Source of the DNA: a virus
Strand: one strand, 5' to 3'
IMG/VR virus record: IMGVR_UViG_3300029286_000030
DNA length: 64,000 nt
Part shown: positions 1 to 64,000 of the stretch, piece after piece
How the letters are laid out: every line of letters starts with the position of its first letter
Numbering within the stretch: the stretch's first letter is position 1
The notes under the pieces: model-generated
What the model was told of the DNA's origin: nothing
Database searches by the model: none
What the model saw: the letters and a program-made list of their open reading frames with translations, nothing else
Program-made: the position numbers and the translations under genes

Positions 1-100
1 TAAGGGTTAGCTAAAGAACCTGTTCCGCCCGCAAATGCAAAAACCCCACTAAGTAAGCAAATTAATAGCAATGCGCTTAAAAATATATTAGTAATTTTCA
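1..100 (-). CDS. Partial CDS (N-terminus only, continues beyond window start); predicted signal-peptide protein MKITNIFLSALLLICLLSGVFAFAGG...
   Basis: ATG (reverse complement) at 98-100, hydrophobic signal-like N-terminus, open to position 1. Confidence 0.3.
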
Positions 101-202
101 TATACACTCTTTAATATTATAGATTTTTATTATTTATAAAGGTTTCCATTGGTATAAATTCATCTAACTTCAGAATATACATATTGGTGATAAACCTAAA
201 AT

Positions 203-3200
203 TTATTTCAATTTAATAAAACTTCCAGAATAAATATAAATTAAATTGCCTGTTGACTGTAGATTTAATTGTACTGTAGTAATATTAGAATCATAAAGTG
301 ATAATTTTCCACCAGGTGAAAGTATTAATCTTCCAGTACCCAAATCAATTAATTTATTAGTACATGTAATTTCTGTTGAAATGTTCCAATCGGTATTTAT
401 TGTGCGTATGCATGGATCTGCACTTGTTTCTGTTAAATAAACATTTAAATCAATACTTGTTTGACTTGGATTATAAAAATATAAATCTAAATTATTAGTG
501 TCATAACCAGTTGCACTAAAAGAACAATTAGCAGAACCAAACTTATTATAATAAGGGGAATAAAAAGGAGAATTCTGATCCGTCAAATCTAAAGCATTAA
601 CATTACAATCAAAATTAACCCCATTAATATCAGTTTCAGTTCCTGAATCAAAGACATTAAACAAAAATCTATAATTATCAATCCAATTCAAAGTAACATC
701 ATAACTCTTATTAGAATCAGCAACAACAATAATAGTATTAGTATCATAAAAACCATAATCAAAAGCAGTTGGTTTTGAAAAAATACAAGAATAAATACCC
801 TCATTAAACTCAATAACAAACGGAGAAGTTTGATTATTTATATCATAATCATTAACATTACAATCAACATTAATCCCAACCAAATCAGTATTAACATTAA
901 AAGTAATGCCAAAAACATTAACACTTCCATCTCCAAATGCATGATAAGCAGTTTGTTGAGTTTCATAACTCCCAGTATTAGTATAAGCAGTTCTACTTAT
1001 TGATTTATACTCTATTAAATTATTACCATCAGGAACAGTAATTGAATAAGTTGCAATCGGATTATAATAAGAAATTACCCCATTAGCACCTTCAAAAAAT
1101 AAATATTTTAATTTAGGAGAATAACTTGCTTTTTGAAAATTAACAGCTGCCCAATTATAAGTAATCCAATTTGTAGGAGTAAAAGAATTTTTTAAATTAT
1201 ACCAAACATTAGTAGAGGGGTCATAAACACCAAAAGTTCCTGAACTTGAAGTAGTAAATACTAAATTTTTATCAGAATCAAACTCAAGATAATTAAGTGT
1301 AGTTGAACCTGCCCAATTACCAGGATCGGTTGTAGAAAGATTATACCAAATATTAGTATCAGGGTCATAAACACCAAACAAACCATTTGCATGTCCAGTA
1401 TAAATATTTCCATCACTAGGATTATAAAGTACTGACATTACTGTTTGATTCGAAGCCCAATTAGCAGGATCAGTCGAACTTAAAGTATCCCAAACATTTG
1501 TATCAGTCTTATAAACACCGAATAGACCATTAGCAAGACTAGTATAAATTTTTGAATTGCCATCAAAACTTAAACCATAAACAGCACTTGTTCCAGCCCA
1601 ATTACCAGGATCAGTTGTAGAAAGAGTACTCCAAACATTAGTAGTAGGAGAATAAACACCAAATAAACCATTTCCGACACCAGTATAAAGTCTATTATTA
1701 CCTGAATTATAAGCAAGACTATAAACCGCATTTGTTAAAACCCAATTAGCAGTATCAGTAGAAGAAAGATTCTCCCAAACATTAGTATCAGGAGAATAAC
1801 GCCCAAACAAACCCCCTGCCAATGCAGTATAAACATTCCCATCAGGAATAATACTAATATCATAAGTTGATACTTGAATTCCAACCCAATTAGCTGTATC
1901 ATTTGAACTCAAATCAACAAATTCTCCAGTAGTATAATTATAATTAAAAAATCCACCTTGTTCAGCTCCAAAATAAATAGTATTTGAATCATCATCAACT
2001 TTAATTGAATAAAAAACTATGGTAGTCATCCATTCACCAGTATCATTAGTTATCTTATTAATCCATTTATTTGAAGAAATATCATAATAAGCAAAATAAG
2101 TAAATTTCCCACCAGTATAAATTCTCATAGTTGAAGTATCACATTCCACAACAGTTTGTGGAAAAGTTCCAGCCCAATTATTAGTATCAGTAGAAGAAAG
2201 ATTACTCCAAACCTTAGTATCAGGGTCATAAGCACCAAGTTTTCCTGCTGCTAAAGCAGAATAAATGTTATTATCTACTAAACTATAAACTAACCCATTA
2301 ACTTGACTTGTCCCAACCCAATTTCCTGTATCAGTCGCAGAAAGATTATACCAAACATTAGTATCAGGGTCATAAGCACCAAATAAACCATTATTTTGTC
2401 CAGTATAAACATTTCCATCAGAAGAATTATATGTCATTGCAGAAATTGTTTGCCCACCACTCCAATTACCAGCATCAGTATTAGAAAGATTCTCCCAAAC
2501 ATTAGTAATAGGAGAATACCTCCCAAACAACCCAGTTGCATGTCCAGTATAAATATTCCCATCAGCTATAAAAACAACTCTTGTTGTAGCATTTGCTCCA
2601 ACCCAATTAGAAGCATCAGTAGTAGAAAGATTAGTTGTAACATTAGTAGAAGGAGCATAAACCCCAAACAACCCAGCATTAAGCCCAATAAAAACATTAC
2701 CATCAGAACTAACAGTAAGACTATTCAAATTATTATTTGACATCCAATTACCTGAATCAGTAGCACTCAAATCAGTTAAAATATTAGTATCAGGGTCATA
2801 AGCACCAAAACCCCCAAAAGCAGTAGCAACATAAATATTCCCATCAAAAGTATTAACCACCAAACTCGTAATAGACCTTGTTGAAACCCAATTACCAGTA
2901 TCAACATCAGAAAGATTATCCCAAACATTAGTATCAGAATGATAAGCACCAAAATGCCCATCAAAACCAGCAGTATAAAGAAGCCCATTCAATATATTAT
3001 AAGCAAAAAAGTTATGAGCTTGAGTATCATCAGTAAGTGAAGCAGGGGGAATAATTCTAAAACTCCCAGCATTAATATCAACAACATTCCAACTACCTGA
3101 ATTTAAAGAATAATTCAAATCATTACAAAAATAACCCAAATTATTATCAGAACAAGAAAAAGTAACAGTATTTCTGTCATTCCATTGCCCATTGGCATCA

Positions 3201-3286
3201 CTTATAGTAAAAGGATCTGCTAGTACAAATCCTCCACTAAGTAATATTAAAAATAATAATCCTACAAAAATATATTTAATATCCAT
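203..3286 (-). CDS. Secreted Kelch-like beta-propeller repeat protein (1027 aa), about 18 tandem ~46-aa repeats GxFGxYDPDTNVWxNLSxTDxGNW, N-x-S/T sequon-rich
   Basis: Long ORF, N-terminal signal peptide (MDIKYIFVGLLFLILLSGGFVLA), periodic repeats with Kelch-like GG..YDP.TN.W pattern. Confidence 0.7.
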   Translation of the reverse strand: MDIKYIFVGLLFLILLSGGFVLADPFTISDANGQWNDRNTVTFSCSDNNLGYFCNDLNYSLNSGSWNVVDINAGSFRIIPPASLTDDTQAHNFFAYNILNGLLYTAGFDGHFGAYHSDTNVWDNLSDVDTGNWVSTRSITSLVVNTFDGNIYVATAFGGFGAYDPDTNILTDLSATDSGNWMSNNNLNSLTVSSDGNVFIGLNAGLFGVYAPSTNVTTNLSTTDASNWVGANATTRVVFIADGNIYTGHATGLFGRYSPITNVWENLSNTDAGNWSGGQTISAMTYNSSDGNVYTGQNNGLFGAYDPDTNVWYNLSATDTGNWVGTSQVNGLVYSLVDNNIYSALAAGKLGAYDPDTKVWSNLSSTDTNNWAGTFPQTVVECDTSTMRIYTGGKFTYFAYYDISSNKWINKITNDTGEWMTTIVFYSIKVDDDSNTIYFGAEQGGFFNYNYTTGEFVDLSSNDTANWVGIQVSTYDISIIPDGNVYTALAGGLFGRYSPDTNVWENLSSTDTANWVLTNAVYSLAYNSGNNRLYTGVGNGLFGVYSPTTNVWSTLSTTDPGNWAGTSAVYGLSFDGNSKIYTSLANGLFGVYKTDTNVWDTLSSTDPANWASNQTVMSVLYNPSDGNIYTGHANGLFGVYDPDTNIWYNLSTTDPGNWAGSTTLNYLEFDSDKNLVFTTSSSGTFGVYDPSTNVWYNLKNSFTPTNWITYNWAAVNFQKASYSPKLKYLFFEGANGVISYYNPIATYSITVPDGNNLIEYKSISRTAYTNTGSYETQQTAYHAFGDGSVNVFGITFNVNTDLVGINVDCNVNDYDINNQTSPFVIEFNEGIYSCIFSKPTAFDYGFYDTNTIIVVADSNKSYDVTLNWIDNYRFLFNVFDSGTETDINGVNFDCNVNALDLTDQNSPFYSPYYNKFGSANCSFSATGYDTNNLDLYFYNPSQTSIDLNVYLTETSADPCIRTINTDWNISTEITCTNKLIDLGTGRLILSPGGKLSLYDSNITTVQLNLQSTGNLIYIYSGSFIKLK

Positions 3287-3334
3287 ACAATTACCTATAT
3301 ATTTATAGAACTCGCAAGTTTTTAAACCTTGCCT

Positions 3335-6300
3335 TTATCGTCTTCCGATTACTATTGCAGTTCCATCATCATAAATATATCCATTTATTCCAATTGTTAT
3401 ATTTGTATCTGCATGTAAATTTGCTGCATTAATATCTTGAGTTGCTACAATGCTTCCAGTTACTGTTCCACCAGTTAATTTTAAGTATCTCTGATCTCCC
3501 CATATATTTACATCGCTCTTTAATGGGTAGAATCCATTTGCATCTACTTGAGTTAAATATGGTAATAACTTCTGATCTATCCATATATTTGTATCAGCTT
3601 TAATTGTATAGAATCCATTTGCATCTATCTTAGTTAAGTATGGAGTTAATTTCTGGTCTATCCAAATATTTACATCTTCTTTCAATGGATAAAACCCATT
3701 AGCATCTACTTGAGTTAAATAACCAACTAATTTCTGATCTACCCAAACATTTACATCGTTCTTTAATGCGTAGAATCCATTTGCATCTATCTTAGTTAAA
3801 TATGGAACTAATAATTGGTTAGTCCATAAATTTACATCACCAAGAGTAACATATGTAGCTCTCATATTAGAATCAAATATTCCAAATGAAGTTTCCCAAT
3901 TAGTATCAGTCATTGATGGTCCTAATCCTGCTATCTTCTGATCTATCCAAATATTAGTATCATTTAATTGTGTATAATTAGCTTTCATATTAGCATCAAA
4001 TACATCCCAACTAGTTTCCCAATTTGTATCTGTAAAAGATAATGCTATAATCTTTTGATCTATCCAATTATTAACATCTGCATTTTGTGCGAAATAATAT
4101 TTCATATTTGCATCAAATACATCCCAACTTGTTTGCCAGTTTGTATCATATGTTAATCCAGCTATCTTCTGATCTATCCATGTATTCACATCATCTTTTA
4201 ATGCATAGAATCCATTAGCATCTACTTTAGTTAAGAATGATGCATTTACATCTTCTTTATTATAATAGAATCCATTAGCATCTACTTGAGTTAAATATGG
4301 AGTTAATTTATCATCTATCCAACTATTTACATCATCTTTCAATGCATAGAACCCATTAGCATCTACCTTAGTTAAACTCCACTTATTTGAATCCACTTGA
4401 GCTTGGCGTATTAATTGATTTGTCCAAACATTTGTATCACTTAATAATGTATATTCATTTAAATCTGATATACTTGCCTTAGCATTAAATGTTACCCAAT
4501 CACCTGAAGTTAAATAACCATTTTGTAAATTTGTTGCTGCTTGAGTTGCTGTTATAAAGTCTGTTTGTGCTAAGTGATAATATTCATTTGCAGCTCCGCC
4601 TTGTAATCCAGCTAAATTATTGTGTAATGTAATTAGCGGCGAATTAAAATAAGATTGATTTGCAGTTCCATTATACACGTATGTAATTGTAGTTGTATTA
4701 TTTGATACTCCAACCATAACTAATCCAATTCTATCTGTTGAATTCATATCTATTGCTCCACTTGATGCAGTAGAAATATATAAAGTATAATTTGGAGCTA
4801 TTGCTGTAATTGTTGGAGTTTGCGCAAAGAATAATCTTTTCCAAGTAGAAAATTTAACTGCAGTTTCGTTTACATACCCACTTGGAACAGAAATTGTTAT
4901 ATTAGTATCTGATGTTCTTCCAACTACTTTATATAATCCTTTTGGAGTTTGTAAATAACCCGCATATAAGTTCTGATCATTTGCTGTAAAGTTTGTATCA
5001 ATTAATGCAGTAGAAAATGGAGCATTTGCTGTAGCAATAACATATCTAGTTACACCCGCACCAGCCATAGTAACATTAGTATCTGTTTGAACATAATTTC
5101 TAACCTTATATAAAACATTAAATAATGATGATATTCTTCCACCACCAGTGCTACTAACAGCACCGTATGTATAAAATGTCCAAGTACCTCCATCAAGCAC
5201 AGTTCTATTTAAATCAGTATTATACAAATATGCAGAACCAATTGGAGCTCTAGTTATAGTAGCAGATAATGCTTCGGCATTTTGCGGAGTAGTAGTTACT
5301 GGAACTTTAAATAATTGTTCTAAAGCAAATGCATTTTGAGGTGTATTAGCATTTATATCATTACCATCTAAATAAAATGCTATTCCATTAGATGCTGATG
5401 TATTAGAGGCAGCAGAATTAACCCAAGAAACACCATTGTAAGTCAATACCTGTGAAACTGTTGGACTAGTAATTGTAACATCTCCTAAATTAGAAAGGTT
5501 AGTGTATGGTATAATACGAACATTGATTCTACCGCCAGTTGCATCTTTTATAATTAATCTACCGATACGCATTTCATAATTTGGTGCGTCTGGAACGATA
5601 TTAGTTACTTCCCCTGGCGTAGTTGCACTTAAATACAATAAGTCTCCTTCAGTCCAAGAAGCAATATTAGTATTCAAATCATTAATATTACCTCTAACAG
5701 TAATAAATCCATAATCATTTATTGGTATATCTTGTGTCGCTAAACCTAAAACTTGTGCAGTTGATTCAGTATTAGCCTGTGCTAAAGCTATAGTTGGGAA
5801 TCCGTTATACACACCGTTTGTAATAACTGCCTGTCCATTTCGAACAATCGCGCCAGTATTATTATAAACTCTTCTAAATTCTTCTTGCCCTATTTGCATT
5901 GTTACATCTCTTCCAATTTGAACTGAAACTGTCTTCCATGTTGGGTCATAAAACATTTTTCCTTCTTGGTAATTTCCTGGCTCACCATTAGTATCGAAAT
6001 AAATTGTATTAGCTGTAGCTGTACCTAAATAATGTACATCCCCACCAATAGTTCCATTTAATAATGTTGTAGCATATAAATATATAGTATTTAATCTAAC
6101 CGCATTTATATCTGTAAGTTCTCCACCAATTGTAGAACCATATACATATGCGCGCGCATTAGCTGTAGAAATTGAAGTTGTTTCTAATCCATAAGTTGAA
6201 AATGCTGAAGTAGATTTAGCATTTATTTGTGAATTTACAATATTAGCAGTAATATAATAAGATGAATTCTGATTATTAATTATAACACCTTTTGCTCTTA

Positions 6301-9300
6301 CAACACCATTAGCATAAATAAGAGCTCCTTCAATTAACCAATTTTGATCTTGTGTTGTTGAAGAATTATTCAATATATTAATCGCATATGCGTTTTGATC
6401 AGTAGAATTTATAGTAATAAATCCGCCCAATATTGCACCAGATCCATTTAAAGAATATACTCCATATTCATATCCAGCCCCAGTAGTATTCATAGTTATA
6501 TTTCTAAGTGTAACATTATTAGCACCATTAATAAATACTGCTTTTGTTCCTGCTCCAACATCAAATATATTCACATCAGTCAATTTTGCATTATCTGCTG
6601 TAATATAGAAAATATTAACATCTGCTGTTGCATTATAAATCTTAGCATTTCCTTGCCCTCTAATATTCAATGTTTTATCTACTCTTATTGCGCTGGTAAT
6701 AGTATATGTTCCACTTCCTAAAAGTAATGTATCTCCGGCCGTTGCATTATCAATAAATACTTGTATATTTGCATCTAATGGAACATTAGTTACTCTTCCA
6801 CCAGTCCAATTAACATCATAATATGAAATTCCGTGTGATCCTAAATTAACATCTCTATCTGCACCAGTATAAGGTACAGCTAATTGTCCTATCCATGTAT
6901 TTACATCATTCTTTAGAGCGTAAAATCCATTTGCATCGGCTTTAGTAAGATATGGAACTAACAATTGGTTCGTCCATATATTAACATCGGTTTTTAAAGC
7001 ATAGAATCCATTAGCATCTAATTTAGTTAAATAAGGAACTAATAATTGGTTAGTCCAAGTATTAACATCTCCCTTAAATGCATATAATTGTCCACCCCAT
7101 AAATTTACATCTCCTAAAGTAGCATATGTTGCTCTCATGTTAGCATCAAATACTCCGAATGATGTTTCCCAGTTAGTATCAATAAATCCTGGTATTGCTG
7201 CAATTCTTTGATCTATCCAAACATTAATATCTGTTTTCAATGGATAGAATCCATTAGCATCAACTTTTGTTAAATATGGAATTAATTTTTGGTCAATCCA
7301 AACATTAGTATCTGATTTTAAAGTAAAAAATCCATTAGCATCAGAAGCTAATAAATATGGCATTAAATATTGTGCAATCCATACATTAGTATCTCCAATT
7401 TTTGTATAAGTTGCTTTCATATTAGCATCGAAAACATCCCAAGAAGTTTCCCAGTTAGTATCAGTATATCCAGGTAATGCTGCTATCTTCTGATCGATCC
7501 AAATATTTACATCGTCCTTTAAAGCATAGAATCCATTTGCATCTGTCTTTAATAAATAAGGAACTAATTTATTATCTATCCAAATATTAGTATCATTTAA
7601 TTGTGTATATGTTGCTTTCATATTAGCATCGAATAATCCGAAAGAAGTTTGCCAGTTAGTATCTGTGGGATAACTACAATATGCAACACCCGGAGCAAGT
7701 TGATATATATAAGATCCAGATGGGCATGCTGCTGGGAATCCACTATTTATATCTGTAAATGAAATTGCATAAGAATTAAAATATCCTGTAACAGCATTAT
7801 AATCAGTAATGAATTTTTTTGCAACAAATGCTTTTGTTTGTGGAAGAACTGTTGTAACTGGTAAATATCTTTGATCTCCCCAAGTATTAACATCTTCTTT
7901 TAATGGATAAAATCCATTAGCATCTATTTTAGTTAAATATGGAACTAATTTCTGATCGATCCAAATATTAGTATCTCCAATCTGTGTATAATTTGCCTTC
8001 ATATTTGCATCAAATGTTGCCCATGAAGTTTGCCAATTTGTATCAGTAAATACAGTATTCAATGGTAAATATCTTTGATCTCCCCATAAATTTACATCTG
8101 TTTTAAATGCATAGAAGCCATTAGCATCAGATCCTAATAAATAAGGAACTAAATATTGTGCAATCCAAATATTAGTATCTCCGAGTTGAGTGTATGTAGC
8201 TTTCATATTAGCATCAAATACATTCCAACTAGTTTGCCAGTTAGTATCAGTCATTAATACAGTATTCAATGGTAAATATCTTTGATCGCCCCAAAGATTA
8301 ACATCTGTTTTAAATGCATAAAACATATTAGCGTCCGATCCTAAAATATATGGCGCTAATTTTTGATCTATCCAAATATTAGTATCTGATTTTAAAGTAT
8401 AAAATCCATTAGCATCTACTTTAGTTAAATAAGGAACTAATTTATTATCTATCCAAATATTTGTATCATTTAATTGTGTATAATTTGCTTTCATATTGGC
8501 ATCAAATATTGTCCATGAAGTTTGCCAATTAGTATCAGTAACACCTGGTGGACAATTTGCTCCAGAAACATCACAAACTAAATATCCATTTTGATATATA
8601 TCTCCATTAACATTTAAATCATTAAACATTGTAACAATTAAATTAATATCTATAGTAATTGCTTGATTCATTGATAAATCTGGGCCAGATCCATTTGGCA
8701 TTGATATAATAAACTTTACTCCTGAATTATTATCATATGTTCCTATTGCTCCAGTCCAAACTCCATTATTTGCAAATCTAATTGCAGCTTGACTATTTGG
8801 TGATCCTGATTCGTCTTGATTTGCTACTAAATCTATAAGAGAATCATCATCTGCAGAATAAATACCAGCAATTGTTTTACCTGTAAAATTATGTAACCAT
8901 AATAAATAATTTGTAGCAACAAATCCAGTAGGATCTCCAGCTACTAAATTATGTGCTGTTAATACTCCATTAACATCTAAATCTTGTAACCAATTTCCTA
9001 AATTATCTGTCCATCCAACTGTTTCTGTATTAGTATCAATCATTAAAACAGTATTTAAAGGAAGATATCTTTGATCTCCCCACAGATTTACATCTCCTAA
9101 AGTAGCATATGTGGCTTTCATATTTGCATCAAATACATTCCAACTAGTTTGCCAGTTTGTGTCTCCACTAAATCCAGCAATCTTTTGATCTATCCAAATA
9201 TTTACATCATTCTTTAAAGCATAAAATCCATTAGCATCTGTTTTTAATAAATACGGAGCAATTCTTTGATCGATCCAAACATTAGTATCTGATTTCAAAG

Positions 9301-10423
9301 TATAAAACCCATTAGCATCAACTTGTAATAAATATGGAGCTAAATTTTGTGTAATCCAAATATTAACATCAGATTTTAAAGCAAAATAATATCTCATATT
9401 TGCATCAAATGTAGTCCATGAAGTTTGCCAATTTGTATCTAAAGGTATAATAGTATTAATAGGCATATATCTTTGATCTCCCCAAAGATTAACATCTGAC
9501 TTGTAAGCATAAAATCCATTAGCATCTAATTTTAATAAATAAGGAACCAATAATTGGTTTGTCCAAGTATTGACATCTGTTTTAAGTGGATAAAATCCAT
9601 TTGCATCAATCTTAGTTAAATAAGGAACTAATTTTTGATCAATCCAAACATTAACATCGTTTTTAAAAGCATAAAATCCATTGGCGTCTGTCTTTAATAA
9701 ATAAGGAACAAGTAATTGATTAGTCCATAAATTTACATCTGTTTTATAAGCAAAAAATCCATTAGCATCAACTTGTAATAAATAAGGAACTAATTTTTGA
9801 ACTATCCAAACATTTGTATCTGCTCCAGTAGCATAAGGAACTAATAATTGTTGAGTCCAAATATTCACATCGCTCTTAAGAGCATAAAATCCGTTTGCAT
9901 CTGTTTTAGTAAGATAAGGAACTAATAATTGGTTCGTCCATAAATTCACATCTGTTTTAAAAGCATAAAAACCATTCGCATCCACTTTAGTTAAATAAGG
10001 AGTCAATGCTGCGGAAGTAATATACCCCGAATCATTTCGTAATTGTGAAATTGGATAAATATTTAAATCTCCATGTGCCGATTGGAACACTTGTCGCAAA
10101 CTTGTACCGAAATTAATATCCATTGCATTTATTTGCATTGCATAATAATAACGTTGCCCAAGGTTTAAATCAAGAGAAACACCCGAACCTAATAAAACAT
10201 CAAAAAGCCCATTAATAATTGCACCATTAAAATCTAATCCAGAATCATAAATCATTGCTCCGCCCGATTGTGCATTATATATCTGAACACGAACATCTCC
10301 AAGCGCCATTAATTTATTTCCATCATATGCTTTACCATGTAAAACCATTAAATCATCGGCAAATGCCATGGGCGAAAGACAGAGTAATATGCAGAATATG
10401 CCAAATAGATGTTTAAAATTCAT
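3335..10423 (-). CDS. Giant secreted fiber/adhesin-like protein (2362 aa): dozens of ~27-aa repeats (DANGFYALKSDVNIWIDQKLVPYLTK) flanking a central parallel beta-helix (pectate-lyase-like) region
   Basis: Signal peptide MNFKHLFGIFCILLCLSPMAFA; highly periodic repeats; central NIRGQG...VTLRNITMNTTGAGYEYG beta-helix-like repeats. Confidence 0.8.
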   Translation of the reverse strand: MNFKHLFGIFCILLCLSPMAFADDLMVLHGKAYDGNKLMALGDVRVQIYNAQSGGAMIYDSGLDFNGAIINGLFDVLLGSGVSLDLNLGQRYYYAMQINAMDINFGTSLRQVFQSAHGDLNIYPISQLRNDSGYITSAALTPYLTKVDANGFYAFKTDVNLWTNQLLVPYLTKTDANGFYALKSDVNIWTQQLLVPYATGADTNVWIVQKLVPYLLQVDANGFFAYKTDVNLWTNQLLVPYLLKTDANGFYAFKNDVNVWIDQKLVPYLTKIDANGFYPLKTDVNTWTNQLLVPYLLKLDANGFYAYKSDVNLWGDQRYMPINTIIPLDTNWQTSWTTFDANMRYYFALKSDVNIWITQNLAPYLLQVDANGFYTLKSDTNVWIDQRIAPYLLKTDANGFYALKNDVNIWIDQKIAGFSGDTNWQTSWNVFDANMKATYATLGDVNLWGDQRYLPLNTVLMIDTNTETVGWTDNLGNWLQDLDVNGVLTAHNLVAGDPTGFVATNYLLWLHNFTGKTIAGIYSADDDSLIDLVANQDESGSPNSQAAIRFANNGVWTGAIGTYDNNSGVKFIISMPNGSGPDLSMNQAITIDINLIVTMFNDLNVNGDIYQNGYLVCDVSGANCPPGVTDTNWQTSWTIFDANMKANYTQLNDTNIWIDNKLVPYLTKVDANGFYTLKSDTNIWIDQKLAPYILGSDANMFYAFKTDVNLWGDQRYLPLNTVLMTDTNWQTSWNVFDANMKATYTQLGDTNIWIAQYLVPYLLGSDANGFYAFKTDVNLWGDQRYLPLNTVFTDTNWQTSWATFDANMKANYTQIGDTNIWIDQKLVPYLTKIDANGFYPLKEDVNTWGDQRYLPVTTVLPQTKAFVAKKFITDYNAVTGYFNSYAISFTDINSGFPAACPSGSYIYQLAPGVAYCSYPTDTNWQTSFGLFDANMKATYTQLNDTNIWIDNKLVPYLLKTDANGFYALKDDVNIWIDQKIAALPGYTDTNWETSWDVFDANMKATYTKIGDTNVWIAQYLMPYLLASDANGFFTLKSDTNVWIDQKLIPYLTKVDANGFYPLKTDINVWIDQRIAAIPGFIDTNWETSFGVFDANMRATYATLGDVNLWGGQLYAFKGDVNTWTNQLLVPYLTKLDANGFYALKTDVNIWTNQLLVPYLTKADANGFYALKNDVNTWIGQLAVPYTGADRDVNLGSHGISYYDVNWTGGRVTNVPLDANIQVFIDNATAGDTLLLGSGTYTITSAIRVDKTLNIRGQGNAKIYNATADVNIFYITADNAKLTDVNIFDVGAGTKAVFINGANNVTLRNITMNTTGAGYEYGVYSLNGSGAILGGFITINSTDQNAYAINILNNSSTTQDQNWLIEGALIYANGVVRAKGVIINNQNSSYYITANIVNSQINAKSTSAFSTYGLETTSISTANARAYVYGSTIGGELTDINAVRLNTIYLYATTLLNGTIGGDVHYLGTATANTIYFDTNGEPGNYQEGKMFYDPTWKTVSVQIGRDVTMQIGQEEFRRVYNNTGAIVRNGQAVITNGVYNGFPTIALAQANTESTAQVLGLATQDIPINDYGFITVRGNINDLNTNIASWTEGDLLYLSATTPGEVTNIVPDAPNYEMRIGRLIIKDATGGRINVRIIPYTNLSNLGDVTITSPTVSQVLTYNGVSWVNSAASNTSASNGIAFYLDGNDINANTPQNAFALEQLFKVPVTTTPQNAEALSATITRAPIGSAYLYNTDLNRTVLDGGTWTFYTYGAVSSTGGGRISSLFNVLYKVRNYVQTDTNVTMAGAGVTRYVIATANAPFSTALIDTNFTANDQNLYAGYLQTPKGLYKVVGRTSDTNITISVPSGYVNETAVKFSTWKRLFFAQTPTITAIAPNYTLYISTASSGAIDMNSTDRIGLVMVGVSNNTTTITYVYNGTANQSYFNSPLITLHNNLAGLQGGAANEYYHLAQTDFITATQAATNLQNGYLTSGDWVTFNAKASISDLNEYTLLSDTNVWTNQLIRQAQVDSNKWSLTKVDANGFYALKDDVNSWIDDKLTPYLTQVDANGFYYNKEDVNASFLTKVDANGFYALKDDVNTWIDQKIAGLTYDTNWQTSWDVFDANMKYYFAQNADVNNWIDQKIIALSFTDTNWETSWDVFDANMKANYTQLNDTNIWIDQKIAGLGPSMTDTNWETSFGIFDSNMRATYVTLGDVNLWTNQLLVPYLTKIDANGFYALKNDVNVWVDQKLVGYLTQVDANGFYPLKEDVNIWIDQKLTPYLTKIDANGFYTIKADTNIWIDQKLLPYLTQVDANGFYPLKSDVNIWGDQRYLKLTGGTVTGSIVATQDINAANLHADTNITIGINGYIYDDGTAIVIGRR

Positions 10424-10466
10424 ATGTTTGCGCCTTTATATACTTAATAAATATAACATTTCTTTA

Positions 10467-10482
10467 TTTATAATCCTTTCCT
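10467..10482 (-). promoter_or_regulatory. BRE/TATA-like promoter motif (minus-strand reading GGAAAGGATTATAAAT) upstream of giant protein gene
   Basis: Match to recurring GAAAGG-TTTATAAA motif, 44 nt upstream of ATG at 10423. Confidence 0.45.
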
Positions 10483-10485
10483 TTC

Positions 10486-11148
10486 TTACCGTTTTCTATA
10501 ATAGATAAACAGCATGAACCCTCCTATGATAAATATCAATAATAAGAACATAATCCAGTCTGGTTTTGGCATTATAATGATTGATTTCCCACTTGATGGA
10601 TTAAAATTAAAATCACATGTAACCGATTCAATGTTCATTCCATTACTTGCAAAAATTGTAACACTATTAGTTACAAACGGAATTATATTAGGATCTAGGC
10701 GCGCACAAGACTTATTTGAATCATTTCCAAAACAAAACCCAGTTAAGTCTAATCCAGGATTTCCATTCAATGTGTAATTGATATCAGTAATTGGTTGTCC
10801 TGCTTGTGAATACACATTAAATCTAATTAGATCCAACGAATTAACTGTATAACATCTTGGGTCAATAAGTGTGATAAAAATCTTATAATTTATTAAATCA
10901 AAGTCTGTAAAAAATACTCCGATCCGCGCATAATTTCCATCTGGGGTAGTTACTAATCCTCCAGTCAAATCGTCAGATGCTAATGCTAAAATATAATTTC
11001 CATCTATCGGCAAATTACTATCTCCGATCTCTGTCATATACACTAATTCAACACGAGTGTTTCCATCGGATGTAGTTCCACTAGCTGCGAACACACCTAC
11101 GGTTAATAAGAAAACTAATAAAATTGTTGCAAAAATCTTCATATTCAT
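10486..11148 (-). CDS. Type I membrane/surface protein (signal peptide + C-terminal TM anchor, 220 aa)
   Basis: N-terminal signal MNMKIFATILLVFLLTVGVFAAS, C-terminal hydrophobic segment followed by YYRKR. Confidence 0.6.
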   Translation of the reverse strand: MNMKIFATILLVFLLTVGVFAASGTTSDGNTRVELVYMTEIGDSNLPIDGNYILALASDDLTGGLVTTPDGNYARIGVFFTDFDLINYKIFITLIDPRCYTVNSLDLIRFNVYSQAGQPITDINYTLNGNPGLDLTGFCFGNDSNKSCARLDPNIIPFVTNSVTIFASNGMNIESVTCDFNFNPSSGKSIIIMPKPDWIMFLLLIFIIGGFMLFIYYRKR

Positions 11149-11264
11149 AATTCCACTTTGTCCAAGTGATATATTGTAGATTTTTTCTACATATAAACCT
11201 TTAGTTAAGGGGTTTATTTATATATTATTAGAATTTGCTTATATATAAATCTTTTGATTGTCTT

Positions 11265-11561
11265 TTATTGACCAACGTAAGTTTGTCTTGTTTGGAAGTC
11301 ACTTATTACACTCATAAAGAATAAGATAACCATTATGATTCCTGACATAGAAACTAACATTGCAATAATACTTGCTTGTGCTAAATTATCCATATTTCCA
11401 CCAACTATAGTAGAAACAATTGCATTAGTTACTGGTAAAAGAGCTGCTAAAATAATTAGTCCCATTACTAAAGTAAAAAAACTCATCATTGAGCCTTGAC
11501 CTTTTTGTCCCATTTTTAGAAAATTATTTGGTTTTATTTTTGATGTTTCCATTTTGTTCAC
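11265..11561 (-). CDS. Small membrane protein with candidate archaeal class III (type IV pilin-like) signal peptide (..KMGQKG|QGSMMSFFTLVMGLIILAALL)
   Basis: KG-QGS followed by hydrophobic helix resembles prepilin/archaellin peptidase (FlaK/PibD) substrates; ORF-track start is GTG, in-frame ATG at 11552. Confidence 0.45.
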   Translation of the reverse strand: MNKMETSKIKPNNFLKMGQKGQGSMMSFFTLVMGLIILAALLPVTNAIVSTIVGGNMDNLAQASIIAMLVSMSGIIMVILFFMSVISDFQTRQTYVGQ

Positions 11562-11593
11562 GCTTTTAATATATTATTATAAGGTTTTCTTAT

Positions 11594-11607
11594 TTATAAA
11601 CCTTTCT
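11594..11607 (-). promoter_or_regulatory. BRE/TATA-like promoter motif (minus reading GAAAGGTTTATAAA)
   Basis: Conserved motif upstream of 11265..11561. Confidence 0.45.
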
Positions 11608-11609
11608 AT

Positions 11610-11846
11610 TTATTGAATTTGCTCCTGTTCGTCTCCGCCCATGAAATGATTGGGGCCTTGACTCTGTTGCATATAAACATAAAAGATAAAAACTAAAATT
11701 ATTATGAACATTGATGAAACCATTAGAACAACTGTTGATCCCATTGTATTCTGCATGTCTGGAAGTAATGCTTGCCCAATCGGTAACATTACTGCAAAAA
11801 TTATTAATCCTGTAACAAAAATTATTGTTGCTTCCATCCAACCCAT
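11610..11846 (-). CDS. Small membrane protein (78 aa, two TM helices)
   Basis: Hydrophobic ORF; promoter-like TTTATAAACC at 11878-11887 about 32 nt upstream. Confidence 0.4.
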   Translation of the reverse strand: MGWMEATIIFVTGLIIFAVMLPIGQALLPDMQNTMGSTVVLMVSSMFIIILVFIFYVYMQQSQGPNHFMGGDEQEQIQ

Positions 11847-11894
11847 ATAATCACTAAATATATTAGATATTTATTCTTTATAAACCTGCTGTTT

Positions 11895-14800
11895 TTACAC
11901 TTTTATATCAAGGAAAGTCTTTTCTTTTCCTTTGAATGGAATTGCTTCATTTTGGCTTTCCCATAACTTTTGTTCTTCTCTTTGTATTTGTTGTTGTGTT
12001 GGAATTACATCGTACCCAAAGAATGATCCGCGTTGTGCGATTGTCTTTTGGAATGCTCCAAGTTTATCGGCATCTACTGTAAAGTCTTTTTCACCAAATG
12101 CGAATTTTCTAAATAATGATGATTTAACTTGTATTAATCTTTTTGTCTTTTTTGTTTTCTGGTCTTTACCTTTTTTACCAGATGGGCCACCAACTTGTGG
12201 GGCTGTATAATTTCCACCAAATGGATTTGATAATGGTGCTGATTGTGAAAATAAAGATGGTGAAGATGATGGAGATGATGATATACGTGAACTTGAAATT
12301 ACAGATGATATTGGTTCTGAAATTGTTGATGATTTTTCTGAAACTATTGATTGTTGACTCCATATATCATCAACCATAGATTTTTGTGATTGTGTTAATT
12401 TAACAGATGATGGTATATCTAATTGTTTTATTACATCTTCTTGCATTTTATAAGAATTTAATTTTTCTTGAGGTACTTTAGATTCACTAATTTTTAATTG
12501 TGAAACTATATCCGAAACCATATCTTTTGGAGCAGATGATACACGTATTGGTATTGATATACTTTTTTGCGCAGATATAACTGATGAAATATTATCTGTT
12601 TTTGGTGTATTTTTAATAGTTGTTGGAATTACTCTTTGTATAGGATTCAAATTAAATATATTTGATGTATATCCTAATTCTCTAGCAACTATTGTTTGAG
12701 CTGTTCGTCCACCAGTTTGCCAGTTTGCTAAAAATTCATTTGGCGTTACCCATTTAGCTGCAGCTATTTCACCTGGTCTTGTTATATTAATTTCTCCAGT
12801 TGCTTTTCCAGTAAATAATATATCTTGATTTTGTATTAAATTTCTTGATTGTATTGATGCTACTTTTGTTCTTGGAGATCCTCTAAATTGTCCTCCAAGT
12901 ATATCTGGCATATTACTCTTAGTTAAAAGAGGTGCTAATCCTGTTTCTGCAAATGTTTCTCTGAATGCTGCATATTGTGGAGATTCTCCTGGTCTTACTC
13001 CTCCACCTGGCAATCCCCATGTTCCTGTTTTTGCATCTTGTACAACTAATATCTTTTTTCCCGTTGCATCTGTTATTAATGCTCTTGCAGCTTGTCTAAT
13101 TTCAGTAGTTGCTGATGGATTCAATGCTGTTCCGCCTTTAACATATGCATTAGCACTTGCTTGTGCTATTAATTCTGGAGAAAGTCCTGCTGCTCTTGCT
13201 TGTGCTTCTGCTGCTCTTGACATTTTTACAGCTTGTGCCTCTGCCGCTTGCGCTTTTTGTAAATTTTTAGCATCGCTTTTATTAAAAAATTCAAGTGTAT
13301 TTATTTCTCCTTGAGTAAATTCACTTAAAGGAGCGCCTTCTTTTAATTTATTACTTGTATCAATTCTTAATTGTTTTCTAATAGATCTACCAGCAACTGT
13401 ATCTGGTGATAATAATTTTTGTAAAAATGTTGTTGGCGTAGTTGGTGTAAGTGCTTCTAAATTTTTTCCAGCTAAGAAATAATCAACTGTTTTACCTTCT
13501 ACCGCGGTAAGATTTAATTTACCAGTTTTATCAAATATTTCTAATTTCTTTATTGTATCTTTAATTGCTTGTGCTGTTGGTGGTGCTTCTGATACAGGTT
13601 TACCTAACATTTTAGTAACAAAATCTGTTTCTAATATCTTACTAGCTACTCCAGTTTGTAATAATCTGCCAGCTATATCTGTTCTTGGTCTCATTCCAGT
13701 TTCTAATTGAGTAGCTCTTGAAGTATCTTTCTTTATAAAATAATCAAGTGTATTTAATTCTCCTTGAGTAAATTTATTTAGTGATGCTTCACTTTTTAAT
13801 TTATTACTTGTATCAATTCTCAATTGTTGTCTAACACTTCTACCTGCAATTGTATTTGGAGATAATAATTTTTGTAAAAGTGTTGTTGGTGCTGTAGATC
13901 CAAATTCTAAATTCTTTCCAGCTAAAAAATAATCAACTGTTTTACCTTCTAATGGTGTAAGACTTAATTCTCCAGTTTTTTCAAATGTTTGTAATTTCTT
14001 TATAGCATCTTTGATAGCTTGTTGTGTTGGAGGAGTTTCTACTGGAGTTTTATTTAATAATTTATTAGCCAAATCAGTTTGTAATAAATTACTTGCAATA
14101 TTTGTTTGTAATAATTTACCAAATAAATCTGTTCTTGGGCGCATTCCAGTATTTAATTCACTTATTCTTGCTTCTGTTTTACCTAAAAATTCTTCAACTG
14201 CTTTTGATTCTCCTGGTGTAAGATTTAATTCTCCAGTTCTTTCAAATAACTTTAACTTATCCATAGTATTTTGTATTAATTGATTTCTTTGTGCAACTGT
14301 TAATAATTCCCCTTTATTAAATGCCATATCTTCTGCTATTAATTTAGGCATTAATTTTGTTTCTGCTGGAGTTAATTTCACAGATGGACTTGTAGATATT
14401 TTTGTCTTTAGTGCTGCAATATCAGCAACTTCTTTTGCAGCTGCATCTATTTTAGCATTCATTGCTTGCATATTCTCAACAAACTGTTTTCCTTTTATTT
14501 TTCCAATTTCTTCCCAAGTTGTTGGTGTAATAACTACTGGTTTTAATATTGTTGGTATTGGAGTAGATGTTATTCCTATTATATCAGTTGCACGAACTAT
14601 TTTAGCTCCAAGTGTAGTTGGTTGCACAATATTTCCAATTCCTATCGCAATATCTTTAGTAATATTTTGAGGATAAAATGTTACTTTAGATTCAGCTATA
14701 TTTTGACCTAATGCTACTGCTTTATTTGCTAAATTTTCAGTTCCTATAATTAAATTTTTTCCACCAGTAACAATATTTTTTCCACCTGCTAATATTGTTG

Positions 14801-17800
14801 CCCCTGTTTCAATTACTGCTCCTTTTACTCCTGTTTTCATTCCACTAGTAGATGTTGATGCTTGACTTTTTAATAATGAAAATAAATCTCCTTTTTGTGC
14901 TTTCGCTGTTGTATATGGTTTAGATTCAACTACAACTGCTTTTTTTCCTCCTCCTTCAACAGTAAATATATCTTTCATTTCTGTAATAGTATTAGTATAA
15001 GGATCTGGGCTTGCTCTATATTGTCCTAAAATATTTGATGGATTTCTTATAATTAATAATTTTTCTGATCCTGGAATTACTTTATATGATGATCCTAAAA
15101 CATATTTACCTGTAGTAAGATCAACTCCACTTGATCCTAATTGAACAGCTGTTTCATTATATCCTTGGAATCTTTTTCCATCCCATGCTTTAAGAACTAT
15201 ATCTTGACCTTTTGCATTTTTTCCAAAATTTTCTGTTTGGAAAAACTTTCCAGCATTTTCAGGATTTGAATTTATTCTTGAAATATAATCTTTTACAAGT
15301 TCTCCTTGAATTGGTCTATTTGCTTTGATACTCATGTCAATCATATTTCCTCTTGCAAGTACTACTGATTGCGGTTCTGTATCAAACATACTTTTAAGTT
15401 TAGTCAATGTTAATGGATCTGCTTTAAAAGTACTTTGCCCTTTTCTTTGTACATATGAAAGTAAATCTGTAGTTAATGATTTGCCTGCAGTTATTGGTCT
15501 ATTAGTTGCTAAATCATATCCTATATCTTTTTTTGATAAAACATCTAATAAACTTCGAGTATCTTGTTGTGGTTGTCCTTTACCTGCTTTTTGAGCTACA
15601 TATGCAGGTGTTCCTGTTCCAAGATATGATCCGTATGCAATTGCTAAATATTCTCCAGTTTTTGCTTCTTTAAAAAATGCCATTCCTTCAATATTTTGTT
15701 TACCGAAATATGTATCAATCATTCCATTTTTTGCTCTGTTTGCTTCAGCTCCAGTTGGTTGTTTTTCAAAAATTCCTTGTTGGCCTTTAACTTTTCCACC
15801 GTGGGCGAAATATTCTTTTGCAGATACTTCTGTTAATCCATTTTGTTTTAACCATTTTGCATCTTTTGCCAATGCTGGTCCAGTTCCATCAAATAAAAAC
15901 ATTCTTACTTTATCTCCTAAATAATTTGAAAGTGTACTATATTTCATTCCATTTTTCCCATCATTTGCAATCATTCTCATTATATTTTCTCCAGCAGACA
16001 TTCCTTTAACTGATCTATATGGATCAATAAATTGAGCCGATTTTGGAAATTTAGATACAGTATAATATCCAAGAGAATTTTCTAATATATTTCCTGGAAC
16101 TCTAGCTGCCATTGATCCTAAAGTTGCTCCTGCATATGCTACTCTTAATGATCTATCAATTTCTTCTGCTTCTTTTTCTAATGTTGGATCTTTTCTAACC
16201 ATTTCAATAGATTTTAATCCTTCCATTCCAGTCATTGCCGTGTAATATGCTGGCATCGCAACTGTATTTACAGCTGTTAATACTTTTGAAACTCCAGTAA
16301 GTTTAGACGCTTTTGCGATTTCTCCAGATGCTGCTGCAAGTTGAGATCCTTTTGTATACAATCCTAATCCTTTAATTCCTGCTCCTGCAACACCAAATAC
16401 TGCTCCAGTTGCTAAACTTCCAAGTAATTCATTTGAGTCTTTTGCTTCAGCTGCACCTAATACTGCTGCACCAGTTGTAATAGCTCCACCCAATGGACCG
16501 CCAACAAGCATACCTGCTACATATGGTGCAAAAGTTCCAACTACTCTACCAGTTTGGCCAGCCGCTTGAATTTCTCCTTCTTGTAATACTTCAAATGTAC
16601 CCATTTGTCCATATGCTTTATCTAAATCTCTAGCATATCCTCGTGCGTATTTCTCTGCAACAATTTCTCCAGTTGTTGGAAGAACTTGTGATAACCCAGT
16701 TCCTAACCATCTTGCTCCAGCTTCTATAGGAATTGGTTTAGAAAAGCCACCGCCAGTTAAATAATCTCCAGCTCCAGTAAAAGTTTGACTAGCTTTACCA
16801 CCGGTTGCTACATCTGCTAATAAAAATGGTGGTGTTAAAGACATTATATTACTTGGCGCAATTTCAATTGATTTATCATATCCAGGTAATAAACTTTTTG
16901 AAAAATCTTGTTGATTTGCATATCCTTTTGCATCTCTATTTGCTTGTAAATAAGATTCTCCTAAATTCCATATTCCTTTTCCAGCTGCTACTGTTGTAGT
17001 ATCTCCGCCAATTAAAAATGCATCTTGAACTCCAATTGGAATTTGTTTTGGTAATCCTGTTTTAGGATTATAATTTAATTGAATTAACGGATTTTCGATA
17101 TCATATTTTATTTTTGCTCCATATGGGCTCATTTTATTTTGTTTATAAAAATCACTTGATATTTTATATTCATCTAAAGAAATTAAAGGAGTTGTATCTA
17201 TATTTCCTGGAGTTTTTGTTGCGTACATTCTAAATGTATCTCGCAATGCAATATCTTCTACTTTATTTATATCTCTACTTGGTGTATATGTAATTTCTTC
17301 CATATCTTTTAAATATGCTGCATCTTTTTGTTTATTTAATTCCATTGTTTTTTCAAATGGTATAAACACCATTAATTTTGTTCCATCAGCAGAAGTTTCT
17401 TCTCTAAATAAAGTTGAATCTGTAGTTATTTTTTTCCAATCTGATCCTTCACCATATATTTTATCTAATTCTGTTTTTTTAGTTTCTGAATATTTAGCAA
17501 CATCTTCAAGATTATATCCTGTGGTTTTTGCAAAATCATTCTTTATATTTGATCTATCAGTAAGATATTCATTTTGAATTTTTGCTGTTGGAAATTCATA
17601 TGATATTATTGGATTTCCATCTTTATCTTTTCCTGTTTCACGTGCAAATGCACTATATTTAAAATCAATATCAGCGAATTTTGGCGCAAAGTTTGTACTA
17701 TATGTAGTAAGAGCCGCATCTAGTTTTGGATCTATAATTGCATCTCTTTTTGCAGTTGTACTTTTAATAACTGGATCTGCTACAGTTTGCCATTTTTCTA

Positions 17801-19400
17801 ATGCATCTATACGCGCTTTATTTTCTGTAATAGTAATATCTTTCATATTTGGTGTTTCAACAACTTTACTAATAGGAATTGTTGTTTGTGGAACTTCATC
17901 TTTTCCTAAAAGATCATGCCCAAACATAATAGTACTACCAACAACACTTCCACCTAATTGTACAATTCCTGCAATTGGCGAAGCAATTGCCTTTGCTACT
18001 TGACCAACGCCTGGCCCAGCTAATGCTGTATAATTTTTTTCACCTTGATTTATAACATTAGTAAAATCCATATTTTGTATTCCTCTAGCCCAATCTTCTC
18101 CTCCCATACTAACTGCTTGAATCGCATTTTCTGGTTTTGGTTTAGGTGGAGTATATGGCCCAGCAATTGTATCAACAAGCTGTGTTAAATCTTTTGGTTT
18201 ATCTTTTGGTAAAATAATATTTTTATTAAAATTCTGTAGTGTAACATCTGAAGTTCCTGCAATTCCTGATAAATCTAATGTATCAGCATATTTTTTATAT
18301 ATGTTAAATGAATTTTGAGATATAACACTATTATTATCATAATAATCATTCAATGTTGTTTTTACAATTTCTTTTATTGCAATTTTATCTGCATCTGTTA
18401 ATTCAGTAGCCGCTCTATATTGATTATCTAATGCCATTGCATTTTGAGTTCCTTCTGTTGTTTTTTTCAATAGTTCTTGTCCTGCTGGCCCATAAAATTT
18501 TTCTTGCCCCTGAACTGATTTTTGTCCAAGAATTGTTATAGCATCTTTTAATCTTTCTGGTGTTGGCTGTGGTGGAAGAATAATTGTTTGATCAACATTT
18601 TTAAATTTTGTTAAATCAGACATTGTTTTTTCTGCTCCTGCAACTTGTAATTGTGTACTAAATTTTGAAAAATCTAATGGTGGAGTTAATGTAGACGTTT
18701 GTGGTCTTTCGGTGATTGTTAATGTTGATGGTACAGCTGGTTTTGTAAGTGTTCCAAAAGATGTTTGTTGAATTGTTGTTTTCATTGATGGTGCCATCGA
18801 TACATTTTGATTAGGACCTGATGTAATCATTCCACTTTGTATTGGTTTTGTTGGAGTTAATAATGAAACAGATGATGGTTTTGTAAAATTACTAATTGGC
18901 GATGCGGTTGGAGAAAAATAATTTGGTGTTCCACTCAAATTAAAATAATCTCTTGCTGGTAACAGTGTATTAAACGATCCACTTTGTGCTTGTTCATATG
19001 TTTGTTTAACATATCCAATTCCTGGATCTTTTAATGATGACATTCCTTGTTTTGTTATTGGATTATAATATTGTCCTGGGCCACGATCTTGTATACTAAC
19101 ATTTTGTTGTGTTGCCGTAATAAGTGGTTTTGGTGCAATCAAAGATGATTGTGGAGATGAAGATGATAATTGTATTTTTGGTGGAGTGATTGTTGTTTTT
19201 GGTGGAGTGATTGTTGTTTTTGGCGGTATAATAGTTTGAGTTGGTGGAGGTGGTGGTAATCCTATTCCACCCCAACTAGAATTTTGATTTGGTCCAGAAT
19301 AAATAGGTCCTGGCGCAGTTGAAGTAATTGGAGTTGTAGGTTGTAAATTAAATGGATTTGTATTATTTGTAAGATTGAATGGATTAATTGGTAGTACCAT
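11895..19400 (-). CDS. Giant multidomain protein (2501 aa): Pro/Thr-rich N-terminus (PPKTTIT repeats), Gly/Ala-rich hydrophobic core segments, two tandem ~150-aa repeats, embedded NUDIX hydrolase motif (GGGVRPGESPQYAAFRETFAETGL), Ser-rich tail
   Basis: Single uninterrupted ORF; NUDIX box G-x5-E-x7-RE-x2-(A/E)E-xGU visible; leaderless promoter TTTAAAAACC 24 nt upstream. Confidence 0.85.
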   Translation of the reverse strand: MVLPINPFNLTNNTNPFNLQPTTPITSTAPGPIYSGPNQNSSWGGIGLPPPPPTQTIIPPKTTITPPKTTITPPKIQLSSSSPQSSLIAPKPLITATQQNVSIQDRGPGQYYNPITKQGMSSLKDPGIGYVKQTYEQAQSGSFNTLLPARDYFNLSGTPNYFSPTASPISNFTKPSSVSLLTPTKPIQSGMITSGPNQNVSMAPSMKTTIQQTSFGTLTKPAVPSTLTITERPQTSTLTPPLDFSKFSTQLQVAGAEKTMSDLTKFKNVDQTIILPPQPTPERLKDAITILGQKSVQGQEKFYGPAGQELLKKTTEGTQNAMALDNQYRAATELTDADKIAIKEIVKTTLNDYYDNNSVISQNSFNIYKKYADTLDLSGIAGTSDVTLQNFNKNIILPKDKPKDLTQLVDTIAGPYTPPKPKPENAIQAVSMGGEDWARGIQNMDFTNVINQGEKNYTALAGPGVGQVAKAIASPIAGIVQLGGSVVGSTIMFGHDLLGKDEVPQTTIPISKVVETPNMKDITITENKARIDALEKWQTVADPVIKSTTAKRDAIIDPKLDAALTTYSTNFAPKFADIDFKYSAFARETGKDKDGNPIISYEFPTAKIQNEYLTDRSNIKNDFAKTTGYNLEDVAKYSETKKTELDKIYGEGSDWKKITTDSTLFREETSADGTKLMVFIPFEKTMELNKQKDAAYLKDMEEITYTPSRDINKVEDIALRDTFRMYATKTPGNIDTTPLISLDEYKISSDFYKQNKMSPYGAKIKYDIENPLIQLNYNPKTGLPKQIPIGVQDAFLIGGDTTTVAAGKGIWNLGESYLQANRDAKGYANQQDFSKSLLPGYDKSIEIAPSNIMSLTPPFLLADVATGGKASQTFTGAGDYLTGGGFSKPIPIEAGARWLGTGLSQVLPTTGEIVAEKYARGYARDLDKAYGQMGTFEVLQEGEIQAAGQTGRVVGTFAPYVAGMLVGGPLGGAITTGAAVLGAAEAKDSNELLGSLATGAVFGVAGAGIKGLGLYTKGSQLAAASGEIAKASKLTGVSKVLTAVNTVAMPAYYTAMTGMEGLKSIEMVRKDPTLEKEAEEIDRSLRVAYAGATLGSMAARVPGNILENSLGYYTVSKFPKSAQFIDPYRSVKGMSAGENIMRMIANDGKNGMKYSTLSNYLGDKVRMFLFDGTGPALAKDAKWLKQNGLTEVSAKEYFAHGGKVKGQQGIFEKQPTGAEANRAKNGMIDTYFGKQNIEGMAFFKEAKTGEYLAIAYGSYLGTGTPAYVAQKAGKGQPQQDTRSLLDVLSKKDIGYDLATNRPITAGKSLTTDLLSYVQRKGQSTFKADPLTLTKLKSMFDTEPQSVVLARGNMIDMSIKANRPIQGELVKDYISRINSNPENAGKFFQTENFGKNAKGQDIVLKAWDGKRFQGYNETAVQLGSSGVDLTTGKYVLGSSYKVIPGSEKLLIIRNPSNILGQYRASPDPYTNTITEMKDIFTVEGGGKKAVVVESKPYTTAKAQKGDLFSLLKSQASTSTSGMKTGVKGAVIETGATILAGGKNIVTGGKNLIIGTENLANKAVALGQNIAESKVTFYPQNITKDIAIGIGNIVQPTTLGAKIVRATDIIGITSTPIPTILKPVVITPTTWEEIGKIKGKQFVENMQAMNAKIDAAAKEVADIAALKTKISTSPSVKLTPAETKLMPKLIAEDMAFNKGELLTVAQRNQLIQNTMDKLKLFERTGELNLTPGESKAVEEFLGKTEARISELNTGMRPRTDLFGKLLQTNIASNLLQTDLANKLLNKTPVETPPTQQAIKDAIKKLQTFEKTGELSLTPLEGKTVDYFLAGKNLEFGSTAPTTLLQKLLSPNTIAGRSVRQQLRIDTSNKLKSEASLNKFTQGELNTLDYFIKKDTSRATQLETGMRPRTDIAGRLLQTGVASKILETDFVTKMLGKPVSEAPPTAQAIKDTIKKLEIFDKTGKLNLTAVEGKTVDYFLAGKNLEALTPTTPTTFLQKLLSPDTVAGRSIRKQLRIDTSNKLKEGAPLSEFTQGEINTLEFFNKSDAKNLQKAQAAEAQAVKMSRAAEAQARAAGLSPELIAQASANAYVKGGTALNPSATTEIRQAARALITDATGKKILVVQDAKTGTWGLPGGGVRPGESPQYAAFRETFAETGLAPLLTKSNMPDILGGQFRGSPRTKVASIQSRNLIQNQDILFTGKATGEINITRPGEIAAAKWVTPNEFLANWQTGGRTAQTIVARELGYTSNIFNLNPIQRVIPTTIKNTPKTDNISSVISAQKSISIPIRVSSAPKDMVSDIVSQLKISESKVPQEKLNSYKMQEDVIKQLDIPSSVKLTQSQKSMVDDIWSQQSIVSEKSSTISEPISSVISSSRISSSPSSSPSLFSQSAPLSNPFGGNYTAPQVGGPSGKKGKDQKTKKTKRLIQVKSSLFRKFAFGEKDFTVDADKLGAFQKTIAQRGSFFGYDVIPTQQQIQREEQKLWESQNEAIPFKGKEKTFLDIKV
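13275..14270. repeat. Tandem coding repeat, about 2.2 copies of a ~460-bp unit (about 85% identity) inside the 2501-aa gene
   Basis: Direct DNA similarity 13275-13737 vs 13738-14200 plus partial third copy; encodes repeated RTDLFGKLLQT...TVDYFLAGKNLE module. Confidence 0.8.
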
Positions 19401-19422
19401 ATTAATCTATAAGATTCCTTTA

Positions 19423-19437
19423 TTTAAAAACCTTTGT
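19423..19437 (-). promoter_or_regulatory. BRE/TATA-like promoter (minus reading CAAAGGTTTTTAAAT), TATA 3' edge 24 nt from ATG (leaderless)
   Basis: Conserved motif and spacing. Confidence 0.5.
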
Positions 19438-19438
19438 G

Positions 19439-20797
19439 TTAACGGCTTGCGTCATATTTAAGTTGTTGCGCAGGTGTTAATTTAGAATACATTGTTTTTA
19501 ATGTATATGATGTATCAATTGTTCTTCCTGTTGGAACGTTATATCGCATCCATGCACTTTCTTGTTTGTCAGTAGCTGCTGTTGCTTCTTCTTGTTTAGC
19601 AAAATTTAAAATAGTATTTGATTTATCAACTGCAGCGTCAAATTCAGATCCTGCTTTTTGAATTTTTGCTGTATTTGCAACATCATATTTACTTGCTCTA
19701 TCAGCTAAAATTTTTTCAGCTCTTCTAACAGGAGCTTCATTTGCTAAATTAGTTCCACCAACTAATGATATAAATCCTTTTTTTCTTTCTGTAGCTGCTT
19801 CTAAAATTCTTGCTTGACTTTTTATTAAAGCAGCTGCTCCAGCTTTTTCTGCTTCATACTTAGCTCTATCAACTGCAACCATTTTTTCTAATTCTGCTTT
19901 AAAAGATGGATCTGTAAGTTTCTTTTCTAATATTTCTGCATAAAGTTTATTATATGCAGCATTATCTCGTTGATCTGAAAGTTCTGGTCTATTTTGTTCT
20001 ATCCAAAGTTCTACTTCAAAATCTGTTTTCCATCCTGTTTTAGGATCATAAGTATAAGTTGTTTTTCCATCTTGTATTGTTTGTCCACCGCTTCCGCTTC
20101 CTCCTCCGCTTCCTCCTCCGCTTCCTCCTCCGCTTCCTCCTCCGCCCCAACTTGAATTTTGATTAGGTCCAGAATAAATTGGTCCTGCTGGTGTAGAAGG
20201 TGTTGATGGTTTTGGTAAATTGAAAGGATTTGATGTAGATGGTATATTAAAATAATTTGTAGATGGTTTTGGTGCTGCAGGTGGTGGTGATGCTGGTGGT
20301 TTTGGTGGAGCTGGAGGTGGTGATGCTGGTGGTTTAGGTGGATTAAAAAAATTATTTACTGCTGATGCAATTTGATCAAATGGCCATCCTTGTCTATCAT
20401 AATCAAATGGATAACAATCTTTATTATTTGGAACTCCATCACTATCAAAGTCCATACGTCCATATTTTTTTCTATACTTCTCAGGAACTGCATTCCATGG
20501 TTTATTCATAAATCTTTTAGAAAGAGTGTGTATTTCGCGTGCATCTTCTTCAGCTTTCTTAGCTCTTATTTTCTTTTCTTTTAATTCGTGTATTAATTCA
20601 GTTAATTGTTTTTTATTTAATTCTGTAGATTGTGCGGGCCCAACGTGTAGTGTTTTTTGAACTTGCCTTCCCCATGTATTTGGATATGGGTCAAATGCTG
20701 TAGAAGAACCAATTATTTTTGGTGTAAAATCGTCTGCTAATTTATCAATAGACGAAAAATAATCTGTCTTACCCATCATATTATTTGGTTTATTCAT
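19439..20797 (-). CDS. Hypothetical protein (452 aa) with thrombospondin-type-3-like Ca-binding motif (DFDSDGVPNNKDCYPFDYD), Pro-rich and (GGGS)n linkers, conserved C-terminal domain shared with neighbouring paralogue
   Basis: ORF, promoter motif 23 nt upstream, paralogy to 20840..22294. Confidence 0.75.
   Translation of the reverse strand: MNKPNNMMGKTDYFSSIDKLADDFTPKIIGSSTAFDPYPNTWGRQVQKTLHVGPAQSTELNKKQLTELIHELKEKKIRAKKAEEDAREIHTLSKRFMNKPWNAVPEKYRKKYGRMDFDSDGVPNNKDCYPFDYDRQGWPFDQIASAVNNFFNPPKPPASPPPAPPKPPASPPPAAPKPSTNYFNIPSTSNPFNLPKPSTPSTPAGPIYSGPNQNSSWGGGGSGGGSGGGSGGGSGSGGQTIQDGKTTYTYDPKTGWKTDFEVELWIEQNRPELSDQRDNAAYNKLYAEILEKKLTDPSFKAELEKMVAVDRAKYEAEKAGAAALIKSQARILEAATERKKGFISLVGGTNLANEAPVRRAEKILADRASKYDVANTAKIQKAGSEFDAAVDKSNTILNFAKQEEATAATDKQESAWMRYNVPTGRTIDTSYTLKTMYSKLTPAQQLKYDASR
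19780..19976. repeat. About 197-bp block identical to 21184..21380 (inter-paralogue gene conversion/duplication)
   Basis: Near-100% nucleotide identity between the two tandem paralogues. Confidence 0.8.
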
Positions 20798-20815
20798 AAC
20801 AAATAGTATATTTTC

Positions 20816-20835
20816 TTTATTTATAAAGCTTTCGT
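20816..20835 (-). promoter_or_regulatory. BRE/TATA-like promoter (minus reading CGAAAGCTTTATAAATAAAG), 23 nt from ATG
   Basis: Conserved motif and spacing. Confidence 0.5.
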
Positions 20836-20839
20836 TTTA

Positions 20840-22294
20840 TTACTTGTGTAAAGCATCGTATTTATTTTGCTGATCTTTGGTCATTTGAGAGTATAATCCT
20901 TTAAATGTATATGATGCATCAACTGTTCCACCAGTTGGAACATTGTGTCTCATCCATGCACTTTCTTGTTTATCTACAGCTGCTGTTGCTTCTGCTTGTT
21001 TGGCAAAATTTAAATTTGTATTTGATTTATCAACGGCGGCATCAAATGCTGATCCAGCTCTTTCTATTTTAGCTGTATTAGCAGTATCAAATCTAGTTGC
21101 TCTATCAGCTAAAACTTTTTCTGCTTTTTTAACAGGTCCTTCATTTGCTAAATTAGTTCCACCAACTAAACTCAACATTCCTCGTTTTCTTTCTGTAGCT
21201 GCTTCTAAAATTCTTGCTTGACTTTTTATTAAAGCAGCTGCTCCAGCTTTTTCTGCTTCATACTTAGCTCTATCAACTGCAACCATTTTTTCTAATTCTG
21301 CTTTAAAAGATGGATCTGTAAGTTTCTTTTCTAATATTTCTGCATAAAGTTTATTATATGCAGCATTATCTCGTTGATCTCCAAGTTCTGGTTTAGTTTG
21401 TTGTATATAAAATTCTACCCATGGATCTGTAACTGTTGTTCCTTTTGCTTGATTAATTGTTGTTCTACTTCCATCTCCTCCAGTATATGTTACATTTCCA
21501 CCAGTGCCTGATGCAACAGGTATTGTAACCCATCCATCTTTAGCTGAATAAGTATAATTTGCATTTGGACTTGGAGTTCCTGCTCCTACCGGAAGTTGCC
21601 CATATTTAGCTCTATCTGCAGTCACTTGGCCAGAACTAACTCCCGGAGTTCCTCCAGAAGATGTATTTGTTGATGTTGTTTTTACTCCAGAAACAGTAGA
21701 TGGATTAACTATAGTTTGCGTAGACATTTTTTGACCAGTTGGAGTTGTATAATTATAAGAGTAAACATTTCCACCGCTTGAAGATTTAGTAACAGTTACA
21801 GGACTAGTTATTATTGATCCAGCTGGAGTTGCTTGTCTATCATAATCAAAAGGATAACAATCAAATTTATTTAAAACCCCGTCTCCATCAAAATCCATAC
21901 GGCCATACTTTTTTCTATATTTTTCTGGAACAGCGTTCCATGGCGAATTCATAAATTTACTAGAAAGTGTTTTAATTTCTTTTACATCTTCTATCGCTTT
22001 TTTATCTCTTATTTTCTTTTCTTTTAATTCATGTATTAATTCTTTTATTTGTTTTGGATTTAATTCTTTAGATTGTGCAGGACCTAAATGGAATGCTCTT
22101 TGCATTTCTCTACCCCACGTATTTTCATAAGGATCAAATCGTTTCTTTGGGTTTGAAAAAATTTCTTGTTGTTTATAAGGATTAAATGATCCAATACTAA
22201 GAGGCACACGTTGTTTTGGCATAAAATCGTCTGCTAATTTATCAATAGACGAAAAATAGTCTGTCTTACCCATTACATTATTCGATTTCTTCAT
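20840..22294 (-). CDS. Paralogue of 19439..20797 (TSP3-like Ca-binding motif, Thr/Ser/Gly-rich middle, same C-terminal domain); start moved to MKKSNNVMGKTDYF Met
   Basis: N-terminal alignment to paralogue and promoter TTTATAAA 24 nt upstream of 22294; ORF-track extension to 22366 overlaps that promoter. Confidence 0.75.
   Translation of the reverse strand: MKKSNNVMGKTDYFSSIDKLADDFMPKQRVPLSIGSFNPYKQQEIFSNPKKRFDPYENTWGREMQRAFHLGPAQSKELNPKQIKELIHELKEKKIRDKKAIEDVKEIKTLSSKFMNSPWNAVPEKYRKKYGRMDFDGDGVLNKFDCYPFDYDRQATPAGSIITSPVTVTKSSSGGNVYSYNYTTPTGQKMSTQTIVNPSTVSGVKTTSTNTSSGGTPGVSSGQVTADRAKYGQLPVGAGTPSPNANYTYSAKDGWVTIPVASGTGGNVTYTGGDGSRTTINQAKGTTVTDPWVEFYIQQTKPELGDQRDNAAYNKLYAEILEKKLTDPSFKAELEKMVAVDRAKYEAEKAGAAALIKSQARILEAATERKRGMLSLVGGTNLANEGPVKKAEKVLADRATRFDTANTAKIERAGSAFDAAVDKSNTNLNFAKQAEATAAVDKQESAWMRHNVPTGGTVDASYTFKGLYSQMTKDQQNKYDALHK
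21184..21380. repeat. Second copy of the identical 197-bp block
   Basis: Identity to 19780..19976. Confidence 0.8.
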
Positions 22295-22316
22295 AATAAG
22301 TAATATAATGCTGTTA

Positions 22317-22330
22317 TTTATAAACCTTTC
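22317..22330 (-). promoter_or_regulatory. BRE/TATA-like promoter (minus reading GAAAGGTTTATAAAT)
   Basis: Conserved motif 24 nt upstream of 22294. Confidence 0.5.
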
Positions 22331-23313
22331 TACTTTAGTAAAAAGAATAAAAATACAACTGCACAAATGACTATTTGAATACTTAATATTAATGTTACTA
22401 CTTTTTCCTCTCTTAATTTATTATTTCCAGCCTTCATTATCCATTGTGTTAAAGAACCACCCTTTGGATTTGCTGATAGTGTTCCATCTTCATTTGGTAT
22501 ACCAAAACACTCACTCTTAAATCTATGTTTTGCTTTAAACGCGAATTCAACAAAGAATAATAATATTAATAAAAACCCATAAATTTCAATATTCCCAATA
22601 ATACTCATAATTGCTAAATTCGCCCCAACCATAAGAGTTAAAGAATCCCCGCCAAATATCTGCGCAGGAAACCAATTAAACTTAATAAATGCTAATAATG
22701 CTCCAACCATAGCAAGCCCAAAAATAGCTGCAGTTGGGCTTCCACTTAAAAGTGCAATAAACATCAATGTTGCCGTAAGTATAATTCCTTGCCCGGCTTC
22801 AAGCCCATTAAATCCAGCTAACATATTAAATGCATTTGTTGCACCAGTTACAGCTAATGGAATAATTATTAATGGATAAAATATTAAAAAATTTATTTCT
22901 CCGATAAATGGAATAAACATAGTTGTATGCCCAGCATATACTGCGACCAATGGAATTGCGGCAATAATTGGAATAATAAAATGTTGCCATTGTCTAATTC
23001 CTTTCTTCCATCCAATGATGTCATCAATTACCCCAATAAAACAAATCATTGCAATTGTACAAAATCCAGCTAGCACTAAATTTAATTCAATATCAATCCA
23101 ATTTAAATACGTTGCGACAAAAATAGAACAAAATAGTCCTGCACTAAATCCTAAAAAAACAGTTACTCCGCCCAATTCAGCTACTGCTGGTTTATTGAAT
23201 TTATTCATGTCTTTTCCAACAAGACCCTGGGCATGCATTCTTTTAATGAATGGCGGTGCTAAGAAAAAGACGGCCAAAAATGCTATACAGAATGTGACAA
23301 AATGCACTATCAT
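22330..23313 (-). CDS. Polyprenyl-phosphate GlcNAc-1-phosphate transferase, Alg7/AglH-type (GPT/MraY-WecA superfamily)
   Basis: Polytopic membrane protein with VIDDIIGW (DDxxD) and NAFNMLAGFNGLEAGQG motifs, diagnostic of the eukaryotic/archaeal GPT branch. Confidence 0.8.
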   Translation of the reverse strand: MIVHFVTFCIAFLAVFFLAPPFIKRMHAQGLVGKDMNKFNKPAVAELGGVTVFLGFSAGLFCSIFVATYLNWIDIELNLVLAGFCTIAMICFIGVIDDIIGWKKGIRQWQHFIIPIIAAIPLVAVYAGHTTMFIPFIGEINFLIFYPLIIIPLAVTGATNAFNMLAGFNGLEAGQGIILTATLMFIALLSGSPTAAIFGLAMVGALLAFIKFNWFPAQIFGGDSLTLMVGANLAIMSIIGNIEIYGFLLILLFFVEFAFKAKHRFKSECFGIPNEDGTLSANPKGGSLTQWIMKAGNNKLREEKVVTLILSIQIVICAVVFLFFLLK

Positions 23314-23321
23314 AAAAGTAA

Positions 23322-23630
23322 TTATTTTTTCTTTTTGATTTTTTTATTTTTAATTATTTTCTTTTTAAGTAATTTCTTTTTAGAAGATTTCTTTTTTGTT
23401 GGATGTTTTGTTTCTAAATCTTGCATAACTTCACAAATAATACGTGCTTCATCTTCAGATACTTTATTAGTATTCATATATGAAAAACATTTATCTAATG
23501 CATTTTTATTTCGGATAACTCTATTTTCAGCCCTAGTTAATCTCCAGCATTTTAAACATAATAGACCATCTTCAGCAGTTATACGGGCCTTCTTACCACA
23601 TCTTTTGCATATTATATCGAATTCAGGCAA
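23322..23630 (-). CDS. Zn-ribbon protein with poly-Lys C-terminal tail (102 aa)
   Basis: CKRCGKK...CLKCW Cys4; tail KKKSSKKKLLKKKIIKNKKIKKKK. Confidence 0.5.
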   Translation of the reverse strand: MPEFDIICKRCGKKARITAEDGLLCLKCWRLTRAENRVIRNKNALDKCFSYMNTNKVSEDEARIICEVMQDLETKHPTKKKSSKKKLLKKKIIKNKKIKKKK

Positions 23631-23632
23631 AC

Positions 23633-23848
23633 TTACACCAATTTCTTTTTTGTCTTTAAAATAGATTCGCGATCGAAGTCTTTGAAAACATCATTCATTC
23701 CAGAATAAATTTTCTTAAATTCTGGAGATTCAAATTCCCAGCCACAAGATAAACAAGTAGCGGCAAAGATATGCCCATCCAAATCGCTCGTTATTAGTAG
23801 ATTTTTTGATTTACATTCTTTGCATTCGTTAAACTTCATAATACTCAC
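23633..23848 (-). CDS. Zn-ribbon mini-protein (71 aa)
   Basis: CKECKSK...CLSCGWEF. Confidence 0.45.
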   Translation of the reverse strand: MSIMKFNECKECKSKNLLITSDLDGHIFAATCLSCGWEFESPEFKKIYSGMNDVFKDFDRESILKTKKKLV

Positions 23849-23887
23849 TACTATACTTATATTTTATCTATATATAATACTTTTCTA

Positions 23888-24535
23888 TTATGAAAAGTAG
23901 TTATAATCTCCTATATTTACATCTATTTGGGTTATACATGTATTTTTTATAATATTATAGTCTGCAGCACCTATAATTAAATTAACATCTTTATAAGTTT
24001 TTACACTTAAATAACAATTATATAACGCTGTATATAATCTATGTGCTCTTGCATTATAATCATTATTAGTTATATATAAATTATTTCTATCTATATATAA
24101 ATTATTATAATCTAATTTCCATTTATTATTATCAATTAATAAATTATGCTTATCAATTAATAAAATATTTTTATCAAACAATAAAATATTTTTATCAGAT
24201 AACAATGCTGTTTTTTCTGCTACTAATCCTGCTTTTTCGGCAGTTAAAGTTCCATTTGCTCCAGTTAAAGTAGCTACTTGTGTCTGTGATGTAGTCAATG
24301 CTGCTGTAGTAGCATTATAAGTAGTTAATAAATTATTATAATTGGTTTTTACTTGTAAATTATCTGCATTTAATGCATTTACTTGAACTGTTAAAGTTAT
24401 AATACTAGCATTCATATCAGTAACTTTTACATCCTTATCATTAATAGTTCCTGTTAATACTATTGTTGCTATTCCTAATATTATTAATAACCCAACTAAT
24501 AGCCCAATTGGTAACATTATGTTCTTCATTTCCAA
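23888..24535 (-). CDS. Membrane-anchored coiled-coil protein (215 aa), shares module with 52468..54249
   Basis: N-terminal TM; NALNADNLQVKTNYNNLLTTYNATTAALT similar to NAENLEVKTNFNNLLTLYNTKTAELT in the 593-aa lipoprotein. Confidence 0.5.
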   Translation of the reverse strand: MEMKNIMLPIGLLVGLLIILGIATIVLTGTINDKDVKVTDMNASIITLTVQVNALNADNLQVKTNYNNLLTTYNATTAALTTSQTQVATLTGANGTLTAEKAGLVAEKTALLSDKNILLFDKNILLIDKHNLLIDNNKWKLDYNNLYIDRNNLYITNNDYNARAHRLYTALYNCYLSVKTYKDVNLIIGAADYNIIKNTCITQIDVNIGDYNYFS

Positions 24536-24571
24536 ATAAACACCTCAATATATATAATTATACACCCAAAG

Positions 24572-24586
24572 CTTTATAAACCTTCC
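24572..24586 (-). promoter_or_regulatory. BRE/TATA-like promoter (minus reading GGAAGGTTTATAAAG)
   Basis: Conserved motif upstream of 23888..24535. Confidence 0.4.
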
Positions 24587-24587
24587 T

Positions 24588-25295
24588 TTATACTAAGGAT
24601 TTATAAAAAAGCTCCTTCGTAGTATCTCCGAACCCCGGTAATTCAAACATTTTATTCAACACGGCAGCTGAAAATGTTGCCCATGTAGGATACTGCGCCA
24701 TAATACGTTCGGCTTTAGCATGAGAAATCGTTGGAAACGATAAAAGTAAATTTTCATATACGCGTTCTTCTGTTTTATGCGTTCTAAAAATGGGAGCGCT
24801 AAAACACTTCCCATCAGTAAATTTACCCGCGATTGTATTGATCATTTGGACAGTTTCTTCTTTATTATCAGTCATTAATATCTTTGTATTTGTTCTTACT
24901 GATATAGATACCATCGATCCAATTTTATGTGCATTAGAAAACATAAACATATTATTTATAAATTTAGCCCGTTTTAATTTAGCCTGTTTCTTATAATAAT
25001 CTTTAAAGGCACCCTCAATAATAAGAAATGATTTAGAATAGTGCTCGTTCATACGCATTATTTCTTGATTTAATCTTCCGTCTATAACACTCTTTGCATA
25101 ATCAGATACTTCCTTTCTTTCTATAACACATATATCATTAGTAAGTGTATTTTCAATTAATATATCGCCGCATTTTAACCGTTCTAATGTATATGGTATT
25201 TCTAGTCTATCAAATTCTGCAGTAAGAGATGCCGTTTTTCCTTGATGAACTTCTCGATCATCAATTGTGATTTTATAACTCGGTATATTTATCAC
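24588..25295 (-). CDS. Short XPF/Mus81-type ERCC4 structure-specific nuclease with C-terminal (HhH)2
   Basis: GDILIEN...VIERKEVSDYAKSVIDGRLNQE (ERK nuclease signature) and LPGFGDTTKELF hairpin-helix. Confidence 0.75.
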   Translation of the reverse strand: MINIPSYKITIDDREVHQGKTASLTAEFDRLEIPYTLERLKCGDILIENTLTNDICVIERKEVSDYAKSVIDGRLNQEIMRMNEHYSKSFLIIEGAFKDYYKKQAKLKRAKFINNMFMFSNAHKIGSMVSISVRTNTKILMTDNKEETVQMINTIAGKFTDGKCFSAPIFRTHKTEERVYENLLLSFPTISHAKAERIMAQYPTWATFSAAVLNKMFELPGFGDTTKELFYKSLV

Positions 25296-25839
25296 CTTTA
25301 ATTATATTATCTTTTGCCCATAGAGGTTGTAAATTAGTATAATGAAAACATTTAAGTTGCCACATAGGATCATTTTTATCGAATGCTGCACATGGTTTTA
25401 TATGATCTATATGCCATTTTCCATAATTTTTTTTAGTCATTCCAAAAGAAAATTTAGATTCAAGATGAGCAATTAATTTAGCAGGAGAACATCCAATATA
25501 TTCTTTAAATCTAAAATTCTTTTTAACATTTTTTGCTTTACATACCATATTAACTCTATGTCTTAATCTATTAATAATTTTAAATTGTGTATCTATTTTT
25601 TCTCTGTTTTTTACATATATGTTATTTTTTCTATCAATTTCTTTATGATTTTTTAATCTGTGAATTTTTCTTCCCAGTATAATTTTATCTTTGTTTTGAA
25701 TTCTATATAGTCTGTCATATTCTAATTTTTTTTCATGATTCTTTGATCTATATATTTTATCATATATTGCTTTTTGATGTTTTATTTTTAATTTATTAAC
25801 AATCCTATATTTTGTCATATATTTCTTTTTATCAAACAT
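25273..25839 (-). CDS. HNH (H-N-N) endonuclease, homing-endonuclease-like, basic N-terminal repeats
   Basis: WHIDHIKPCAAFD...CFHYTNLQPLWAKDNIIKG. Confidence 0.8.
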   Translation of the reverse strand: MFDKKKYMTKYRIVNKLKIKHQKAIYDKIYRSKNHEKKLEYDRLYRIQNKDKIILGRKIHRLKNHKEIDRKNNIYVKNREKIDTQFKIINRLRHRVNMVCKAKNVKKNFRFKEYIGCSPAKLIAHLESKFSFGMTKKNYGKWHIDHIKPCAAFDKNDPMWQLKCFHYTNLQPLWAKDNIIKGDKYTEL

Positions 25840-26013
25840 AAAATCACTTCTTTTTATATTTCTTTACTCTTGGTTTGTTCCAATATGGAGATTTACAAGA
25901 TGGGCACCATTTAGGGTCTTTCTTTTTACGAGTTGCCCAAGAATGTTGGCATCTATTACAAGTTACTATTCTAATATCCATAATAATATATAATCAAAAG
26001 TAGTATATAAATC

Positions 26014-26574
26014 TTATTGTTTGTTTTTTCTACCAAACATCCGTTTAAAAAAAGATTCTTTTTTTACTTCATTCTGAGTTGGTTTAAAGTCTCTCCAAGT
26101 GTTTTTTGGAACTCCTTTTCTATAGAACCATCGTTCTTTTATCATTAATATAATTGCAAATATACAAATTACTATCAATGAAATTAACTGTGGGTACATT
26201 AATATTATTATAAGTGCTATTACTAATGTCATATTGTCTCTTATCCATTCATATAGTCCTGGAACATATTCATTAATTGCTTGCCCCATATAAACATCGA
26301 CATAAATTCCATATACGATTTCTTTTGTCATATAATGAATTACTTTTTTTATACCTGGACTAAGATTACTATCTGCAAAACTATTATCTATTTGAGTTGT
26401 TATATTAGTATCAAGTTGTGCTAATAATACATCAAAATTAGGCGGCAAAATATTATAATCTGCGTATGTTTTTATATTTTCTGGATTAGTTGTTGCATCT
26501 ATAAATGAACCGGACACAATTATTCCGAAAATAATCATTATAGAAACTATTCCAAGACCAAAACCATAAGACAT
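26014..26574 (-). CDS. Membrane protein (186 aa)
   Basis: N-terminal and C-terminal TM segments. Confidence 0.45.
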   Translation of the reverse strand: MSYGFGLGIVSIMIIFGIIVSGSFIDATTNPENIKTYADYNILPPNFDVLLAQLDTNITTQIDNSFADSNLSPGIKKVIHYMTKEIVYGIYVDVYMGQAINEYVPGLYEWIRDNMTLVIALIIILMYPQLISLIVICIFAIILMIKERWFYRKGVPKNTWRDFKPTQNEVKKESFFKRMFGRKNKQ

Positions 26575-27137
26575 TATTTTCCACCCTTTATTATGTTATC
26601 TTTTGCCCAAAGAGGTTGTAAATTCGAATAATGAAAACATTTTATTTGTTCTTCGGGTTTACTTAAATCAAATTTAATACAAGGTATAATATGATCGATA
26701 TGCCATCCATATAATCCATAATTATCCCAAGTCATTCCTGGTAAAAATTGGTTTTCAAGATGTTGTTTTAAATTTTCTATATCCGTCCCTAATAATTTTA
26801 ATGTATGATCAGACTTAATACCATTAACTATTGCTTTATTTATTCTTCTTCTAAGATTTTGTGCTATTTTAAAATGAACATTTATTTTGCGTTTATTTTT
26901 TATATATAAATTATAATTTGTTTTATTTATCTTTCTATATTTCTTTTGATATAAAATATTTATATCTCTATTTTTTTCTCTTAATTTTTTTATTTTATCT
27001 TGATTATTATTTGCCCATATTTTATTTCTTTTATTTATTGTTTGCTTATTTTTTATGTAATAATTTTGTTTTTGAACTTTAATTTTATCTTTATTACTTA
27101 AATTATATTTTTTTAAATATATTTCTTGAGAATTCAT
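26574..27137 (-). CDS. HNH endonuclease paralogue
   Basis: GWHIDHIIPCIKFDL...CFHYSNLQPLWAKDNIIKGGK; DNA-level similarity of motif region to 25306-25350. Confidence 0.8.
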   Translation of the reverse strand: MNSQEIYLKKYNLSNKDKIKVQKQNYYIKNKQTINKRNKIWANNNQDKIKKLREKNRDINILYQKKYRKINKTNYNLYIKNKRKINVHFKIAQNLRRRINKAIVNGIKSDHTLKLLGTDIENLKQHLENQFLPGMTWDNYGLYGWHIDHIIPCIKFDLSKPEEQIKCFHYSNLQPLWAKDNIIKGGK

Positions 27138-27146
27138 ATAATCACT

Positions 27147-27443
27147 TTATTTTATTGCAGTGCCACTTACTAACACTACTGCAGAATCATTAGTTAATGC
27201 AGTAATAGCGAACCGAACATTAATAATTCCATTGGCCCCTAAAGATTCTGCATCTTTTATCATCTCTTTCATTGCCCCATCTTTTGCATCTGACAACATT
27301 TGAGCATATGATTTTAGAGGAAACCCGAAGAAATTACGCACCCCGTTGAAGAAATCTTTGTAAAAAATTCTAGATGAAACATACTCTCCGGTTACTAACC
27401 CGATTTCTGTTCCAACTGCATTTGGCGTGTTTTTAATAATCAT
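27147..27443 (-). CDS. YbjQ/UPF0145 (DUF74) family protein
   Basis: Alignment-quality similarity to YbjQ: GLVTGEYV..FF.G.RN..G....Y.......AKDGAMKEMIKDAESLGANGIINVRF...SGTAIK. Confidence 0.85.
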   Translation of the reverse strand: MIIKNTPNAVGTEIGLVTGEYVSSRIFYKDFFNGVRNFFGFPLKSYAQMLSDAKDGAMKEMIKDAESLGANGIINVRFAITALTNDSAVVLVSGTAIK

Positions 27444-27448
27444 TTATA

Positions 27449-27718
27449 TCACTTTATTACTTGTATACATACTGGGAATCCTTCATATCTATTTAGATCA
27501 GTATTATATGCTGTTCTAAAACTAGATATCAAACCCTGTCTTTCACAGAATCCACCAACAAATTCAAGCTGGCTTAAATAATTCTTATCGGCCCCTGTAA
27601 ATCCTGTTAATGTATTGTTACCTTGACCTATATAAAACCCCGCTACAAATAATACTATTGCTGCAATTATAGCCAACAAAATTAATATCCATGGAGTTTC
27701 TTTTTGTTCATTAACCAT
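27449..27718 (-). CDS. Small membrane protein (89 aa)
   Basis: N-terminal TM helix. Confidence 0.4.
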   Translation of the reverse strand: MVNEQKETPWILILLAIIAAIVLFVAGFYIGQGNNTLTGFTGADKNYLSQLEFVGGFCERQGLISSFRTAYNTDLNRYEGFPVCIQVIK

Positions 27719-27924
27719 TATTTAACCACCTTTTTATTTTTCCATACTGTTTCTAATAACTTTATGAGAATATATCCTATAACTCCCCACAATGCCAATA
27801 CAACTACTTCATATAAAATTCTTGCTATAGCAAAGAATCCTTGAACTACTGTAAAAATTAATACGACAACAATGATTATTGACGCAATAATCTTTAATAT
27901 TTTTTCGATATCCATATAAATCAC
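27718..27924 (-). CDS. Small membrane protein (68 aa, two TM)
   Basis: Hydrophobic, overlaps SPFH gene start by 4 nt. Confidence 0.4.
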   Translation of the reverse strand: MIYMDIEKILKIIASIIIVVVLIFTVVQGFFAIARILYEVVVLALWGVIGYILIKLLETVWKNKKVVK

Positions 27925-28745
27925 ATTGTGTTATTATCTATTGGTTTAACAACTGGCAAATCATCAACATTTCTAAATAATGTTAATCCTTGCGAATCAA
28001 TTGGCACATAAATTATATTTGGGTTTTCGTTTAATCTACTAATCCATAGATATTGAAGATACTTTGTAGTCAATGTAGCATTGATTATATCTTGGGAATC
28101 TTTAATTCCTTGTGCTTCAATTGTTTTTCTTGTTGCTTCTTGTTTTTCTTTAGTTAATATAAATTCCATTGCTTGAGATTCTTGTTCTCTCTGCAATTTT
28201 AATTCAATTGCTTCTTTTATTTGATCTGGTAATATCAGATCTCTTAACAGAACTTTTTCAACAATTAATCCTCTTTCTGCTAAAATTGGCTTTAATTTAT
28301 TTTCAATTTCTAATGCTAATACATCTCTTTTATCTCCAGCATATAATGCTTTAGCTTCATATTTTGATGTAACTTCTCTTATAGAACTTCTAAGATTAGG
28401 CACAATAATTATATCATTATAATTTGGGCCAAGAGTTTTATAGATACTAACTGCTTTTGTTGCATCAACGTGATACAATAATGAAGTATGTAATCCAACA
28501 ATTAATCCTTCACTAGTCGGAACATTTGCTTCTTCTTTAACTTCAACTGTCTTTGTTGTCATATTAATAATAGCAGTGAATGGAAATTTTAATGACATTC
28601 CTGGATATAAAACATTATCTGATACATTTCCAAATGTATCTTGTACTCCAACATTTCCTGCACCAACAAAGGCTAAACAGAATAATCCAAGTACTAATCC
28701 TATGAGTACTAAAAACCCAGCTATATAAACTGTAAGCTCATCCAT
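27921..28745 (-). CDS. SPFH/band-7 (stomatin/prohibitin-like) membrane protein
   Basis: N-terminal TM, SPFH core, coiled-coil EAIELKLQREQESQAMEF. Confidence 0.8.
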   Translation of the reverse strand: MDELTVYIAGFLVLIGLVLGLFCLAFVGAGNVGVQDTFGNVSDNVLYPGMSLKFPFTAIINMTTKTVEVKEEANVPTSEGLIVGLHTSLLYHVDATKAVSIYKTLGPNYNDIIIVPNLRSSIREVTSKYEAKALYAGDKRDVLALEIENKLKPILAERGLIVEKVLLRDLILPDQIKEAIELKLQREQESQAMEFILTKEKQEATRKTIEAQGIKDSQDIINATLTTKYLQYLWISRLNENPNIIYVPIDSQGLTLFRNVDDLPVVKPIDNNTM

Positions 28746-29189
28746 TTAGTTCACCCCTCTAATTGGTTGTGGTGAAACTACGTTTAATATTTTAAATTCC
28801 CACTTATAACCAAATCCATATGATTCTACTGGAACATATGTATTTTCGAAATTGCAATAATCAAAAGCTGAATAACTTCCACTATTATTTACATAATTCC
28901 AATTTGGCCCAAATGTTTGTTTACAAAACATGTCTCCATATACTTGGTGATTTTGAATTGAATTTGATCCAACATAAATCATTGCACCAAAAAATATTAG
29001 ACAAATAATTGCTGCAAATGCACCCAAAAATTTTAAATCGCACATCATCATTCTAAAACTCTTTCTTTCTTTAGGAGTTAATTCAGTGTCTGGAATAAAT
29101 TTTTTATTATAAAACATTCTATTACTATCATCTCTCACCTCAATTATTTGTCCTACTCTCAATTGTCCACTATCTTTTTTTTCTACCAT
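28746..29189 (-). CDS. Membrane protein immediately upstream of and abutting SPFH (possible NfeD-like partner); start at MVEKKD Met
   Basis: Stop abuts SPFH start; central TM; ORF-track N-extension overlaps HNH gene. Confidence 0.45.
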   Translation of the reverse strand: MVEKKDSGQLRVGQIIEVRDDSNRMFYNKKFIPDTELTPKERKSFRMMMCDLKFLGAFAAIICLIFFGAMIYVGSNSIQNHQVYGDMFCKQTFGPNWNYVNNSGSYSAFDYCNFENTYVPVESYGFGYKWEFKILNVVSPQPIRGVN

Positions 29190-29247
29190 TTTATCATCTC
29201 CAATAATATAATATGTTCTACGAAATCCTTTTAAACCTATCTTTATT

Positions 29248-29865
29248 CTAAAATTTGTCACTTTTAATTAAATTTTCTGTTGCCCATAACGGTTGCATAT
29301 TTGTATAATGAAAACATTTTTGCTGTTCTTCTGGTTTTCTTAAATCAAAAGCAGCGCAAGGTTTTATATGATCTATATGCCATCCAGTATGACCATAATT
29401 AGACCAATTCATTCCTGGTTTAAATTGATGTTCTAAATGTTGTTTTACTTCTTCAATTGAACATCCTAAAAGGTTAACTGTGCGATCTGATTTTATATCA
29501 TTAAATAATGCGTGCCAAATTCTTGATCTTAAATTACATAGAATTTTAAAATGTATGTTACTTTTTCTTTTGGATATTTGATACTTATTTATGTATCCTG
29601 TTCGCTGTTTTTTAATTTTTTCCTTATTATTTTTATTATACTCTTTATTATATTGATTTATTTGTTGTTTATGTTTTAAAATATATGTTTTTGTATTTGT
29701 AAGAATTCTTTTTTTATTTTTTATATAATATTCTCGTTTTTTATTGAGAATTATTTTTTTATTTTTTATATAATGAAGTTTTCTATAATCTTGTTTATTC
29801 TCTTTATGCAAAATATAATAATTTTTATCATATGATTTTCTTTCATTTATATTTTTATATGGCAT
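29248..29865 (-). CDS. HNH endonuclease paralogue
   Basis: GWHIDHIKPCAAFDL...CFHYTNMQPLWATENLIKSDKF. Confidence 0.8.
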   Translation of the reverse strand: MPYKNINERKSYDKNYYILHKENKQDYRKLHYIKNKKIILNKKREYYIKNKKRILTNTKTYILKHKQQINQYNKEYNKNNKEKIKKQRTGYINKYQISKRKSNIHFKILCNLRSRIWHALFNDIKSDRTVNLLGCSIEEVKQHLEHQFKPGMNWSNYGHTGWHIDHIKPCAAFDLRKPEEQQKCFHYTNMQPLWATENLIKSDKF

Positions 29866-29869
29866 AAAA

Positions 29870-31384
29870 TCACTCTAATATCATAGTTTCAATTTGTTTA
29901 ATAATTTCAATTGGTTCTTTTTCTATTAAAACAATTAGGTCCAATAGCTTTTCGGACCATCCAGCAATACAAACAACATTCTTTTCTCCTTCTGGGAAAA
30001 CAGTTGTTCCATATCCTGCAAGATCTACCAAATATAATTTAGTATTTGGATTAATATCTTTCAAATATTGGTGCCATAATTTTTGGAAGTCGTTGTTTGG
30101 ATTAATATCTTTCAAATATTGGTGCCATAATTTTTGGAAGTCGTTGTTTGGATTTGTATACATATTATATGTTTCAGAATTCCATAATTGGCAGTCAGTG
30201 AAGATTATTAATCTATCAAGATTTAATTTTTTTGCAATCATATATTCAATAATTTTAAATCCATTTGTTGAGCATCCGACATCTATGTCAGCGACTTGTG
30301 TTGCATTTTGAATAATACTTCTTTTAGATAGTTGTGCAATTGCAAAATCGTCCCCGAATGCTCCGCATATTGATTTATCGCATATCTTATTTGAAAGAGA
30401 CATTAAAACATCTCCAACTTCTTTATAAGACATTTTACTTTTATCTGATAATGCAGTTTGCATAGACCCAGAATGATCTGTTACTAACATAGTTGTTCCA
30501 ACTAAATGTGGAATATTAGTAGCACTTAATTCAACAGCATCTTCTAAAGCATCTAATACTGTAGATGCATTTGGATTATCATTTTCTTTAATAACCTTAT
30601 ATGCTGAATAAAATCTAAATGGATACATCTTGCTTTTTCTAATAATAGCTTCATTAGAAAGTTTTGGTAAATATAATTCAGTATCTACTCCAGTTTTTAA
30701 GAAATTATTTAAGTTTCTAATTGTTGCAAATATAGGCATCTTAGGAGCTATGTGTTCCCATGTTTCTTTTGTAGACCCATTAGTAGATATATATGTTTCC
30801 CAAGTTTCTGGAATAGCCATAGTTCTTGAATTAATTCTATCAAATAACATATCTTCTTCACTATCAAGTGGAGTTGGGTGCGCAAGTCTAAGAGCATCTC
30901 TTAATTTTACTTCACCATCTTTATCATATTTTGCTAATTGATATTCATCAAATCTATGGAACGCATCTGCCAAAGATAATTTGAGTTGTTTTGGAACTGA
31001 ATTATCAAAGTTCTTTAAATGATAAGCCAACGCTTCTGTTATTTCATCTGCTCTTCTTATAATATAATTAGCATACTTTCTAACATATGGTTTTGCTTCT
31101 GTGCAATTAGCTGCTTCAACTAAAATAGCAATTGGAACAGATCTTAAATATAAATCATTTCTTAAAAATACCGCAAGTTTTAATACATATTCTGGATCTT
31201 TCTTTAAAACAGTTTTAATAAGTTCAATAGTTTCGTTTGTTGTATCTCCATAGAACTTATCTTCTTTCATAAGCTGTGCTGCGCACATTAAGTATAATTT
31301 AACTTTATCTGATGGAACATATGCTAACGCTCCTTCTTTATTAGTTGTTTTTGAAACAATTTTTACAGGTTTATTAAATCTCAT
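29870..31384 (-). CDS. Ro60-like protein: TROVE domain + C-terminal vWA (MIDAS DHSGSM)
   Basis: vWA motifs LVTDHSGSM, LIIFTDCQ; N-terminal half shows Ro60-like blocks (LYLMCAAQLM..FYGD cf. Ro60 FLCFGSEGGTYY; LRLAHPTP cf. LRLSHLKP). Confidence 0.7.
   Translation of the reverse strand: MRFNKPVKIVSKTTNKEGALAYVPSDKVKLYLMCAAQLMKEDKFYGDTTNETIELIKTVLKKDPEYVLKLAVFLRNDLYLRSVPIAILVEAANCTEAKPYVRKYANYIIRRADEITEALAYHLKNFDNSVPKQLKLSLADAFHRFDEYQLAKYDKDGEVKLRDALRLAHPTPLDSEEDMLFDRINSRTMAIPETWETYISTNGSTKETWEHIAPKMPIFATIRNLNNFLKTGVDTELYLPKLSNEAIIRKSKMYPFRFYSAYKVIKENDNPNASTVLDALEDAVELSATNIPHLVGTTMLVTDHSGSMQTALSDKSKMSYKEVGDVLMSLSNKICDKSICGAFGDDFAIAQLSKRSIIQNATQVADIDVGCSTNGFKIIEYMIAKKLNLDRLIIFTDCQLWNSETYNMYTNPNNDFQKLWHQYLKDINPNNDFQKLWHQYLKDINPNTKLYLVDLAGYGTTVFPEGEKNVVCIAGWSEKLLDLIVLIEKEPIEIIKQIETMILE
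30050..30151. repeat. Perfect 51-bp tandem duplication (2 copies) inside Ro60-like gene, in frame (duplicates NPNNDFQKLWHQYLKDI)
   Basis: 30050-30100 identical to 30101-30151. Confidence 0.9.
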
Positions 31385-31407
31385 ATCTTATCACTTCATT
31401 TTTTATT

Positions 31408-31495
31408 GTGGAGGCAAAGGCGAACACGGAGTAGCTCTTGCGAGCAAAGATTCCAAGTGTATCGAAGTATCCGTATTCTACAGCACTCCGATATA
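31408..31495 (-). ncRNA. Candidate structured RNA / structured 5' leader upstream of the Ro60-like gene (Y-RNA-like hypothesis)
   Basis: GC-enriched segment in AT-rich context between promoter motif (31513-31526) and ATG at 31384; terminal helix CGGAGUG...(A)CUCCG encloses internal hairpins; no ORF. Confidence 0.25.
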
Positions 31496-31512
31496 TTTAT
31501 GGACCATTCTAT

Positions 31513-31526
31513 TTATAAAGGTTTCT
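31513..31526 (-). promoter_or_regulatory. TATA/BRE-like motif (minus reading GAAACCTTTATAAA) about 130 nt upstream of Ro60-like ATG
   Basis: Motif family match; unusually long distance to ATG. Confidence 0.4.
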
Positions 31527-31533
31527 ATAACCT

Positions 31534-32235
31534 CTATTTTCCAAACCGTCTATGTCTGTTTTCATAGTCAGCTATAACCGCATCAATATCTTCTTCAGTT
31601 ATATCTGGCCAATATTTATTTAAAAATGCAAATTCAGAATAAGCACTTTGAAAAGTTAAAAACCCGGACAGGCGCTGTTCTTTTGATGTTCGAACAATTA
31701 GATCCGGGCTTTTAAAATCAGCGTATAAATACTTCTGTAATTCATTTACAGTAAGCTCTCCTGGATTAACTTTTCCTTGGGCAAATTCTGCAGTATATTT
31801 TTTTACTGCATCAACTATCTCGGTTTGCCCGTCATACCCAATAGCAATAATTACTTGTTTGTTACGAAACTGTGAAGTATATTGTTCTATCTTCTCCATT
31901 CGGGTTTGAAATCCTTTTGAGAATACATCTCTACGTCCAATAAATTTTATATTTATTCCATTTTCAATAACTTCATTTCGTTTTAATACTTTATCAAGTT
32001 CTTGTTCGAAAATTTTTAATAAAATCATTAGCTCGGTTTTGGGGCGTTCTAAATTTTTCAACGAAAGAGTATAAAAAATTACTGTTGAAATGTTCGGGTA
32101 TTTAGATAACCACCCCAAAACATCCCAAGCTTTTCTAGTTCCTTCGATATAGCTTTGCGTAAAGGACACTCCGGCCGCATTCGCATATCTTCGGTTACCA
32201 TCTGGGATGAATCCGATGCTTTCTAACATATTCAC
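31534..32235 (-). CDS. uppS: Undecaprenyl/di-trans-poly-cis polyprenyl diphosphate synthase (cis-prenyltransferase)
   Basis: IPDGNRRYA near N-terminus; C-terminal DLIVRTSKEQRLSGFLTFQSAYSEFAFLNKYWPD...ENRHRRFG aligns to UppS; SD-like GGAG upstream. Confidence 0.88.
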   Translation of the reverse strand: MNMLESIGFIPDGNRRYANAAGVSFTQSYIEGTRKAWDVLGWLSKYPNISTVIFYTLSLKNLERPKTELMILLKIFEQELDKVLKRNEVIENGINIKFIGRRDVFSKGFQTRMEKIEQYTSQFRNKQVIIAIGYDGQTEIVDAVKKYTAEFAQGKVNPGELTVNELQKYLYADFKSPDLIVRTSKEQRLSGFLTFQSAYSEFAFLNKYWPDITEEDIDAVIADYENRHRRFGK

Positions 32236-32295
32236 ATACTCCTTATATAATATAACTTTAACTCTTTAAAAGAAATTTTGGTACAAATCTAATAT

Positions 32296-33120
32296 TCATA
32301 AATATATAATTTCATCATTTGATTTTTGATTACCAACAAAATTATTACTTTTTTCTATGTTTATATTGGCTTCTAGTGGTTGTAAATTTTGTAATTTCCA
32401 TCCTTTTTTTATTAACTGTTCTTCTGTTTTAAACCATGATAACGGTATAATATGATCGATATGCCAGTATGTTCCATAATTATTCCAACTCATTTCTGGG
32501 GTAAATTGTCTTTCTAAATGATTTTTTAATTCGATATTATTATATCCTAATGATATCTTCCATCCAACTTCCTTTTTACAACCAATATTCTTTAAGCTTT
32601 TATTCAGTGCGTTCCCAATACTATGATTTAGTTTTAATAGCGGGTTTGTTTTTCTTTTATTTAATATTTCTTTATTATGCTTTCTTTTATATTTATTTCT
32701 ATATATTTTTATTTTTTCTGGATGTTCTATACGAAATTTGGCAGATCGTTTTATTATAATTTCCTTTTGTTTTAAATATTTTTGGTGATTCTTTTCTTTA
32801 TTTTTAATTGTGTCTTTTTTAGTTTGTTCTTTTATTTTTTCTTTATTGTTTAGTTTATATTCTTTATCTTTATTTCTTTTTATTTCTCTGTTTATCTCTC
32901 GCCATTGCTTATTATATTCTTTTATTTTTAACTTATTATTAATTTTATATTTTCTATGCCTTAATTTTTCTTTTTCGTTATTAGTGAATCTATATAATTT
33001 ATTTTTTTCTACTAACTCTTTTTTATGTTTTATTCTATATCGTATTTCGCTTTCTCTCCTTTTGTCCTTATTAATCAAACGATATTTTTTATCATATTCT
33101 CTTTTTTCTTCTTTATTCAT
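32296..33120 (-). CDS. HNH endonuclease paralogue with long Lys-rich periodic N-terminal repeats (KYRxxNKEKI)
   Basis: HIDHIIPLSWF...NLQPLEANINIEKSN; 11-aa periodic basic repeats. Confidence 0.75.
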   Translation of the reverse strand: MNKEEKREYDKKYRLINKDKRRESEIRYRIKHKKELVEKNKLYRFTNNEKEKLRHRKYKINNKLKIKEYNKQWREINREIKRNKDKEYKLNNKEKIKEQTKKDTIKNKEKNHQKYLKQKEIIIKRSAKFRIEHPEKIKIYRNKYKRKHNKEILNKRKTNPLLKLNHSIGNALNKSLKNIGCKKEVGWKISLGYNNIELKNHLERQFTPEMSWNNYGTYWHIDHIIPLSWFKTEEQLIKKGWKLQNLQPLEANINIEKSNNFVGNQKSNDEIIYL

Positions 33121-33143
33121 AAGTATATTAGAACAAACTAGTA

Positions 33144-33953
33144 TTAAAACCTTCCGCCTGCTCCTCCTCCACTAAATCCTCCCGAATTTCCAAATCCACC
33201 AAATCCCCCAGATGAGCCTCCTCCAAACGAACTTCCACCAGATGAACTTCGACCAGATGAACTTCCACCAGATGAACTTCCACCAGATGATCTGCCAGGC
33301 GGTCTTCCAAATGATCCACCAATAATTGAACCACCAATTGATCCTCCACTAGAAGAATCATCGCTTATTATTATAATAAAAACAACAGCAACAATAAAAA
33401 TACAAAATATCATTAAAAAGAATACACCCGGATCCGATAAATCAATAGTACTAATTTTATCTGGAAGAAGTTCATTTGATTGCACATTATTTAAATCAGC
33501 AATTGCTAAAGTAAGTCCTGTATAAAAATCTCCTTTCTTAAAATTTGGATCAAAATCTTTTAATTGAATATCGCGTATCTCAATATCAGTAATCATTGTT
33601 TCCGCGCCTTTTGCAGTTGCAATAAAATATTCTCTATCTTTTACTGCTATAAGAATTACTAATCCATCAAATCTTCCTTTATTTCCTACTCCAAATTTAT
33701 TACCTAATTCAAGAGCATAATCAGAAATTGGTTTACCTTCGGTTGAATCAATTAACCATACGCCTATTTCAATATTAGAATCAGTTGAAACTTGTTTAAG
33801 TTGAAAATTAAGTTGTGATATTTGTTCAGTTGTTAATGTACCAGAATAATCATTCAAATAATTCGTAGGAATTGGAATGGAATCAATGCTTAACGAATAA
33901 GCACTGACCATCATTAATAATATTCCAATTATTATACATATTTTATTCAACAT
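33144..33953 (-). CDS. TPM-domain (TLP18.3/Psb32/MOLO-1-like) protein with TM and Gly/Ser-rich C-terminal tail
   Basis: LNDYSGTLTTEQISQL...GVWLIDS...NGLVILIAVKDREYFIATAKG; 4-nt overlap with lemA. Confidence 0.8.
   Translation of the reverse strand: MLNKICIIIGILLMMVSAYSLSIDSIPIPTNYLNDYSGTLTTEQISQLNFQLKQVSTDSNIEIGVWLIDSTEGKPISDYALELGNKFGVGNKGRFDGLVILIAVKDREYFIATAKGAETMITDIEIRDIQLKDFDPNFKKGDFYTGLTLAIADLNNVQSNELLPDKISTIDLSDPGVFFLMIFCIFIVAVVFIIIISDDSSSGGSIGGSIIGGSFGRPPGRSSGGSSSGGSSSGRSSSGGSSFGGGSSGGFGGFGNSGGFSGGGAGGRF
33180..33300. repeat. 15-bp tandem coding repeat (Gly/Ser-rich tail of TPM protein)
   Basis: ccagatgaacttcca-like units repeated about 5 times. Confidence 0.8.
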
Positions 33954-34524
33954 TGAAATCTACCACTGGGCTATCTTCTGATCCTGGCTTAGATTCATAA
34001 AATTTCTTTGGACTAAATCCAAACATGCCGGCCATTACATTTCCAGGAAATGTTTTAATAGCTGCATTATATGATTGTACTGATACATTATATTCTCCTC
34101 TAGCAAAACTTATACGATTTTCTGTTCCTTCTAAAGAAACCATTAAATCTTTATATGCTTGAGTTGCAGTTAGAGTTGGATATGCTTCAACTGTTACAAG
34201 TAATCTTGATATAGCAGAATCAAGTTGATTCGCTGCATCTACTTTCTGTTCTTGTGTTCCTGCACTTGCCCACGCACTACGCGCGTTAACTACTGCAGTT
34301 AATGTTGTTTGTTCAAAATTAGCTACACCCTTTACAGTTGAAACTAAATTTGGAATTAAATCAGCTCTTCGTTGATATTGCGCTTCTACAAGAGACCACT
34401 TTTGATCTGCTTCTAATCCTTTAGTAACAAATCCATTATAAGATCCCATGAAAAATAATGCAACCATACCAACAATTACTAATAAAATTACTAATACTAT
34501 TCCTATTGTTGTTCCTGCTCCCAT
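33943..34524 (-). CDS. lemA: LemA family membrane protein
   Basis: N-terminal TM; EAQYQRRADLIPNLVSTVKG signature. Confidence 0.88.
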   Translation of the reverse strand: MGAGTTIGIVLVILLVIVGMVALFFMGSYNGFVTKGLEADQKWSLVEAQYQRRADLIPNLVSTVKGVANFEQTTLTAVVNARSAWASAGTQEQKVDAANQLDSAISRLLVTVEAYPTLTATQAYKDLMVSLEGTENRISFARGEYNVSVQSYNAAIKTFPGNVMAGMFGFSPKKFYESKPGSEDSPVVDFNVE

Positions 34525-34574
34525 TCATTTCACCTTTACAAATTATATTAACCAAAACCCTTAAAAAGCTATGT

Positions 34575-36491
34575 TCATGAAAAAAATGATGCCAATGTTG
34601 ATTGCGAATCCTTTATAAAGTATGCAAGCTCGGCCCATACATTTTCAAGATTAATATCTGTTATCTTCATTTTATTCTTTTCAAACTCTTCAGCCGTACA
34701 ATATTTTTTATCTTTACCAACTCCAACTCCCCGAAGATTTGGAATTAAAAAATGTATTCCAGGCCCATACTTAGTTGAAATCTGTGCTTGAAGTTGTGAA
34801 GGCATTTTATAATCGGCAGCACTCTTTACACTAAATCTAATTTCTGCCAAAGATAAATCTTTTTTTAATAAATCATATACTGTATCTCTTAAATATGCTT
34901 CAGAGAATTTTACTCTACGCTCTTCTGTTATTTTAGGAACAAGCACTTCCCAAAACATTTTTCTACTCAAAGTGCTTAGGGATTTCTTTCTAACACCAAG
35001 ATTTTTAACTACAATTTTTCCTTCGTTGGTTCTATAAATATAATTTTTCTTAATAAACTTTTTTGGTTTATTAATATAATCATATTCATCCATCTCTGAA
35101 TCAGTTTCTTTATCTCCAACATTTCCTTTGAAAAACCACATGTCAGATATTTCAGCATCTATTGACATATCAAATTTATCATATGGAAATGGAACTGCAT
35201 CTTTTATTTCTTTTATTATATCCTGTTTAAGCTGTAACATCTTTTCTTTATTATCATATATATCAATTAGATATACAGAATCGGTATCAGTATATATTAC
35301 ATTATAGCCAGCATCTGCAAATCTCTTTCTAGCTAACTTTACCCATTGTCTTCCTAATCTAGTTACATCTGCAGCAGAAGTTCTATTATAAAGATGTGAG
35401 AATGATGGATTACCAAGTAACCCATATGCGGCATTCAATTGTATTTTTAATGAATATTCGCGTGGATCCTTTTCTTTCTTATATTGTAATCTCCATTCAT
35501 ACCATTTCTTAAATAACTGTTCAACTTTACCTTGAACTTTATTATTATAAACACCTTCAACATTAAACTTACCATTGCCATTCCAACCTTCTACAGATGG
35601 AGAAAATATATTACACTGATGCATTATACTTGGATATAGTGATGCAAAATCAAGACAGTATATTTTTCCAGAAAAATATTCACCTGCTGGAAAACTTACA
35701 TATCCACCACCATAAGACTGTTTATCTTTTACATTAGAATATTCTTCTTTTAAATCTAAAGATTTACAAATACTTTTATATGTGAATACAGCTGTTGAAC
35801 ATGATAAATATTTCTTTGAAGACACATCTTCTGGAATAACATATTCTTTAAAACTTGAAAAATAATCCTCAATCCATACATATAATTTTTTTGTAACTTC
35901 TAAATCTCTTAATGTGTAATCCTTTATCTTATTTGTTTCATCAATTGTCCATTGGTCGGTCTCTTTTTTTAATATATTATAATCAAAGTCTTCTATTTTA
36001 GCTGTGTCATCACTAACAATTCCAATTGTTCTTGATATAAAATCAAGAGAATGCCGTAATAGTAAATCATTAAGCATTCCTTTCTTTACTTTCATTGCAC
36101 TAGCACGTTTTTTTATAATCATCATAAGATCAATATTAATTTTTCCTTTAATACGAAATGTTGCATTTTGATCTTTTTTTACAATATCATCATATCCATT
36201 ATAATAAAGAACTTGATTATCATATCCTTCAAAAAATGTTTTCTGATGGAATCCACCAAGATTATTAAATCCAACTAAAAAATAATGTCTATTTATCATA
36301 TCTCTAATTTCTTTTTCATGATATAATAAGTAATACTTATCATCATCAAATGAATAACATCCAAACACTCTTAATTTGTGTGTTTGAGTTGGAGATCTAT
36401 ATTCTGCAGCAGTTTCAAGATCGTATATTAATACACCTTTAAATCTGTCTTCAACTTTAGGTTTTATAACTTCATCAGCCATTGAATGCAC
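34575..36491 (-). CDS. polB: Family B DNA polymerase, compact (638 aa) with 3'-5' exonuclease motifs
   Basis: Exo I YDLET; motif A DFASLYPSIM; motif B KIQLNAAYG; motif C YTDTDSVYL. Confidence 0.9.
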   Translation of the reverse strand: MHSMADEVIKPKVEDRFKGVLIYDLETAAEYRSPTQTHKLRVFGCYSFDDDKYYLLYHEKEIRDMINRHYFLVGFNNLGGFHQKTFFEGYDNQVLYYNGYDDIVKKDQNATFRIKGKINIDLMMIIKKRASAMKVKKGMLNDLLLRHSLDFISRTIGIVSDDTAKIEDFDYNILKKETDQWTIDETNKIKDYTLRDLEVTKKLYVWIEDYFSSFKEYVIPEDVSSKKYLSCSTAVFTYKSICKSLDLKEEYSNVKDKQSYGGGYVSFPAGEYFSGKIYCLDFASLYPSIMHQCNIFSPSVEGWNGNGKFNVEGVYNNKVQGKVEQLFKKWYEWRLQYKKEKDPREYSLKIQLNAAYGLLGNPSFSHLYNRTSAADVTRLGRQWVKLARKRFADAGYNVIYTDTDSVYLIDIYDNKEKMLQLKQDIIKEIKDAVPFPYDKFDMSIDAEISDMWFFKGNVGDKETDSEMDEYDYINKPKKFIKKNYIYRTNEGKIVVKNLGVRKKSLSTLSRKMFWEVLVPKITEERRVKFSEAYLRDTVYDLLKKDLSLAEIRFSVKSAADYKMPSQLQAQISTKYGPGIHFLIPNLRGVGVGKDKKYCTAEEFEKNKMKITDINLENVWAELAYFIKDSQSTLASFFS

Positions 36492-39306
36492 CTAATGTAC
36501 TATTAAATACATTCACTTTCGCAAAGTCCCCAAATAGTAATATGAGTTTATAATAATCTTTTATTACAAAATATTCTACTCCGTCAATTGAAGCAAACTC
36601 AATTCTATAATCTTGTTCAAGTTTATGCTTATCAAGTCTATCAATAATTGATGAAACTCCACGATTTTCTGGTTTATAATTACTATTAGCTATATAGTCG
36701 TGTAATTCTCCAACATATATTGTACCCTTCTTTCCTTTTTCTCTTACAAAATTATATATTGAAGATACAACTGCTTTCATTTCAAGATTCTCATTATCGA
36801 AACTTGCTTTAAGCCCAGCACTTAAAAACTTATTAACATCTGGATTATCAACAACTTTTTCAAAACTTCTTAAATTAATTGATTTGCATACTTCTAAATA
36901 ATGTTTTGCTTTATCAACAATTCTAACTGCATCATAATTATTATTAATTATATCATTCATATAATCAAGACATGCTAATCGCAATGCTGTTCCATTTAAG
37001 TGTTTATAACTATTCAATGAGCCACTCATAAATTTTCGAACACTTTCTACACTTGCTTTTTCAGCAAATGCTGCTATTGTATCAGCATATGTTTTATCAA
37101 ATGGAGTGTCCAAAAAAGCGCGTATTTGTGGGTCTCTTAACATTTTTGTAAATACAGGTGCCGCTTGTTTTCGTATATACTCTGTTTTGGCAAATAATAC
37201 ATCAAGTTCATCTTCTGTATATTTTTGTTTTCCACTAATACGATTAGTATCTGGATCAAAAACAATTAATCCTATTCTACTTCCAATTGCGGCAAAATTA
37301 CTTGTAATTGATTTTAAAGTTGAATCAAACTGTCGTACAATTTCACTCATTGATTCTGCTTTATCTGAAAATTCTTTTATTTCTTTTGGATTTCCTAAAA
37401 ATGTTATTGAAGATAATCCTTCACATGTTATACTTTTTTTACCAACATCAATATTTATTATACCCATTTCTAAGAAACTTAATAGTTTTCCATATAAAGA
37501 TTTAGGTTGTTCTTCTTCAAGTTCATCAATATATACTGGCATTACATATCTATGTAATGTTCCACGATTAATTTCATCACCAGTTGCAAACCCCATTAAA
37601 TTTTGTATTGTTGTTCTAGCTGCATTATGCCCCATTCTTGTTGATATAGTTGTTTTTCCAGCTTTAGTGCCTGTATAAATAACTTTATGATTATTATAAA
37701 ACTGATATGTAAAAAAATCAGCTGTAGAAATATCTGGTATTAAAAAATCACTTTCCATTGCTAATTTAACTCTATTATCAATATTTAACCCAAGTGAAAC
37801 ATGATCCTCGATAAGTTTCTTTGTGTCTTCATTACTCAAAGACTTTACATCATCTTCATCAATACCAGAACCTAAACATCTTAAGTATGAATTAATATTT
37901 TTCATATCTTCAGTTACAATCCAATCAAAAAGAGTTGAATCTTGTGACATTTTTTCAGCTTTCTTCTTATCCATACCAAAATTAACTGCCATCTTTATTA
38001 ATATTTTTGGTTCTGGTGGGTGTTCTAAAAACAAATCATATAATACGTGATTAGTTTTTAATGGAGTTACAAACTTTAATTGGTCTCCTTCTCTTACTTC
38101 AGATTCATCTAAACAAAGGAGATATCTAAAAGGATTACCAACAAGAATTCTTGTTTCAAATAAAGTATATACTGGTGTATTAGTTATAACATCGTGTTCT
38201 CCAAGAAGTGTATTATTTCCTTGGTAAACATTTTTCATAATAACAATTTTAGCTTTTTCTGCTTTCTTTGTAAATTTAACTTTCTTGTCATCATATCTAA
38301 AATTATTATATTGACATTTGAAACATGGATCTTTTGTTCCTGTTTTTTTACAATAATTAAAAATTTCACCACAATTAAATTTCTTTAAAGTTCCTGCTTT
38401 AAATGAATCGTCCCATCCTTCAAATTCTTTTTGTTCCATTCCTTGAAATTTGCAAAAAGATTCTCTTAATTCTTTGTTTCCAGTATAATTAGTATAAACT
38501 GCTAAATTTTTAATTAAAATACTATGCCTATCTCCTTCTGGAAACTTTTCAGTTAATGCTACAGTATCAAAAAATGGGCATTTTCTTTTTGCTTCAACTT
38601 CTGTACTAATAGTTTCAGAATCATTCATTTTAGAAGTAATTGGGTTGTCCTTATATAAATTATTAATAAGATCTATAAATTCAAAATTATCATTATATCC
38701 TCTATAATCTAACCATCTTGATAATTTTTTAGCACTAAGATTAAATGTTCCTATTACTCTAGAAACTCTTGATAAATTAAATGTTGCAGAATCAACTCCA
38801 AATTTATCAACTAAATGTTGCTTTAATATTTTAAGTTTTTGTTTCCACTCTTCTCTATTTTCTTTTGTTATAACTACTGCTTTAAAAGGAACTAATAAAT
38901 GATATCCTCTTCCACTAAATGCCATAGATGCGGCAATATTATTATTATTAAATCTTAATAATAAATCAGTTGCTTGTTTTTCTATTTCTTCAATAGATTG
39001 TTTTTCGTTGTGCGCATCAAAATCACACATTATACATCCAAGCCGTTTTACATCTTCATCTCCACCCTTAAGATGTTCTCTTTCATTAAGGCCTGCAGAA
39101 ATATTCATTCCCTTATCAATATTATCTTCAATAGTACTCAAAAATTCGTCTTTAGAATGAACAAAGAAATTTCGAGCTGGAGAATTATGTTTATTATTAT
39201 ATAATCTTAATTCTGTCTCTGACTCGTGGTGAAGGAGATCGTAATATTTCTCCGCATCTTCGCGACAATAATTATTGTTCGTTTCCACTAAAATCGTCCC
39301 CATCAT
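36475..39306 (-). CDS. Primase-helicase fusion: N-terminal archaeo-eukaryotic primase (prim-pol) domain + C-terminal P-loop (SF3/D5-like) helicase
   Basis: AEP motifs CDFDAHN and SGRGYHLLVPF; Walker A YTGTKAGKTTIS; 17-nt overlap with polB. Confidence 0.8.
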   Translation of the reverse strand: MMGTILVETNNNYCREDAEKYYDLLHHESETELRLYNNKHNSPARNFFVHSKDEFLSTIEDNIDKGMNISAGLNEREHLKGGDEDVKRLGCIMCDFDAHNEKQSIEEIEKQATDLLLRFNNNNIAASMAFSGRGYHLLVPFKAVVITKENREEWKQKLKILKQHLVDKFGVDSATFNLSRVSRVIGTFNLSAKKLSRWLDYRGYNDNFEFIDLINNLYKDNPITSKMNDSETISTEVEAKRKCPFFDTVALTEKFPEGDRHSILIKNLAVYTNYTGNKELRESFCKFQGMEQKEFEGWDDSFKAGTLKKFNCGEIFNYCKKTGTKDPCFKCQYNNFRYDDKKVKFTKKAEKAKIVIMKNVYQGNNTLLGEHDVITNTPVYTLFETRILVGNPFRYLLCLDESEVREGDQLKFVTPLKTNHVLYDLFLEHPPEPKILIKMAVNFGMDKKKAEKMSQDSTLFDWIVTEDMKNINSYLRCLGSGIDEDDVKSLSNEDTKKLIEDHVSLGLNIDNRVKLAMESDFLIPDISTADFFTYQFYNNHKVIYTGTKAGKTTISTRMGHNAARTTIQNLMGFATGDEINRGTLHRYVMPVYIDELEEEQPKSLYGKLLSFLEMGIINIDVGKKSITCEGLSSITFLGNPKEIKEFSDKAESMSEIVRQFDSTLKSITSNFAAIGSRIGLIVFDPDTNRISGKQKYTEDELDVLFAKTEYIRKQAAPVFTKMLRDPQIRAFLDTPFDKTYADTIAAFAEKASVESVRKFMSGSLNSYKHLNGTALRLACLDYMNDIINNNYDAVRIVDKAKHYLEVCKSINLRSFEKVVDNPDVNKFLSAGLKASFDNENLEMKAVVSSIYNFVREKGKKGTIYVGELHDYIANSNYKPENRGVSSIIDRLDKHKLEQDYRIEFASIDGVEYFVIKDYYKLILLFGDFAKVNVFNSTLGAFNG

Positions 39307-39502
39307 TTAATTCAACATAATCAATGATTGAACTTATTCGTATTCCGCGTTTTTGATTTTTTAGATCGATCCCCTCCACAAACTCATTACTAATCGAAGT
39401 AACCCGTAGAGTATATATACTATTTTGTTCAAACCCTTTTGAAACCATTAATTTATAACGGCGCCCTATCTCTAATACCATATCCTTCACCATCCTTTTC
39501 AA
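39272..39502 (-). CDS. Hypothetical protein (76 aa)
   Basis: ORF only. Confidence 0.3.
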   Translation of the reverse strand: MKRMVKDMVLEIGRRYKLMVSKGFEQNSIYTLRVTSISNEFVEGIDLKNQKRGIRISSIIDYVELNDGDDFSGNEQ

Positions 39503-39567
39503 TTATCCTTCTTTTTTTAAAAGAAGTTATTAAATAATATTACCACAAATCTCTTTTTAAAGCTATG

Positions 39568-40257
39568 TTATTTTTCGAATTTTCCACCCTTACTTAAATT
39601 TTCATACCACCATAAAGGTTGAAGATTAGTATGATGAAAGCACTTCTTTTGTTCTTCATCTTGACTTAAATCAAAAGAACAACAAGGGATAATGTGATCG
39701 ATGTGCCATCCTTTAGATCCATAATTATCCCAAGACATATTATCTTTGAATTGTTTTTCTAAATGAGTTCGGCATTCCCTAATTGTGCACCCAAGTAATT
39801 CTGTTGTATGAAAAGCCTTTTTACCATATCCAAAAATTAGTGCTCTATGGATTCTACGCATTATATTAGATTTTAATTTATAATTAATGTTTGTTTTCAT
39901 TTTATTAGCATTATATATACGCCGTTTCATATTTATTATTTCTCTATTATTTTTTACATATTCTTGATATTTTTTTCGTATATGGTCTATATTTTTTAAT
40001 ATATATTGGGTTCTTTTTATTTTTCGATCTTCTTTTATGCTACTATTTTGGAGATATATTAGCTGTCTTTTTTTAATATAATTTTTATTTTTTAAATCAT
40101 AGATTTTTCTTTTTATTTTTCGATCCTCTTTTATATTTGGTTGTTGTAAATATTGTCTTATTTTTTCCTTATTTTTAATTGCATATTTTTTACTTTGTTC
40201 TCTTATTTTTTCTTTATTTTTTATATACCAAATTTTTTTATATTCTTTTATATCCAT
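39568..40257 (-). CDS. HNH endonuclease paralogue with Lys-rich repeats
   Basis: GWHIDHIIPCCSFDL...CFHHTNLQPLWWYENLSKGGKF. Confidence 0.8.
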   Translation of the reverse strand: MDIKEYKKIWYIKNKEKIREQSKKYAIKNKEKIRQYLQQPNIKEDRKIKRKIYDLKNKNYIKKRQLIYLQNSSIKEDRKIKRTQYILKNIDHIRKKYQEYVKNNREIINMKRRIYNANKMKTNINYKLKSNIMRRIHRALIFGYGKKAFHTTELLGCTIRECRTHLEKQFKDNMSWDNYGSKGWHIDHIIPCCSFDLSQDEEQKKCFHHTNLQPLWWYENLSKGGKFEK

Positions 40258-40264
40258 TATAATA

Positions 40265-40432
40265 TCACTTCATTGACTTAATTTTATGTTCAGAAAATTC
40301 TAATATTTTATCAATAAAATTAGGACGACTAATTACTGTTTTAGTTTTATTCTGGTACTCTATAAATATTTTATTTAATTTTTCCATTTGATCCAATCGC
40401 ATATGAATCATTTTTCTATTTTCGTTTACCAT
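40265..40432 (-). CDS. Small protein (55 aa), leaderless promoter
   Basis: ATG 23 nt downstream of TTTATAAA (40455-40462); below the ORF-track size cutoff. Confidence 0.3.
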   Translation of the reverse strand: MVNENRKMIHMRLDQMEKLNKIFIEYQNKTKTVISRPNFIDKILEFSEHKIKSMK

Positions 40433-40480
40433 AATATATTATAGTACAAAAGAGTTTATAAATGTATGCAAAGTACACAT

Positions 40481-41254
40481 CTAATCAATAGAATATATTA
40501 TAGTCACAGTGGCATCTACTGAAACATCGCCTGGAGTTATTTGTGTTGGTGGTGTATATGAAGTTGTAACTGATCCAGCTGCACTATCCATTGCTTTCAT
40601 CATAGGATAATAATTATAAGAATTTTCTGATATATTCATAACTTTTCCTAAAGTAACACCTAACCCTTTGGCCATTGATACTGCTTTAAGTTTTGCACTA
40701 GCTGAAGCTTCTTCAAGGGCTTGTGCTTTTATTTCATTTTGTTTTGAGTCAGTAAGAGTAAATGAAACACTTTGAACTCTATTTGCTCCTGCACGAACAG
40801 CAGCATCTATTACACTTCCAGATTTAGTTATATCTGTTAAAGTGATTTGTAAAGAATTAACTGTTATATATCCATTTTTATCTTGTCTATTATAAGAAGA
40901 ATTCCAAACATATTGTTCATTTTCATAATATGAAAGGGTTTTAATATCTTTAATTCCTATATCATCCAATGCATTTCGTACATTATCTGAAATACGCGCA
41001 TTATCTTCTTGGCTTGCTTGTGCTGATTCATTCCATGTTTCGATATTCAATATAATTTCTACTTTATCTGGCATAACTTTTTTGGATACAGTTCCAGAAG
41101 TACTTAATGTTTTTTGCGTTGGATTAATATCAGGAGTATTATTATCGAAAATCATTCCCATTGAAAATGCTGCCGTTATTAAAATAGCTGCAGTAAAAAT
41201 TGCAATAAGAATCAACATATTATAAGGCGGTGCCTGTGGTTTATCATTAGTCAT
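40481..41254 (-). CDS. SIMPL/DUF541 family secreted protein; start at second Met (MTNDKPQ)
   Basis: N-terminal TM/signal; SIMPL-like pattern; TTTATAAA at 41278-41285 is 24 nt upstream of 41254. Confidence 0.7.
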   Translation of the reverse strand: MTNDKPQAPPYNMLILIAIFTAAILITAAFSMGMIFDNNTPDINPTQKTLSTSGTVSKKVMPDKVEIILNIETWNESAQASQEDNARISDNVRNALDDIGIKDIKTLSYYENEQYVWNSSYNRQDKNGYITVNSLQITLTDITKSGSVIDAAVRAGANRVQSVSFTLTDSKQNEIKAQALEEASASAKLKAVSMAKGLGVTLGKVMNISENSYNYYPMMKAMDSAAGSVTTSYTPPTQITPGDVSVDATVTIIYSID

Positions 41255-41412
41255 ATATATCTTTACCCTCAATCTCTTTATAAATTTATCTTTTTTACGC
41301 GGCTACGGCCATACTAAGTGGAATCCAATTAAATATAAAACCATTAATAATATAACTATTCCAATCATCACTGCAACAAGTGCATTTGTATTGTCTTTTT
41401 CTTCCATAAAAA

Positions 41413-41844
41413 TCACTTTAATATATCCTCTAAATTTTTCCAGAAAAATCTTACTTTATTAACATCTTGCCCTTTTAAATATGTTGGAGATAAAGTACAT
41501 TTGCCCATATTATTGAACATTTCAGCAAAATCCTCTTCCTCATTTGTTTTGGCGTAATCGCTTATATATATATTTGAATCTAAAAATATCTGTTTATATT
41601 CATCTCGTTGTGATTGACTTAATTTATTAAAATAAATATAATGCCCTGATTCATGCCCAGCAGCATTCAATACATTTGCTACAGGATAATCTTTAGGACT
41701 AATATACATTAAGTTAATCTCTCTACTATATCCACCACTTGTTAAAAAATATGCTCGTAATAAAAGAAAGAAAAATAAAGCTAATATGATGAATAATAGC
41801 AATTTTTTTCCAGTTCCTATTTTTTCGTCAGAAATATTTATCAA
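41413..41844 (-). CDS. Membrane-anchored small protein with HExxH motif (AGHESGHYIYF), putative minimal zinc metallopeptidase
   Basis: N-terminal TM; HESGH plus downstream EEEDFAEMF; overlaps MTAP gene end (operon). Confidence 0.45.
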   Translation of the reverse strand: MINISDEKIGTGKKLLLFIILALFFFLLLRAYFLTSGGYSREINLMYISPKDYPVANVLNAAGHESGHYIYFNKLSQSQRDEYKQIFLDSNIYISDYAKTNEEEDFAEMFNNMGKCTLSPTYLKGQDVNKVRFFWKNLEDILK

Positions 41845-42508
41845 CTTCCGGTAAAATTTTATCTAATAATGTAACTATTTTATTTACATTTAATGCCATT
41901 GTTTTTTTTACTTCATCGTGTGATACTTCGCGGCCTTCTTTCCAACTATCATAATCAGTTACCATATTAATAACACAATAAGGCATTCCCAATTCTTTAG
42001 CTAAAAAACATTCTGGGCAAGTGGTCATATTTATTATATCTGCTCCAAATGATTTAAACATTCTACTTTCTGCTCTTGTTGAAAATCGTGGGCCTTCAAT
42101 TGTAATAAGTGATTTACATGGTTTTACATATTTAAGTATTATTTTTCTAAGTTTTTTATCAAAAATTTCCCCCATACTTACATGCCTATTTGTGTGTGTT
42201 ATATTTCGTATAGTCCAATCAATAACACTATCAGGGCATACTAACATTCCGGGTTTAATTTTTTCATTTAAACTTCCACAAGCAGATAATGAAATAATTG
42301 CTTTGCACTTATGTAAACTCATTAAATAATTATTTTCTTTATATGAAACACTTGATGGCATTAACTGATGTTCTACCCCATGTCTAGAAATAAATAAAAC
42401 ATCAACGCCATTAATTTTTGTAATACAGTATGCACTTTGTCCAATAATTTGAGTGTATTTTCCTTTAACATATTTTTCTAATCCAGTTCCACCAATTATA
42501 GCAATCAT
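41828..42508 (-). CDS. 5'-methylthioadenosine/purine nucleoside phosphorylase (MTAP family)
   Basis: IIGGTGL; [12 protein letters not shown]; [13 protein letters not shown]; [31 protein letters not shown]; VTDYDSWKE all align to MTAP. Confidence 0.9.
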
Positions 42509-43017
42509 ACTTTCAACCCCGAAATAACTTTATATTTTTTAAGTTTTTTAGAACCTTTTAATGCAACAATTTCTAAAACAAATAAGCATCCAACTACTTT
42601 AGCTCCAGATCGTTTAACTAATTTACAAACAGCTTCTGCAGTTCCACCAGTTGCTAGAACATCGTCTACAATTAAAACTCGTTTTCCTTTAATATCTTCT
42701 GGATTTATTTCTATTTCAGCTTCACCATATTCCAATAAATATTTTTGTGAAATTGTCTTTCTTGGGAGTTTTCCCTTCTTTCTAGCTGGAACAAACCCAA
42801 CATATCTATCCATTGCTAAGACAGAACCAAATATAAATCCTCTGCTTTCTATACCAACAATAATATCAAATTTAAGTGGTGCAATTTTATCTAGAAGTAA
42901 ATGAATGCTTTGATTAAATAATTTATTATCCCTAAGTATTGTAGTTACATCCCTAAACATTATTCCTTTTTTAGGAAAATCCTTTATTATTTTTGTTTTT
43001 TCTAATGGATTATTCAT
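42505..43017 (-). CDS. apt: Adenine phosphoribosyltransferase
   Basis: PRPP-binding [16 protein letters not shown]; APRT length and layout. Confidence 0.88.
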
Positions 43018-43793
43018 TTTAACACGTCCTTTTCTTTAACTGCATAACATCCCATATGGCTTACAGATATTGCTCCAGCCTTATTAGCTAATTTAATAGA
43101 ATCAATTAATGGATACCCTTTATTCAAGAAATGTACTAAAGTAGCAATAACTGTATCTCCCGCACCAGTCACATCTACACACTTTGTAGGAATTGCTGGG
43201 AATCGTATAATCTTTTCATGCGCGCTTAATACCATTCCTTTAGATCCTCGTGTAATCAATGTATTTTCAAACCAGTCATCAGTTAAACCTAATTTGGTCA
43301 TTTCAATAAATTCTTTTTCGTTTGGTTTTATTAAATAACATCCTTTAAACCATTTAAAATGATTAGGTTTACAATCTACAATAACTTTTGATCCGGTTGA
43401 CATTATAGTTTTAGCTACTTTACGAGTTATTGCTCCTTTATTATAATCACTTACTAAAATATAATCATATTTTTCAGCTAAAATATCGTCAATTAAATTC
43501 TGTTCTTTTTCCTTTATTCTATCTCGAGAGTATTTTGGTGTTTCATCATCAAATCTAAATATATATTTTCCTCTATCAGAGATTCTTATTTTAGTACTTC
43601 GTTCTCCTGAATAGAAAAAATCTACTTCAGATCCAAGTGTTTCTAGATTTTCTTTAACGTTTCCAGCACCGCCAATTTTCATTTCAGTAGTTAGTGCTGT
43701 ATAACAAGGAATATTTCCTTCTGGATTAGATCGTGGTTTACAATTATAATAAACATCTAATATAAAATCGCCAACTACACATATCTTATTCAT
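43014..43793 (-). CDS. hldA: pfkB-family sugar kinase, D-glycero-beta-D-manno-heptose-7-phosphate kinase (HldE domain I / HldA-like)
   Basis: [40 protein letters not shown] align to HldE kinase domain. Confidence 0.8.
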
Positions 43794-44602
43794 TTTTTCA
43801 TCTCCTTTAAAGCGTCTTTTAAACTATAAAAATTATCTGTATACCCAGCTGCTTTCAGTGGACCAAGATCTGCTTTAGTCCCAACTTGTAATTTTCCTTT
43901 TAATTCATACGGCATATCAATCATATTTGGAACTGCACCTATCTCTTTAAATAAGTCATTATATGTTATATTTGTTCCAGTGCCAACATCATATATTCCT
44001 TGTATATAATGCAATCTAAAATGATCGATTATTTTAACTACATCTTTAACATAAATATAATCCCTTGCAGATTGTTCTGTTCCTCTAAAAAGCTTAGTAT
44101 TTCCATCAAGTATTTTAGTTACAAAACTTCGCATTTCTCCTTTATGTGATTCATTGGGTCCATATACATTAAAAAATCTTAATCCAACTGCACGATTTGC
44201 AATAGTATTATCAACTAAAAGTTTTGATGCGGCATAATAATTAAGTGGGTATCCATCATTTCCATAAACAGATGCACTACTCGCATATATGAATGGTATA
44301 TAATGTTTAAGAGCATTTAAAAATAATGATATTGTATATTTATAATTATTATCATAACATAATTCACTATTAGCAGTTGTATCAGAAGTGGCTCCTAAAT
44401 GTATTATAGCATCAATTCCTGTTAAATCAGTTGATCCATCCAAATCATTTTTATCTAAATAACTTGTATATTTTAATCCTTCAAGATTCTTAAAATTATC
44501 TAATTTAGTATCTACAATTAGAATATCTGTTATCCCAATAGAATTTAAATATCTAATATAATTAGATCCAATAAATCCAGCTCCACCAGTCACCATTATC
44601 AT
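43790..44602 (-). CDS. hldD: ADP-L-glycero-D-manno-heptose 6-epimerase
   Basis: MIMVTGGAGFIGSN, GITDILIVD, DNNYKYT, IPFIYASSASVYG, RFFNVYGPNESHKG, KLKGKLQVGTKADLGPLKAAGY align along full length to HldD. Confidence 0.9.
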   Translation of the reverse strand: MIMVTGGAGFIGSNYIRYLNSIGITDILIVDTKLDNFKNLEGLKYTSYLDKNDLDGSTDLTGIDAIIHLGATSDTTANSELCYDNNYKYTISLFLNALKHYIPFIYASSASVYGNDGYPLNYYAASKLLVDNTIANRAVGLRFFNVYGPNESHKGEMRSFVTKILDGNTKLFRGTEQSARDYIYVKDVVKIIDHFRLHYIQGIYDVGTGTNITYNDLFKEIGAVPNMIDMPYELKGKLQVGTKADLGPLKAAGYTDNFYSLKDALKEMKK

Positions 44603-44748
44603 TTATACTCAACTCCTTTAAATTTTACCATTTCAACTACTTCTCTTCCACAATGTTTACATCTATATACTTCATGTTCTGTTCCATTTTTTTGTATATC
44701 GCAAACATACTGTATTTCCCCATTGCACTCTTTGCAATATATTACCAT
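44599..44748 (-). CDS. Zn-ribbon mini-protein (49 aa)
   Basis: CKEC...CDIQ...CKHCG; fills gap between cupin and hldD; below the ORF-track cutoff. Confidence 0.3.
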   Translation of the reverse strand: MVIYCKECNGEIQYVCDIQKNGTEHEVYRCKHCGREVVEMVKFKGVEYK

Positions 44749-45087
44749 TTAATCTCCCTTTATAATTCTATAACTATCTGATTCAAAATGTTGCGTAGAT
44801 ATTTCTATTATATCAGAATCACATAACGCTTCTACTGAATGGCACATTCCAGGAGTTATATGAAAACTATCTCCTTCTCCAAGCACATGCTTTTTAATAA
44901 TATCAACACCTTCAATAATATAAAGATTAATAGTTCCTTTTAGAACATAAAATGTTTCATCCTTGATTTTATGATAGTGAAGACTACATTTTTTTCCTTT
45001 ATTAAAATGAAGTATTTTACCACAGTAGAGCTCATTATTAACTAACCAATTTTCGTATCCCCAGCCTTTTTTATGTATATCAGTCAT
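44749..45087 (-). CDS. Cupin-2 metal-binding protein (possible cupin-type sugar-phosphate isomerase)
   Basis: Cupin motif 1 HYHKIKDETFYVLKG and motif 2 GDSFHITPGMCHSVEA. Confidence 0.75.
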   Translation of the reverse strand: MTDIHKKGWGYENWLVNNELYCGKILHFNKGKKCSLHYHKIKDETFYVLKGTINLYIIEGVDIIKKHVLGEGDSFHITPGMCHSVEALCDSDIIEISTQHFESDSYRIIKGD

Positions 45088-45241
45088 GAAAACAACATTA
45101 CTCCTGATACCATCATAGCACCCATTGTAAAACCAAAACTATAATCTAATAAAATCTCATGATTTGTAAAAATAAATAATATGGGTAATAGCAATGATGC
45201 AAAAATTAAAATTACACCCATTATTTTATTCAAAAAATCAT

Positions 45242-45445
45242 TCATATTTTCAAATCCTTTTCTTTTAATCTAGATTCATATTCTGTTTTTGTTATTTCTT
45301 CGAATGGTATTAGTGTTCTATCATTGTCGAATTGACAATAACACATTCCAAACCCACCGCTTCCAACTGATTTCATCATATTCGTTTTCGTTTCAAGCTC
45401 TCCGCACTCTGGGCACCTGAAATATTTTTCTCTGTTTTTTCCCAT
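45242..45445 (-). CDS. Zn-ribbon mini-protein (67 aa)
   Basis: FRCPECGE...CYCQF. Confidence 0.45.
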   Translation of the reverse strand: MGKNREKYFRCPECGELETKTNMMKSVGSGGFGMCYCQFDNDRTLIPFEEITKTEYESRLKEKDLKI

Positions 45446-45609
45446 TTTTTCGCCTTCTTTGATGTGTTTAATTCTTCTTTTATTTTTTCCTCTAATGCAG
45501 TTAACTGTTTTATTACTAATTTATTACTAAAATGAGTTCCAATAGCAGTTCCAAATCCTGCTCCGATTCCCATAATAGCACCAGTAATAACAGATTCAAT
45601 TAAACTCAT
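45376..45609 (-). CDS. Small Gly-zipper membrane protein (77 aa)
   Basis: GAIMGIGAGFGTAIG hydrophobic Gly-rich helix; overlaps previous ORF in another frame. Confidence 0.35.
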   Translation of the reverse strand: MSLIESVITGAIMGIGAGFGTAIGTHFSNKLVIKQLTALEEKIKEELNTSKKAKKWEKTEKNISGAQSAESLKRKRI

Positions 45610-45947
45610 TTTTTCACCTTCTTTGATTTACCAAATAATAATTCTAAATCTTTTGGATTACATAATCTTTTCTTTTTCTTTACTAGCTTCCTTTTATCTG
45701 AATATATTTGTTTTACAAAATCATTTACAAATGTTTTAGTGCATGCTTCACAAACATATGTCCATTGCCCAGTTTTACTATCTACTCCAATTTCACAAAA
45801 CGGTCTAAAACTCCAAAAATTCCACCATGGATTTTCTTTAACTATTTTTTTACAATATGCACATTTTTTTTCTCGTTTAGCTTCTCTAATACTTTCAAAA
45901 AACCCCATTTTAGGAAATCTAACTAATTGTTCGCCATCAATACTCAT
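45606..45947 (-). CDS. Cys-rich Zn-binding protein (113 aa)
   Basis: CAYCKK...CEIG...CEAC. Confidence 0.45.
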   Translation of the reverse strand: MSIDGEQLVRFPKMGFFESIREAKREKKCAYCKKIVKENPWWNFWSFRPFCEIGVDSKTGQWTYVCEACTKTFVNDFVKQIYSDKRKLVKKKKRLCNPKDLELLFGKSKKVKK

Positions 45948-46303
45948 TGTTTCACCCTAGTATCTTCAACAATTGGTTTACCATCAAATACTCCATTTAT
46001 ATGAATTCCTGGAACCATATCATACCATCCTATTTTTAATGTTTGATCTAAAATAAACCCAGCAATAAATATTGGTACTGCAATAAACCATAATCCTTGT
46101 GCCCAAAAATAAAGACCAATTACTCCACCAAGAGCCAATAATATATTTGCACTCATAATCATCGCCACAATAAATATGCCGCAATCATTCCTAAGCAATA
46201 CAATGGAAAAAAATTCATTTCTTGTCCAAGTGCAAAGTAAAAAGATACCACAATTAAAATACCACAAATCAAATTTTTCATTTTTTAGCCCCTTTTTTAC
46301 CAA
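45944..46303 (-). CDS. Membrane protein (119 aa)
   Basis: Three hydrophobic segments. Confidence 0.4.
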   Translation of the reverse strand: MVKKGLKNEKFDLWYFNCGIFLLCTWTRNEFFSIVLLRNDCGIFIVAMIMSANILLALGGVIGLYFWAQGLWFIAVPIFIAGFILDQTLKIGWYDMVPGIHINGVFDGKPIVEDTRVKQ

Positions 46304-46436
46304 TCAAATATGCTGCCATTAATCCTAAACATAATGGGATAAAGAAATCTGGAAAATCCTTAATACATACCAATATTGGCATAAATAAAAATGTATAAAC
46401 CAGCACATCCTCTGTTTCCATCATTTTCACCTTCTA

Positions 46437-46520
46437 TGCAGGGGAACGGATTCGGACCGTTGAAAGCACTAAGCTACAGGATCTTAAGTCCTGCCCCTTT
46501 GACCGCTCGGGAACCCCTGC
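46437..46520 (-). tRNA. tRNA-Leu (anticodon UAA), class II with long variable arm
   Basis: Minus-strand fold: acceptor GCAGGGG/CCCCUGC, 3-bp D-stem with GG in loop, anticodon stem CAGGA/UCCUG with loop CUUAAGA (U33, anticodon UAA, G37), 15-nt variable arm, T-stem AACGG/CCGUU, discriminator A; T-loop reads UCCGAAU (C at position 55, noncanonical); no encoded CCA. Confidence 0.55.
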
Positions 46521-46523
46521 TTA

Positions 46524-46883
46524 TTATTTGCCGTATATAATTTTATATGCGGAGCCAACTAAATTTTTAAATTGTTCTTGTTTTGGTCTTAATTCTTGAC
46601 CGGGATGTTTTATTTCAATAAATATTATTTTTCCATTTTTTATAACTATTCTATCGCATACTTCATTTGGTAAAAACATACTTTTATATTTTAATGTATC
46701 TGCAACACTATTTTCATATTTTCTACTTTCTAATCCCATTCTACGTGCTTGCCCATTTTTCATTCTATGATTTTTATGACTTAATTGAACAGCAACAACG
46801 GAAGAACATTTTCTAGAACAATATTTTTTTCTATTATGTTTAATTAAAAACATTTTTTTACAAGTAGGACATTTTTTATTCAT
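46524..46883 (-). CDS. Zn-ribbon + PD-(D/E)xK nuclease-like (Hjc/VRR-NUC-like) protein
   Basis: CPTCKK...CSRKC; G.ESRKYENSVADTL...CDRIVIKNGKIIFIEIK resembles Hjc core. Confidence 0.5.
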   Translation of the reverse strand: MNKKCPTCKKMFLIKHNRKKYCSRKCSSVVAVQLSHKNHRMKNGQARRMGLESRKYENSVADTLKYKSMFLPNEVCDRIVIKNGKIIFIEIKHPGQELRPKQEQFKNLVGSAYKIIYGK

Positions 46884-47140
46884 TTTTGAATCACCTTTAT
46901 ATCTAATTCAATAAGTTGTCCTTTTTTAAGTTTAAGTTCTTTAACAATTGGTTTATCTATTATAATACCAAGACATCCGCCAACAGTGATAACTTTCTTT
47001 GTTGTTTTCATATAATCATCTATATATTATAGTATGCTCGAGTTTATAAATCTATCGCTTTACATGTTTTACAAACCCATTTTGAGTCTGCTTTCACTGA
47101 ATATAATTGAAACGATTGGTTGCATTTAGCACAATTAATT

Positions 47141-47464
47141 TTAACCCACATTTGAATCACTCTTGAACACATCATATAATTTAAGAATATTTTGATCAAC
47201 ATTTAAGCACATAGGGCCCAATTCATTTAATCTATTTATATCTTGACATTGTTTAATATCATTCATACACTGCGTAGTTGCAAAGCAAATTACCAAATGG
47301 TTATACATTATTCGCCCATTGTATTTATACATATTAATATCTTTATTTAATTTATTAATTTCTCCAGCTGAGTTATCTAATAATCCAGGAGTTAATAGAA
47401 TAAACCAAAAACTAGTAATTATAGCTCCAATGAATATTCCTATTAATAATTTACTATTTATCAT
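47141..47464 (-). CDS. Small TM/secreted Cys-containing protein (107 aa)
   Basis: N-terminal TM, ORF. Confidence 0.4.
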   Translation of the reverse strand: MINSKLLIGIFIGAIITSFWFILLTPGLLDNSAGEINKLNKDINMYKYNGRIMYNHLVICFATTQCMNDIKQCQDINRLNELGPMCLNVDQNILKLYDVFKSDSNVG

Positions 47465-47562
47465 AACATCACCACGGCATCAAATTCATTATATCATAAC
47501 CAAAAATATTTTTTAATATCATATATATTGCAAAACAAAATATTGCAAATAAAACCAATCCT

Positions 47563-47991
47563 TCAAACAAACTGGATCCTCTCCGCTTTTAACCCCTTAA
47601 AATCAACTGCACGCGGAGTCTTTTTAATATGTTTAAGAAATCCAGTTCGCCCCTTAATTAATTCATCCTTAGTCATCCAAAATTTATCACATGTTGGACT
47701 TTCACAATGAAAATTAACTTCGTTATCTTTAGGATCCATGAGCATTAAAACTGGAGTTCCACAATATTTACAAAATTTTTCGTTTGGCCAAGGAACAATA
47801 GTTTTGGGTTTCCAAGGCTTACCAGCTGTTGGATTTTCAGCTATATTATCAATAGCATTCAATAACATCTTTTTATCTTTAGAATTAACGCGAGATAAAG
47901 TATTCTTTACGCTAGGGCTTAACACCACTTTATATTTATCCTTACGCATATTAATATTATAAACAAATCTATTTAAAAAGGTTTGTTCCAT
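47563..47991 (-). CDS. Zn-finger protein (142 aa)
   Basis: CKYCGTP...CESPTC. Confidence 0.45.
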   Translation of the reverse strand: MEQTFLNRFVYNINMRKDKYKVVLSPSVKNTLSRVNSKDKKMLLNAIDNIAENPTAGKPWKPKTIVPWPNEKFCKYCGTPVLMLMDPKDNEVNFHCESPTCDKFWMTKDELIKGRTGFLKHIKKTPRAVDFKGLKAERIQFV

Positions 47992-48007
47992 ATAAATATT
48001 TGATAAT

Positions 48008-48574
48008 TTAAACCATTTCTACGAACCTAAACCCGTCTTTATGTAATTCAGTATTCCAGTCTTTTTTAAAATTATCAACTTGCCTAATATCAAATGGTTT
48101 AGTTAAAAAATGCATTCCTCCCGGAGTTTCATATTTTTCAACAACAACGATATCTAACGCTTGTAAAAGCAATTCAAACTCTGGAACTTGTAGTTTATCA
48201 TCTTTATCGAGCATAAATAATTTTTCTTCAGATGAACAACTTTCTGGCCTCATCATAGCCGAAATCCATTCAGAATGAACTTTATCTAACCATTCCATTT
48301 TACATTCTTTATCTGATCGCTGCCATTCAAGTAAAGTGTGTTGCCATTCATACCAAGTTTTTCTTAAGTCGCGCCAATTAACTGTTTCATAAATTCGCCA
48401 TTTATATTCTGGATAACATCCAGCTATTGCACGTAATTCATTAAGCCGTTTTTCACGTTCTTCTGGTTCTGACCAAACTCTCTTAAATACTTTCCTATGT
48501 TGCATTGATTCACAAGTTACATTAGTATTATCTTTTTTGCGCGGAATGGCTAATAAAACTTTAACCTTGTTCAT
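48008..48574 (-). CDS. Hypothetical protein (188 aa), Trp/Glu-rich
   Basis: ORF, 14-nt overlap with upstream gene. Confidence 0.5.
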   Translation of the reverse strand: MNKVKVLLAIPRKKDNTNVTCESMQHRKVFKRVWSEPEEREKRLNELRAIAGCYPEYKWRIYETVNWRDLRKTWYEWQHTLLEWQRSDKECKMEWLDKVHSEWISAMMRPESCSSEEKLFMLDKDDKLQVPEFELLLQALDIVVVEKYETPGGMHFLTKPFDIRQVDNFKKDWNTELHKDGFRFVEMV

Positions 48575-48827
48575 TTTGAATCACTAACTTATTCAAATCA
48601 TTAATATTAATTCTAGCATAAAATCCTTGCGGGTGTGATATAACACAATCTATTCCGCCAGCCAATCCTCTATCTACAGCATAATCATATCCATTATCTA
48701 AACAAAATTTTTGTGCATTATTAAATGCATTATCATGTTCAACAGTTATATTAACAAAATGAAAAACTGCAAATACCATTAATACCCCAATAACTCCAAC
48801 TATAAACATTTCAAAATCGCCCATCAT
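48561..48827 (-). CDS. Small membrane protein (88 aa)
   Basis: N-terminal TM. Confidence 0.4.
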   Translation of the reverse strand: MMGDFEMFIVGVIGVLMVFAVFHFVNITVEHDNAFNNAQKFCLDNGYDYAVDRGLAGGIDCVISHPQGFYARININDLNKLVIQNEQG

Positions 48828-48828
48828 T

Positions 48829-49098
48829 TCACCTTACATTTAATTGCATTGTTGAATAACTATCTAAATCATTATATGTTCTGCCATCAGCACACTCTTT
48901 TAAATCATATTCTGTGTGGTTTCCAAATAATCCACCCGAACTTGATGTGTGTAATAAATGGCATTCAATTCCATTCGGTGCGAAGTATGTTCCTGTTGTA
49001 TCGTATCCTAATCCAGATAATACTTGAATGAGTACAATCACTATCACTAACAATGGTACAACCATAGCAACTATTTGCATCTGCCCAGATTGATTCAT
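48829..49098 (-). CDS. Small membrane/secreted protein (89 aa)
   Basis: N-terminal TM. Confidence 0.4.
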   Translation of the reverse strand: MNQSGQMQIVAMVVPLLVIVIVLIQVLSGLGYDTTGTYFAPNGIECHLLHTSSSGGLFGNHTEYDLKECADGRTYNDLDSYSTMQLNVR

Positions 49099-49283
49099 TT
49101 TTTAACCTTCTTTTTTGGTGTAAACGCTTTAGCAATGTATTCTTCGGTTATTTCTTCTATTGAAACTATCTTGCCTTTAACCATATATAATGTATTTTTC
49201 TTTAAATTTAATTTTCTTATTTGTTCTGGCATTAATAATGCTTCAATATCTTCAGTTAAAAATACTTCATTAAATTCAATCAT
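49095..49283 (-). CDS. Small protein (62 aa)
   Basis: ORF with 4-nt overlap. Confidence 0.3.
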   Translation of the reverse strand: MIEFNEVFLTEDIEALLMPEQIRKLNLKKNTLYMVKGKIVSIEEITEEYIAKAFTPKKKVKK

Positions 49284-49625
49284 AATAATATCGTCTCCCT
49301 TCTTTTTTCAATATAATTTTTTAAATTATCAAATGCTACAACTTCTATTGTTATATTATATTCATTAGTTGTAATTCTATCAACCTTCTTCTCGTTAATA
49401 AATTTTTCTAATAAATTAAGTTCGTTTTGAATAATTATCTTTTCTTGGTCATTCATCCTTTCACCTTCAATAATTCGGATAAAATTTTATCTTGGTTTAT
49501 ATAATCTTTTATGGTAACTAATGTAATTGAAGTTACGAACGCGTTCATATCTTTACCTTTATAAAAAACTTGAATATCTCTTGAAATTCTGTCGTTTGCT
49601 TTTATTGTCATTTTTATCATTTTAT

Positions 49626-50798
49626 TCATCCTTTCACCACCGCTAATGGACTCAATTTTGTTTTTATTTTTACCAAATCTTTTTGATTTTCCATAACAAC
49701 ATCAATATCTTTATAACTTCCCGGAGCTTCGTCTAAATTTTCTATATTCCGTACGGAATGTAATATCCCCAAATCATTTAATTTTTTCTGCTCATCTGCG
49801 AGATTTAAAGTTCTCTGTGCGACTTTTCTACCCATTTTTCTACCTGCACCATGAGAACAAGATTTAAATGACCACATATTTCCGAGCCCCTCGACAATAT
49901 AACTTGAAGTTCCCTGCGACCCAGGAATTAATCCAATTTCTCCTAATTGAGCTGATGTGGCACCTTTTCTATGAACCCAAACATCTTTGCCAAAATGTTT
50001 TTCGTTTACTGCATAATTATGGTTAATATCATATTCCCATGTTATATTTGCACCTAAATGTCTATTAAAACTTTCTTTAATAAAATCCATCATAAATGTT
50101 CTATTATTTTTAGCAAACTCCATACAATAATTCATTTCTGAAATATAATTTGATCCTTCTTGAGAATCTATTGGTAATGATGCTAAATCCCATTCTGCAG
50201 GTATATTTGAATACCATGTTTTATTTAATTCTTTTGCAAGATTATTATAATATTCGCATACTTTAAACCCCAAATTTCTTGAACCGGAGTGTATCATTGC
50301 ATAAATAAATCCATCATCCCCTTTTTGAATTTCACAAAAATGATTACCAGAACCTAAACTTCCAACTTGATGTGTTGCTGATTTATATTCGCTTTCCACA
50401 ATTCCGCCTGGCAATATAGGTGATTTTGGCATTCTATCTTCATTGGATTCTTCTCTGTGTTTAAATCCAACTGGAACATCTTTACGGATATCCGTAAGGA
50501 TTTTAACAATATCAGTTTTATTAATTTCTTTAAGATCTGTTTTTATTGAATGCATCCCACACGATACGTCCGAACCTACTGCATGAGGAATTATCATATT
50601 TGTTGTTGCAAAAACTCCACCTATAGGAATTCCAAATCCGCTATGCGCGTCAGGCATTAATGCAACATGAGAAAAAATAAATGGTAAATTGGCAGCATTT
50701 TTTGCTTGCTGTAATGCTTCGTTTTCCAAATCAGTAGCCCATACTTTAATTGGAACTCTTTCAGTAGTAATATTAATCATAATCCACACGCATCCCAA
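49626..50798 (-). CDS. rtcB: RtcB-family RNA ligase (short, 390 aa)
   Basis: ALMPDAHSGFGIPIGGV, GSDVSCGMH, SGSRNLG, CSHGAGRKMGRK motifs. Confidence 0.82.
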   Translation of the reverse strand: MGCVWIMINITTERVPIKVWATDLENEALQQAKNAANLPFIFSHVALMPDAHSGFGIPIGGVFATTNMIIPHAVGSDVSCGMHSIKTDLKEINKTDIVKILTDIRKDVPVGFKHREESNEDRMPKSPILPGGIVESEYKSATHQVGSLGSGNHFCEIQKGDDGFIYAMIHSGSRNLGFKVCEYYNNLAKELNKTWYSNIPAEWDLASLPIDSQEGSNYISEMNYCMEFAKNNRTFMMDFIKESFNRHLGANITWEYDINHNYAVNEKHFGKDVWVHRKGATSAQLGEIGLIPGSQGTSSYIVEGLGNMWSFKSCSHGAGRKMGRKVAQRTLNLADEQKKLNDLGILHSVRNIENLDEAPGSYKDIDVVMENQKDLVKIKTKLSPLAVVKG

Positions 50799-51547
50799 TT
50801 AATTAATGTATCTAAACGTTTAAAAAGGTTTGTTTTATCCTTTTTATATTCGTGTTGCCAAACTATTATTGTTTCTAAATTATGCTCTGCTTTTATTTTA
50901 GCTATTCGCATTTCATCATTATACCATATCATTGAGACTTCTTTTCCATTAATCTGCTCATCGTGCTTATATTTTTCTGGATTTGCGTGCCAATAATCTC
51001 CATAAAATTCTATAATCAAATTTAAATTCTCTATAAAAATATCGGGTCTTGCCCAGCTTCTATCAGAAAATCGTAATGCGGGGTGCTGTACAGCAGTTGG
51101 GCATATATTTTGTAATTCTCTAAAAAAATTATCTTCTAATTTACTATGATTAGAAGAATACTTCCCTTTTACTATTGCCCCATTTCTCCAAGATTCTTTC
51201 ATTTTATCGCTTCGTAATATTCTCTGTTTATTATCAGTAAATTGTTTTAATGCACTCGCTCGTTGAAATTGTTTAAATTCATTTGAACGTGTTAATCCAG
51301 TAGACTTTGTAATTACTTTATTTCTATATTCTGGAATCTTCCATAACGATTTAGATATCTTAGACAATTTTATTTTAGTCGCATTAATACTTTCTTTAGA
51401 ATGATGTTTTCCATAAAATGGATTGTTCTTTCCAGTTCTATCTCTACATTTATTACAATACCCGAATTTACAATTACGTGATATTGGTTTTTCACACGTT
51501 ATACATGTTTTCATAAAGTATTCACTATTTCTTTTAAATATCTCCAT
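50777..51547 (-). CDS. Freestanding homing-endonuclease-like protein: Zn-ribbon + NUMOD3-like motif (GKNNPFYGKHHSKES) + C-terminal restriction-endonuclease-like domain (IIEFYGDYWHANPEKY)
   Basis: Motif matches to phage homing-endonuclease modules; overlaps rtcB start by 22 nt; start trimmed to Met43 (alternative Met54 at 51514). Confidence 0.55.
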   Translation of the reverse strand: MEIFKRNSEYFMKTCITCEKPISRNCKFGYCNKCRDRTGKNNPFYGKHHSKESINATKIKLSKISKSLWKIPEYRNKVITKSTGLTRSNEFKQFQRASALKQFTDNKQRILRSDKMKESWRNGAIVKGKYSSNHSKLEDNFFRELQNICPTAVQHPALRFSDRSWARPDIFIENLNLIIEFYGDYWHANPEKYKHDEQINGKEVSMIWYNDEMRIAKIKAEHNLETIIVWQHEYKKDKTNLFKRLDTLINWDACGL

Positions 51548-51842
51548 AATCCCACGCATATGGTTTATGATTTTTATAAAAATGTTTAAATCCTTCTTCA
51601 CTATCTGCGTATACTTCTGTTTCAAAATCTCCCCATACTTTACCATATTTTGGGTGTTCTGCTTTAAAATCATTTATCCATTCGAAATAATCCTCGTGTA
51701 CTTCTGCAGTTATAATCCAACCATCTTTATGTATTTTTGTATATTCTTTTCCATCTAAATTATATGGTTCGACCTCGCTAGCATTAAGAGTTAGTGCGCC
51801 ATTCTCAGATTTAAAATCTACCCCAAATTTTTTTGTAATCAT
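51534..51842 (-). CDS. Hypothetical protein (102 aa)
   Basis: ORF. Confidence 0.45.
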   Translation of the reverse strand: MITKKFGVDFKSENGALTLNASEVEPYNLDGKEYTKIHKDGWIITAEVHEDYFEWINDFKAEHPKYGKVWGDFETEVYADSEEGFKHFYKNHKPYAWDYGDI

Positions 51843-52041
51843 TTCATCACCAATATCTTTGATTTTTTACTTTACATACTGGGCAAGTAAAACTTATATC
51901 AATCCCAGTTTGTTCTGTTCCAATTTTTTTATAATCTTTTAAATAATCTCTATCTAATACCGCGCCGCAATGTTCACAACTTACTAAATCATATATATCT
52001 GTCATACATTATTCATAATCCGAAACCTTTTTAAATAGGCA

Positions 52042-52446
52042 TTATTTGATGATTAATATATTTGGGGGCCGTCTACGCTTTTTGCGTAAATTAATAACAA
52101 TATCTTTTCCATCAACAAATACCATTATCATCATCATCATTAAAATAAGCATTACTTCAAGAACCAGCATTACATTATAACCTATAACTTCATTAATAGA
52201 ATGCGCCAATGTTTGAGATTCTGTCATTTGACAATTACTATCCCAATGAGTTGACATAAATGCGGTTTGTTCTCCATTTAATAATTCATTAATAGAATTA
52301 CCATCCAAAAAATCCCAATTAATGGTTCCTTCACATCCATAATATTTACCAATTTGTTTGTGTGTTACTTCATGAACTTGAGACATTAAAAATATAATCA
52401 TTAATGAAAATAAAAATATAAAAAGTAATTGTTTAATTATGCCCAT
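52042..52446 (-). CDS. Membrane protein (134 aa) with HEVTH motif after first TM
   Basis: Two TM segments; HExxH may be a chance match. Confidence 0.45.
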   Translation of the reverse strand: MGIIKQLLFIFLFSLMIIFLMSQVHEVTHKQIGKYYGCEGTINWDFLDGNSINELLNGEQTAFMSTHWDSNCQMTESQTLAHSINEVIGYNVMLVLEVMLILMMMMIMVFVDGKDIVINLRKKRRRPPNILIIK

Positions 52447-52467
52447 ATTTATCTACTCTTCTAAATA

Positions 52468-54249
52468 TTATGTAAAATTTTTTATACAGAAATCGTATAT
52501 TATGTCATTATTCATGTCATCTTCGGTTCCAAATAATCCCCACAATAATTTCTTTTTATAATAATTAACACAATCTGGTATTTTCCATAATGCCCAATTT
52601 TGTGAATATAATGTATTAATTTGTAATTGTGCATTATAATCGTCTGTAGCATTATATATATTCCCGTCTGACATTGAATATATTATGTAATTGGTATCTT
52701 TTATTGAAACATATTTTAACAAATTTGAATCATACGCATAACTATTACCCCTCATATTAAAATCGGAAATAATATTCGGAGTATTTGGTTCAATATAACA
52801 ATATCCAGAATTATGAAATTCATATGGACCAGTACATCCAATCCCAACGGTGGCATGATTAATATTTGGCATATCAATATATGCTGTTTTATATCCCATA
52901 TTTTTTAATAAATTAATTAATAACATTGATTTTTCTCCACATACTCCAATCCCATTGTATAATACTTGGTAAGGATATAAATATCCTGTACTTTCACGAA
53001 TATCATCGCCGTTAAAATAATCTATTTGTTGCACCATATTTACAATAGATCTAACTTTATTTTCATTCGAAATTGGTAATAAATTAAAATAATTTGATAT
53101 TATTAATAATTGTGTTTGAGAAACTGATTCATTAATACGAGTAATTATCTTATTTTTATCTCTATCACATCCATTACAATCTTGTAATATATTTAAATAA
53201 TCATTGATTTCTCCATACATTGTTGTTGAATATGTTTCTTTAATGCCTTGATTATAATAATAAAAATTCTTATTAAACGAACTATAAATATTCATATCAT
53301 TGCCATATAATCTATACAATACAGAAGCATTTAAATATCTATTATTAATATCATCTCTTTGAGCAACAGCATTTAAATATTTTGTTTGAAATATTGTTAA
53401 TTCCGCGGTTTTTGTATTATATAATGTTAATAAGTTATTAAAATTTGTTTTAACCTCTAAATTTTCTGCATTTATTTGCATTAGTTGTACACCCATTATA
53501 TTTAATGAATTTTGAAGATTCGTTTTTTCAGTAGTTAATAAATTAATTTCTGATTGTAATTCATTTAATTCAGCTATATTTAAATCATTGGCAACTAATA
53601 AATTATTATATTCTAATTGTAAAGTATTTAAATTAATGGTTTTTTCTATTAATCGAGAATTTAAATCATTTATTATAAGTTGTAAATTGTTTTTTTGAGT
53701 AGTTAATAAATTAATTTGTATATTTAGATCATTTAACCTGGTTTGATAATTTTGATCTTTCTGTAACCCAATAAACTCTAGGTTATTTTTATCTAATTGT
53801 AACTGTCGATAATTACTTTGTAATATATTTAAATCATATGTTTTTATTAAAATTTGCGAATTTAAATCATTTAATCTAGTCTGATAATTTTGATCTTTTT
53901 GTAATCCAAGAAAATCTGATAAATTTTTATCATAGTTTAATTGATTATAATCTGTTATCATTTTATTTAATTCGATTTCTTTACGGGCAATTTGTAAATT
54001 TAATGCAGTTATATTATTTTGAAGTGTTGTAACTGTTTGATCTTTAGTTACCCCAAGTAAAATAAGTTGACTTTTTTCTAAAACAACTTGATTATAATCT
54101 ATTTGCAATTTATTTAGATCTGTAGATAATTGTATAGATAATGTATTTAAGTCATTAATTTTGTCTTGTAATATAGCTGTTTTATTGGTGCACCCAAATA
54201 GCAATAGAAACATTAGGATGATACTTACACCAAGTAGTATCTTATTCAT
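52468..54249 (-). CDS. Lipoprotein: N-terminal coiled-coil region + C-terminal transglutaminase-like Cys-protease fold
   Basis: Lipobox LLFGC; heptad-like L..LN.LQ repeats; GVCGEKSMLLINLLKNMGYKTAYIDMP..NHATVGI (Cys...His core). Confidence 0.6.
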   Translation of the reverse strand: MNKILLGVSIILMFLLLFGCTNKTAILQDKINDLNTLSIQLSTDLNKLQIDYNQVVLEKSQLILLGVTKDQTVTTLQNNITALNLQIARKEIELNKMITDYNQLNYDKNLSDFLGLQKDQNYQTRLNDLNSQILIKTYDLNILQSNYRQLQLDKNNLEFIGLQKDQNYQTRLNDLNIQINLLTTQKNNLQLIINDLNSRLIEKTINLNTLQLEYNNLLVANDLNIAELNELQSEINLLTTEKTNLQNSLNIMGVQLMQINAENLEVKTNFNNLLTLYNTKTAELTIFQTKYLNAVAQRDDINNRYLNASVLYRLYGNDMNIYSSFNKNFYYYNQGIKETYSTTMYGEINDYLNILQDCNGCDRDKNKIITRINESVSQTQLLIISNYFNLLPISNENKVRSIVNMVQQIDYFNGDDIRESTGYLYPYQVLYNGIGVCGEKSMLLINLLKNMGYKTAYIDMPNINHATVGIGCTGPYEFHNSGYCYIEPNTPNIISDFNMRGNSYAYDSNLLKYVSIKDTNYIIYSMSDGNIYNATDDYNAQLQINTLYSQNWALWKIPDCVNYYKKKLLWGLFGTEDDMNNDIIYDFCIKNFT

Positions 54250-54286
54250 TTATATAATATATACCCAAAAGGTTTTTAAATGTATC

Positions 54287-54481
54287 TTACCAGGTATAAA
54301 TTACATACCATTTTTTGTATCCATCATCATAGGTCATATTGGCCCATATATTTCTAGTCTTTAAAAGATTCAAATATTTTTCAGCATCTCTTTTGCGCTC
54401 AAATCCTTTAATTACTAAACGGGGTTCTTTTTTTATCAGTTTCCCCATATTAATCAATATTGTGTGGCTATCCATAATCAA
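54287..54481 (-). CDS. Small protein (64 aa)
   Basis: ORF. Confidence 0.35.
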   Translation of the reverse strand: MIMDSHTILINMGKLIKKEPRLVIKGFERKRDAEKYLNLLKTRNIWANMTYDDGYKKWYVIYTW

Positions 54482-54720
54482 TCCAATCTTTTAAATGTTT
54501 TTGAATATGCATTTTCCATTTTAGCATGTGCCTTCTTTATTTTTTTACTATTTTTTGTTGCTTTCATTTAGTACACCGCCTTTCCCATTTTACCTTCGTA
54601 TACTTTTAATTTTTTACTAATTTTTTTTGCTCTTGCTTTACCTTTAACCATATTTTCACCTCATAACTCATAATTACTTATAATATATCATACTATTCTA
54701 GTATTTATAAATCTTTCTAA

Positions 54721-54957
54721 TCACATCATTATTTCTGTTAATTCTTTTGCTTTTTTCATTCTAAACGCAGTTAGTTCTGCATTTATATTATATCGTTCTT
54801 CATCTATACCGCCTTGTCTTGCAAACCAGTCAAGCATACTACCCATTCGTAATGGATCGTCTTTTTTTAGTTCAGATTTCATGCGGTTTACTTGGGGTTG
54901 TTCTTTATCATCCTCAATTCCTTCCAATATAAATATATCTAATGCGTTTTCACTCAT
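54721..54957 (-). CDS. Small acidic protein with shared N-terminal leader motif (MSENALDIFILEG); ATG start (ORF-track GTG at 54966)
   Basis: N-terminal similarity to leaders of 56740, 58012 and 58821 genes. Confidence 0.45.
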   Translation of the reverse strand: MSENALDIFILEGIEDDKEQPQVNRMKSELKKDDPLRMGSMLDWFARQGGIDEERYNINAELTAFRMKKAKELTEIMM

Positions 54958-54962
54958 AAATA

Positions 54963-55232
54963 TCACATATTTTTATTTAACTCATCTATTCCATCTTTTA
55001 GTGTTTTTAATTTTTTCATTTCTGATATTTGTTCTGCTTTTAATTCGGCTCTTTTCTCTAACACACTATTATAATTAGGTGCTTTTTCTGAAAACGATGT
55101 ATCTTTACCAGGTTTCCAATTTTTCTTAATCCATTCTTCTTGCATTTCTTTTTCTTCGTTTTCGTTATGTTCAAGACTTTCTAATTGGTATTGTCTTAAT
55201 TGTTTATTTTTTGATAACGCCATAAATATCAT
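54963..55232 (-). CDS. Small charged coiled-coil protein (89 aa)
   Basis: ORF. Confidence 0.4.
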   Translation of the reverse strand: MIFMALSKNKQLRQYQLESLEHNENEEKEMQEEWIKKNWKPGKDTSFSEKAPNYNSVLEKRAELKAEQISEMKKLKTLKDGIDELNKNM

Positions 55233-55531
55233 CTTCTTTTATTGGTTCTATCGTTCTTAGTAAATGCGGGTTCATCAATCAAATCACCCATTTTTTCAAC
55301 TTGATCTTCATATAATTGTGCAACCATATGATCTTTTGTAACAGCACTATCTGCTTCATCTCCTTCATATTTATGAAAATCATTATGAGCATTTAATAAT
55401 TTAAATCTCTCTAATTCTGATGATGCTTGGTATGGGAAAATCGCAAAATCTCCACACTCTAAACATTTAGAAGAACCATCGGTTCCATGTGCAAATAAAC
55501 TTGTTTCTCTTTTAGCAACTATTGTACCCAT
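55229..55531 (-). CDS. Small protein (100 aa)
   Basis: ORF. Confidence 0.4.
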   Translation of the reverse strand: MGTIVAKRETSLFAHGTDGSSKCLECGDFAIFPYQASSELERFKLLNAHNDFHKYEGDEADSAVTKDHMVAQLYEDQVEKMGDLIDEPAFTKNDRTNKRR

Positions 55532-55712
55532 AAAATCACCTAATAATAATTTGGAACTCCATCTAATTTTGTTTGTTGAATTGATTGAACATCTTCAACT
55601 ATTTGATCAAATTCTTTTTTCTTTTTAATTTGTTCAGTTATTTTATCCAAACTGCGCTGCATTTTAATTGCATTTTCCATATACAATCATATATATCGGA
55701 GATATATAAAGC

Positions 55713-56597
55713 TTATTCTTCGTCAAAAATAGATCCAAGGCCGTTCCAGAACTCTTTTTCTCGTAATTTTCGTATATGCATTTCTGGTTTTTTAAAGGTT
55801 TTTTTAATAATAGATTTATTAATAGGACTTGGTTTTGGTCTTATTTTAGCATATTCATTCAATTCTTGTTTTATATCAAATTTTTCATTTGAATGAACTC
55901 TTTCCCGAGAAATCTTTGGGCGCTTAACGGGCTCTATATCAATTATAGGTTGAATAACTTTGGGGTTAATAGGAGATAGCATCATCTTATCCAAAAAAGG
56001 ATACATCTCTTCTTCAGGAATTTCTTTTCTACTATGAGGGACATATGTGCCCGCATTTATTTTTTCAATATTTCTAATTTGTTCATTCATTCGTTCCTGT
56101 TTATGGCTTGGAACTCTGGGTCCAACAATATCTATTCCTTCATAATCTTTATTATATCTAAATGCATCCATAAATGAAGTATCAATTACTGCCGAATTTG
56201 CATAATCTTGTGGTAAACTTAACAAGCTGTTAGGCGCCACACGATTTTCTTTTGGAAAAATTATAGGATTAAATGAAGTTGGTGGTATATGTTTTGTTGT
56301 TTTTTTATCCTGTTGACCCATTACTGCATCAAGAATATCCGATTGATCTAAAAGTTCTGATTGAGATACTCGTGTAACTCCTTCTGTATGTATTTGTGGC
56401 GGCCCAGGAAATAATGATTTTTTTAATTTAGACCAAGCTTTTTTACTTGGTGTATTTTCATTTTGATATTTTTCTGCAATTTTTGCTCTAAGTTTAAAAC
56501 GATCCTCTTTAGGTGCTCTTTCAATTTCTTCAATATCATCAAGAGAAAATTTTTCTTCTTCATCTTCTACAATTTCATCTTCTTCCATAATTAGCAC
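55713..56597 (-). CDS. Hypothetical acidic protein (294 aa)
   Basis: ORF. Confidence 0.5.
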   Translation of the reverse strand: MLIMEEDEIVEDEEEKFSLDDIEEIERAPKEDRFKLRAKIAEKYQNENTPSKKAWSKLKKSLFPGPPQIHTEGVTRVSQSELLDQSDILDAVMGQQDKKTTKHIPPTSFNPIIFPKENRVAPNSLLSLPQDYANSAVIDTSFMDAFRYNKDYEGIDIVGPRVPSHKQERMNEQIRNIEKINAGTYVPHSRKEIPEEEMYPFLDKMMLSPINPKVIQPIIDIEPVKRPKISRERVHSNEKFDIKQELNEYAKIRPKPSPINKSIIKKTFKKPEMHIRKLREKEFWNGLGSIFDEE

Positions 56598-56739
56598 TCC
56601 TTACAATCGCACGCACACCACCATGGAAATGGACCGCACTTACGTTCTTTTTCTTTTGGTAATTCAGTAATTGCCTGTGCGCAGGAATCACATATTAAAC
56701 TCATTTTTGGTGCAATCTTTCCGCAATACATACATCTAT

Positions 56740-57495
56740 TCATAATGAATTTATCCCCTCTTGTAATTCATTAATCATTGATTTTTTCTTTTCAATATAT
56801 CTTTTATTTGAGTCATACATCTTTTTTCTAACTTCTGGGCGTTGATAATATTCTTTGTAATATTCCTTTTTATGTTGTTTTGTTTCTGGTTTTTTATCAT
56901 ATTCTTGCCTACTAAATTTTAATCTTAAATCATTTTTTATTTCTTTTAATTCTTTAAGTTTTTCGGGGGTAAATTCAGTTCCTTCTCTCCATCCTGGATA
57001 AAAATCATCCATAGATTTTTCAAATTTTTCTTGTTTTGATAATGCAGCTTGGTTTTTATTTTTGTAATAATATTCAGATATTTTTTCTTTATATTCTGGA
57101 TGTTGTATAATATATTCTCTACGATTTTTATACATTCTTTCTTTAACTTCTGGCCGGTTATAATAATGTTTTTGATATGCTTTAACTTCAGGGGATTGTT
57201 GATATTCTCTATTTTTTATTTCAGAAATAGACCTGCTAATTTCTTTTTCATTAGTATCGTTATAAGGAAATATCATTTCTTTTCTTAATTCTAATGGTTG
57301 TTGATATATAATTGGATTTAACAAACTTTCTCTTTCATCAATTGGAGTTGGTGTAAGTAATTTATCATAATCAGTAAAAGATCTATCTAAAATACCCATT
57401 GATTTTAACGTATTAACATCCAAGTTTGATTTTGGTTGAGGTTTCTGTTGCTCAACAATATCATCAGCCATTTGATCTAGATCCATTTCATTCAT
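56740..57495 (-). CDS. Hypothetical Lys/Glu-rich protein (251 aa) with N-terminal MNEMDLDQMADDIVEQ leader
   Basis: ORF; shared leader motif. Confidence 0.5.
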   Translation of the reverse strand: MNEMDLDQMADDIVEQQKPQPKSNLDVNTLKSMGILDRSFTDYDKLLTPTPIDERESLLNPIIYQQPLELRKEMIFPYNDTNEKEISRSISEIKNREYQQSPEVKAYQKHYYNRPEVKERMYKNRREYIIQHPEYKEKISEYYYKNKNQAALSKQEKFEKSMDDFYPGWREGTEFTPEKLKELKEIKNDLRLKFSRQEYDKKPETKQHKKEYYKEYYQRPEVRKKMYDSNKRYIEKKKSMINELQEGINSL

Positions 57496-57794
57496 AATTC
57501 GCTCATCGCCGTATTTACTGCAGCTCCCAAATCTTGCTGCTCCTGATTATATTCATTTTGTTTTTTCTTACGAACTAATTCTGAATCAATATATCCGAGT
57601 GCAGTTCCTGCAACTAATCCTGGAACACCAAACGGAACATATGCTGCAGCAAAAAGGGTTTCTCTTGTAATTAAATCTTTTACATTTTGTTTATCTAATC
57701 TAATCCTATCCTCTTCATTCATGTCTGCTAAATTAGAAGCCCAAGGTTGGATTAATTTTTTTGGTTTTCCAGTATATTCAAATTGATTTTCCAT
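57492..57794 (-). CDS. Small protein (100 aa) with C-terminal hydrophobic/Gly segment
   Basis: ORF, 4-nt overlap. Confidence 0.45.
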   Translation of the reverse strand: MENQFEYTGKPKKLIQPWASNLADMNEEDRIRLDKQNVKDLITRETLFAAAYVPFGVPGLVAGTALGYIDSELVRKKKQNEYNQEQQDLGAAVNTAMSEL

Positions 57795-57817
57795 AATATA
57801 TTTAAGGAATTGCTTAC

Positions 57818-58021
57818 TTATAAACCTTTTGGATTAGTTGGCCCAGGCAACAAAATAATTTTTTTCTTAAAAACCCAATGTGGAAGTTTATTCCTTTTTT
57901 GCCGTTGTTCTTCTTTACTCTTAAGTTCATTTACTGTTTGAAATTCGGCACCGACAGGTTTAATTATTGTTGGAGTTCTTTGTTTTCGTTGTGGCCCAGT
58001 CATAAAAAGAATTATCCCCAA
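57818..58021 (-). CDS. Small basic protein (67 aa)
   Basis: ORF. Confidence 0.35.
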   Translation of the reverse strand: MGIILFMTGPQRKQRTPTIIKPVGAEFQTVNELKSKEEQRQKRNKLPHWVFKKKIILLPGPTNPKGL

Positions 58022-58815
58022 ATCGGAGCTTCTTTAAATTTTAATCTATTAAGTGCTCGTTCTGTTTCATTTTCAGGATCTTTATATGCATTGCGTAAAA
58101 AATAATCACCATAATATCCTAATTGTTCCGTTAATGATTCTTTTTCTATGTCTTGACTTACTTCTTCTCTATCTTTTAACATTTGATCTCTATTTTCAAA
58201 TGGTATGGTTTCTTGTTTTAATCTCTCTCTAAAATCTTTTGGAATTTGTTTATTATAAAAAAATTTATCAAATAATGCAACACTCGGTTCAGATTTTACC
58301 CGAGATACTGGATTATTAAATTCCATTCGGCGCTGGCGTTGATGAGTATCTTCATGCATTACATCCCGATAAAATTCTTGTTGATCTACCCATTTAAATG
58401 ATTTTGGTGGTTGAACGGCAATTTGATCAAGCCCAGCGTGATAAACTCCCCTTGTTGGAAGATTATTAGGATTTGTAATTTTTTCATTTGGTATATTTTT
58501 AGATTTATTATAATCTCCGGGCAATTTATTCATGTCAAAAGTTTTTCGTGCAGGATGATCTTTCCACATATCATTTAAATATTTTTCTGGATTTTTGGCA
58601 ACAATATAATTTTCTGGTAAGGCACCAGTCCCTCCTAACTCACGTACACCAAAATCATCATTTTCAGATACTTGTTTTGGAGTTCTATAAATAATATCAA
58701 AATCATTTTCCTGTAAATCAGTCATATTATTTATTTTAATATCTCTCAAATCGTTAATTTTTTTCTTATGTTGGTCTTGTTCAAAAATATCAGATGCTAT
58801 TTGGTCTAGATCCAT
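58012..58815 (-). CDS. Hypothetical protein (about 267 aa) with N-terminal MDLDQIASDIFEQ leader; ATG start (ORF-track GTG at 58824)
   Basis: ORF; shared leader. Confidence 0.5.
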   Translation of the reverse strand: MDLDQIASDIFEQDQHKKKINDLRDIKINNMTDLQENDFDIIYRTPKQVSENDDFGVRELGGTGALPENYIVAKNPEKYLNDMWKDHPARKTFDMNKLPGDYNKSKNIPNEKITNPNNLPTRGVYHAGLDQIAVQPPKSFKWVDQQEFYRDVMHEDTHQRQRRMEFNNPVSRVKSEPSVALFDKFFYNKQIPKDFRERLKQETIPFENRDQMLKDREEVSQDIEKESLTEQLGYYGDYFLRNAYKDPENETERALNRLKFKEAPIWG

Positions 58816-58820
58816 AAAAA

Positions 58821-59453
58821 TCACAATAATTTATCTAAATTTTCTTCAAGTAATTTCCATTGGGTTAATGATTTTTTTCTAGGATATTCCATTTCATAAT
58901 TTTGCAGGCCACGTTTATTAGGTATATTTTTTTCATAATTACTATAATATTCTTCTCTATTTGGTGGAAATAAATGAATTGATAACGCAGGAATTTTTTT
59001 ATTAAAATATGGCGGTTCAACTCTATATCCTTGTTCTTTATGCCATTCAGTGCCTTTAATTATTTTATCAATATTTTGTGGATTTTTAAATAATATATAT
59101 GGTGATGCGATATCTCCGGGATCAATACAATGTCCAGGATATTCATATCCTGCACAACTTGCAATAGTGGCATATCCTTTTTTATTCATTTTTTCAATAA
59201 CAGGTAAAATTCTTTCATCTGCAGTATTAAAATTTTCACTTGGTATGGGAGAAATATTTTTTCTATGTTTTGGAGTAAATATATCATCTAAAATATTATT
59301 ATGTACATATGGTGTAAATACTTCTTTATGATTTGGTTCCAATTGATTCTCTATAACGCCATATGGTGAAGTGTTTGACAATTTATTTATTCTGGGATGA
59401 TTTTGTTGCCCCATTACATCATCGGCCATTTGATCTAGATCCATTTCATCCAT
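58821..59453 (-). CDS. Hypothetical protein (210 aa) with N-terminal MDEMDLDQMADDVMGQ leader
   Basis: ORF; promoter TTTATAAA 25 nt upstream. Confidence 0.5.
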   Translation of the reverse strand: MDEMDLDQMADDVMGQQNHPRINKLSNTSPYGVIENQLEPNHKEVFTPYVHNNILDDIFTPKHRKNISPIPSENFNTADERILPVIEKMNKKGYATIASCAGYEYPGHCIDPGDIASPYILFKNPQNIDKIIKGTEWHKEQGYRVEPPYFNKKIPALSIHLFPPNREEYYSNYEKNIPNKRGLQNYEMEYPRKKSLTQWKLLEENLDKLL

Positions 59454-59475
59454 ATAATTAAATAGATATTTCTTA

Positions 59476-59492
59476 TTTATAAACCTTTCTAA
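59476..59492 (-). promoter_or_regulatory. BRE/TATA promoter (minus reading AGAAAGGTTTATAAATA), first transcription unit leaving the strand-switch region
   Basis: Motif and spacing. Confidence 0.5.
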
Positions 59493-59522
59493 ATATTATA
59501 CCCTAATAATAATTCAATGTTT

Positions 59523-59544
59523 GGGGCGAAGCCCGGGCCCGGCC
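59523..59544. repeat. GC-rich palindromic element ggggcgaagcccgggcccggcc (GGGC-GAA-GCCC hairpin + 10-bp perfect palindrome ccgggcccgg)
   Basis: Strong GC island in AT-rich intergenic DNA. Confidence 0.7.
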
Positions 59545-59582
59545 ATTCGGAAATTCCTAATAGTTCAATTTATGAGAATATT

Positions 59583-59654
59583 AGTGGGACCTAACTTCCC
59601 AATTCCACATTTTACTGGGACCATTCCGCGATTTGGGCCATTATAATAATTCAA
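59583..59654. repeat. Copy 1 of ~72-bp imperfect direct repeat (about 80% identity with 59728..59800)
   Basis: agtgggacctaacttcccaattccacattttactgggaccattccgcgatttgggccattataataattcaat vs copy 2. Confidence 0.75.
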
Positions 59655-59727
59655 TTCTGCGTTATGTATACATTAACCTGTTTTAACCCACCTAACCTTC
59701 AGGGGTGTAAGGTATGCATCCGAGTTT

Positions 59728-59800
59728 AGTGGCACCTAACTCCGAAATTCCGTATTCTACTAGGGCCATTTGGCGATTTGAAGTATTATAATCTTTCAAA
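59728..59800. repeat. Copy 2 of ~72-bp direct repeat
   Basis: Alignment to 59583..59654. Confidence 0.75.
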
Positions 59801-59834
59801 TGAAGTAAATGAAGCGAATGAAGTGAATGAAGTA
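59799..59834. repeat. Iteron-like tandem 9-mer x4 (aatgaagta aatgaagcg aatgaagtg aatgaagta)
   Basis: Four head-to-tail 9-bp units with conserved AATGAAG core. Confidence 0.8.
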
Positions 59835-60046
59835 AACCTGCATCAATCCCACTGCCTGGATTATAATGTGATCTGAATTTATATAAATCTAGCGTGGATC
59901 GACTGGATATGAGGGTACTAGCTGTTAGCTACTAGGCCTAACTACTGAAAAATATATAAAATTGTTATATAAAATTATAATTTTAAAATATTCCCGCCTA
60001 TCCCGACAAAAAGAGCTGTTTTAAAAATTGGAATGAAAAAATATTT

Positions 60047-60064
60047 TCTATCTATTTGGATAGG
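60047..60064. repeat. 18-bp box tctatctatttggatagg (CTATC-N6-GATAG), left arm of inverted repeat pair
   Basis: Reverse complement of 60221..60237 (17/18). Confidence 0.75.
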
Positions 60065-60113
60065 TTTTAATTAAAATTACTAGCTGGGGGTTGACTAAAA
60101 AATGGGTATAGGG

Positions 60114-60170
60114 TAATAATAATAATAATAATAGTATTGAATATAATGAATAATAATAACTAAAAAGTAT
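60114..60170. repeat. (AAT)n microsatellite / AT-only tract, candidate DNA-unwinding element
   Basis: gggtaataataataataataatag... between the inverted boxes. Confidence 0.6.
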
Positions 60171-60220
60171 CAAAATAATGAATTTATAAAAGACAAAAAT
60201 GACTAAAAAATTGAATAATT

Positions 60221-60237
60221 CCTATCCAAATAGATAG
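60221..60237. repeat. Right arm of the inverted repeat pair, cctatccaaatagatag
   Basis: Reverse complement of 60047..60064. Confidence 0.75.
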
Positions 60238-60261
60238 TTTTTATTTTTTCTAAATTTTTTT

Positions 60262-60294
60262 AAAACCCGCACTTTTTGGTTATCTGGCGGGTTT
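60262..60294 (+). other. Hairpin aaacccgc-N17-gcgggttt followed by T-run; terminator-like or regulatory stem-loop at edge of plus-strand gene block
   Basis: 8-bp GC-containing inverted repeat then tttatttta. Confidence 0.35.
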
Positions 60295-60365
60295 ATTTTA
60301 TAATTATAATAATTAAAATACATACATTTATAAAGGGTATGATGTATAATATATATGGTGATATA

Positions 60366-60614
60366 ATGTCAAATAAGATAATTGCGATAACAGATGTTCA
60401 AAAAAGTAAAATGGATTTATTAAAAAACGCCTATATTTATAAAACAAAAAAACATATAAAGTGGGTACCGTTCATAGATGTTGTATTAGGAATAGTTGAG
60501 GTCGAAATTAAAAAAATGCCAGATTTTGTAGATCCAGTAATTAAAGAAGACACATTAGAATCAGAGGGTGTTATTGAAGTACCAGAAGAACAGGACCCGA
60601 ATTACAGTGATTGA
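60366..60614 (+). CDS. Small protein (about 83 aa); ORF-track start at 60276 uses TTG and is probably an artefact
   Basis: ATG at 60366 (MSNKIIAITDVQK); TATA-like TTTATAAA at 60327-60334. Confidence 0.4.
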   Translation: MSNKIIAITDVQKSKMDLLKNAYIYKTKKHIKWVPFIDVVLGIVEVEIKKMPDFVDPVIKEDTLESEGVIEVPEEQDPNYSD

Positions 60615-60829
60615 TTATGGATGAACAAACCACAGGAATTACAACTCTACATATTCGGAAGCAACAGGATATGAAATTAAATGCATTAATGCAAACATAT
60701 ATACAAAAGACATTGGTAAAGAAGAAAAAAGTAGATTTTTTTGATACGGTATTAGAGATGATTGAAGAAAAAATAACTTCTATGCCAACTGCAGAAAGGA
60801 ATGAAAACGGTAAAATTGTTTATAAGTGA
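60611..60829 (+). CDS. Small protein (72 aa)
   Basis: ORF with 4-nt overlap with upstream gene. Confidence 0.4.
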   Translation: MIMDEQTTGITTLHIRKQQDMKLNALMQTYIQKTLVKKKKVDFFDTVLEMIEEKITSMPTAERNENGKIVYK

Positions 60830-60835
60830 TCAAAA

Positions 60836-61519
60836 ATGAATGATTTATCAAAGGATGAAATAACACAACGTATAAATGAAGGCACAATTACTAATGCCGA
60901 GTTATTAATGATTCCTGGAAGATATATTGGAAGAATACCTGGTGAAACAGATTGGCACGATGTTGAATGGGTAACTAAACAATATAAGGACGATTTATTA
61001 AAACTAAAAACATTAAAAGAAGAAAAAAAGAATATATGCTCAGATGAATTTAAAAAATCACATTATATTCAGATTAAAACAATACATACACGATTAAGAT
61101 TGAAGCGAAACTATAGAGATAAAAATCGCAGAGTAAAAGATTTAAAATTTAAAACAATAACTGGATTAAGATCAATTATGCGAAATGCTATATTATATGG
61201 AACTGATAACCCAAGATTACTCCGATATTTGGGGTGTACTCCAGAACAGGCAAAAACCTATTTGGAAAAACAATTTAAAGAAGGTATGGTTTGGGAAAAT
61301 ACTGCAATTGATCATATAATTCCATTAATATCATATAATCCTTTTGATCCTATTCAAATGGAAAAAGCATTTAATTTTAGAAACTTACAACCTTTATTTA
61401 AAAGAGACAATTCCGTAAAAGGAACTAAATTCTCTCCGGAATCCAAAGCCGCCTACGATAATTCTTTTGTATATAATGATGGGGAGTTAAAATACATCGG
61501 CCCAAACATAGGTTTTTAA
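60836..61519 (+). CDS. HNH endonuclease paralogue (plus strand)
   Basis: NTAIDHIIPLISYNPFDP...NFRNLQPLFKRDNSVKGTKF. Confidence 0.75.
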   Translation: MNDLSKDEITQRINEGTITNAELLMIPGRYIGRIPGETDWHDVEWVTKQYKDDLLKLKTLKEEKKNICSDEFKKSHYIQIKTIHTRLRLKRNYRDKNRRVKDLKFKTITGLRSIMRNAILYGTDNPRLLRYLGCTPEQAKTYLEKQFKEGMVWENTAIDHIIPLISYNPFDPIQMEKAFNFRNLQPLFKRDNSVKGTKFSPESKAAYDNSFVYNDGELKYIGPNIGF

Positions 61520-61542
61520 GGTTGGTGGAGTATTGATTATAT

Positions 61543-61869
61543 ATGGGTAAGGATATATTAACAACATTAATGAAAGAAAATAATACTCTTTATAAAGAAG
61601 GATACAAGAAACTAAATAAAAAAAATAATAAGACCAAAAAAAGAAAAACATTAAGTGCATCGGCTAAAATAATTATATGGGAAAATAATCCTCATATATG
61701 CCATATTTGTAGAAAAAAAATTTTAAAATTATCTGAAACAGAATTTGATCATGTAAAAGCATTTTCAAAAGGTGGAACAAAATTAAAATTATCACACAAA
61801 TTATGTAATAGAGTTAAAAGTGATAAATCATTAAAATCAATAAGACATGTATTAGGAATAAAAAAATGA
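61543..61869 (+). CDS. Minimal HNH endonuclease (108 aa)
   Basis: CHICRKKI...EFDHVKAFSKGGTKLKLSHKLCNRVKSDK. Confidence 0.7.
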   Translation: MGKDILTTLMKENNTLYKEGYKKLNKKNNKTKKRKTLSASAKIIIWENNPHICHICRKKILKLSETEFDHVKAFSKGGTKLKLSHKLCNRVKSDKSLKSIRHVLGIKK

Positions 61870-61875
61870 TTAACT

Positions 61876-62673
61876 ATGGTTGAAGATTTAATGTCGCGAT
61901 CAATGAGAGGTTTTCAAAGATCACAAAAACATCTTGAAAAACAAGCATTTAAATCTACTTGGGCGAGACCATCCCCTAATCCAATATTTAGACCTAAAAT
62001 ATATAACCCAATAATTAAACAAAATAGTTTTATACGGCAACCTATTATAATAAATAAAACAACACCTATAATATTAAATACACCGCGAACATGTGTGATA
62101 TGTGGAAATGAATTAAGAAGTAGAAAAAAATATTGTTCTAAATGTAGACCTTGGGGAACAAAAATATCATTTGGTAATATTTTCCGTGGTGGAGATAATT
62201 ATGATTCAGGATGGGGAATAATTTTTTTATTAGCAGGTATTTTTCTCTTATTTGCAGCGGTTTTTTATGCGGCATACTTATTTATAAATTGGTTTACTGC
62301 TTGGCTTGCCGCAAATATTATAAGCATTTGTGTAATTCTTATAATTGGAGGAGTATCAACTTTCTTAATCTCTAAAAAAATACTTAAAAATTCATTTCCA
62401 GAATTTAATATGGAAAAAGATCTTTTACAAAATTTTGTAACTTTAGTAGGATTAATAATTTCAAGTTCTATTATTGGATCAATATTAATTATAATATTAG
62501 CGTATATATTATATTTATTAATTTCATCTATAATTGCTGATATTATTTTTGTTATTATTATTGGTATTATTATATGGTTCATATTTAAAAAATATAATAT
62601 AATAAACAAGATAAACCCTCCAAAAATACCAGTAAAAACATATAAATACACATTACCATTAATTGAAGAATAA
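61876..62673 (+). CDS. Zn-ribbon + polytopic membrane protein (265 aa)
   Basis: CVICGN...CSKC then four or more TM helices. Confidence 0.5.
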   Translation: MVEDLMSRSMRGFQRSQKHLEKQAFKSTWARPSPNPIFRPKIYNPIIKQNSFIRQPIIINKTTPIILNTPRTCVICGNELRSRKKYCSKCRPWGTKISFGNIFRGGDNYDSGWGIIFLLAGIFLLFAAVFYAAYLFINWFTAWLAANIISICVILIIGGVSTFLISKKILKNSFPEFNMEKDLLQNFVTLVGLIISSSIIGSILIIILAYILYLLISSIIADIIFVIIIGIIIWFIFKKYNIINKINPPKIPVKTYKYTLPLIEE

Positions 62674-62711
62674 ACCACAACTTTATAAACACTTCGCAGC
62701 ACTGATTAGAT

Positions 62712-63242
62712 ATGGATAAATTAGTAATTATTCTATTGATACTAATATCTGGGGCCCTAGGCTTCTTGTATTTTGGTGTTAATACGCAAATGGCAGATTT
62801 AAAACAAACAGTAATTTCAACACAACCAATTATAAATACCCAGTCTTGCGACCTAAGTATCATTGAAGCGAAACTGAACGGATTGGATGATGAAGAAAAC
62901 AATACACAATCCCAGGTATTTGTATTGGCCTCATATATGAGTAAATATCCTGTTGATAATTTTGAACTTTGGGATGCACATTTTAAATCTATTGATAATA
63001 GTTTAGTAACTCTTTGGGGATATACAGATTTAAAAAATAAAGGGGCTATGGCAGGTGCATATAATTCTGAAGGATATATGGTAATTGGTAGTACTGAAGG
63101 TATTAGTGAACTTAAAACATGTCAAGTATTTTTGCACGAACTTGGGCATAAAGTATGTTACCAAAATTTAAAAAACTACACAGAGTCGTGCGCGGAAGAA
63201 TATAAAGTTAAAAATTTATTTAGATGTGAGGGATTGAATTGA
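62712..63242 (+). CDS. Membrane-anchored small protein with HExxH motif (FLHELGHKV), putative minimal metallopeptidase
   Basis: N-terminal TM; HELGH; same architecture as 41413..41844. Confidence 0.45.
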   Translation: MDKLVIILLILISGALGFLYFGVNTQMADLKQTVISTQPIINTQSCDLSIIEAKLNGLDDEENNTQSQVFVLASYMSKYPVDNFELWDAHFKSIDNSLVTLWGYTDLKNKGAMAGAYNSEGYMVIGSTEGISELKTCQVFLHELGHKVCYQNLKNYTESCAEEYKVKNLFRCEGLN

Positions 63243-63292
63243 TTCGATATTTGAGGAAGCCTTATAGATGCGAAAGATTTTTAGAAGATGAT

Positions 63293-63712
63293 TCACTTTA
63301 ATCCGTATAATTCACCAGTATTCATATCAACTCTATTTCCTTTCAAATCATATGCATAATTATCAGCGCTTTTTATAAAATATCTTCCTTCTGTTCCATA
63401 TACCTGATTAGCTTCAATTAGTTTAGGTAAATTGATTGTTTTAGCTCCACCGGTTGTTCCAAGTGGATTATATGTTGGTATTGTTTTTTCGGTAGATATT
63501 ATATTTGAACTTGGCCGTGCATTAGCTTGTTCAATCATTTGGGATTGTACAACATTTTGAGATACTTTCCCATAAATATTCCCAATTCCAATTATATTTT
63601 GTGGGGTCATATCCATTTGTTGTGGAACTCCTAATTGTTTTTCAAACGAATCAACCATTTCATTTCTTGGAAGTTCTCCTCTATAATATTTATCTAAATA
63701 ATATGCTTTCAT
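63293..63712 (-). CDS. Hypothetical protein (139 aa); the minus-strand reading frame may continue beyond the window end
   Basis: ORF. Confidence 0.4.
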   Translation of the reverse strand: MKAYYLDKYYRGELPRNEMVDSFEKQLGVPQQMDMTPQNIIGIGNIYGKVSQNVVQSQMIEQANARPSSNIISTEKTIPTYNPLGTTGGAKTINLPKLIEANQVYGTEGRYFIKSADNYAYDLKGNRVDMNTGELYGLK

Positions 63713-64000
63713 TTCGGTGCCAAGAAGCTGTTTAGGAATCCAAGAATATAGAGGCCCATTTACTTCTGTTAATTTTCCTTCATTATAAGCTTGTTGTGCT
63801 GGTTTAAATCCTGGAGTAATTCCTAATGTGTCTGTTACTAATTGTACAGGATTACTAAAATCTTGTACATGACTAGTTTCATGTATTAATGTACCAGGTT
63901 TATTTCCTTCTGTTGATGATTGAATTGAAACTGTTTTTGTAAATGGATTTGCTAGTCCACCAGCCTCTTTAAAGATAGGAACATTTTTTACATACTCTGT

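Follow-up and report, generated by a model that had tools for sequence, protein, structure and literature searches.

We consider it likely that the gene block described here combines two independent auxiliary modules that adjoin each other within a single long transcription unit of co-directional genes, in a virus with a probable DPANN host. The window, i.e., the whole stretch of DNA that was analysed, comprises 64,000 nt of the IMG/VR virus record IMGVR_UViG_3300029286_000030. The first module (cupin, zinc-ribbon protein, HldD-type epimerase, and HldA-type kinase) would constitute a host-derived partial ADP-heptose pathway, in which the cupin would convert sedoheptulose-7-P to D-glycero-D-manno-heptose-7-P in place of an SIS-type GmhA. 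Judging from their families, the kinase would phosphorylate O-1, and the epimerase would convert ADP-D,D-heptose to ADP-L,D-heptose, while the 7-phosphatase and the HldC adenylyltransferase would be supplied by the host, whose putative cluster contains HldC. The likely purpose of such a module would be an extra supply of heptose donor, with which host-envelope or virion proteins might be glycosylated. The second module, APRT and MTAP, would be a captured cellular adenine-salvage pair, in which MTAP would convert MTA, and possibly 5'-deoxyadenosine or adenosine, to adenine and a pentose-1-P, and APRT would convert adenine to AMP; together with SAH hydrolase, NrdD, and MazG, the pair may feed and clean the adenylate/SAM by-product pool while the virus replicates. 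We attribute the position of one module beside the other to cassette insertion and not to shared chemistry. Overall, the block is a known heptose pathway carrying an isomerase variant that is apparently undescribed, beside an ordinary salvage pair.

Table 1. Features of the heptose/salvage gene block and its flank, in window coordinates.
Feature	Position	Strand	Remarks
Cupin	44749-45087	-	112 aa; candidate sedoheptulose-7-P isomerase, functional analogue of GmhA
CxxC...CxxC zinc-ribbon protein	44599-44748	-	49 aa; weak matches to zinc-binding families
SDR epimerase, HldD-type ADP-glycero-manno-heptose 6-epimerase (predicted)	43790-44602	-	270 aa, short form; TIGR02197, 1EQ2
PfkB kinase, HldA / HldE-domain-I-type heptose-7-phosphate kinase (predicted)	43014-43793	-	259 aa, short form; TIGR02198, 4E84
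APRT, adenine phosphoribosyltransferase	42505-43017	-	170 aa; first cassette gene; NF002636, TIGR01090
MTAP-type adenine-specific nucleoside phosphorylase	41828-42508	-	226 aa, shortened viral form; second cassette gene
Window-specific 1.18-kb insertion/replacement, exactly APRT + MTAP	41831-43010	-	blastn against sibling virus L104
Membrane-anchored HExxH mini-protein	41413-41844	-	143 aa; weak Peptidase_Mx matches around HESGH

An earlier note on this DNA had described the genes as one operon, coupled through four-base ATGA overlaps. The coordinates of its open reading frames and the junction sequences are confirmed: ATGA is present at junctions 45087, 44602, 43793, 43017, and 42508, a GGAG-like motif precedes each ATGA by a few bases, and the shared direction of the genes along with their overlapping stop and start codons makes co-transcription of the heptose and salvage genes very likely. 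While the overlaps are real, packing by ATGA coupling is a habit of this genome as a whole, and the unit is longer than proposed. Four-base overlaps occur at 18 of the 72 minus-strand junctions of the whole window, and tight packing extends upstream via unrelated small ORFs as far as a tRNA-Leu gene (46437-46520); the heptose/salvage block is therefore a piece of a longer co-directional unit and does not form a self-contained four-gene operon.

The cupin is predicted to be an analogue of GmhA outside the SIS family and is probably the missing sedoheptulose-7-P isomerase of marine cyanophages, DPANN archaea, and their viruses, as judged from sequence comparison and gene context. It matches Cupin_2 (E 2e-11) and phrog_7851 (E 2e-43), and it scores under the Pfam gathering thresholds for MannoseP_isomer (22.6 vs 23.6) and Lyx_isomer (17.6 vs 20.8). 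The metal site, formed by H37, H39, E44, and H83 (HxH...E...H), is invariant in 23 homologues. By profile, the cupin is most like isomerases of the D-lyxose/mannose type, and its PDB profile matches include D-lyxose/mannose isomerases (2Y0O and 7NZO, E ~5e-5), with which the cupin has an N-terminal VN..YC.K motif in common, as well as L-ribose and M6P isomerases; other profile matches are the Cap5F cupin domain and the WbuC-family cupins of polysaccharide clusters. In fold, metal-ligand pattern, and N-terminal motif, the protein is thus similar to the cupin aldose-ketose isomerases (2Y0O, 7NZO, L-ribose isomerase, and the cupin domain of type-II PMI), and the manno-type stereochemistry of its presumed reaction is likewise comparable. 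However, the viral cupin is much smaller and would presumably act on a phosphorylated heptulose, and it matches these enzymes weakly, with E values around 1e-4 to 1e-5 and scores below the Pfam cutoffs.

The idea that a cupin replaces GmhA, raised in the earlier note, gains strong comparative support from gene neighbourhoods and fusions, in addition to the metal site and the isomerase-like profile. Among 80 viral cupin loci, the kinase is present in 47, HldC in 48, HAD in 58, and the epimerase in 45, and a GHMP kinase and an NTP-transferase are present in 14 and 11, respectively. None of the 80 contains GmhA, APRT, or MTAP, and tblastn with E. coli GmhA gave no match in them; by comparison, 80 bacterial HldE loci contain GmhA in 21 cases and the cupin in none. 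Fusions of the types HldC+cupin, PfkB+cupin, and PfkB+HldC+cupin were found. The cupin, named "cysteine dioxygenase" in RefSeq, is spread over 1,444 clusters at 50% identity (E ≤ 1e-10) and occurs with heptose gene sets of the ADP type as well as of the GDP type, some clusters being devoid of any SDR partner.

The profile matches to Cap5F and WbuC-family cupins, together with isomerase-family scores below the Pfam cutoffs, could also suit a tailoring enzyme, i.e., an RmlC/Cap5F-like epimerase/dehydratase partner acting on a nucleotide-heptose, or a regulator, in which case a host GmhA would supply heptose-7-P. We regard such a role as unlikely, since the H/H/E/H metal ligands are invariant and RmlC-type epimerases are not known to have such a site. 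Moreover, isomerisation is the only step common to the ADP- and GDP-type sets, and some cupin clusters offer a tailoring enzyme no SDR partner. The difference in GmhA content between viral and bacterial loci (0/80 vs 21/80), the direct fusion to HldE domains, and the motif common with D-lyxose/mannose isomerases argue in the same direction. If the isomerase activity of the cupin is confirmed, the annotation of the cupin and HAD genes would be corrected, a non-orthologous replacement of GmhA would be added, and ADP-heptose would be a product of some DPANN archaea and their viruses.

As previously noted, GmhA, GmhB, and the adenylyltransferase half of HldE are absent, which holds for the window and its 8.7-kb extension. 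HldC, HAD phosphatase, GHMP kinase, NTP-transferase, and SIS-type GmhA were found neither in the window nor in the 8.7 kb past its right edge; among the window ORFs scanned, Pfam and NCBIfam gave no SIS-family match, and Pfam gave no heptosyltransferase. Since HldC and a GmhB-like phosphatase are missing from both the window and the extension, the viral module alone cannot make ADP-heptose.

The sibling virus L104/L105 is syntenic with the window, with a primase that is 95% identical, and possesses the cupin, zinc-ribbon, epimerase, and kinase genes without APRT or MTAP. In blastn comparisons, the window and L104 are 80% identical up to the kinase stop codon and 87% identical again from the MTAP stop codon, and between these breakpoints L104 contains an unrelated 0.6 kb with ORFs of 99 and 55 aa. 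That homology breaks and resumes exactly at these two stop codons points to the swap of a cassette. In L103, a virus more distantly related, HldC stands behind the kinase, and contig L101, which is of DPANN (Iainarchaeota-like) type and comes from the sample that yielded the window, displays the order epimerase-HldC-cupin-kinase.

Profiles, PDB matches, and conserved residues agree with the earlier assignment of APRT and MTAP as adenine-salvage enzymes. APRT exceeds the cutoffs of NF002636 (210.3 bits; cutoff 125) and TIGR01090 (197.5 bits; cutoff 185.85), all 17 of its PDB matches are APRTs, and the 13-residue PRPP-binding loop is conserved. MTAP misses the cutoff of TIGR01694 (199.3 bits; cutoff 274.85), a shortfall that stems from two loop deletions common to the viral forms; among PDB entries, human MTAP (1CB0, 159 bits) matches it best. 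Residues that in the human enzyme form the phosphate site (R-H and S/T-A), the ribose site (M), and the 5'-pocket (F) or specify adenine (D-x-D) are conserved relative to 1CB0 and in 13 homologues. Of the 80 closest cellular MTAP loci, 28 have APRT no more than 6 kb away from MTAP, often at less than 100 nt, and none has a heptose kinase or cupin. The viral pair resembles the cellular one in that the same two enzymes are adjacent and retain their catalytic residues, and differs from it in the viral MTAP, with its 226 aa vs ~248, its two loop deletions, and its sub-equivalog score. Viral collections rarely contain MTAP, of which IMG/VR has only four loci, and in viruses L009 and L013 the APRT-MTAP pair occurs with heptose genes absent. 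Just past the window, the same virus encodes SAH hydrolase (AdoHcyase), NrdD, and MazG.

These comparisons run counter to the central proposal of the earlier note, a coupling of heptose and adenine enzymes. In such a scheme, APRT would drain off adenine and so pull the reversible phosphorolysis, and MTAP would feed a nucleoside-derived sugar-1-phosphate (5-methylthio- or 5-deoxy-ribose-1-P) into the kinase/epimerase/cupin route, or the two enzymes would shift adenine/ADP-heptose pools, resulting in a novel sugar nucleotide. The co-directional genes with their ATGA overlaps are consistent with this, as is the lack of HldC and the phosphatase exactly where APRT and MTAP stand; MTAP-like genes are also situated between SDR and nucleotidyltransferase genes, or adjoin glycosyltransferases, in other viruses. 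Coupling is nevertheless quite improbable, because APRT-MTAP is a swappable cassette with clean borders, absent from a sibling that keeps the same heptose block, and related viruses and the putative host have HldC instead. The salvage pair is common in cells and unlinked there to heptose genes, and no known chemistry leads from adenine or pentose-1-P to the substrates of HldA or HldD. Across the sibling, the 80 cupin loci (APRT or MTAP in 0/80), and the 80 MTAP loci (heptose kinase or cupin in 0/80), the heptose and salvage genes are not conserved together as a set.

MTAP-like genes are located inside sugar-nucleotide/glycosyltransferase operons of viruses L010 and L097 and adjoin glycosyltransferases in L009 and L013, and this recurrence hints at some link to sugars beyond plain salvage. 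By analogy with mycobacterial methylthioxylose, viral MTAP-like phosphorylases with an APRT sink for adenine might turn SAM by-products into 5-methylthio- or 5-deoxy-pentose-1-phosphate for nucleotide-sugar enzymes, which would then build unusual glycans on the DPANN host or the virion; here, the route would proceed via the cupin, kinase, and epimerase, e.g., through a 7-deoxy-heptulose, which would account for a 7-phosphatase not being needed. We give this speculation very little credence. The methylthioxylose (MTX) cluster of Mycobacterium tuberculosis contains MTAP alongside a GalE-like epimerase and glycosyltransferases. The viral loci L010, L097, and L009 are similar to it in having MTAP beside an SDR epimerase and glycosylation genes; unlike in the MTX cluster, the MTAP of the window has no linked nucleotidyl- or polyprenyl-phosphate transferase, and the resemblance serves as a lead for coupling only.

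In the arrangement of two independent modules, which we prefer, the epimerase and the kinase are of predicted HldD and HldA type, respectively. The epimerase scores 230.3 bits with TIGR02197 (heptose_epim; cutoff 274.6, missed) vs 53.5 with galE, and the PDB entry that matches it best is E. coli HldD (1EQ2, 163 bits), aligned over the full length (residues 1-266) with GxxGxxG (GGAGFIGS), the catalytic Ser (ASSA), YxxxK (YxxSK), and a second Lys (HKG). The kinase, which is ~50 residues shorter than the TIGR02198 model, scores 180.6 bits with it (rfaE_dom_I; cutoff 345, missed) vs 66.4 with ribokinase, the next family, and Burkholderia HldA (4E84) is its sole PDB match. The profiles thus uphold the heptose identities given before, and neither protein falls with the ribokinases or GalE. 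Since the epimerase, the kinase, and MTAP are below their curated equivalog cutoffs, their substrate specificity could differ. Linkage of the kinase to an rfaE_dom_II-type adenylyltransferase is seen in 48 of the 80 viral loci as well as in the relatives L101 and L103. Use of a non-heptose substrate by kinase and epimerase, for which the shortening of both proteins, their scores below the cutoffs (181 vs 345 and 230 vs 274.6 bits), and the lack of a heptosyltransferase or GmhB in the window might speak, is extremely doubtful, given that in HMM and PDB searches both proteins match heptose families far better than any other, that linkage to these adenylyltransferases is consistent in relatives, and that fusions with an architecture identical to HldE exist.

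Analogous to the bacterial ADP-L-glycero-beta-D-manno-heptose pathway (GmhA, HldE or HldA+HldC, GmhB, and HldD), of which the viral kinase and epimerase are clear homologues, relatives add an rfaE_dom_II-type adenylyltransferase. Contrary to the bacterial pathway, a 112-aa metal cupin occupies the slot of the SIS-type GmhA, the window is devoid of GmhB and HldC, the viral proteins are 40-50 residues shorter, and the setting is an archaeal virus and a DPANN archaeon as opposed to Gram-negative LPS. The module also resembles the heptose ('LPS') cluster of T4-like cyanophages (such as P-SSM2, S-CAM1, and Bellamy), where cupin (50-57% identical), kinase (~30%), and epimerase (~33%) recur as a conserved module. 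In P-SSM2 and others, HldC, kinase, HAD, cupin, and epimerase are found together; the cyanophage clusters differ from the window in having HldC and a small HAD phosphatase as well, and none of them contains APRT or MTAP. Their HAD phosphatase is mislabelled 'phosphoheptose isomerase', and their cupin is labelled 'cysteine dioxygenase'. The cyanophage heptose/LPS genes have been described as host-acquired (PMC7378029).

The archaeal-type nature of the element, also proposed in the earlier note, is confirmed, and L101 points to a probable DPANN host lineage. The kinase and cupin of this contig are 70% and 64% identical to the viral copies, its GC content is 29.5% (window, 29.7%), and its ATCase shares 87% identity with the Ca. 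ainarchaeum enzyme. Similar genes, a similar GC content, and occurrence in the same sample make an Iainarchaeota/Diapherotrites-like DPANN archaeon the probable host of the virus. The locus thereby connects an Iainarchaeota-like host with a virus at least ~73 kb in size and shows that, besides NrdD and MazG, such viruses carry genes for the salvage of adenine and SAM by-products (MTAP, APRT, and SAH hydrolase).

Of the two small proteins in the block, the zinc ribbon is 80% identical and occupies the same position in L104. The HExxH protein is 85-92% identical over residues 6-143 in sibling viruses without APRT-MTAP, which favours its long, TTG-start form, and it is conserved viral backbone, unspecific to the heptose or salvage genes.

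The ORFs of the gene block and their 4-nt overlaps, as described in the earlier note, are correct because the five junctions at 45087, 44602, 43793, 43017 and 42508 each read ATGA, with a GGAG-like motif ahead of each. The enzyme names are likewise borne out by profile and structure matches. The epimerase scores 230 bits with TIGR02197 heptose_epim (cutoff 274.6) versus 53 bits with galE; its best solved structure is E. coli HldD (1EQ2, 163 bits, full length), with which its catalytic Ser, YxxxK motif and HKG lysine align. The kinase scores 181 bits with TIGR02198 rfaE_dom_I (cutoff 345) versus 66 bits with ribokinase, and its sole solved-structure match is Burkholderia HldA (4E84). A kinase grouping with ribokinases, together with an epimerase grouping with GalE, had been named as evidence against a heptose role; the profile searches place both elsewhere, and thus the two enzymes are heptose-type. 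An MtnK-type kinase of methionine salvage was rejected, as that family is not among the Pfam and NCBIfam matches returned. The phosphoribosyltransferase exceeds the cutoffs of two APRT models (NF002636, 210 bits, cutoff 125; TIGR01090, 197.5 bits, cutoff 185.85) with no comparable rival model, and its solved-structure matches are exclusively APRTs. The phosphorylase scores 199 bits with TIGR01694 MTAP versus less than 90 bits with PNP families, is closest among solved structures to human MTAP (1CB0, 159 bits), and keeps the active-site residues R-H, S/T-A, F, M and D-x-D; it falls below the MTAP cutoff of 274.85 because of two loop deletions, which are also present in other viral copies.

Features of the gene block and of the wider viral genome (window positions, except for L267, a contig of the same virus that reaches beyond the window's right edge)
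Feature	Position	Strand	Length or match
Cupin	44749-45087	-	112 aa
Zn-ribbon	44599-44748	-	49 aa
SDR epimerase	43790-44602	-	270 aa
PfkB kinase	43014-43793	-	259 aa
Phosphoribosyltransferase (APRT)	42505-43017	-	170 aa
PNP/MTAP-type phosphorylase	41828-42508	-	226 aa
HExxH membrane protein	41413-41844	-	143 aa
tRNA-Leu(UAA)	46437-46520	-	
Family-B DNA polymerase	34575-36491		
Primase-like protein	36475-39306		943 aa
ERCC4 nuclease	24588-25295		
Ro60/TROVE (vWA)	29870-31384	-	
RtcB ligase	49626-50798	-	
NUMOD3/I-TevI-zinc-finger endonuclease-like ORF	50777-51673	-	
UppS-type cis-prenyltransferase	31534-32235	-	E 4e-56
GT4 polyprenyl-phosphate sugar-1-phosphate transferase	22330-23313	-	E 1e-32
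Giant ORF with NUDIX domain	11895-19400	-	2,501 aa
Neighbouring giant ORF	3335-10423		2,362 aa
Kelch-type repeat protein	203-3286	-	1,027 aa
S-adenosylhomocysteine (SAH) hydrolase	L267 16183-17427		
Anaerobic ribonucleotide reductase NrdD with ATP-cone	L267 17438-20437		
MazG	L267 20434-20766		

The pathway is incomplete in the virus. HldC and a HAD phosphatase, which the earlier note had reported missing, and also a GHMP kinase and an NTP-transferase, are absent from the window and the 8.7-kb extension in profile searches, some of whose models were made from viral sequences (48 HldC, 58 HAD). No SIS family was found among the window ORFs scanned against Pfam and NCBIfam.

The proposal that the cupin replaces GmhA holds up, based on heptose loci free of GmhA, metal-binding residues, an isomerase-like profile and domain fusions. 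The PHROG families matched are phrog_7851 for the cupin (E 2e-43) and phrog_8133 for the kinase, and tblastn finds relatives of both in T4-like cyanophages; in P-SSM2 the cluster runs HldC, kinase, a 114-aa protein, cupin and epimerase. The cupin occurs on at least 585 viral contigs, and in 80 of those loci its partners are a HAD phosphatase (58), HldC (48), the PfkB kinase (47) and the epimerase (45), or an alternative GDP-type set comprising a GHMP kinase (14) and an NTP-transferase (11). None of the 80 carries GmhA (tblastn with the E. coli protein as the query), APRT or MTAP. A control set of 80 bacterial HldE loci, drawn from a genome-contig scan with the kinase alignment that recovers ordinary bacterial HldE by its generic motif at ~30% identity and is uninformative about the host, contains GmhA in 21 and the cupin in none. 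Isomerization of sedoheptulose-7-phosphate (S7P) is the sole step common to the ADP-beta and GDP-alpha heptose routes.

In the cupin, H37, H39, E44 and H83 are invariant; its PDB profile matches include D-lyxose/D-mannose isomerases, with which it shares an N-terminal VN..YC.K motif, L-ribose isomerase and a mannose-6-phosphate isomerase. Among 1,444 family representatives (E <= 1e-10), fusions of the types HldC+cupin, PfkB+cupin, cupin+PfkB and PfkB+HldC+cupin were found; seven such proteins (P0452, P0444, P0458, P0472, P0379, P0396 and P0423) carry PfkB kinase domains, HldC-like domains or both alongside the cupin, and one fusion is a kinase-adenylyltransferase-cupin of 587 aa, in effect an HldE that includes its own candidate isomerase. 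AlphaFold, given the cupin sequence alone, produced a model of low confidence (pLDDT 42). The cupin is very probably the isomerase of the heptose pathway, and as a candidate for this step it is analogous rather than homologous to GmhA. Two other assignments were discarded: the ARD-type cupin of methionine salvage, a family not among the Pfam and NCBIfam matches returned, and cysteine dioxygenase, an annotation artefact of phrog_7851.

Full-text literature searches returned no description of a cupin-type S7P isomerase or of cyanophage heptose genes together with a cupin; the cyanophage literature files these genes simply under heptose/LPS genes. RefSeq labels seem swapped or wrong in P-SSM2 (5722-6066 and 6047-6403) and Bellamy (2449-2757 and 4992-5342). 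The cyanophage "phosphoheptose isomerase" of 102-114 aa is a HAD-type phosphatase that carries DxDGT and matches HAD_PNKP and a capsule-biosynthesis phosphatase family; the 114-aa protein of P-SSM2, which bears this label, has the motif and the capsule-family match. The cupin, the real isomerase candidate, goes under "cysteine dioxygenase", its name in P-SSM2, or under "putative nucleotidyltransferase".

The nearest non-viral relative of the kinase, 70% identical, is encoded by a cellular contig (L101) that shares its sample with the viral contig L004. L101 also has Tat, CorA, LeuA-like and CPSase genes, and its heptose cluster runs epimerase-HldC-cupin-kinase; the HldC, at 9246-9668, scores 156 bits with rfaE_dom_II. 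The lineage of L101 was assigned from homologues of its aspartate carbamoyltransferase, which is 87% identical to a protein of 'Candidatus ainarchaeum sp.' and ~70% identical to those of Nanoarchaeota and Woesearchaeota; its GC content is 29.5% versus 29.7% for the window. Together, the cluster, the kinase identity, the carbamoyltransferase and the GC content indicate that the heptose module looks host-derived, that a DPANN archaeon is a plausible host, and that the HldC missing from the virus could be supplied by that host. The archaeal-virus setting proposed earlier is upheld. What is new is the cupin-type isomerase, a variation on a known pathway, and its occurrence in both DPANN archaea and viruses of theirs, rather than the adjacency of heptose and salvage genes.

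That adjacency had been read as a coupling of heptose and adenine metabolism, which does not stand, since a sibling virus carries the heptose block without APRT and MTAP and the pair is unlinked to heptose genes elsewhere. The sibling (L104/L105) is syntenic with the window, with identities of 95% for the primase, 83-87% for SIMPL, 85-92% for the HExxH protein, 81% for the epimerase and 79% for the kinase. DNA homology ends at the kinase stop codon and restarts at the MTAP stop codon; between these breakpoints, where the window has 1.18 kb, the sibling carries an unrelated 0.6 kb. In a more distant virus (L103), HldC immediately follows the kinase. Conversely, the viral contigs L009 and L013 carry paired APRT and MTAP (56-58% and 47-55% identical to the window copies, respectively) with no heptose genes. 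Of the nearest metagenomic MTAP loci, 80 in all, 28 have APRT no more than 6 kb from MTAP, mostly at a distance of less than 100 nt, and 25 have MtnA close by; none has the heptose kinase or the cupin in its vicinity. Given the sibling lacking the cassette, the breakpoints, the pair found elsewhere and this cellular baseline, APRT-MTAP is a separate cassette, an everyday salvage pair of cells that viruses have captured. The heptose-block and APRT-MTAP genes are almost certainly co-transcribed, but co-transcription is poor evidence of a common function in this genome. Of the 72 minus-strand junctions of the whole window, 18 show ATGA-type 4-nt overlaps, and close packing continues upstream of the cupin, across unrelated small ORFs, as far as the tRNA-Leu gene.

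IMG/VR contains few MTAP genes (only 4 loci in an alignment-based scan), and single-protein scans of viral contigs returned no relatives of MTAP or APRT. Several viral copies lie inside sugar-related operons. In L010 (1536-5382), glycosyltransferases, including GT4, and a small radical-SAM gene flank a 4,6-dehydratase-like SDR, MTAP and a sugar-1-phosphate nucleotidyltransferase; L097 (5656-9708) carries, in this order, an RmlD-like SDR, a cytidylyltransferase-like gene, a bona fide MtnA, MTAP and a dehydratase-like SDR; and in L009 and L013 MTAP adjoins glycosyltransferases. There, MTAP could clear 5'-deoxyadenosine or MTA for SAM-using tailoring enzymes; with low probability, its pentose-1-phosphate product could instead be used in glycans. 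Such arrangements may be analogous to the mycobacterial methylthioxylose (MTX) gene cluster. In the present virus, APRT-MTAP together with SAH hydrolase, NrdD and MazG fits a nucleotide and SAM-by-product programme. Literature searches returned nothing relevant on viral MTAP or APRT auxiliary genes, and two DPANN/groundwater virome papers mention neither heptose nor MTAP or APRT; auxiliary genes for scavenging nucleotides and for nucleotide sugars are reported in viruses of CPR and DPANN (PMC12647753).

The window is a virus, and L267 is 100% identical to it over 51876-64000. A homologous NrdD in L268 gives a faint intein signal. The cis-prenyltransferase and GT4 transferase suggest that the virus drives synthesis of a lipid-linked carrier for glycans. 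A set of genes for RNA repair or RNA quality control comprises Ro60/TROVE-vWA, RtcB, the endonuclease-like ORF that overlaps the RtcB gene, and the tRNA-Leu(UAA). Membrane-associated, host-like proteins at 33943-34524, 33144-33953, 27921-28745 and 40481-41272 (all minus strand) constitute a LemA and TPM-domain pair, an SPFH/Band-7 protein and a SIMPL/DUF541 protein. Of the two ORFs of ~2,400 aa each, one contains a NUDIX hydrolase domain (residues 2102-2226, E 4e-18) and its neighbour has zero Pfam matches; the Kelch-type beta-propeller protein is possibly a receptor-binding or surface protein. The family-B polymerase is ~50% identical to its counterpart at L104 8516-10456, beside a primase-like protein at 95%, a mosaicism which suggests that the polymerase gene was replaced between the sibling viruses. 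Finally, coding strand and GC skew switch within 60000-64000, where the genes at ~60.3-63.2 kb lie on the plus strand and nearly all others on the minus strand; a boundary between modules, or an origin, may lie at this switch.

Follow-up and report, generated by a model that had tools for sequence, protein, structure and literature searches.

A gene-free gap in the 64-kb stretch of DNA analysed here (the window) contains a dyad of about 340 bp, in which two inverted arms of about 100 nt surround an AT-rich core, and this region is a real, conserved cis-element of an archaeal, uncultivated, virus-like element. As judged from the sequence, the most likely function of the dyad is that of a replication origin, an assignment that we make tentatively and with somewhat less than even confidence. 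It is the best origin candidate within the 73 kb seen; the whole element exceeds 74 kb, and another candidate may lie beyond the portion seen. The architecture is common to all four diverged lineages of the comparison set (the window, L118, L028 and L026), in which the proteins flanking the dyad are only 58–83% identical.

The gap covers 888 bp without genes (59454–60341), extends to 60365 after correction of the right-hand start codon, and is the sole ORF-free interval longer than 250 bp within the 73 kb. An earlier note on this DNA had described a gene-free region at 59454–60300 with four features inside (a GC palindrome with an adjoining hairpin, paired direct repeats of about 72 bp, tandem 9-mers and inverted boxes), and both the region and the four features, at their positions, were found as described, the direct repeats being 74 nt each. 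The parts of the gap and the beginning of the adjacent gene cassette are arranged as follows, with the strand given where it is assigned.

59453–59491, minus strand: promoter PL, which drives the leftward main gene block; BRE/TATA AAAGGTTTATAAATAA at 59473–59488
59504–59517, 59641–59654 and 59786–59799, minus strand, and 59778–59791, plus strand: perfect copies of TTGAA-N2-ATTATWA, forming a cluster
59524–59542: GC block, with the mini-hairpin GGGC-GAA-GCCC (59524–59534) overlapping the palindrome CCGGGCCCGG (59533–59542)
59581–59654 and 59726–59799, plus strand: two 74-nt direct repeats, 77% identical, 145 nt apart
59798–59836, plus strand: tandem array of the 9-mer AATGAAGYR, 4.3 copies, variable between lineages
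59858–59935: conserved block TGGAT..AGCGTGGA..ACTNG..AGGG..AGCTGTT, adjoining the left arm
59953–60076: left arm, with box L CTATCTATTTGGATAG (60048–60063) and outer block ATTATAATTTTAAAATATTCCCGCC
60077–60208: AT-rich centre, nearly C-free on the plus strand, a candidate DNA-unwinding element
60209–60318: right arm, with box R CTATCCAAATAGATAG (60222–60237) and outer block GGCGGGTTTATTTTATAATTATAAT
60319–60365, plus strand: promoter PR, TATA at 60327–60334 plus the proximal element GTATAATATATATGGTGAT
60366–60614, plus strand: first gene of the cassette, 82-aa protein
60617–60829, plus strand: second small cassette gene, a 70-aa paralogue of the 82-aa protein

The host of the element is archaeal, and an association with DPANN archaea is probable. 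The promoter motif RAAAGG-TTTATAA followed by 23 nt is found genome-wide 5' of the ATG in more than 10 genes, and this position of BRE/TATA 23 nt upstream of leaderless ATGs is one basis for the host assignment. In addition, an archaeal SRP RNA is present in a relative, and the proteins nearest to its AdoHcyase are from Nano-/Woesearchaeota MAGs. The archaeal setting implied by the earlier note is borne out by these three lines of evidence. Zero matches were obtained when the region and the surrounding 14 kb were compared by blastn and megablast with 50,697 phage records, and scanning IMG/VR and JGI metagenomes with the conserved DNA patterns gave chance matches only (GC-rich genomes and an unrelated phage ORF). 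True relatives were not found in IMG/VR scanned with the proteins of the element, and the flanking 210-aa gene is an orphan among 5.8 billion proteins. Metagenomes in which the element occurs include ENA assemblies ERZ27250635, ERZ27250570 and ERZ27250480, SRR8536341, and JGI 3300027970, 3300028571 and 3300028581. A contig end at 71,181 bp was rejected as a genome terminus; another contig continues to 74.3 kb, and the coincidence of the break with an intein polymorphism in nrdD also counts against a terminus. The replication and regulation of DPANN mobile elements are almost unstudied, and their hosts are hard to cultivate. For this group, a sharply bounded conserved cis-element offers a concrete, testable target, and the genome-wide promoter motif makes the transcription units of the entire element predictable, while the result extends a known pattern of putative origins and reveals no new principle.

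The imperfect inverted repeat of about 100 nt (59974–60076 and 60209–60310) is the strongest in the window, with the boxes at its core. Folded as DNA, the dyad gave a z of −4.5 in the window and of −5.0, −4.6 and −3.5 in the other lineages, and in each case none of 100 shuffles was as good. Arms equivalent to those of the window were found in L118, L028 and L026; those of L026 are largely different in sequence and contain no box, yet the dyad is still significant. Both arms have in common the outer block GGCGGG-(A/T)2-TATTTTA-N-AATTATAAT and T/A tracts. On the right side, 60174–60252 and 60293–60332 are 96–98% identical to L028, as against about 80% in the adjacent coding DNA, and the right inner part of the dyad is probably under purifying selection. 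The palindrome CTATC-N6-GATAG is present in the arms of three of the four lineages, with the box-to-box spacing fixed at 173–175 bp. The claim of inverted boxes bracketing the (AAT)n tract thus stands as far as their presence is concerned, but the pattern alone occurs at the level of chance (2 found against 1.5 expected, one mismatch allowed), is missing from L026 and lacks the ORB core. A hairpin-telomere or ITR junction was rejected for the dyad because it is flanked by unique sequence on both sides.

The centre of the dyad has a GC content of 0.10–0.13, and the number of C residues is 2–7 per 132–144 nt in all four lineages. This C-depletion is conserved despite the changing sequence and microsatellite; the latter is (AAT)n at 60114–60159 in the window and differs between lineages. 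With respect to duplex stability, the centre is among the 4–5 least stable windows of 60–150 bp in the 73 kb (top 0.1–0.5%), without being the single least stable one.

Archaeal origins contain an AT-rich DUE flanked by repeats that vary in number, orientation and sequence (PMC5333045), and in Pyrococcus AT-rich regions are enclosed by ORBs in inverted orientation (PMC1904270). The dyad and its centre of 10–13% GC present this general arrangement, an AT-rich candidate DUE flanked by inverted repeats. The gap resembles the ORB-type oriC of Pyrococcus abyssi and oriC1 of Sulfolobus in its inverted repeats bracketing an AT-rich core, its non-coding nature, its short repeats and the archaeal transcription context. 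It differs in the length of the arms, about 100 nt in place of boxes of 13–36 bp, in one lineage being devoid of the palindromic box, and in having no adjacent orc1/cdc6; no Orc1/Cdc6 or Rep gene was detected with Pfam, PHROGs and NCBIfam among about 55 ORFs over the 73 kb, including the neighbours. The core of ORB and mini-ORB, TTCC...GAA, for example TTCCAGTGGAACT (PMC1904270), is absent from the dyad; TTCCNNNGGAA gave 0 matches in the window, while TTCCANNGGAAA with one mismatch allowed gave 6, a number equal to chance, none of them in the region. The description of the boxes as ORB-like was not upheld with these core motifs, which may not be those of DPANN archaea, and a lineage-specific ORB is possible.

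The assignment as origin is by anatomy only, as it is for the repeat-rich putative origins without ORFs in archaeal plasmids and viruses. In fuselloviruses, the putative origin is a non-coding stretch that separates divergent early promoters. Like origins of the fusellovirus type, the gap is the largest non-coding stretch, is flanked by divergent promoters and contains direct and inverted repeats and an AT-rich tract; it differs in the host group (DPANN-type) and in the replication genes (PolB and primase-helicase-like). No similarity was found between the gap and any phage or plasmid record searched. With iteron origins of the lambda, P1 and R6K type, the gap shares tandem short repeats near an AT-rich tract. 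The 9-mer array, taken for iterons in the earlier note, is real, the number of 9-mers in the window being reached in 0 of 100 shuffles. The copies, however, are spacer-less and vary in number (4 in the window, 2 in L118 and 0 in both L028 and L026), no rep gene is adjacent, and tandem repeats are abundant in the window as a whole (61 TRF rows, of which the array is one). The gap is not a member of the iteron class.

Contrary to the view that only plus-strand genes follow to the right of the gap, the plus block consists of six genes (60366–63242), and from 63293 onward, over 10 kb or more, the genes are again on the minus strand. What changes polarity here is a small 3-kb cassette of six genes and no replichore boundary. 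The genes past this cassette face toward the gap, contrary to co-orientation with bidirectional forks. The cumulative GC skew, proposed earlier as a check, has a minimum at about 60 kb that is only local and is explained by the plus-strand cassette and one atypical gene, and a lower value is reached again by 73 kb. The skew tracks the coding strand, and the coding-strand GC3 skew is positive for genes on both strands. For minus-strand genes, the third-position GC skew was 0.15 to the right (only 4 genes) against 0.26–0.38 to the left (p about 0.01), a faint sign in favour of an origin. Taken together, the proposal of a candidate origin at this place survives in part: the archaeal host and the conserved dyad with its AT core stand, but the iterons, the ORB boxes and the replichore switch do not.

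Both PL and PR fit the archaeal promoter pattern, with a BRE, a TATA centred at about −26/−27, an AT-rich proximal element and a purine start at the predicted TSS. PL is predicted to be leaderless, its TSS coinciding with the first base of the ATG, the A at 59453. PL has a PWM score of 22.1, level with the best promoters of the element, and is kept in L118, L028 and L026 with the TATA-23 nt-ATG spacing common to more than 10 other genes. For PR, the TSS is predicted at about 60357, and a leader of 9 nt that includes GGTGAT separates it from the conserved start codon (60366); the PWM score is 11.7, the equivalent site in L118, L028 and L026 scoring 10.8–11.7. The PR 19-mer is invariant across every relative, and the conservation of the PR region is at the level of DNA, since in L028 the upstream 'YNIYGD' reading frame is not in phase with that of the gene. 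As the two promoters are located at the extreme edges of the gap, promoter function leaves about 830 bp between them unexplained. No strong or positionally conserved promoter was detected inside the gap by the element's own promoter model; together with the conserved inverted repeat and AT core, this leaves the region as the best origin candidate. A scan for sigma-70 promoters gave hits at chance expectation, and bacterial signals were set aside in favour of the archaeal motif. The terminator scan revealed no intrinsic terminator, and a terminator-like hairpin at 60264–60298 was rejected, its stem CCCGC/GCGGG (60264–60291) losing the pairing in L118 (CCCAT) and L028 (ACAGC).

The main rival to an origin is a symmetric transcription-control module, which we consider possible, if doubtful. 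The dyad would then be a long stretch of regulatory DNA upstream of two outward promoters, PR and, where the left arm has its outer end, a weak mirror-image promoter directed leftward, and the boxes would be operators for a dimeric protein such as the 82-aa and 70-aa paralogues, in an early/late or autoregulatory switch. Each box is indeed a 5+5 palindrome with half-sites 11 bp apart from centre to centre, typical of dimeric regulators, and the constant box spacing agrees with such a role. The small gene pair is next to the dyad, always first after PR, in all relatives, the dyad overlaps the TATA box of PR, and TATA-like sequence stands at the mirror position. A leftward TATA, weak to good (scores of 6.7 in L118, 3.9 in L028 and 14.3 in L026), is found on that side of the left arm which faces the centre, an arrangement in which the box falls between this TATA and the TSS predicted for it. 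The boxes, however, are some 120 nt away from the PR TSS, on its upstream side, and some 600 nt away from PL, uncommon distances for repressors or activators in archaea; L026 retains dyad and PR without boxes; the internal promoter-like sites are weak, inconsistent between lineages and degraded in the window; and the conserved C-free, low-stability centre of 130 bp is left unexplained. Furthermore, the 82-aa protein has no family or structure match in Pfam, PDB and NCBIfam, neither small protein matching a DNA-binding family, and its AlphaFold model is of low confidence (pLDDT 60); a ribbon-helix-helix fold for this protein stays speculation. Operators of phage 434 are ACAA-N6-TTGT, the site of a dimeric repressor. 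The boxes resemble them in the 5-bp half-sites 6 bp apart, in the two copies and in the small gene pair by the promoter, and differ in being distant from the promoter cores, with no repressor fold recognised, and dispensable in L026.

In the preferred reading, which has the dyad as the origin, the gap is a composite region of cis-control in an archaeal element that resembles a virus or a plasmid. PL and PR fire outward, toward the long minus-strand block and the six-gene cassette, respectively. An initiator would bind both arms symmetrically, the candidates being the element's own 943-aa primase-helicase-like protein (36475–39306) with PolB or a host factor, and the centre would then melt, allowing helicase and primase to be loaded. 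The genes for PolB and the primase-helicase-like protein are located 20–25 kb from the gap (about 20 kb in the earlier note), which is among the points against an origin here. The left half, including the 74-nt repeats, TTGAA-N2-ATTATWA, CCTAAC and the 9-mers, may be an auxiliary, fast-evolving protein-binding zone. In a more specific and less probable version, the dyad would be the origin in an undescribed family of extrachromosomal elements or viruses of more than 74 kb, with DPANN-type (Nano-/Woesearchaeota-like) archaea as hosts. The origin would be of non-ORB design, and the primase-helicase-like protein that the element itself encodes would recognise its arms. The two arms of about 100 nt would then co-evolve and flank a C-free, microsatellite-bearing unwinding core, and the invariant GCGAAGC mini-hairpin block might act as a priming or loading signal.

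The left half of the gap diverges rapidly between lineages. Its GC block contains a 14-mer, GCGAAGCCCGGGCC (59526–59539), identical in all four, at a distance from the PL TATA that varies from 26 to 45 nt. The 74-nt repeats are both present in L118, one partially in L028 and none in L026; paralogous TTG-initiated ORFs were rejected for them, since the sites at which the two copies differ show no bias toward the third base of codons and the repeats thus look non-coding. Four of the six perfect matches to TTGAA-N2-ATTATWA in the 64 kb fall at 59504–59799, together with 4 copies of CCTAAC (0.04 expected), and a fifth copy with one mismatch is at 60304–60317. Copies occur in L118 and L028, too.

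Within the left half, the block at 59858–59935 has many columns without variation when the four lineages are aligned. It appears improbable that the region encodes small non-coding RNAs, one or several, which act on host or element expression and are transcribed for instance leftward over this block or from the 74-nt repeats. GC-richer patches within an AT-rich genome agree with this idea, as does a conserved segment of about 150 nt in L026 and L028 with an 11-bp stem (CCCTAACAGCT/AGCTGTTAGGG) and a T6 run at its end, preceded in all four lineages by TATA-like sequences 25–40 nt upstream. The stem is, however, lost in the window and L118, and RNAalifold gave no conserved long-range structure for the block and 0 compensatory pairs. 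The candidate promoters score poorly with the element's own model, and the left half folds like its shuffles on both strands (z of 0.06 and 0.90). Rfam 15 over the window gave no match at the gathering score or at E<=0.1; in 59400–60400 the only matches were far under the gathering scores of their families, the best being SurA with E 0.02 and 18 bits against a cut-off of 100. The small-RNA alternative raised in the earlier note is therefore not favoured.

Equally improbable is a role of the region in packaging or as the terminus of a linear virion genome (pac/cos, or the junction of concatemers), in which the repeats would be bound by terminase and the dyad would be processed, perhaps through cleavage by the HNH nucleases of the cassette. 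Short-repeat arrays next to a unique GC block may recall the repeat regions that adjoin pac/cos sites of the T7/P1 type, and the adjacent six-gene cassette includes two HNH-type nuclease genes. Five contigs from other samples end in or near the AT centre (L013 at 60015, L014 at 59947, and L119, L120 and L121), but the ends are spread over about 250 bp with no single coordinate, several others (L011, L012, L015 and L118) read straight through, and a simpler cause would be poor coverage, or a heterogeneous microsatellite, in a tract of 10% GC. Genes for terminase or capsid proteins were not found among the ORFs scanned, so that packaging of the element itself is uncertain.

Least probable is a non-functional remnant, that is, a decayed MITE-like insertion with slippage repeats, tolerated because the spacer is promoter-distal: the genome is rich in tandem repeats, the left half changes rapidly and the terminal inverted arms resemble MITE ends, but there is no second copy of the dyad in the 73 kb, its single copy occupies one fixed place in four lineages, the conservation of some of its parts exceeds that of coding DNA, and the differences between its left and right arms are themselves conserved across lineages.

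The gene-free stretch at about 59454-60365 was found to be the sole ORF-free interval longer than 250 bp within 73 kb. From reading of 59200-60600 and from repeat tools, all sequence features named in the earlier note were confirmed, and they lie between two promoters.

Features of the gene-free region
59473-59491, minus strand: BRE/TATA element of PL, the leftward promoter (score 22.1; start predicted at 59453, the left gene's ATG)
59524-59542: GGGC-GAA-GCCC hairpin and palindrome CCGGGCCCGG, read directly and by repeat tools
59581-59654 and 59726-59799: two direct repeats of 74 nt, 77% identical (repeat tools)
59798-59836: array of 4.3 copies of the 9-mer AATGAAGYR (repeat tools)
60048-60063 and 60222-60237: boxes CTATCTATTTGGATAG and CTATCCAAATAGATAG, bracketing the (AAT)n tract
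60114-60159: (AAT)n tract, between the two boxes
60327-60334, plus strand: TATA element of PR, the rightward promoter (score 11.7; predicted start near 60357)

The box pattern CTATC-N6-GATAG is by itself at chance level (two observed, 1.5 expected with one mismatch allowed); the two boxes are the core of a far larger, imperfect inverted repeat that pairs about 59974-60076 with 60209-60310 and has an AT-rich centre. This dyad is the top-ranking inverted repeat of the 64-kb window, and its fold as single-stranded DNA (z = -4.5) was matched by none of 100 shuffles.

Relatives were reached via the first protein of the rightward gene cassette and the 1060-aa protein encoded to its right. The complete region is kept in three diverged relatives, of which the flanking proteins are 58-83% identical to those of the window, and the right arm only in two further lineages, L119/L121 and L120.

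Complete regions in relatives
L118, 4425-5409: window orientation
L028, 9907-10745: reverse orientation
L026 (8256-8993) together with L027: reverse orientation

Kept in the four-way alignment are PL, PR, a GC block (GCGAAGCCCGGGCC), the block 59858-59935 and the dyad with its AT-rich centre. The GC block is invariant, and its spacing to the PL TATA ranges from 26 to 45 nt. The long-range dyad is significant in all four lineages (z = -4.5, -5.0, -4.6 and -3.5), including L026, of which the arms are widely divergent in sequence and carry no CTATC-N6-GATAG boxes. Between the window and L028, 60174-60252 and 60293-60332 are 96-98% identical, as against about 80% for neighbouring coding DNA. Differences between the left and right arms, for instance TTTT versus AAAA after the box, are repeated across lineages, and therefore each arm appears to be under constraint and not merely homogenised. 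A hairpin with a T run at 60264-60298 was not conserved. As the microsatellite of its centre, the window has (AAT)6 and L118 has (AAT)7; L028 carries a (GTA/TAG)n tract there, and L026 other sequence. Across lineages the centre retains 10-13% GC and several short conserved words. C is nearly absent from its plus strand (2-7 per 132-144 nt in the four lineages), and its duplex stability is among the four to five lowest windows of 73 kb, not the single lowest.

The left half is a hot spot for lineage-specific repeats. The 9-mers, proposed in the earlier note as iterons, number four in the window and two in L118, and are missing from L028 and L026. Tandem repeats occur throughout the window (61 TRF rows), perfect ones inside genes included, and the 9-mers look like slippage products rather than conserved initiator sites. 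This richness recalls that reported for some archaeal extrachromosomal elements. Perfect intragenic repeats lie at 19175-19223, 20093-20145, 30045-30154 and 33204-33290 (units of 21, 12, 51 and 15 nt), and the 2362-aa ORF (3490-10001) contains long arrays of 81-nt (27-aa) modules. At the position of the window repeats, L118 (4530-4640) carries a duplicated 36-nt unit (GCAGTCAGTGCACTAATTGCACCAAGTGCACCAATT), and L028 (10480-10540) has a run of G-tracts of G-quadruplex type (GGGTGGGGATTGGTAGGGGTAGTGGGGTTGGTGGGGG) on the main coding strand.

Many transcription units of the element carry the motif RAAAGG-TTTATAAATA, placed ahead of first-gene starts with exactly 23 nt from TATA to ATG, and followed by an AT-rich proximal element, TATAATATAT.

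Examples of the promoter motif
10464-10479, 19420-19435, 20817-20832, 22314-22329, 57814-57829 and 59473-59488 (in PL): minus strand
62682-62688: plus strand

No Shine-Dalgarno sequence was found between motif and first-gene start, and internal genes carry GGTG/GGAG-type ribosome-binding sites. Such spacing is that of archaeal BRE/TATA promoters giving leaderless mRNAs, and the transcription and translation grammar is archaeal. By a position weight matrix built on eleven leaderless promoters of the element, the gap holds only two good sites, PL and PR, and the remaining internal sites are low-scoring and inconsistent among lineages; about 830 bp between the promoter cores is thus beyond simple promoter function. 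With its predicted start, PR would have a leader of 9 nt, GGTGATATA, ahead of the conserved ATG at 60366. Its 19-mer GTATAATATATATGGTGAT is unchanged in all relatives and is out of frame with the gene in L028, indicating constraint at the DNA level.

Most simply, the gap reads as a composite control region, in which two outward promoters surround a conserved symmetric element that would have a meltable, strand-asymmetric core. For the function of this element a replication origin, with predicted protein binding, melting and initiation, is ranked first, tentatively, because the anatomy fits archaeal origins, described in general as a DUE with flanking repeats that vary in sequence and orientation (PMC5333045), and because the promoter grammar of the element cannot account for it. 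Putative origin or control regions with inverted repeats and an AT-rich core are a familiar kind of feature; new here is a member unrelated in sequence, from a group of archaeal mobile elements about which little is known. The boxes had been likened to origin recognition boxes, and they lack the ORB/mini-ORB core motifs known from Orc1/Cdc6 sites (PMC1904270). A scan of about 55 ORFs yielded no recognisable Orc1/Cdc6 or Rep gene; PolB is encoded at 34575-36491, and the 943-aa product of 36475-39306 has a weak primase/polymerase match in PHROG.

Contigs from other samples encoding the same proteins match the window at 100% identity and lengthened the sequence to 73,242 bp. Plus-strand genes do follow the gap as the earlier note had it, but the block is limited to six genes (60366-63242), and genes return to the minus strand at 63293 and stay on it over at least 10 kb; what looked like a strand switch is therefore a small divergent cassette and no replichore boundary. 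Cumulative GC skew has only a local minimum near 60 kb, and by 73 kb the curve has dropped below it. Genes of both strands have positive third-position skew on their coding strand. In composition, the sole hint comes from the four minus-strand genes right of the region, where GC3 skew is lower (0.15 versus 0.26-0.38, p ~0.01), and four genes are too few for this to count for much.

The main rival, somewhat less likely, is a symmetric regulatory module, with the palindromic boxes as operators for two small paralogous proteins. These paralogues are always encoded just downstream of PR; however, the boxes are distant from the promoter cores and lost in L026, and the AT-rich core is left unexplained. 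A packaging or terminus role is less likely still. Five contigs from independent samples end in or beside the AT-rich centre (59947, 60015 and the starts of L119, L120 and L121), and these may be physical ends, but the coordinates are scattered rather than fixed, and are more simply explained by low coverage or by a microsatellite that varies in length. Small RNAs encoded in the region, also suggested earlier, are likewise less likely, with no Rfam match, no excess folding energy in the left half and no covariation; so is a non-functional remnant.

Three lines point to an archaeal element: the promoter grammar, an SRP RNA match in a relative and the affinities of the AdoHcy hydrolase. The archaeal SRP RNA match (RF01857) at L026:11873-12119 (+) (ERZ27247916 k141_243311; 90.8 bits, E 2e-19) is below the gathering score (96.5) and interrupted by the contig end. 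The rest of this contig is syntenic with the element, and the RNA is either element-encoded or marks where the contig enters host DNA; the window yielded no counterpart. Genes on MAG contigs labelled archaeon, Nanoarchaeota or Woesearchaeota share 72-87% identity with the AdoHcy hydrolase, and some CPR bacteria are also among its matches. The element may be either a virus or plasmid-like. No nucleotide similarity to phage records was found, and no capsid, portal or terminase was recognised with Pfam or PHROGs (203-58824 and 63293-73242 of the extension). The majority of its proteins are orphans, giant ORFs (1027, 2362, 2501 and 1060 aa) are present, and the many cell-type genes, metabolic ones among them, include glycosyltransferase 4, undecaprenyl-PP synthase, ERCC4 nuclease, SPFH, LemA/TPM, purine nucleoside phosphorylase, phosphoribosyltransferase, PfkB kinase, epimerase, RtcB, Ro-like RNA-binding protein, AdoHcyase, NrdD and MazG.

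The first small genes of the cassette are constant among relatives, and its remaining content differs. In the window it also codes for a 265-aa zinc-ribbon multi-pass membrane protein, a 176-aa secreted or membrane protein with a HELGH zincin motif, and two nucleases.

Nucleases of the cassette
60836-61519, plus strand: HNH-type, 227 aa, C-terminal DHIIP...N...N motif, weak PHROG endonuclease VII match
61543-61869, plus strand: HNH-type, 108 aa, weak Pfam HNH match

An IS605 OrfB/TnpB-type gene (Pfam OrfB_IS605, Cas12f1-like_TNB) lies near the homologue of the 1060-aa protein on the relative contig L029 (1314-2453, minus strand). An apparent second intergenic gap with four promoter motifs, 11149-11894 (minus strand), was rejected, as two small hydrophobic proteins (about 80-95 aa) are encoded there, each preceded by its own BRE/TATA promoter and a short leader. 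A single tRNA gene, tRNA-Leu(TAA), lies on the main coding strand (46437-46520, minus). The anaerobic ribonucleotide reductase gene nrdD (69313-72312 of the extension) is variable among strains and relatives: its product is called as 999 aa on L015 (16602-19601) and as 622 aa with a faint intein-domain match on L011 (1-141), and is 673 aa in L025 and L026 and 1283 aa with clear intein and HNH domains on L028 (216-4067). A contig break at 71,181, inside nrdD, may be linked to this length or intein difference.
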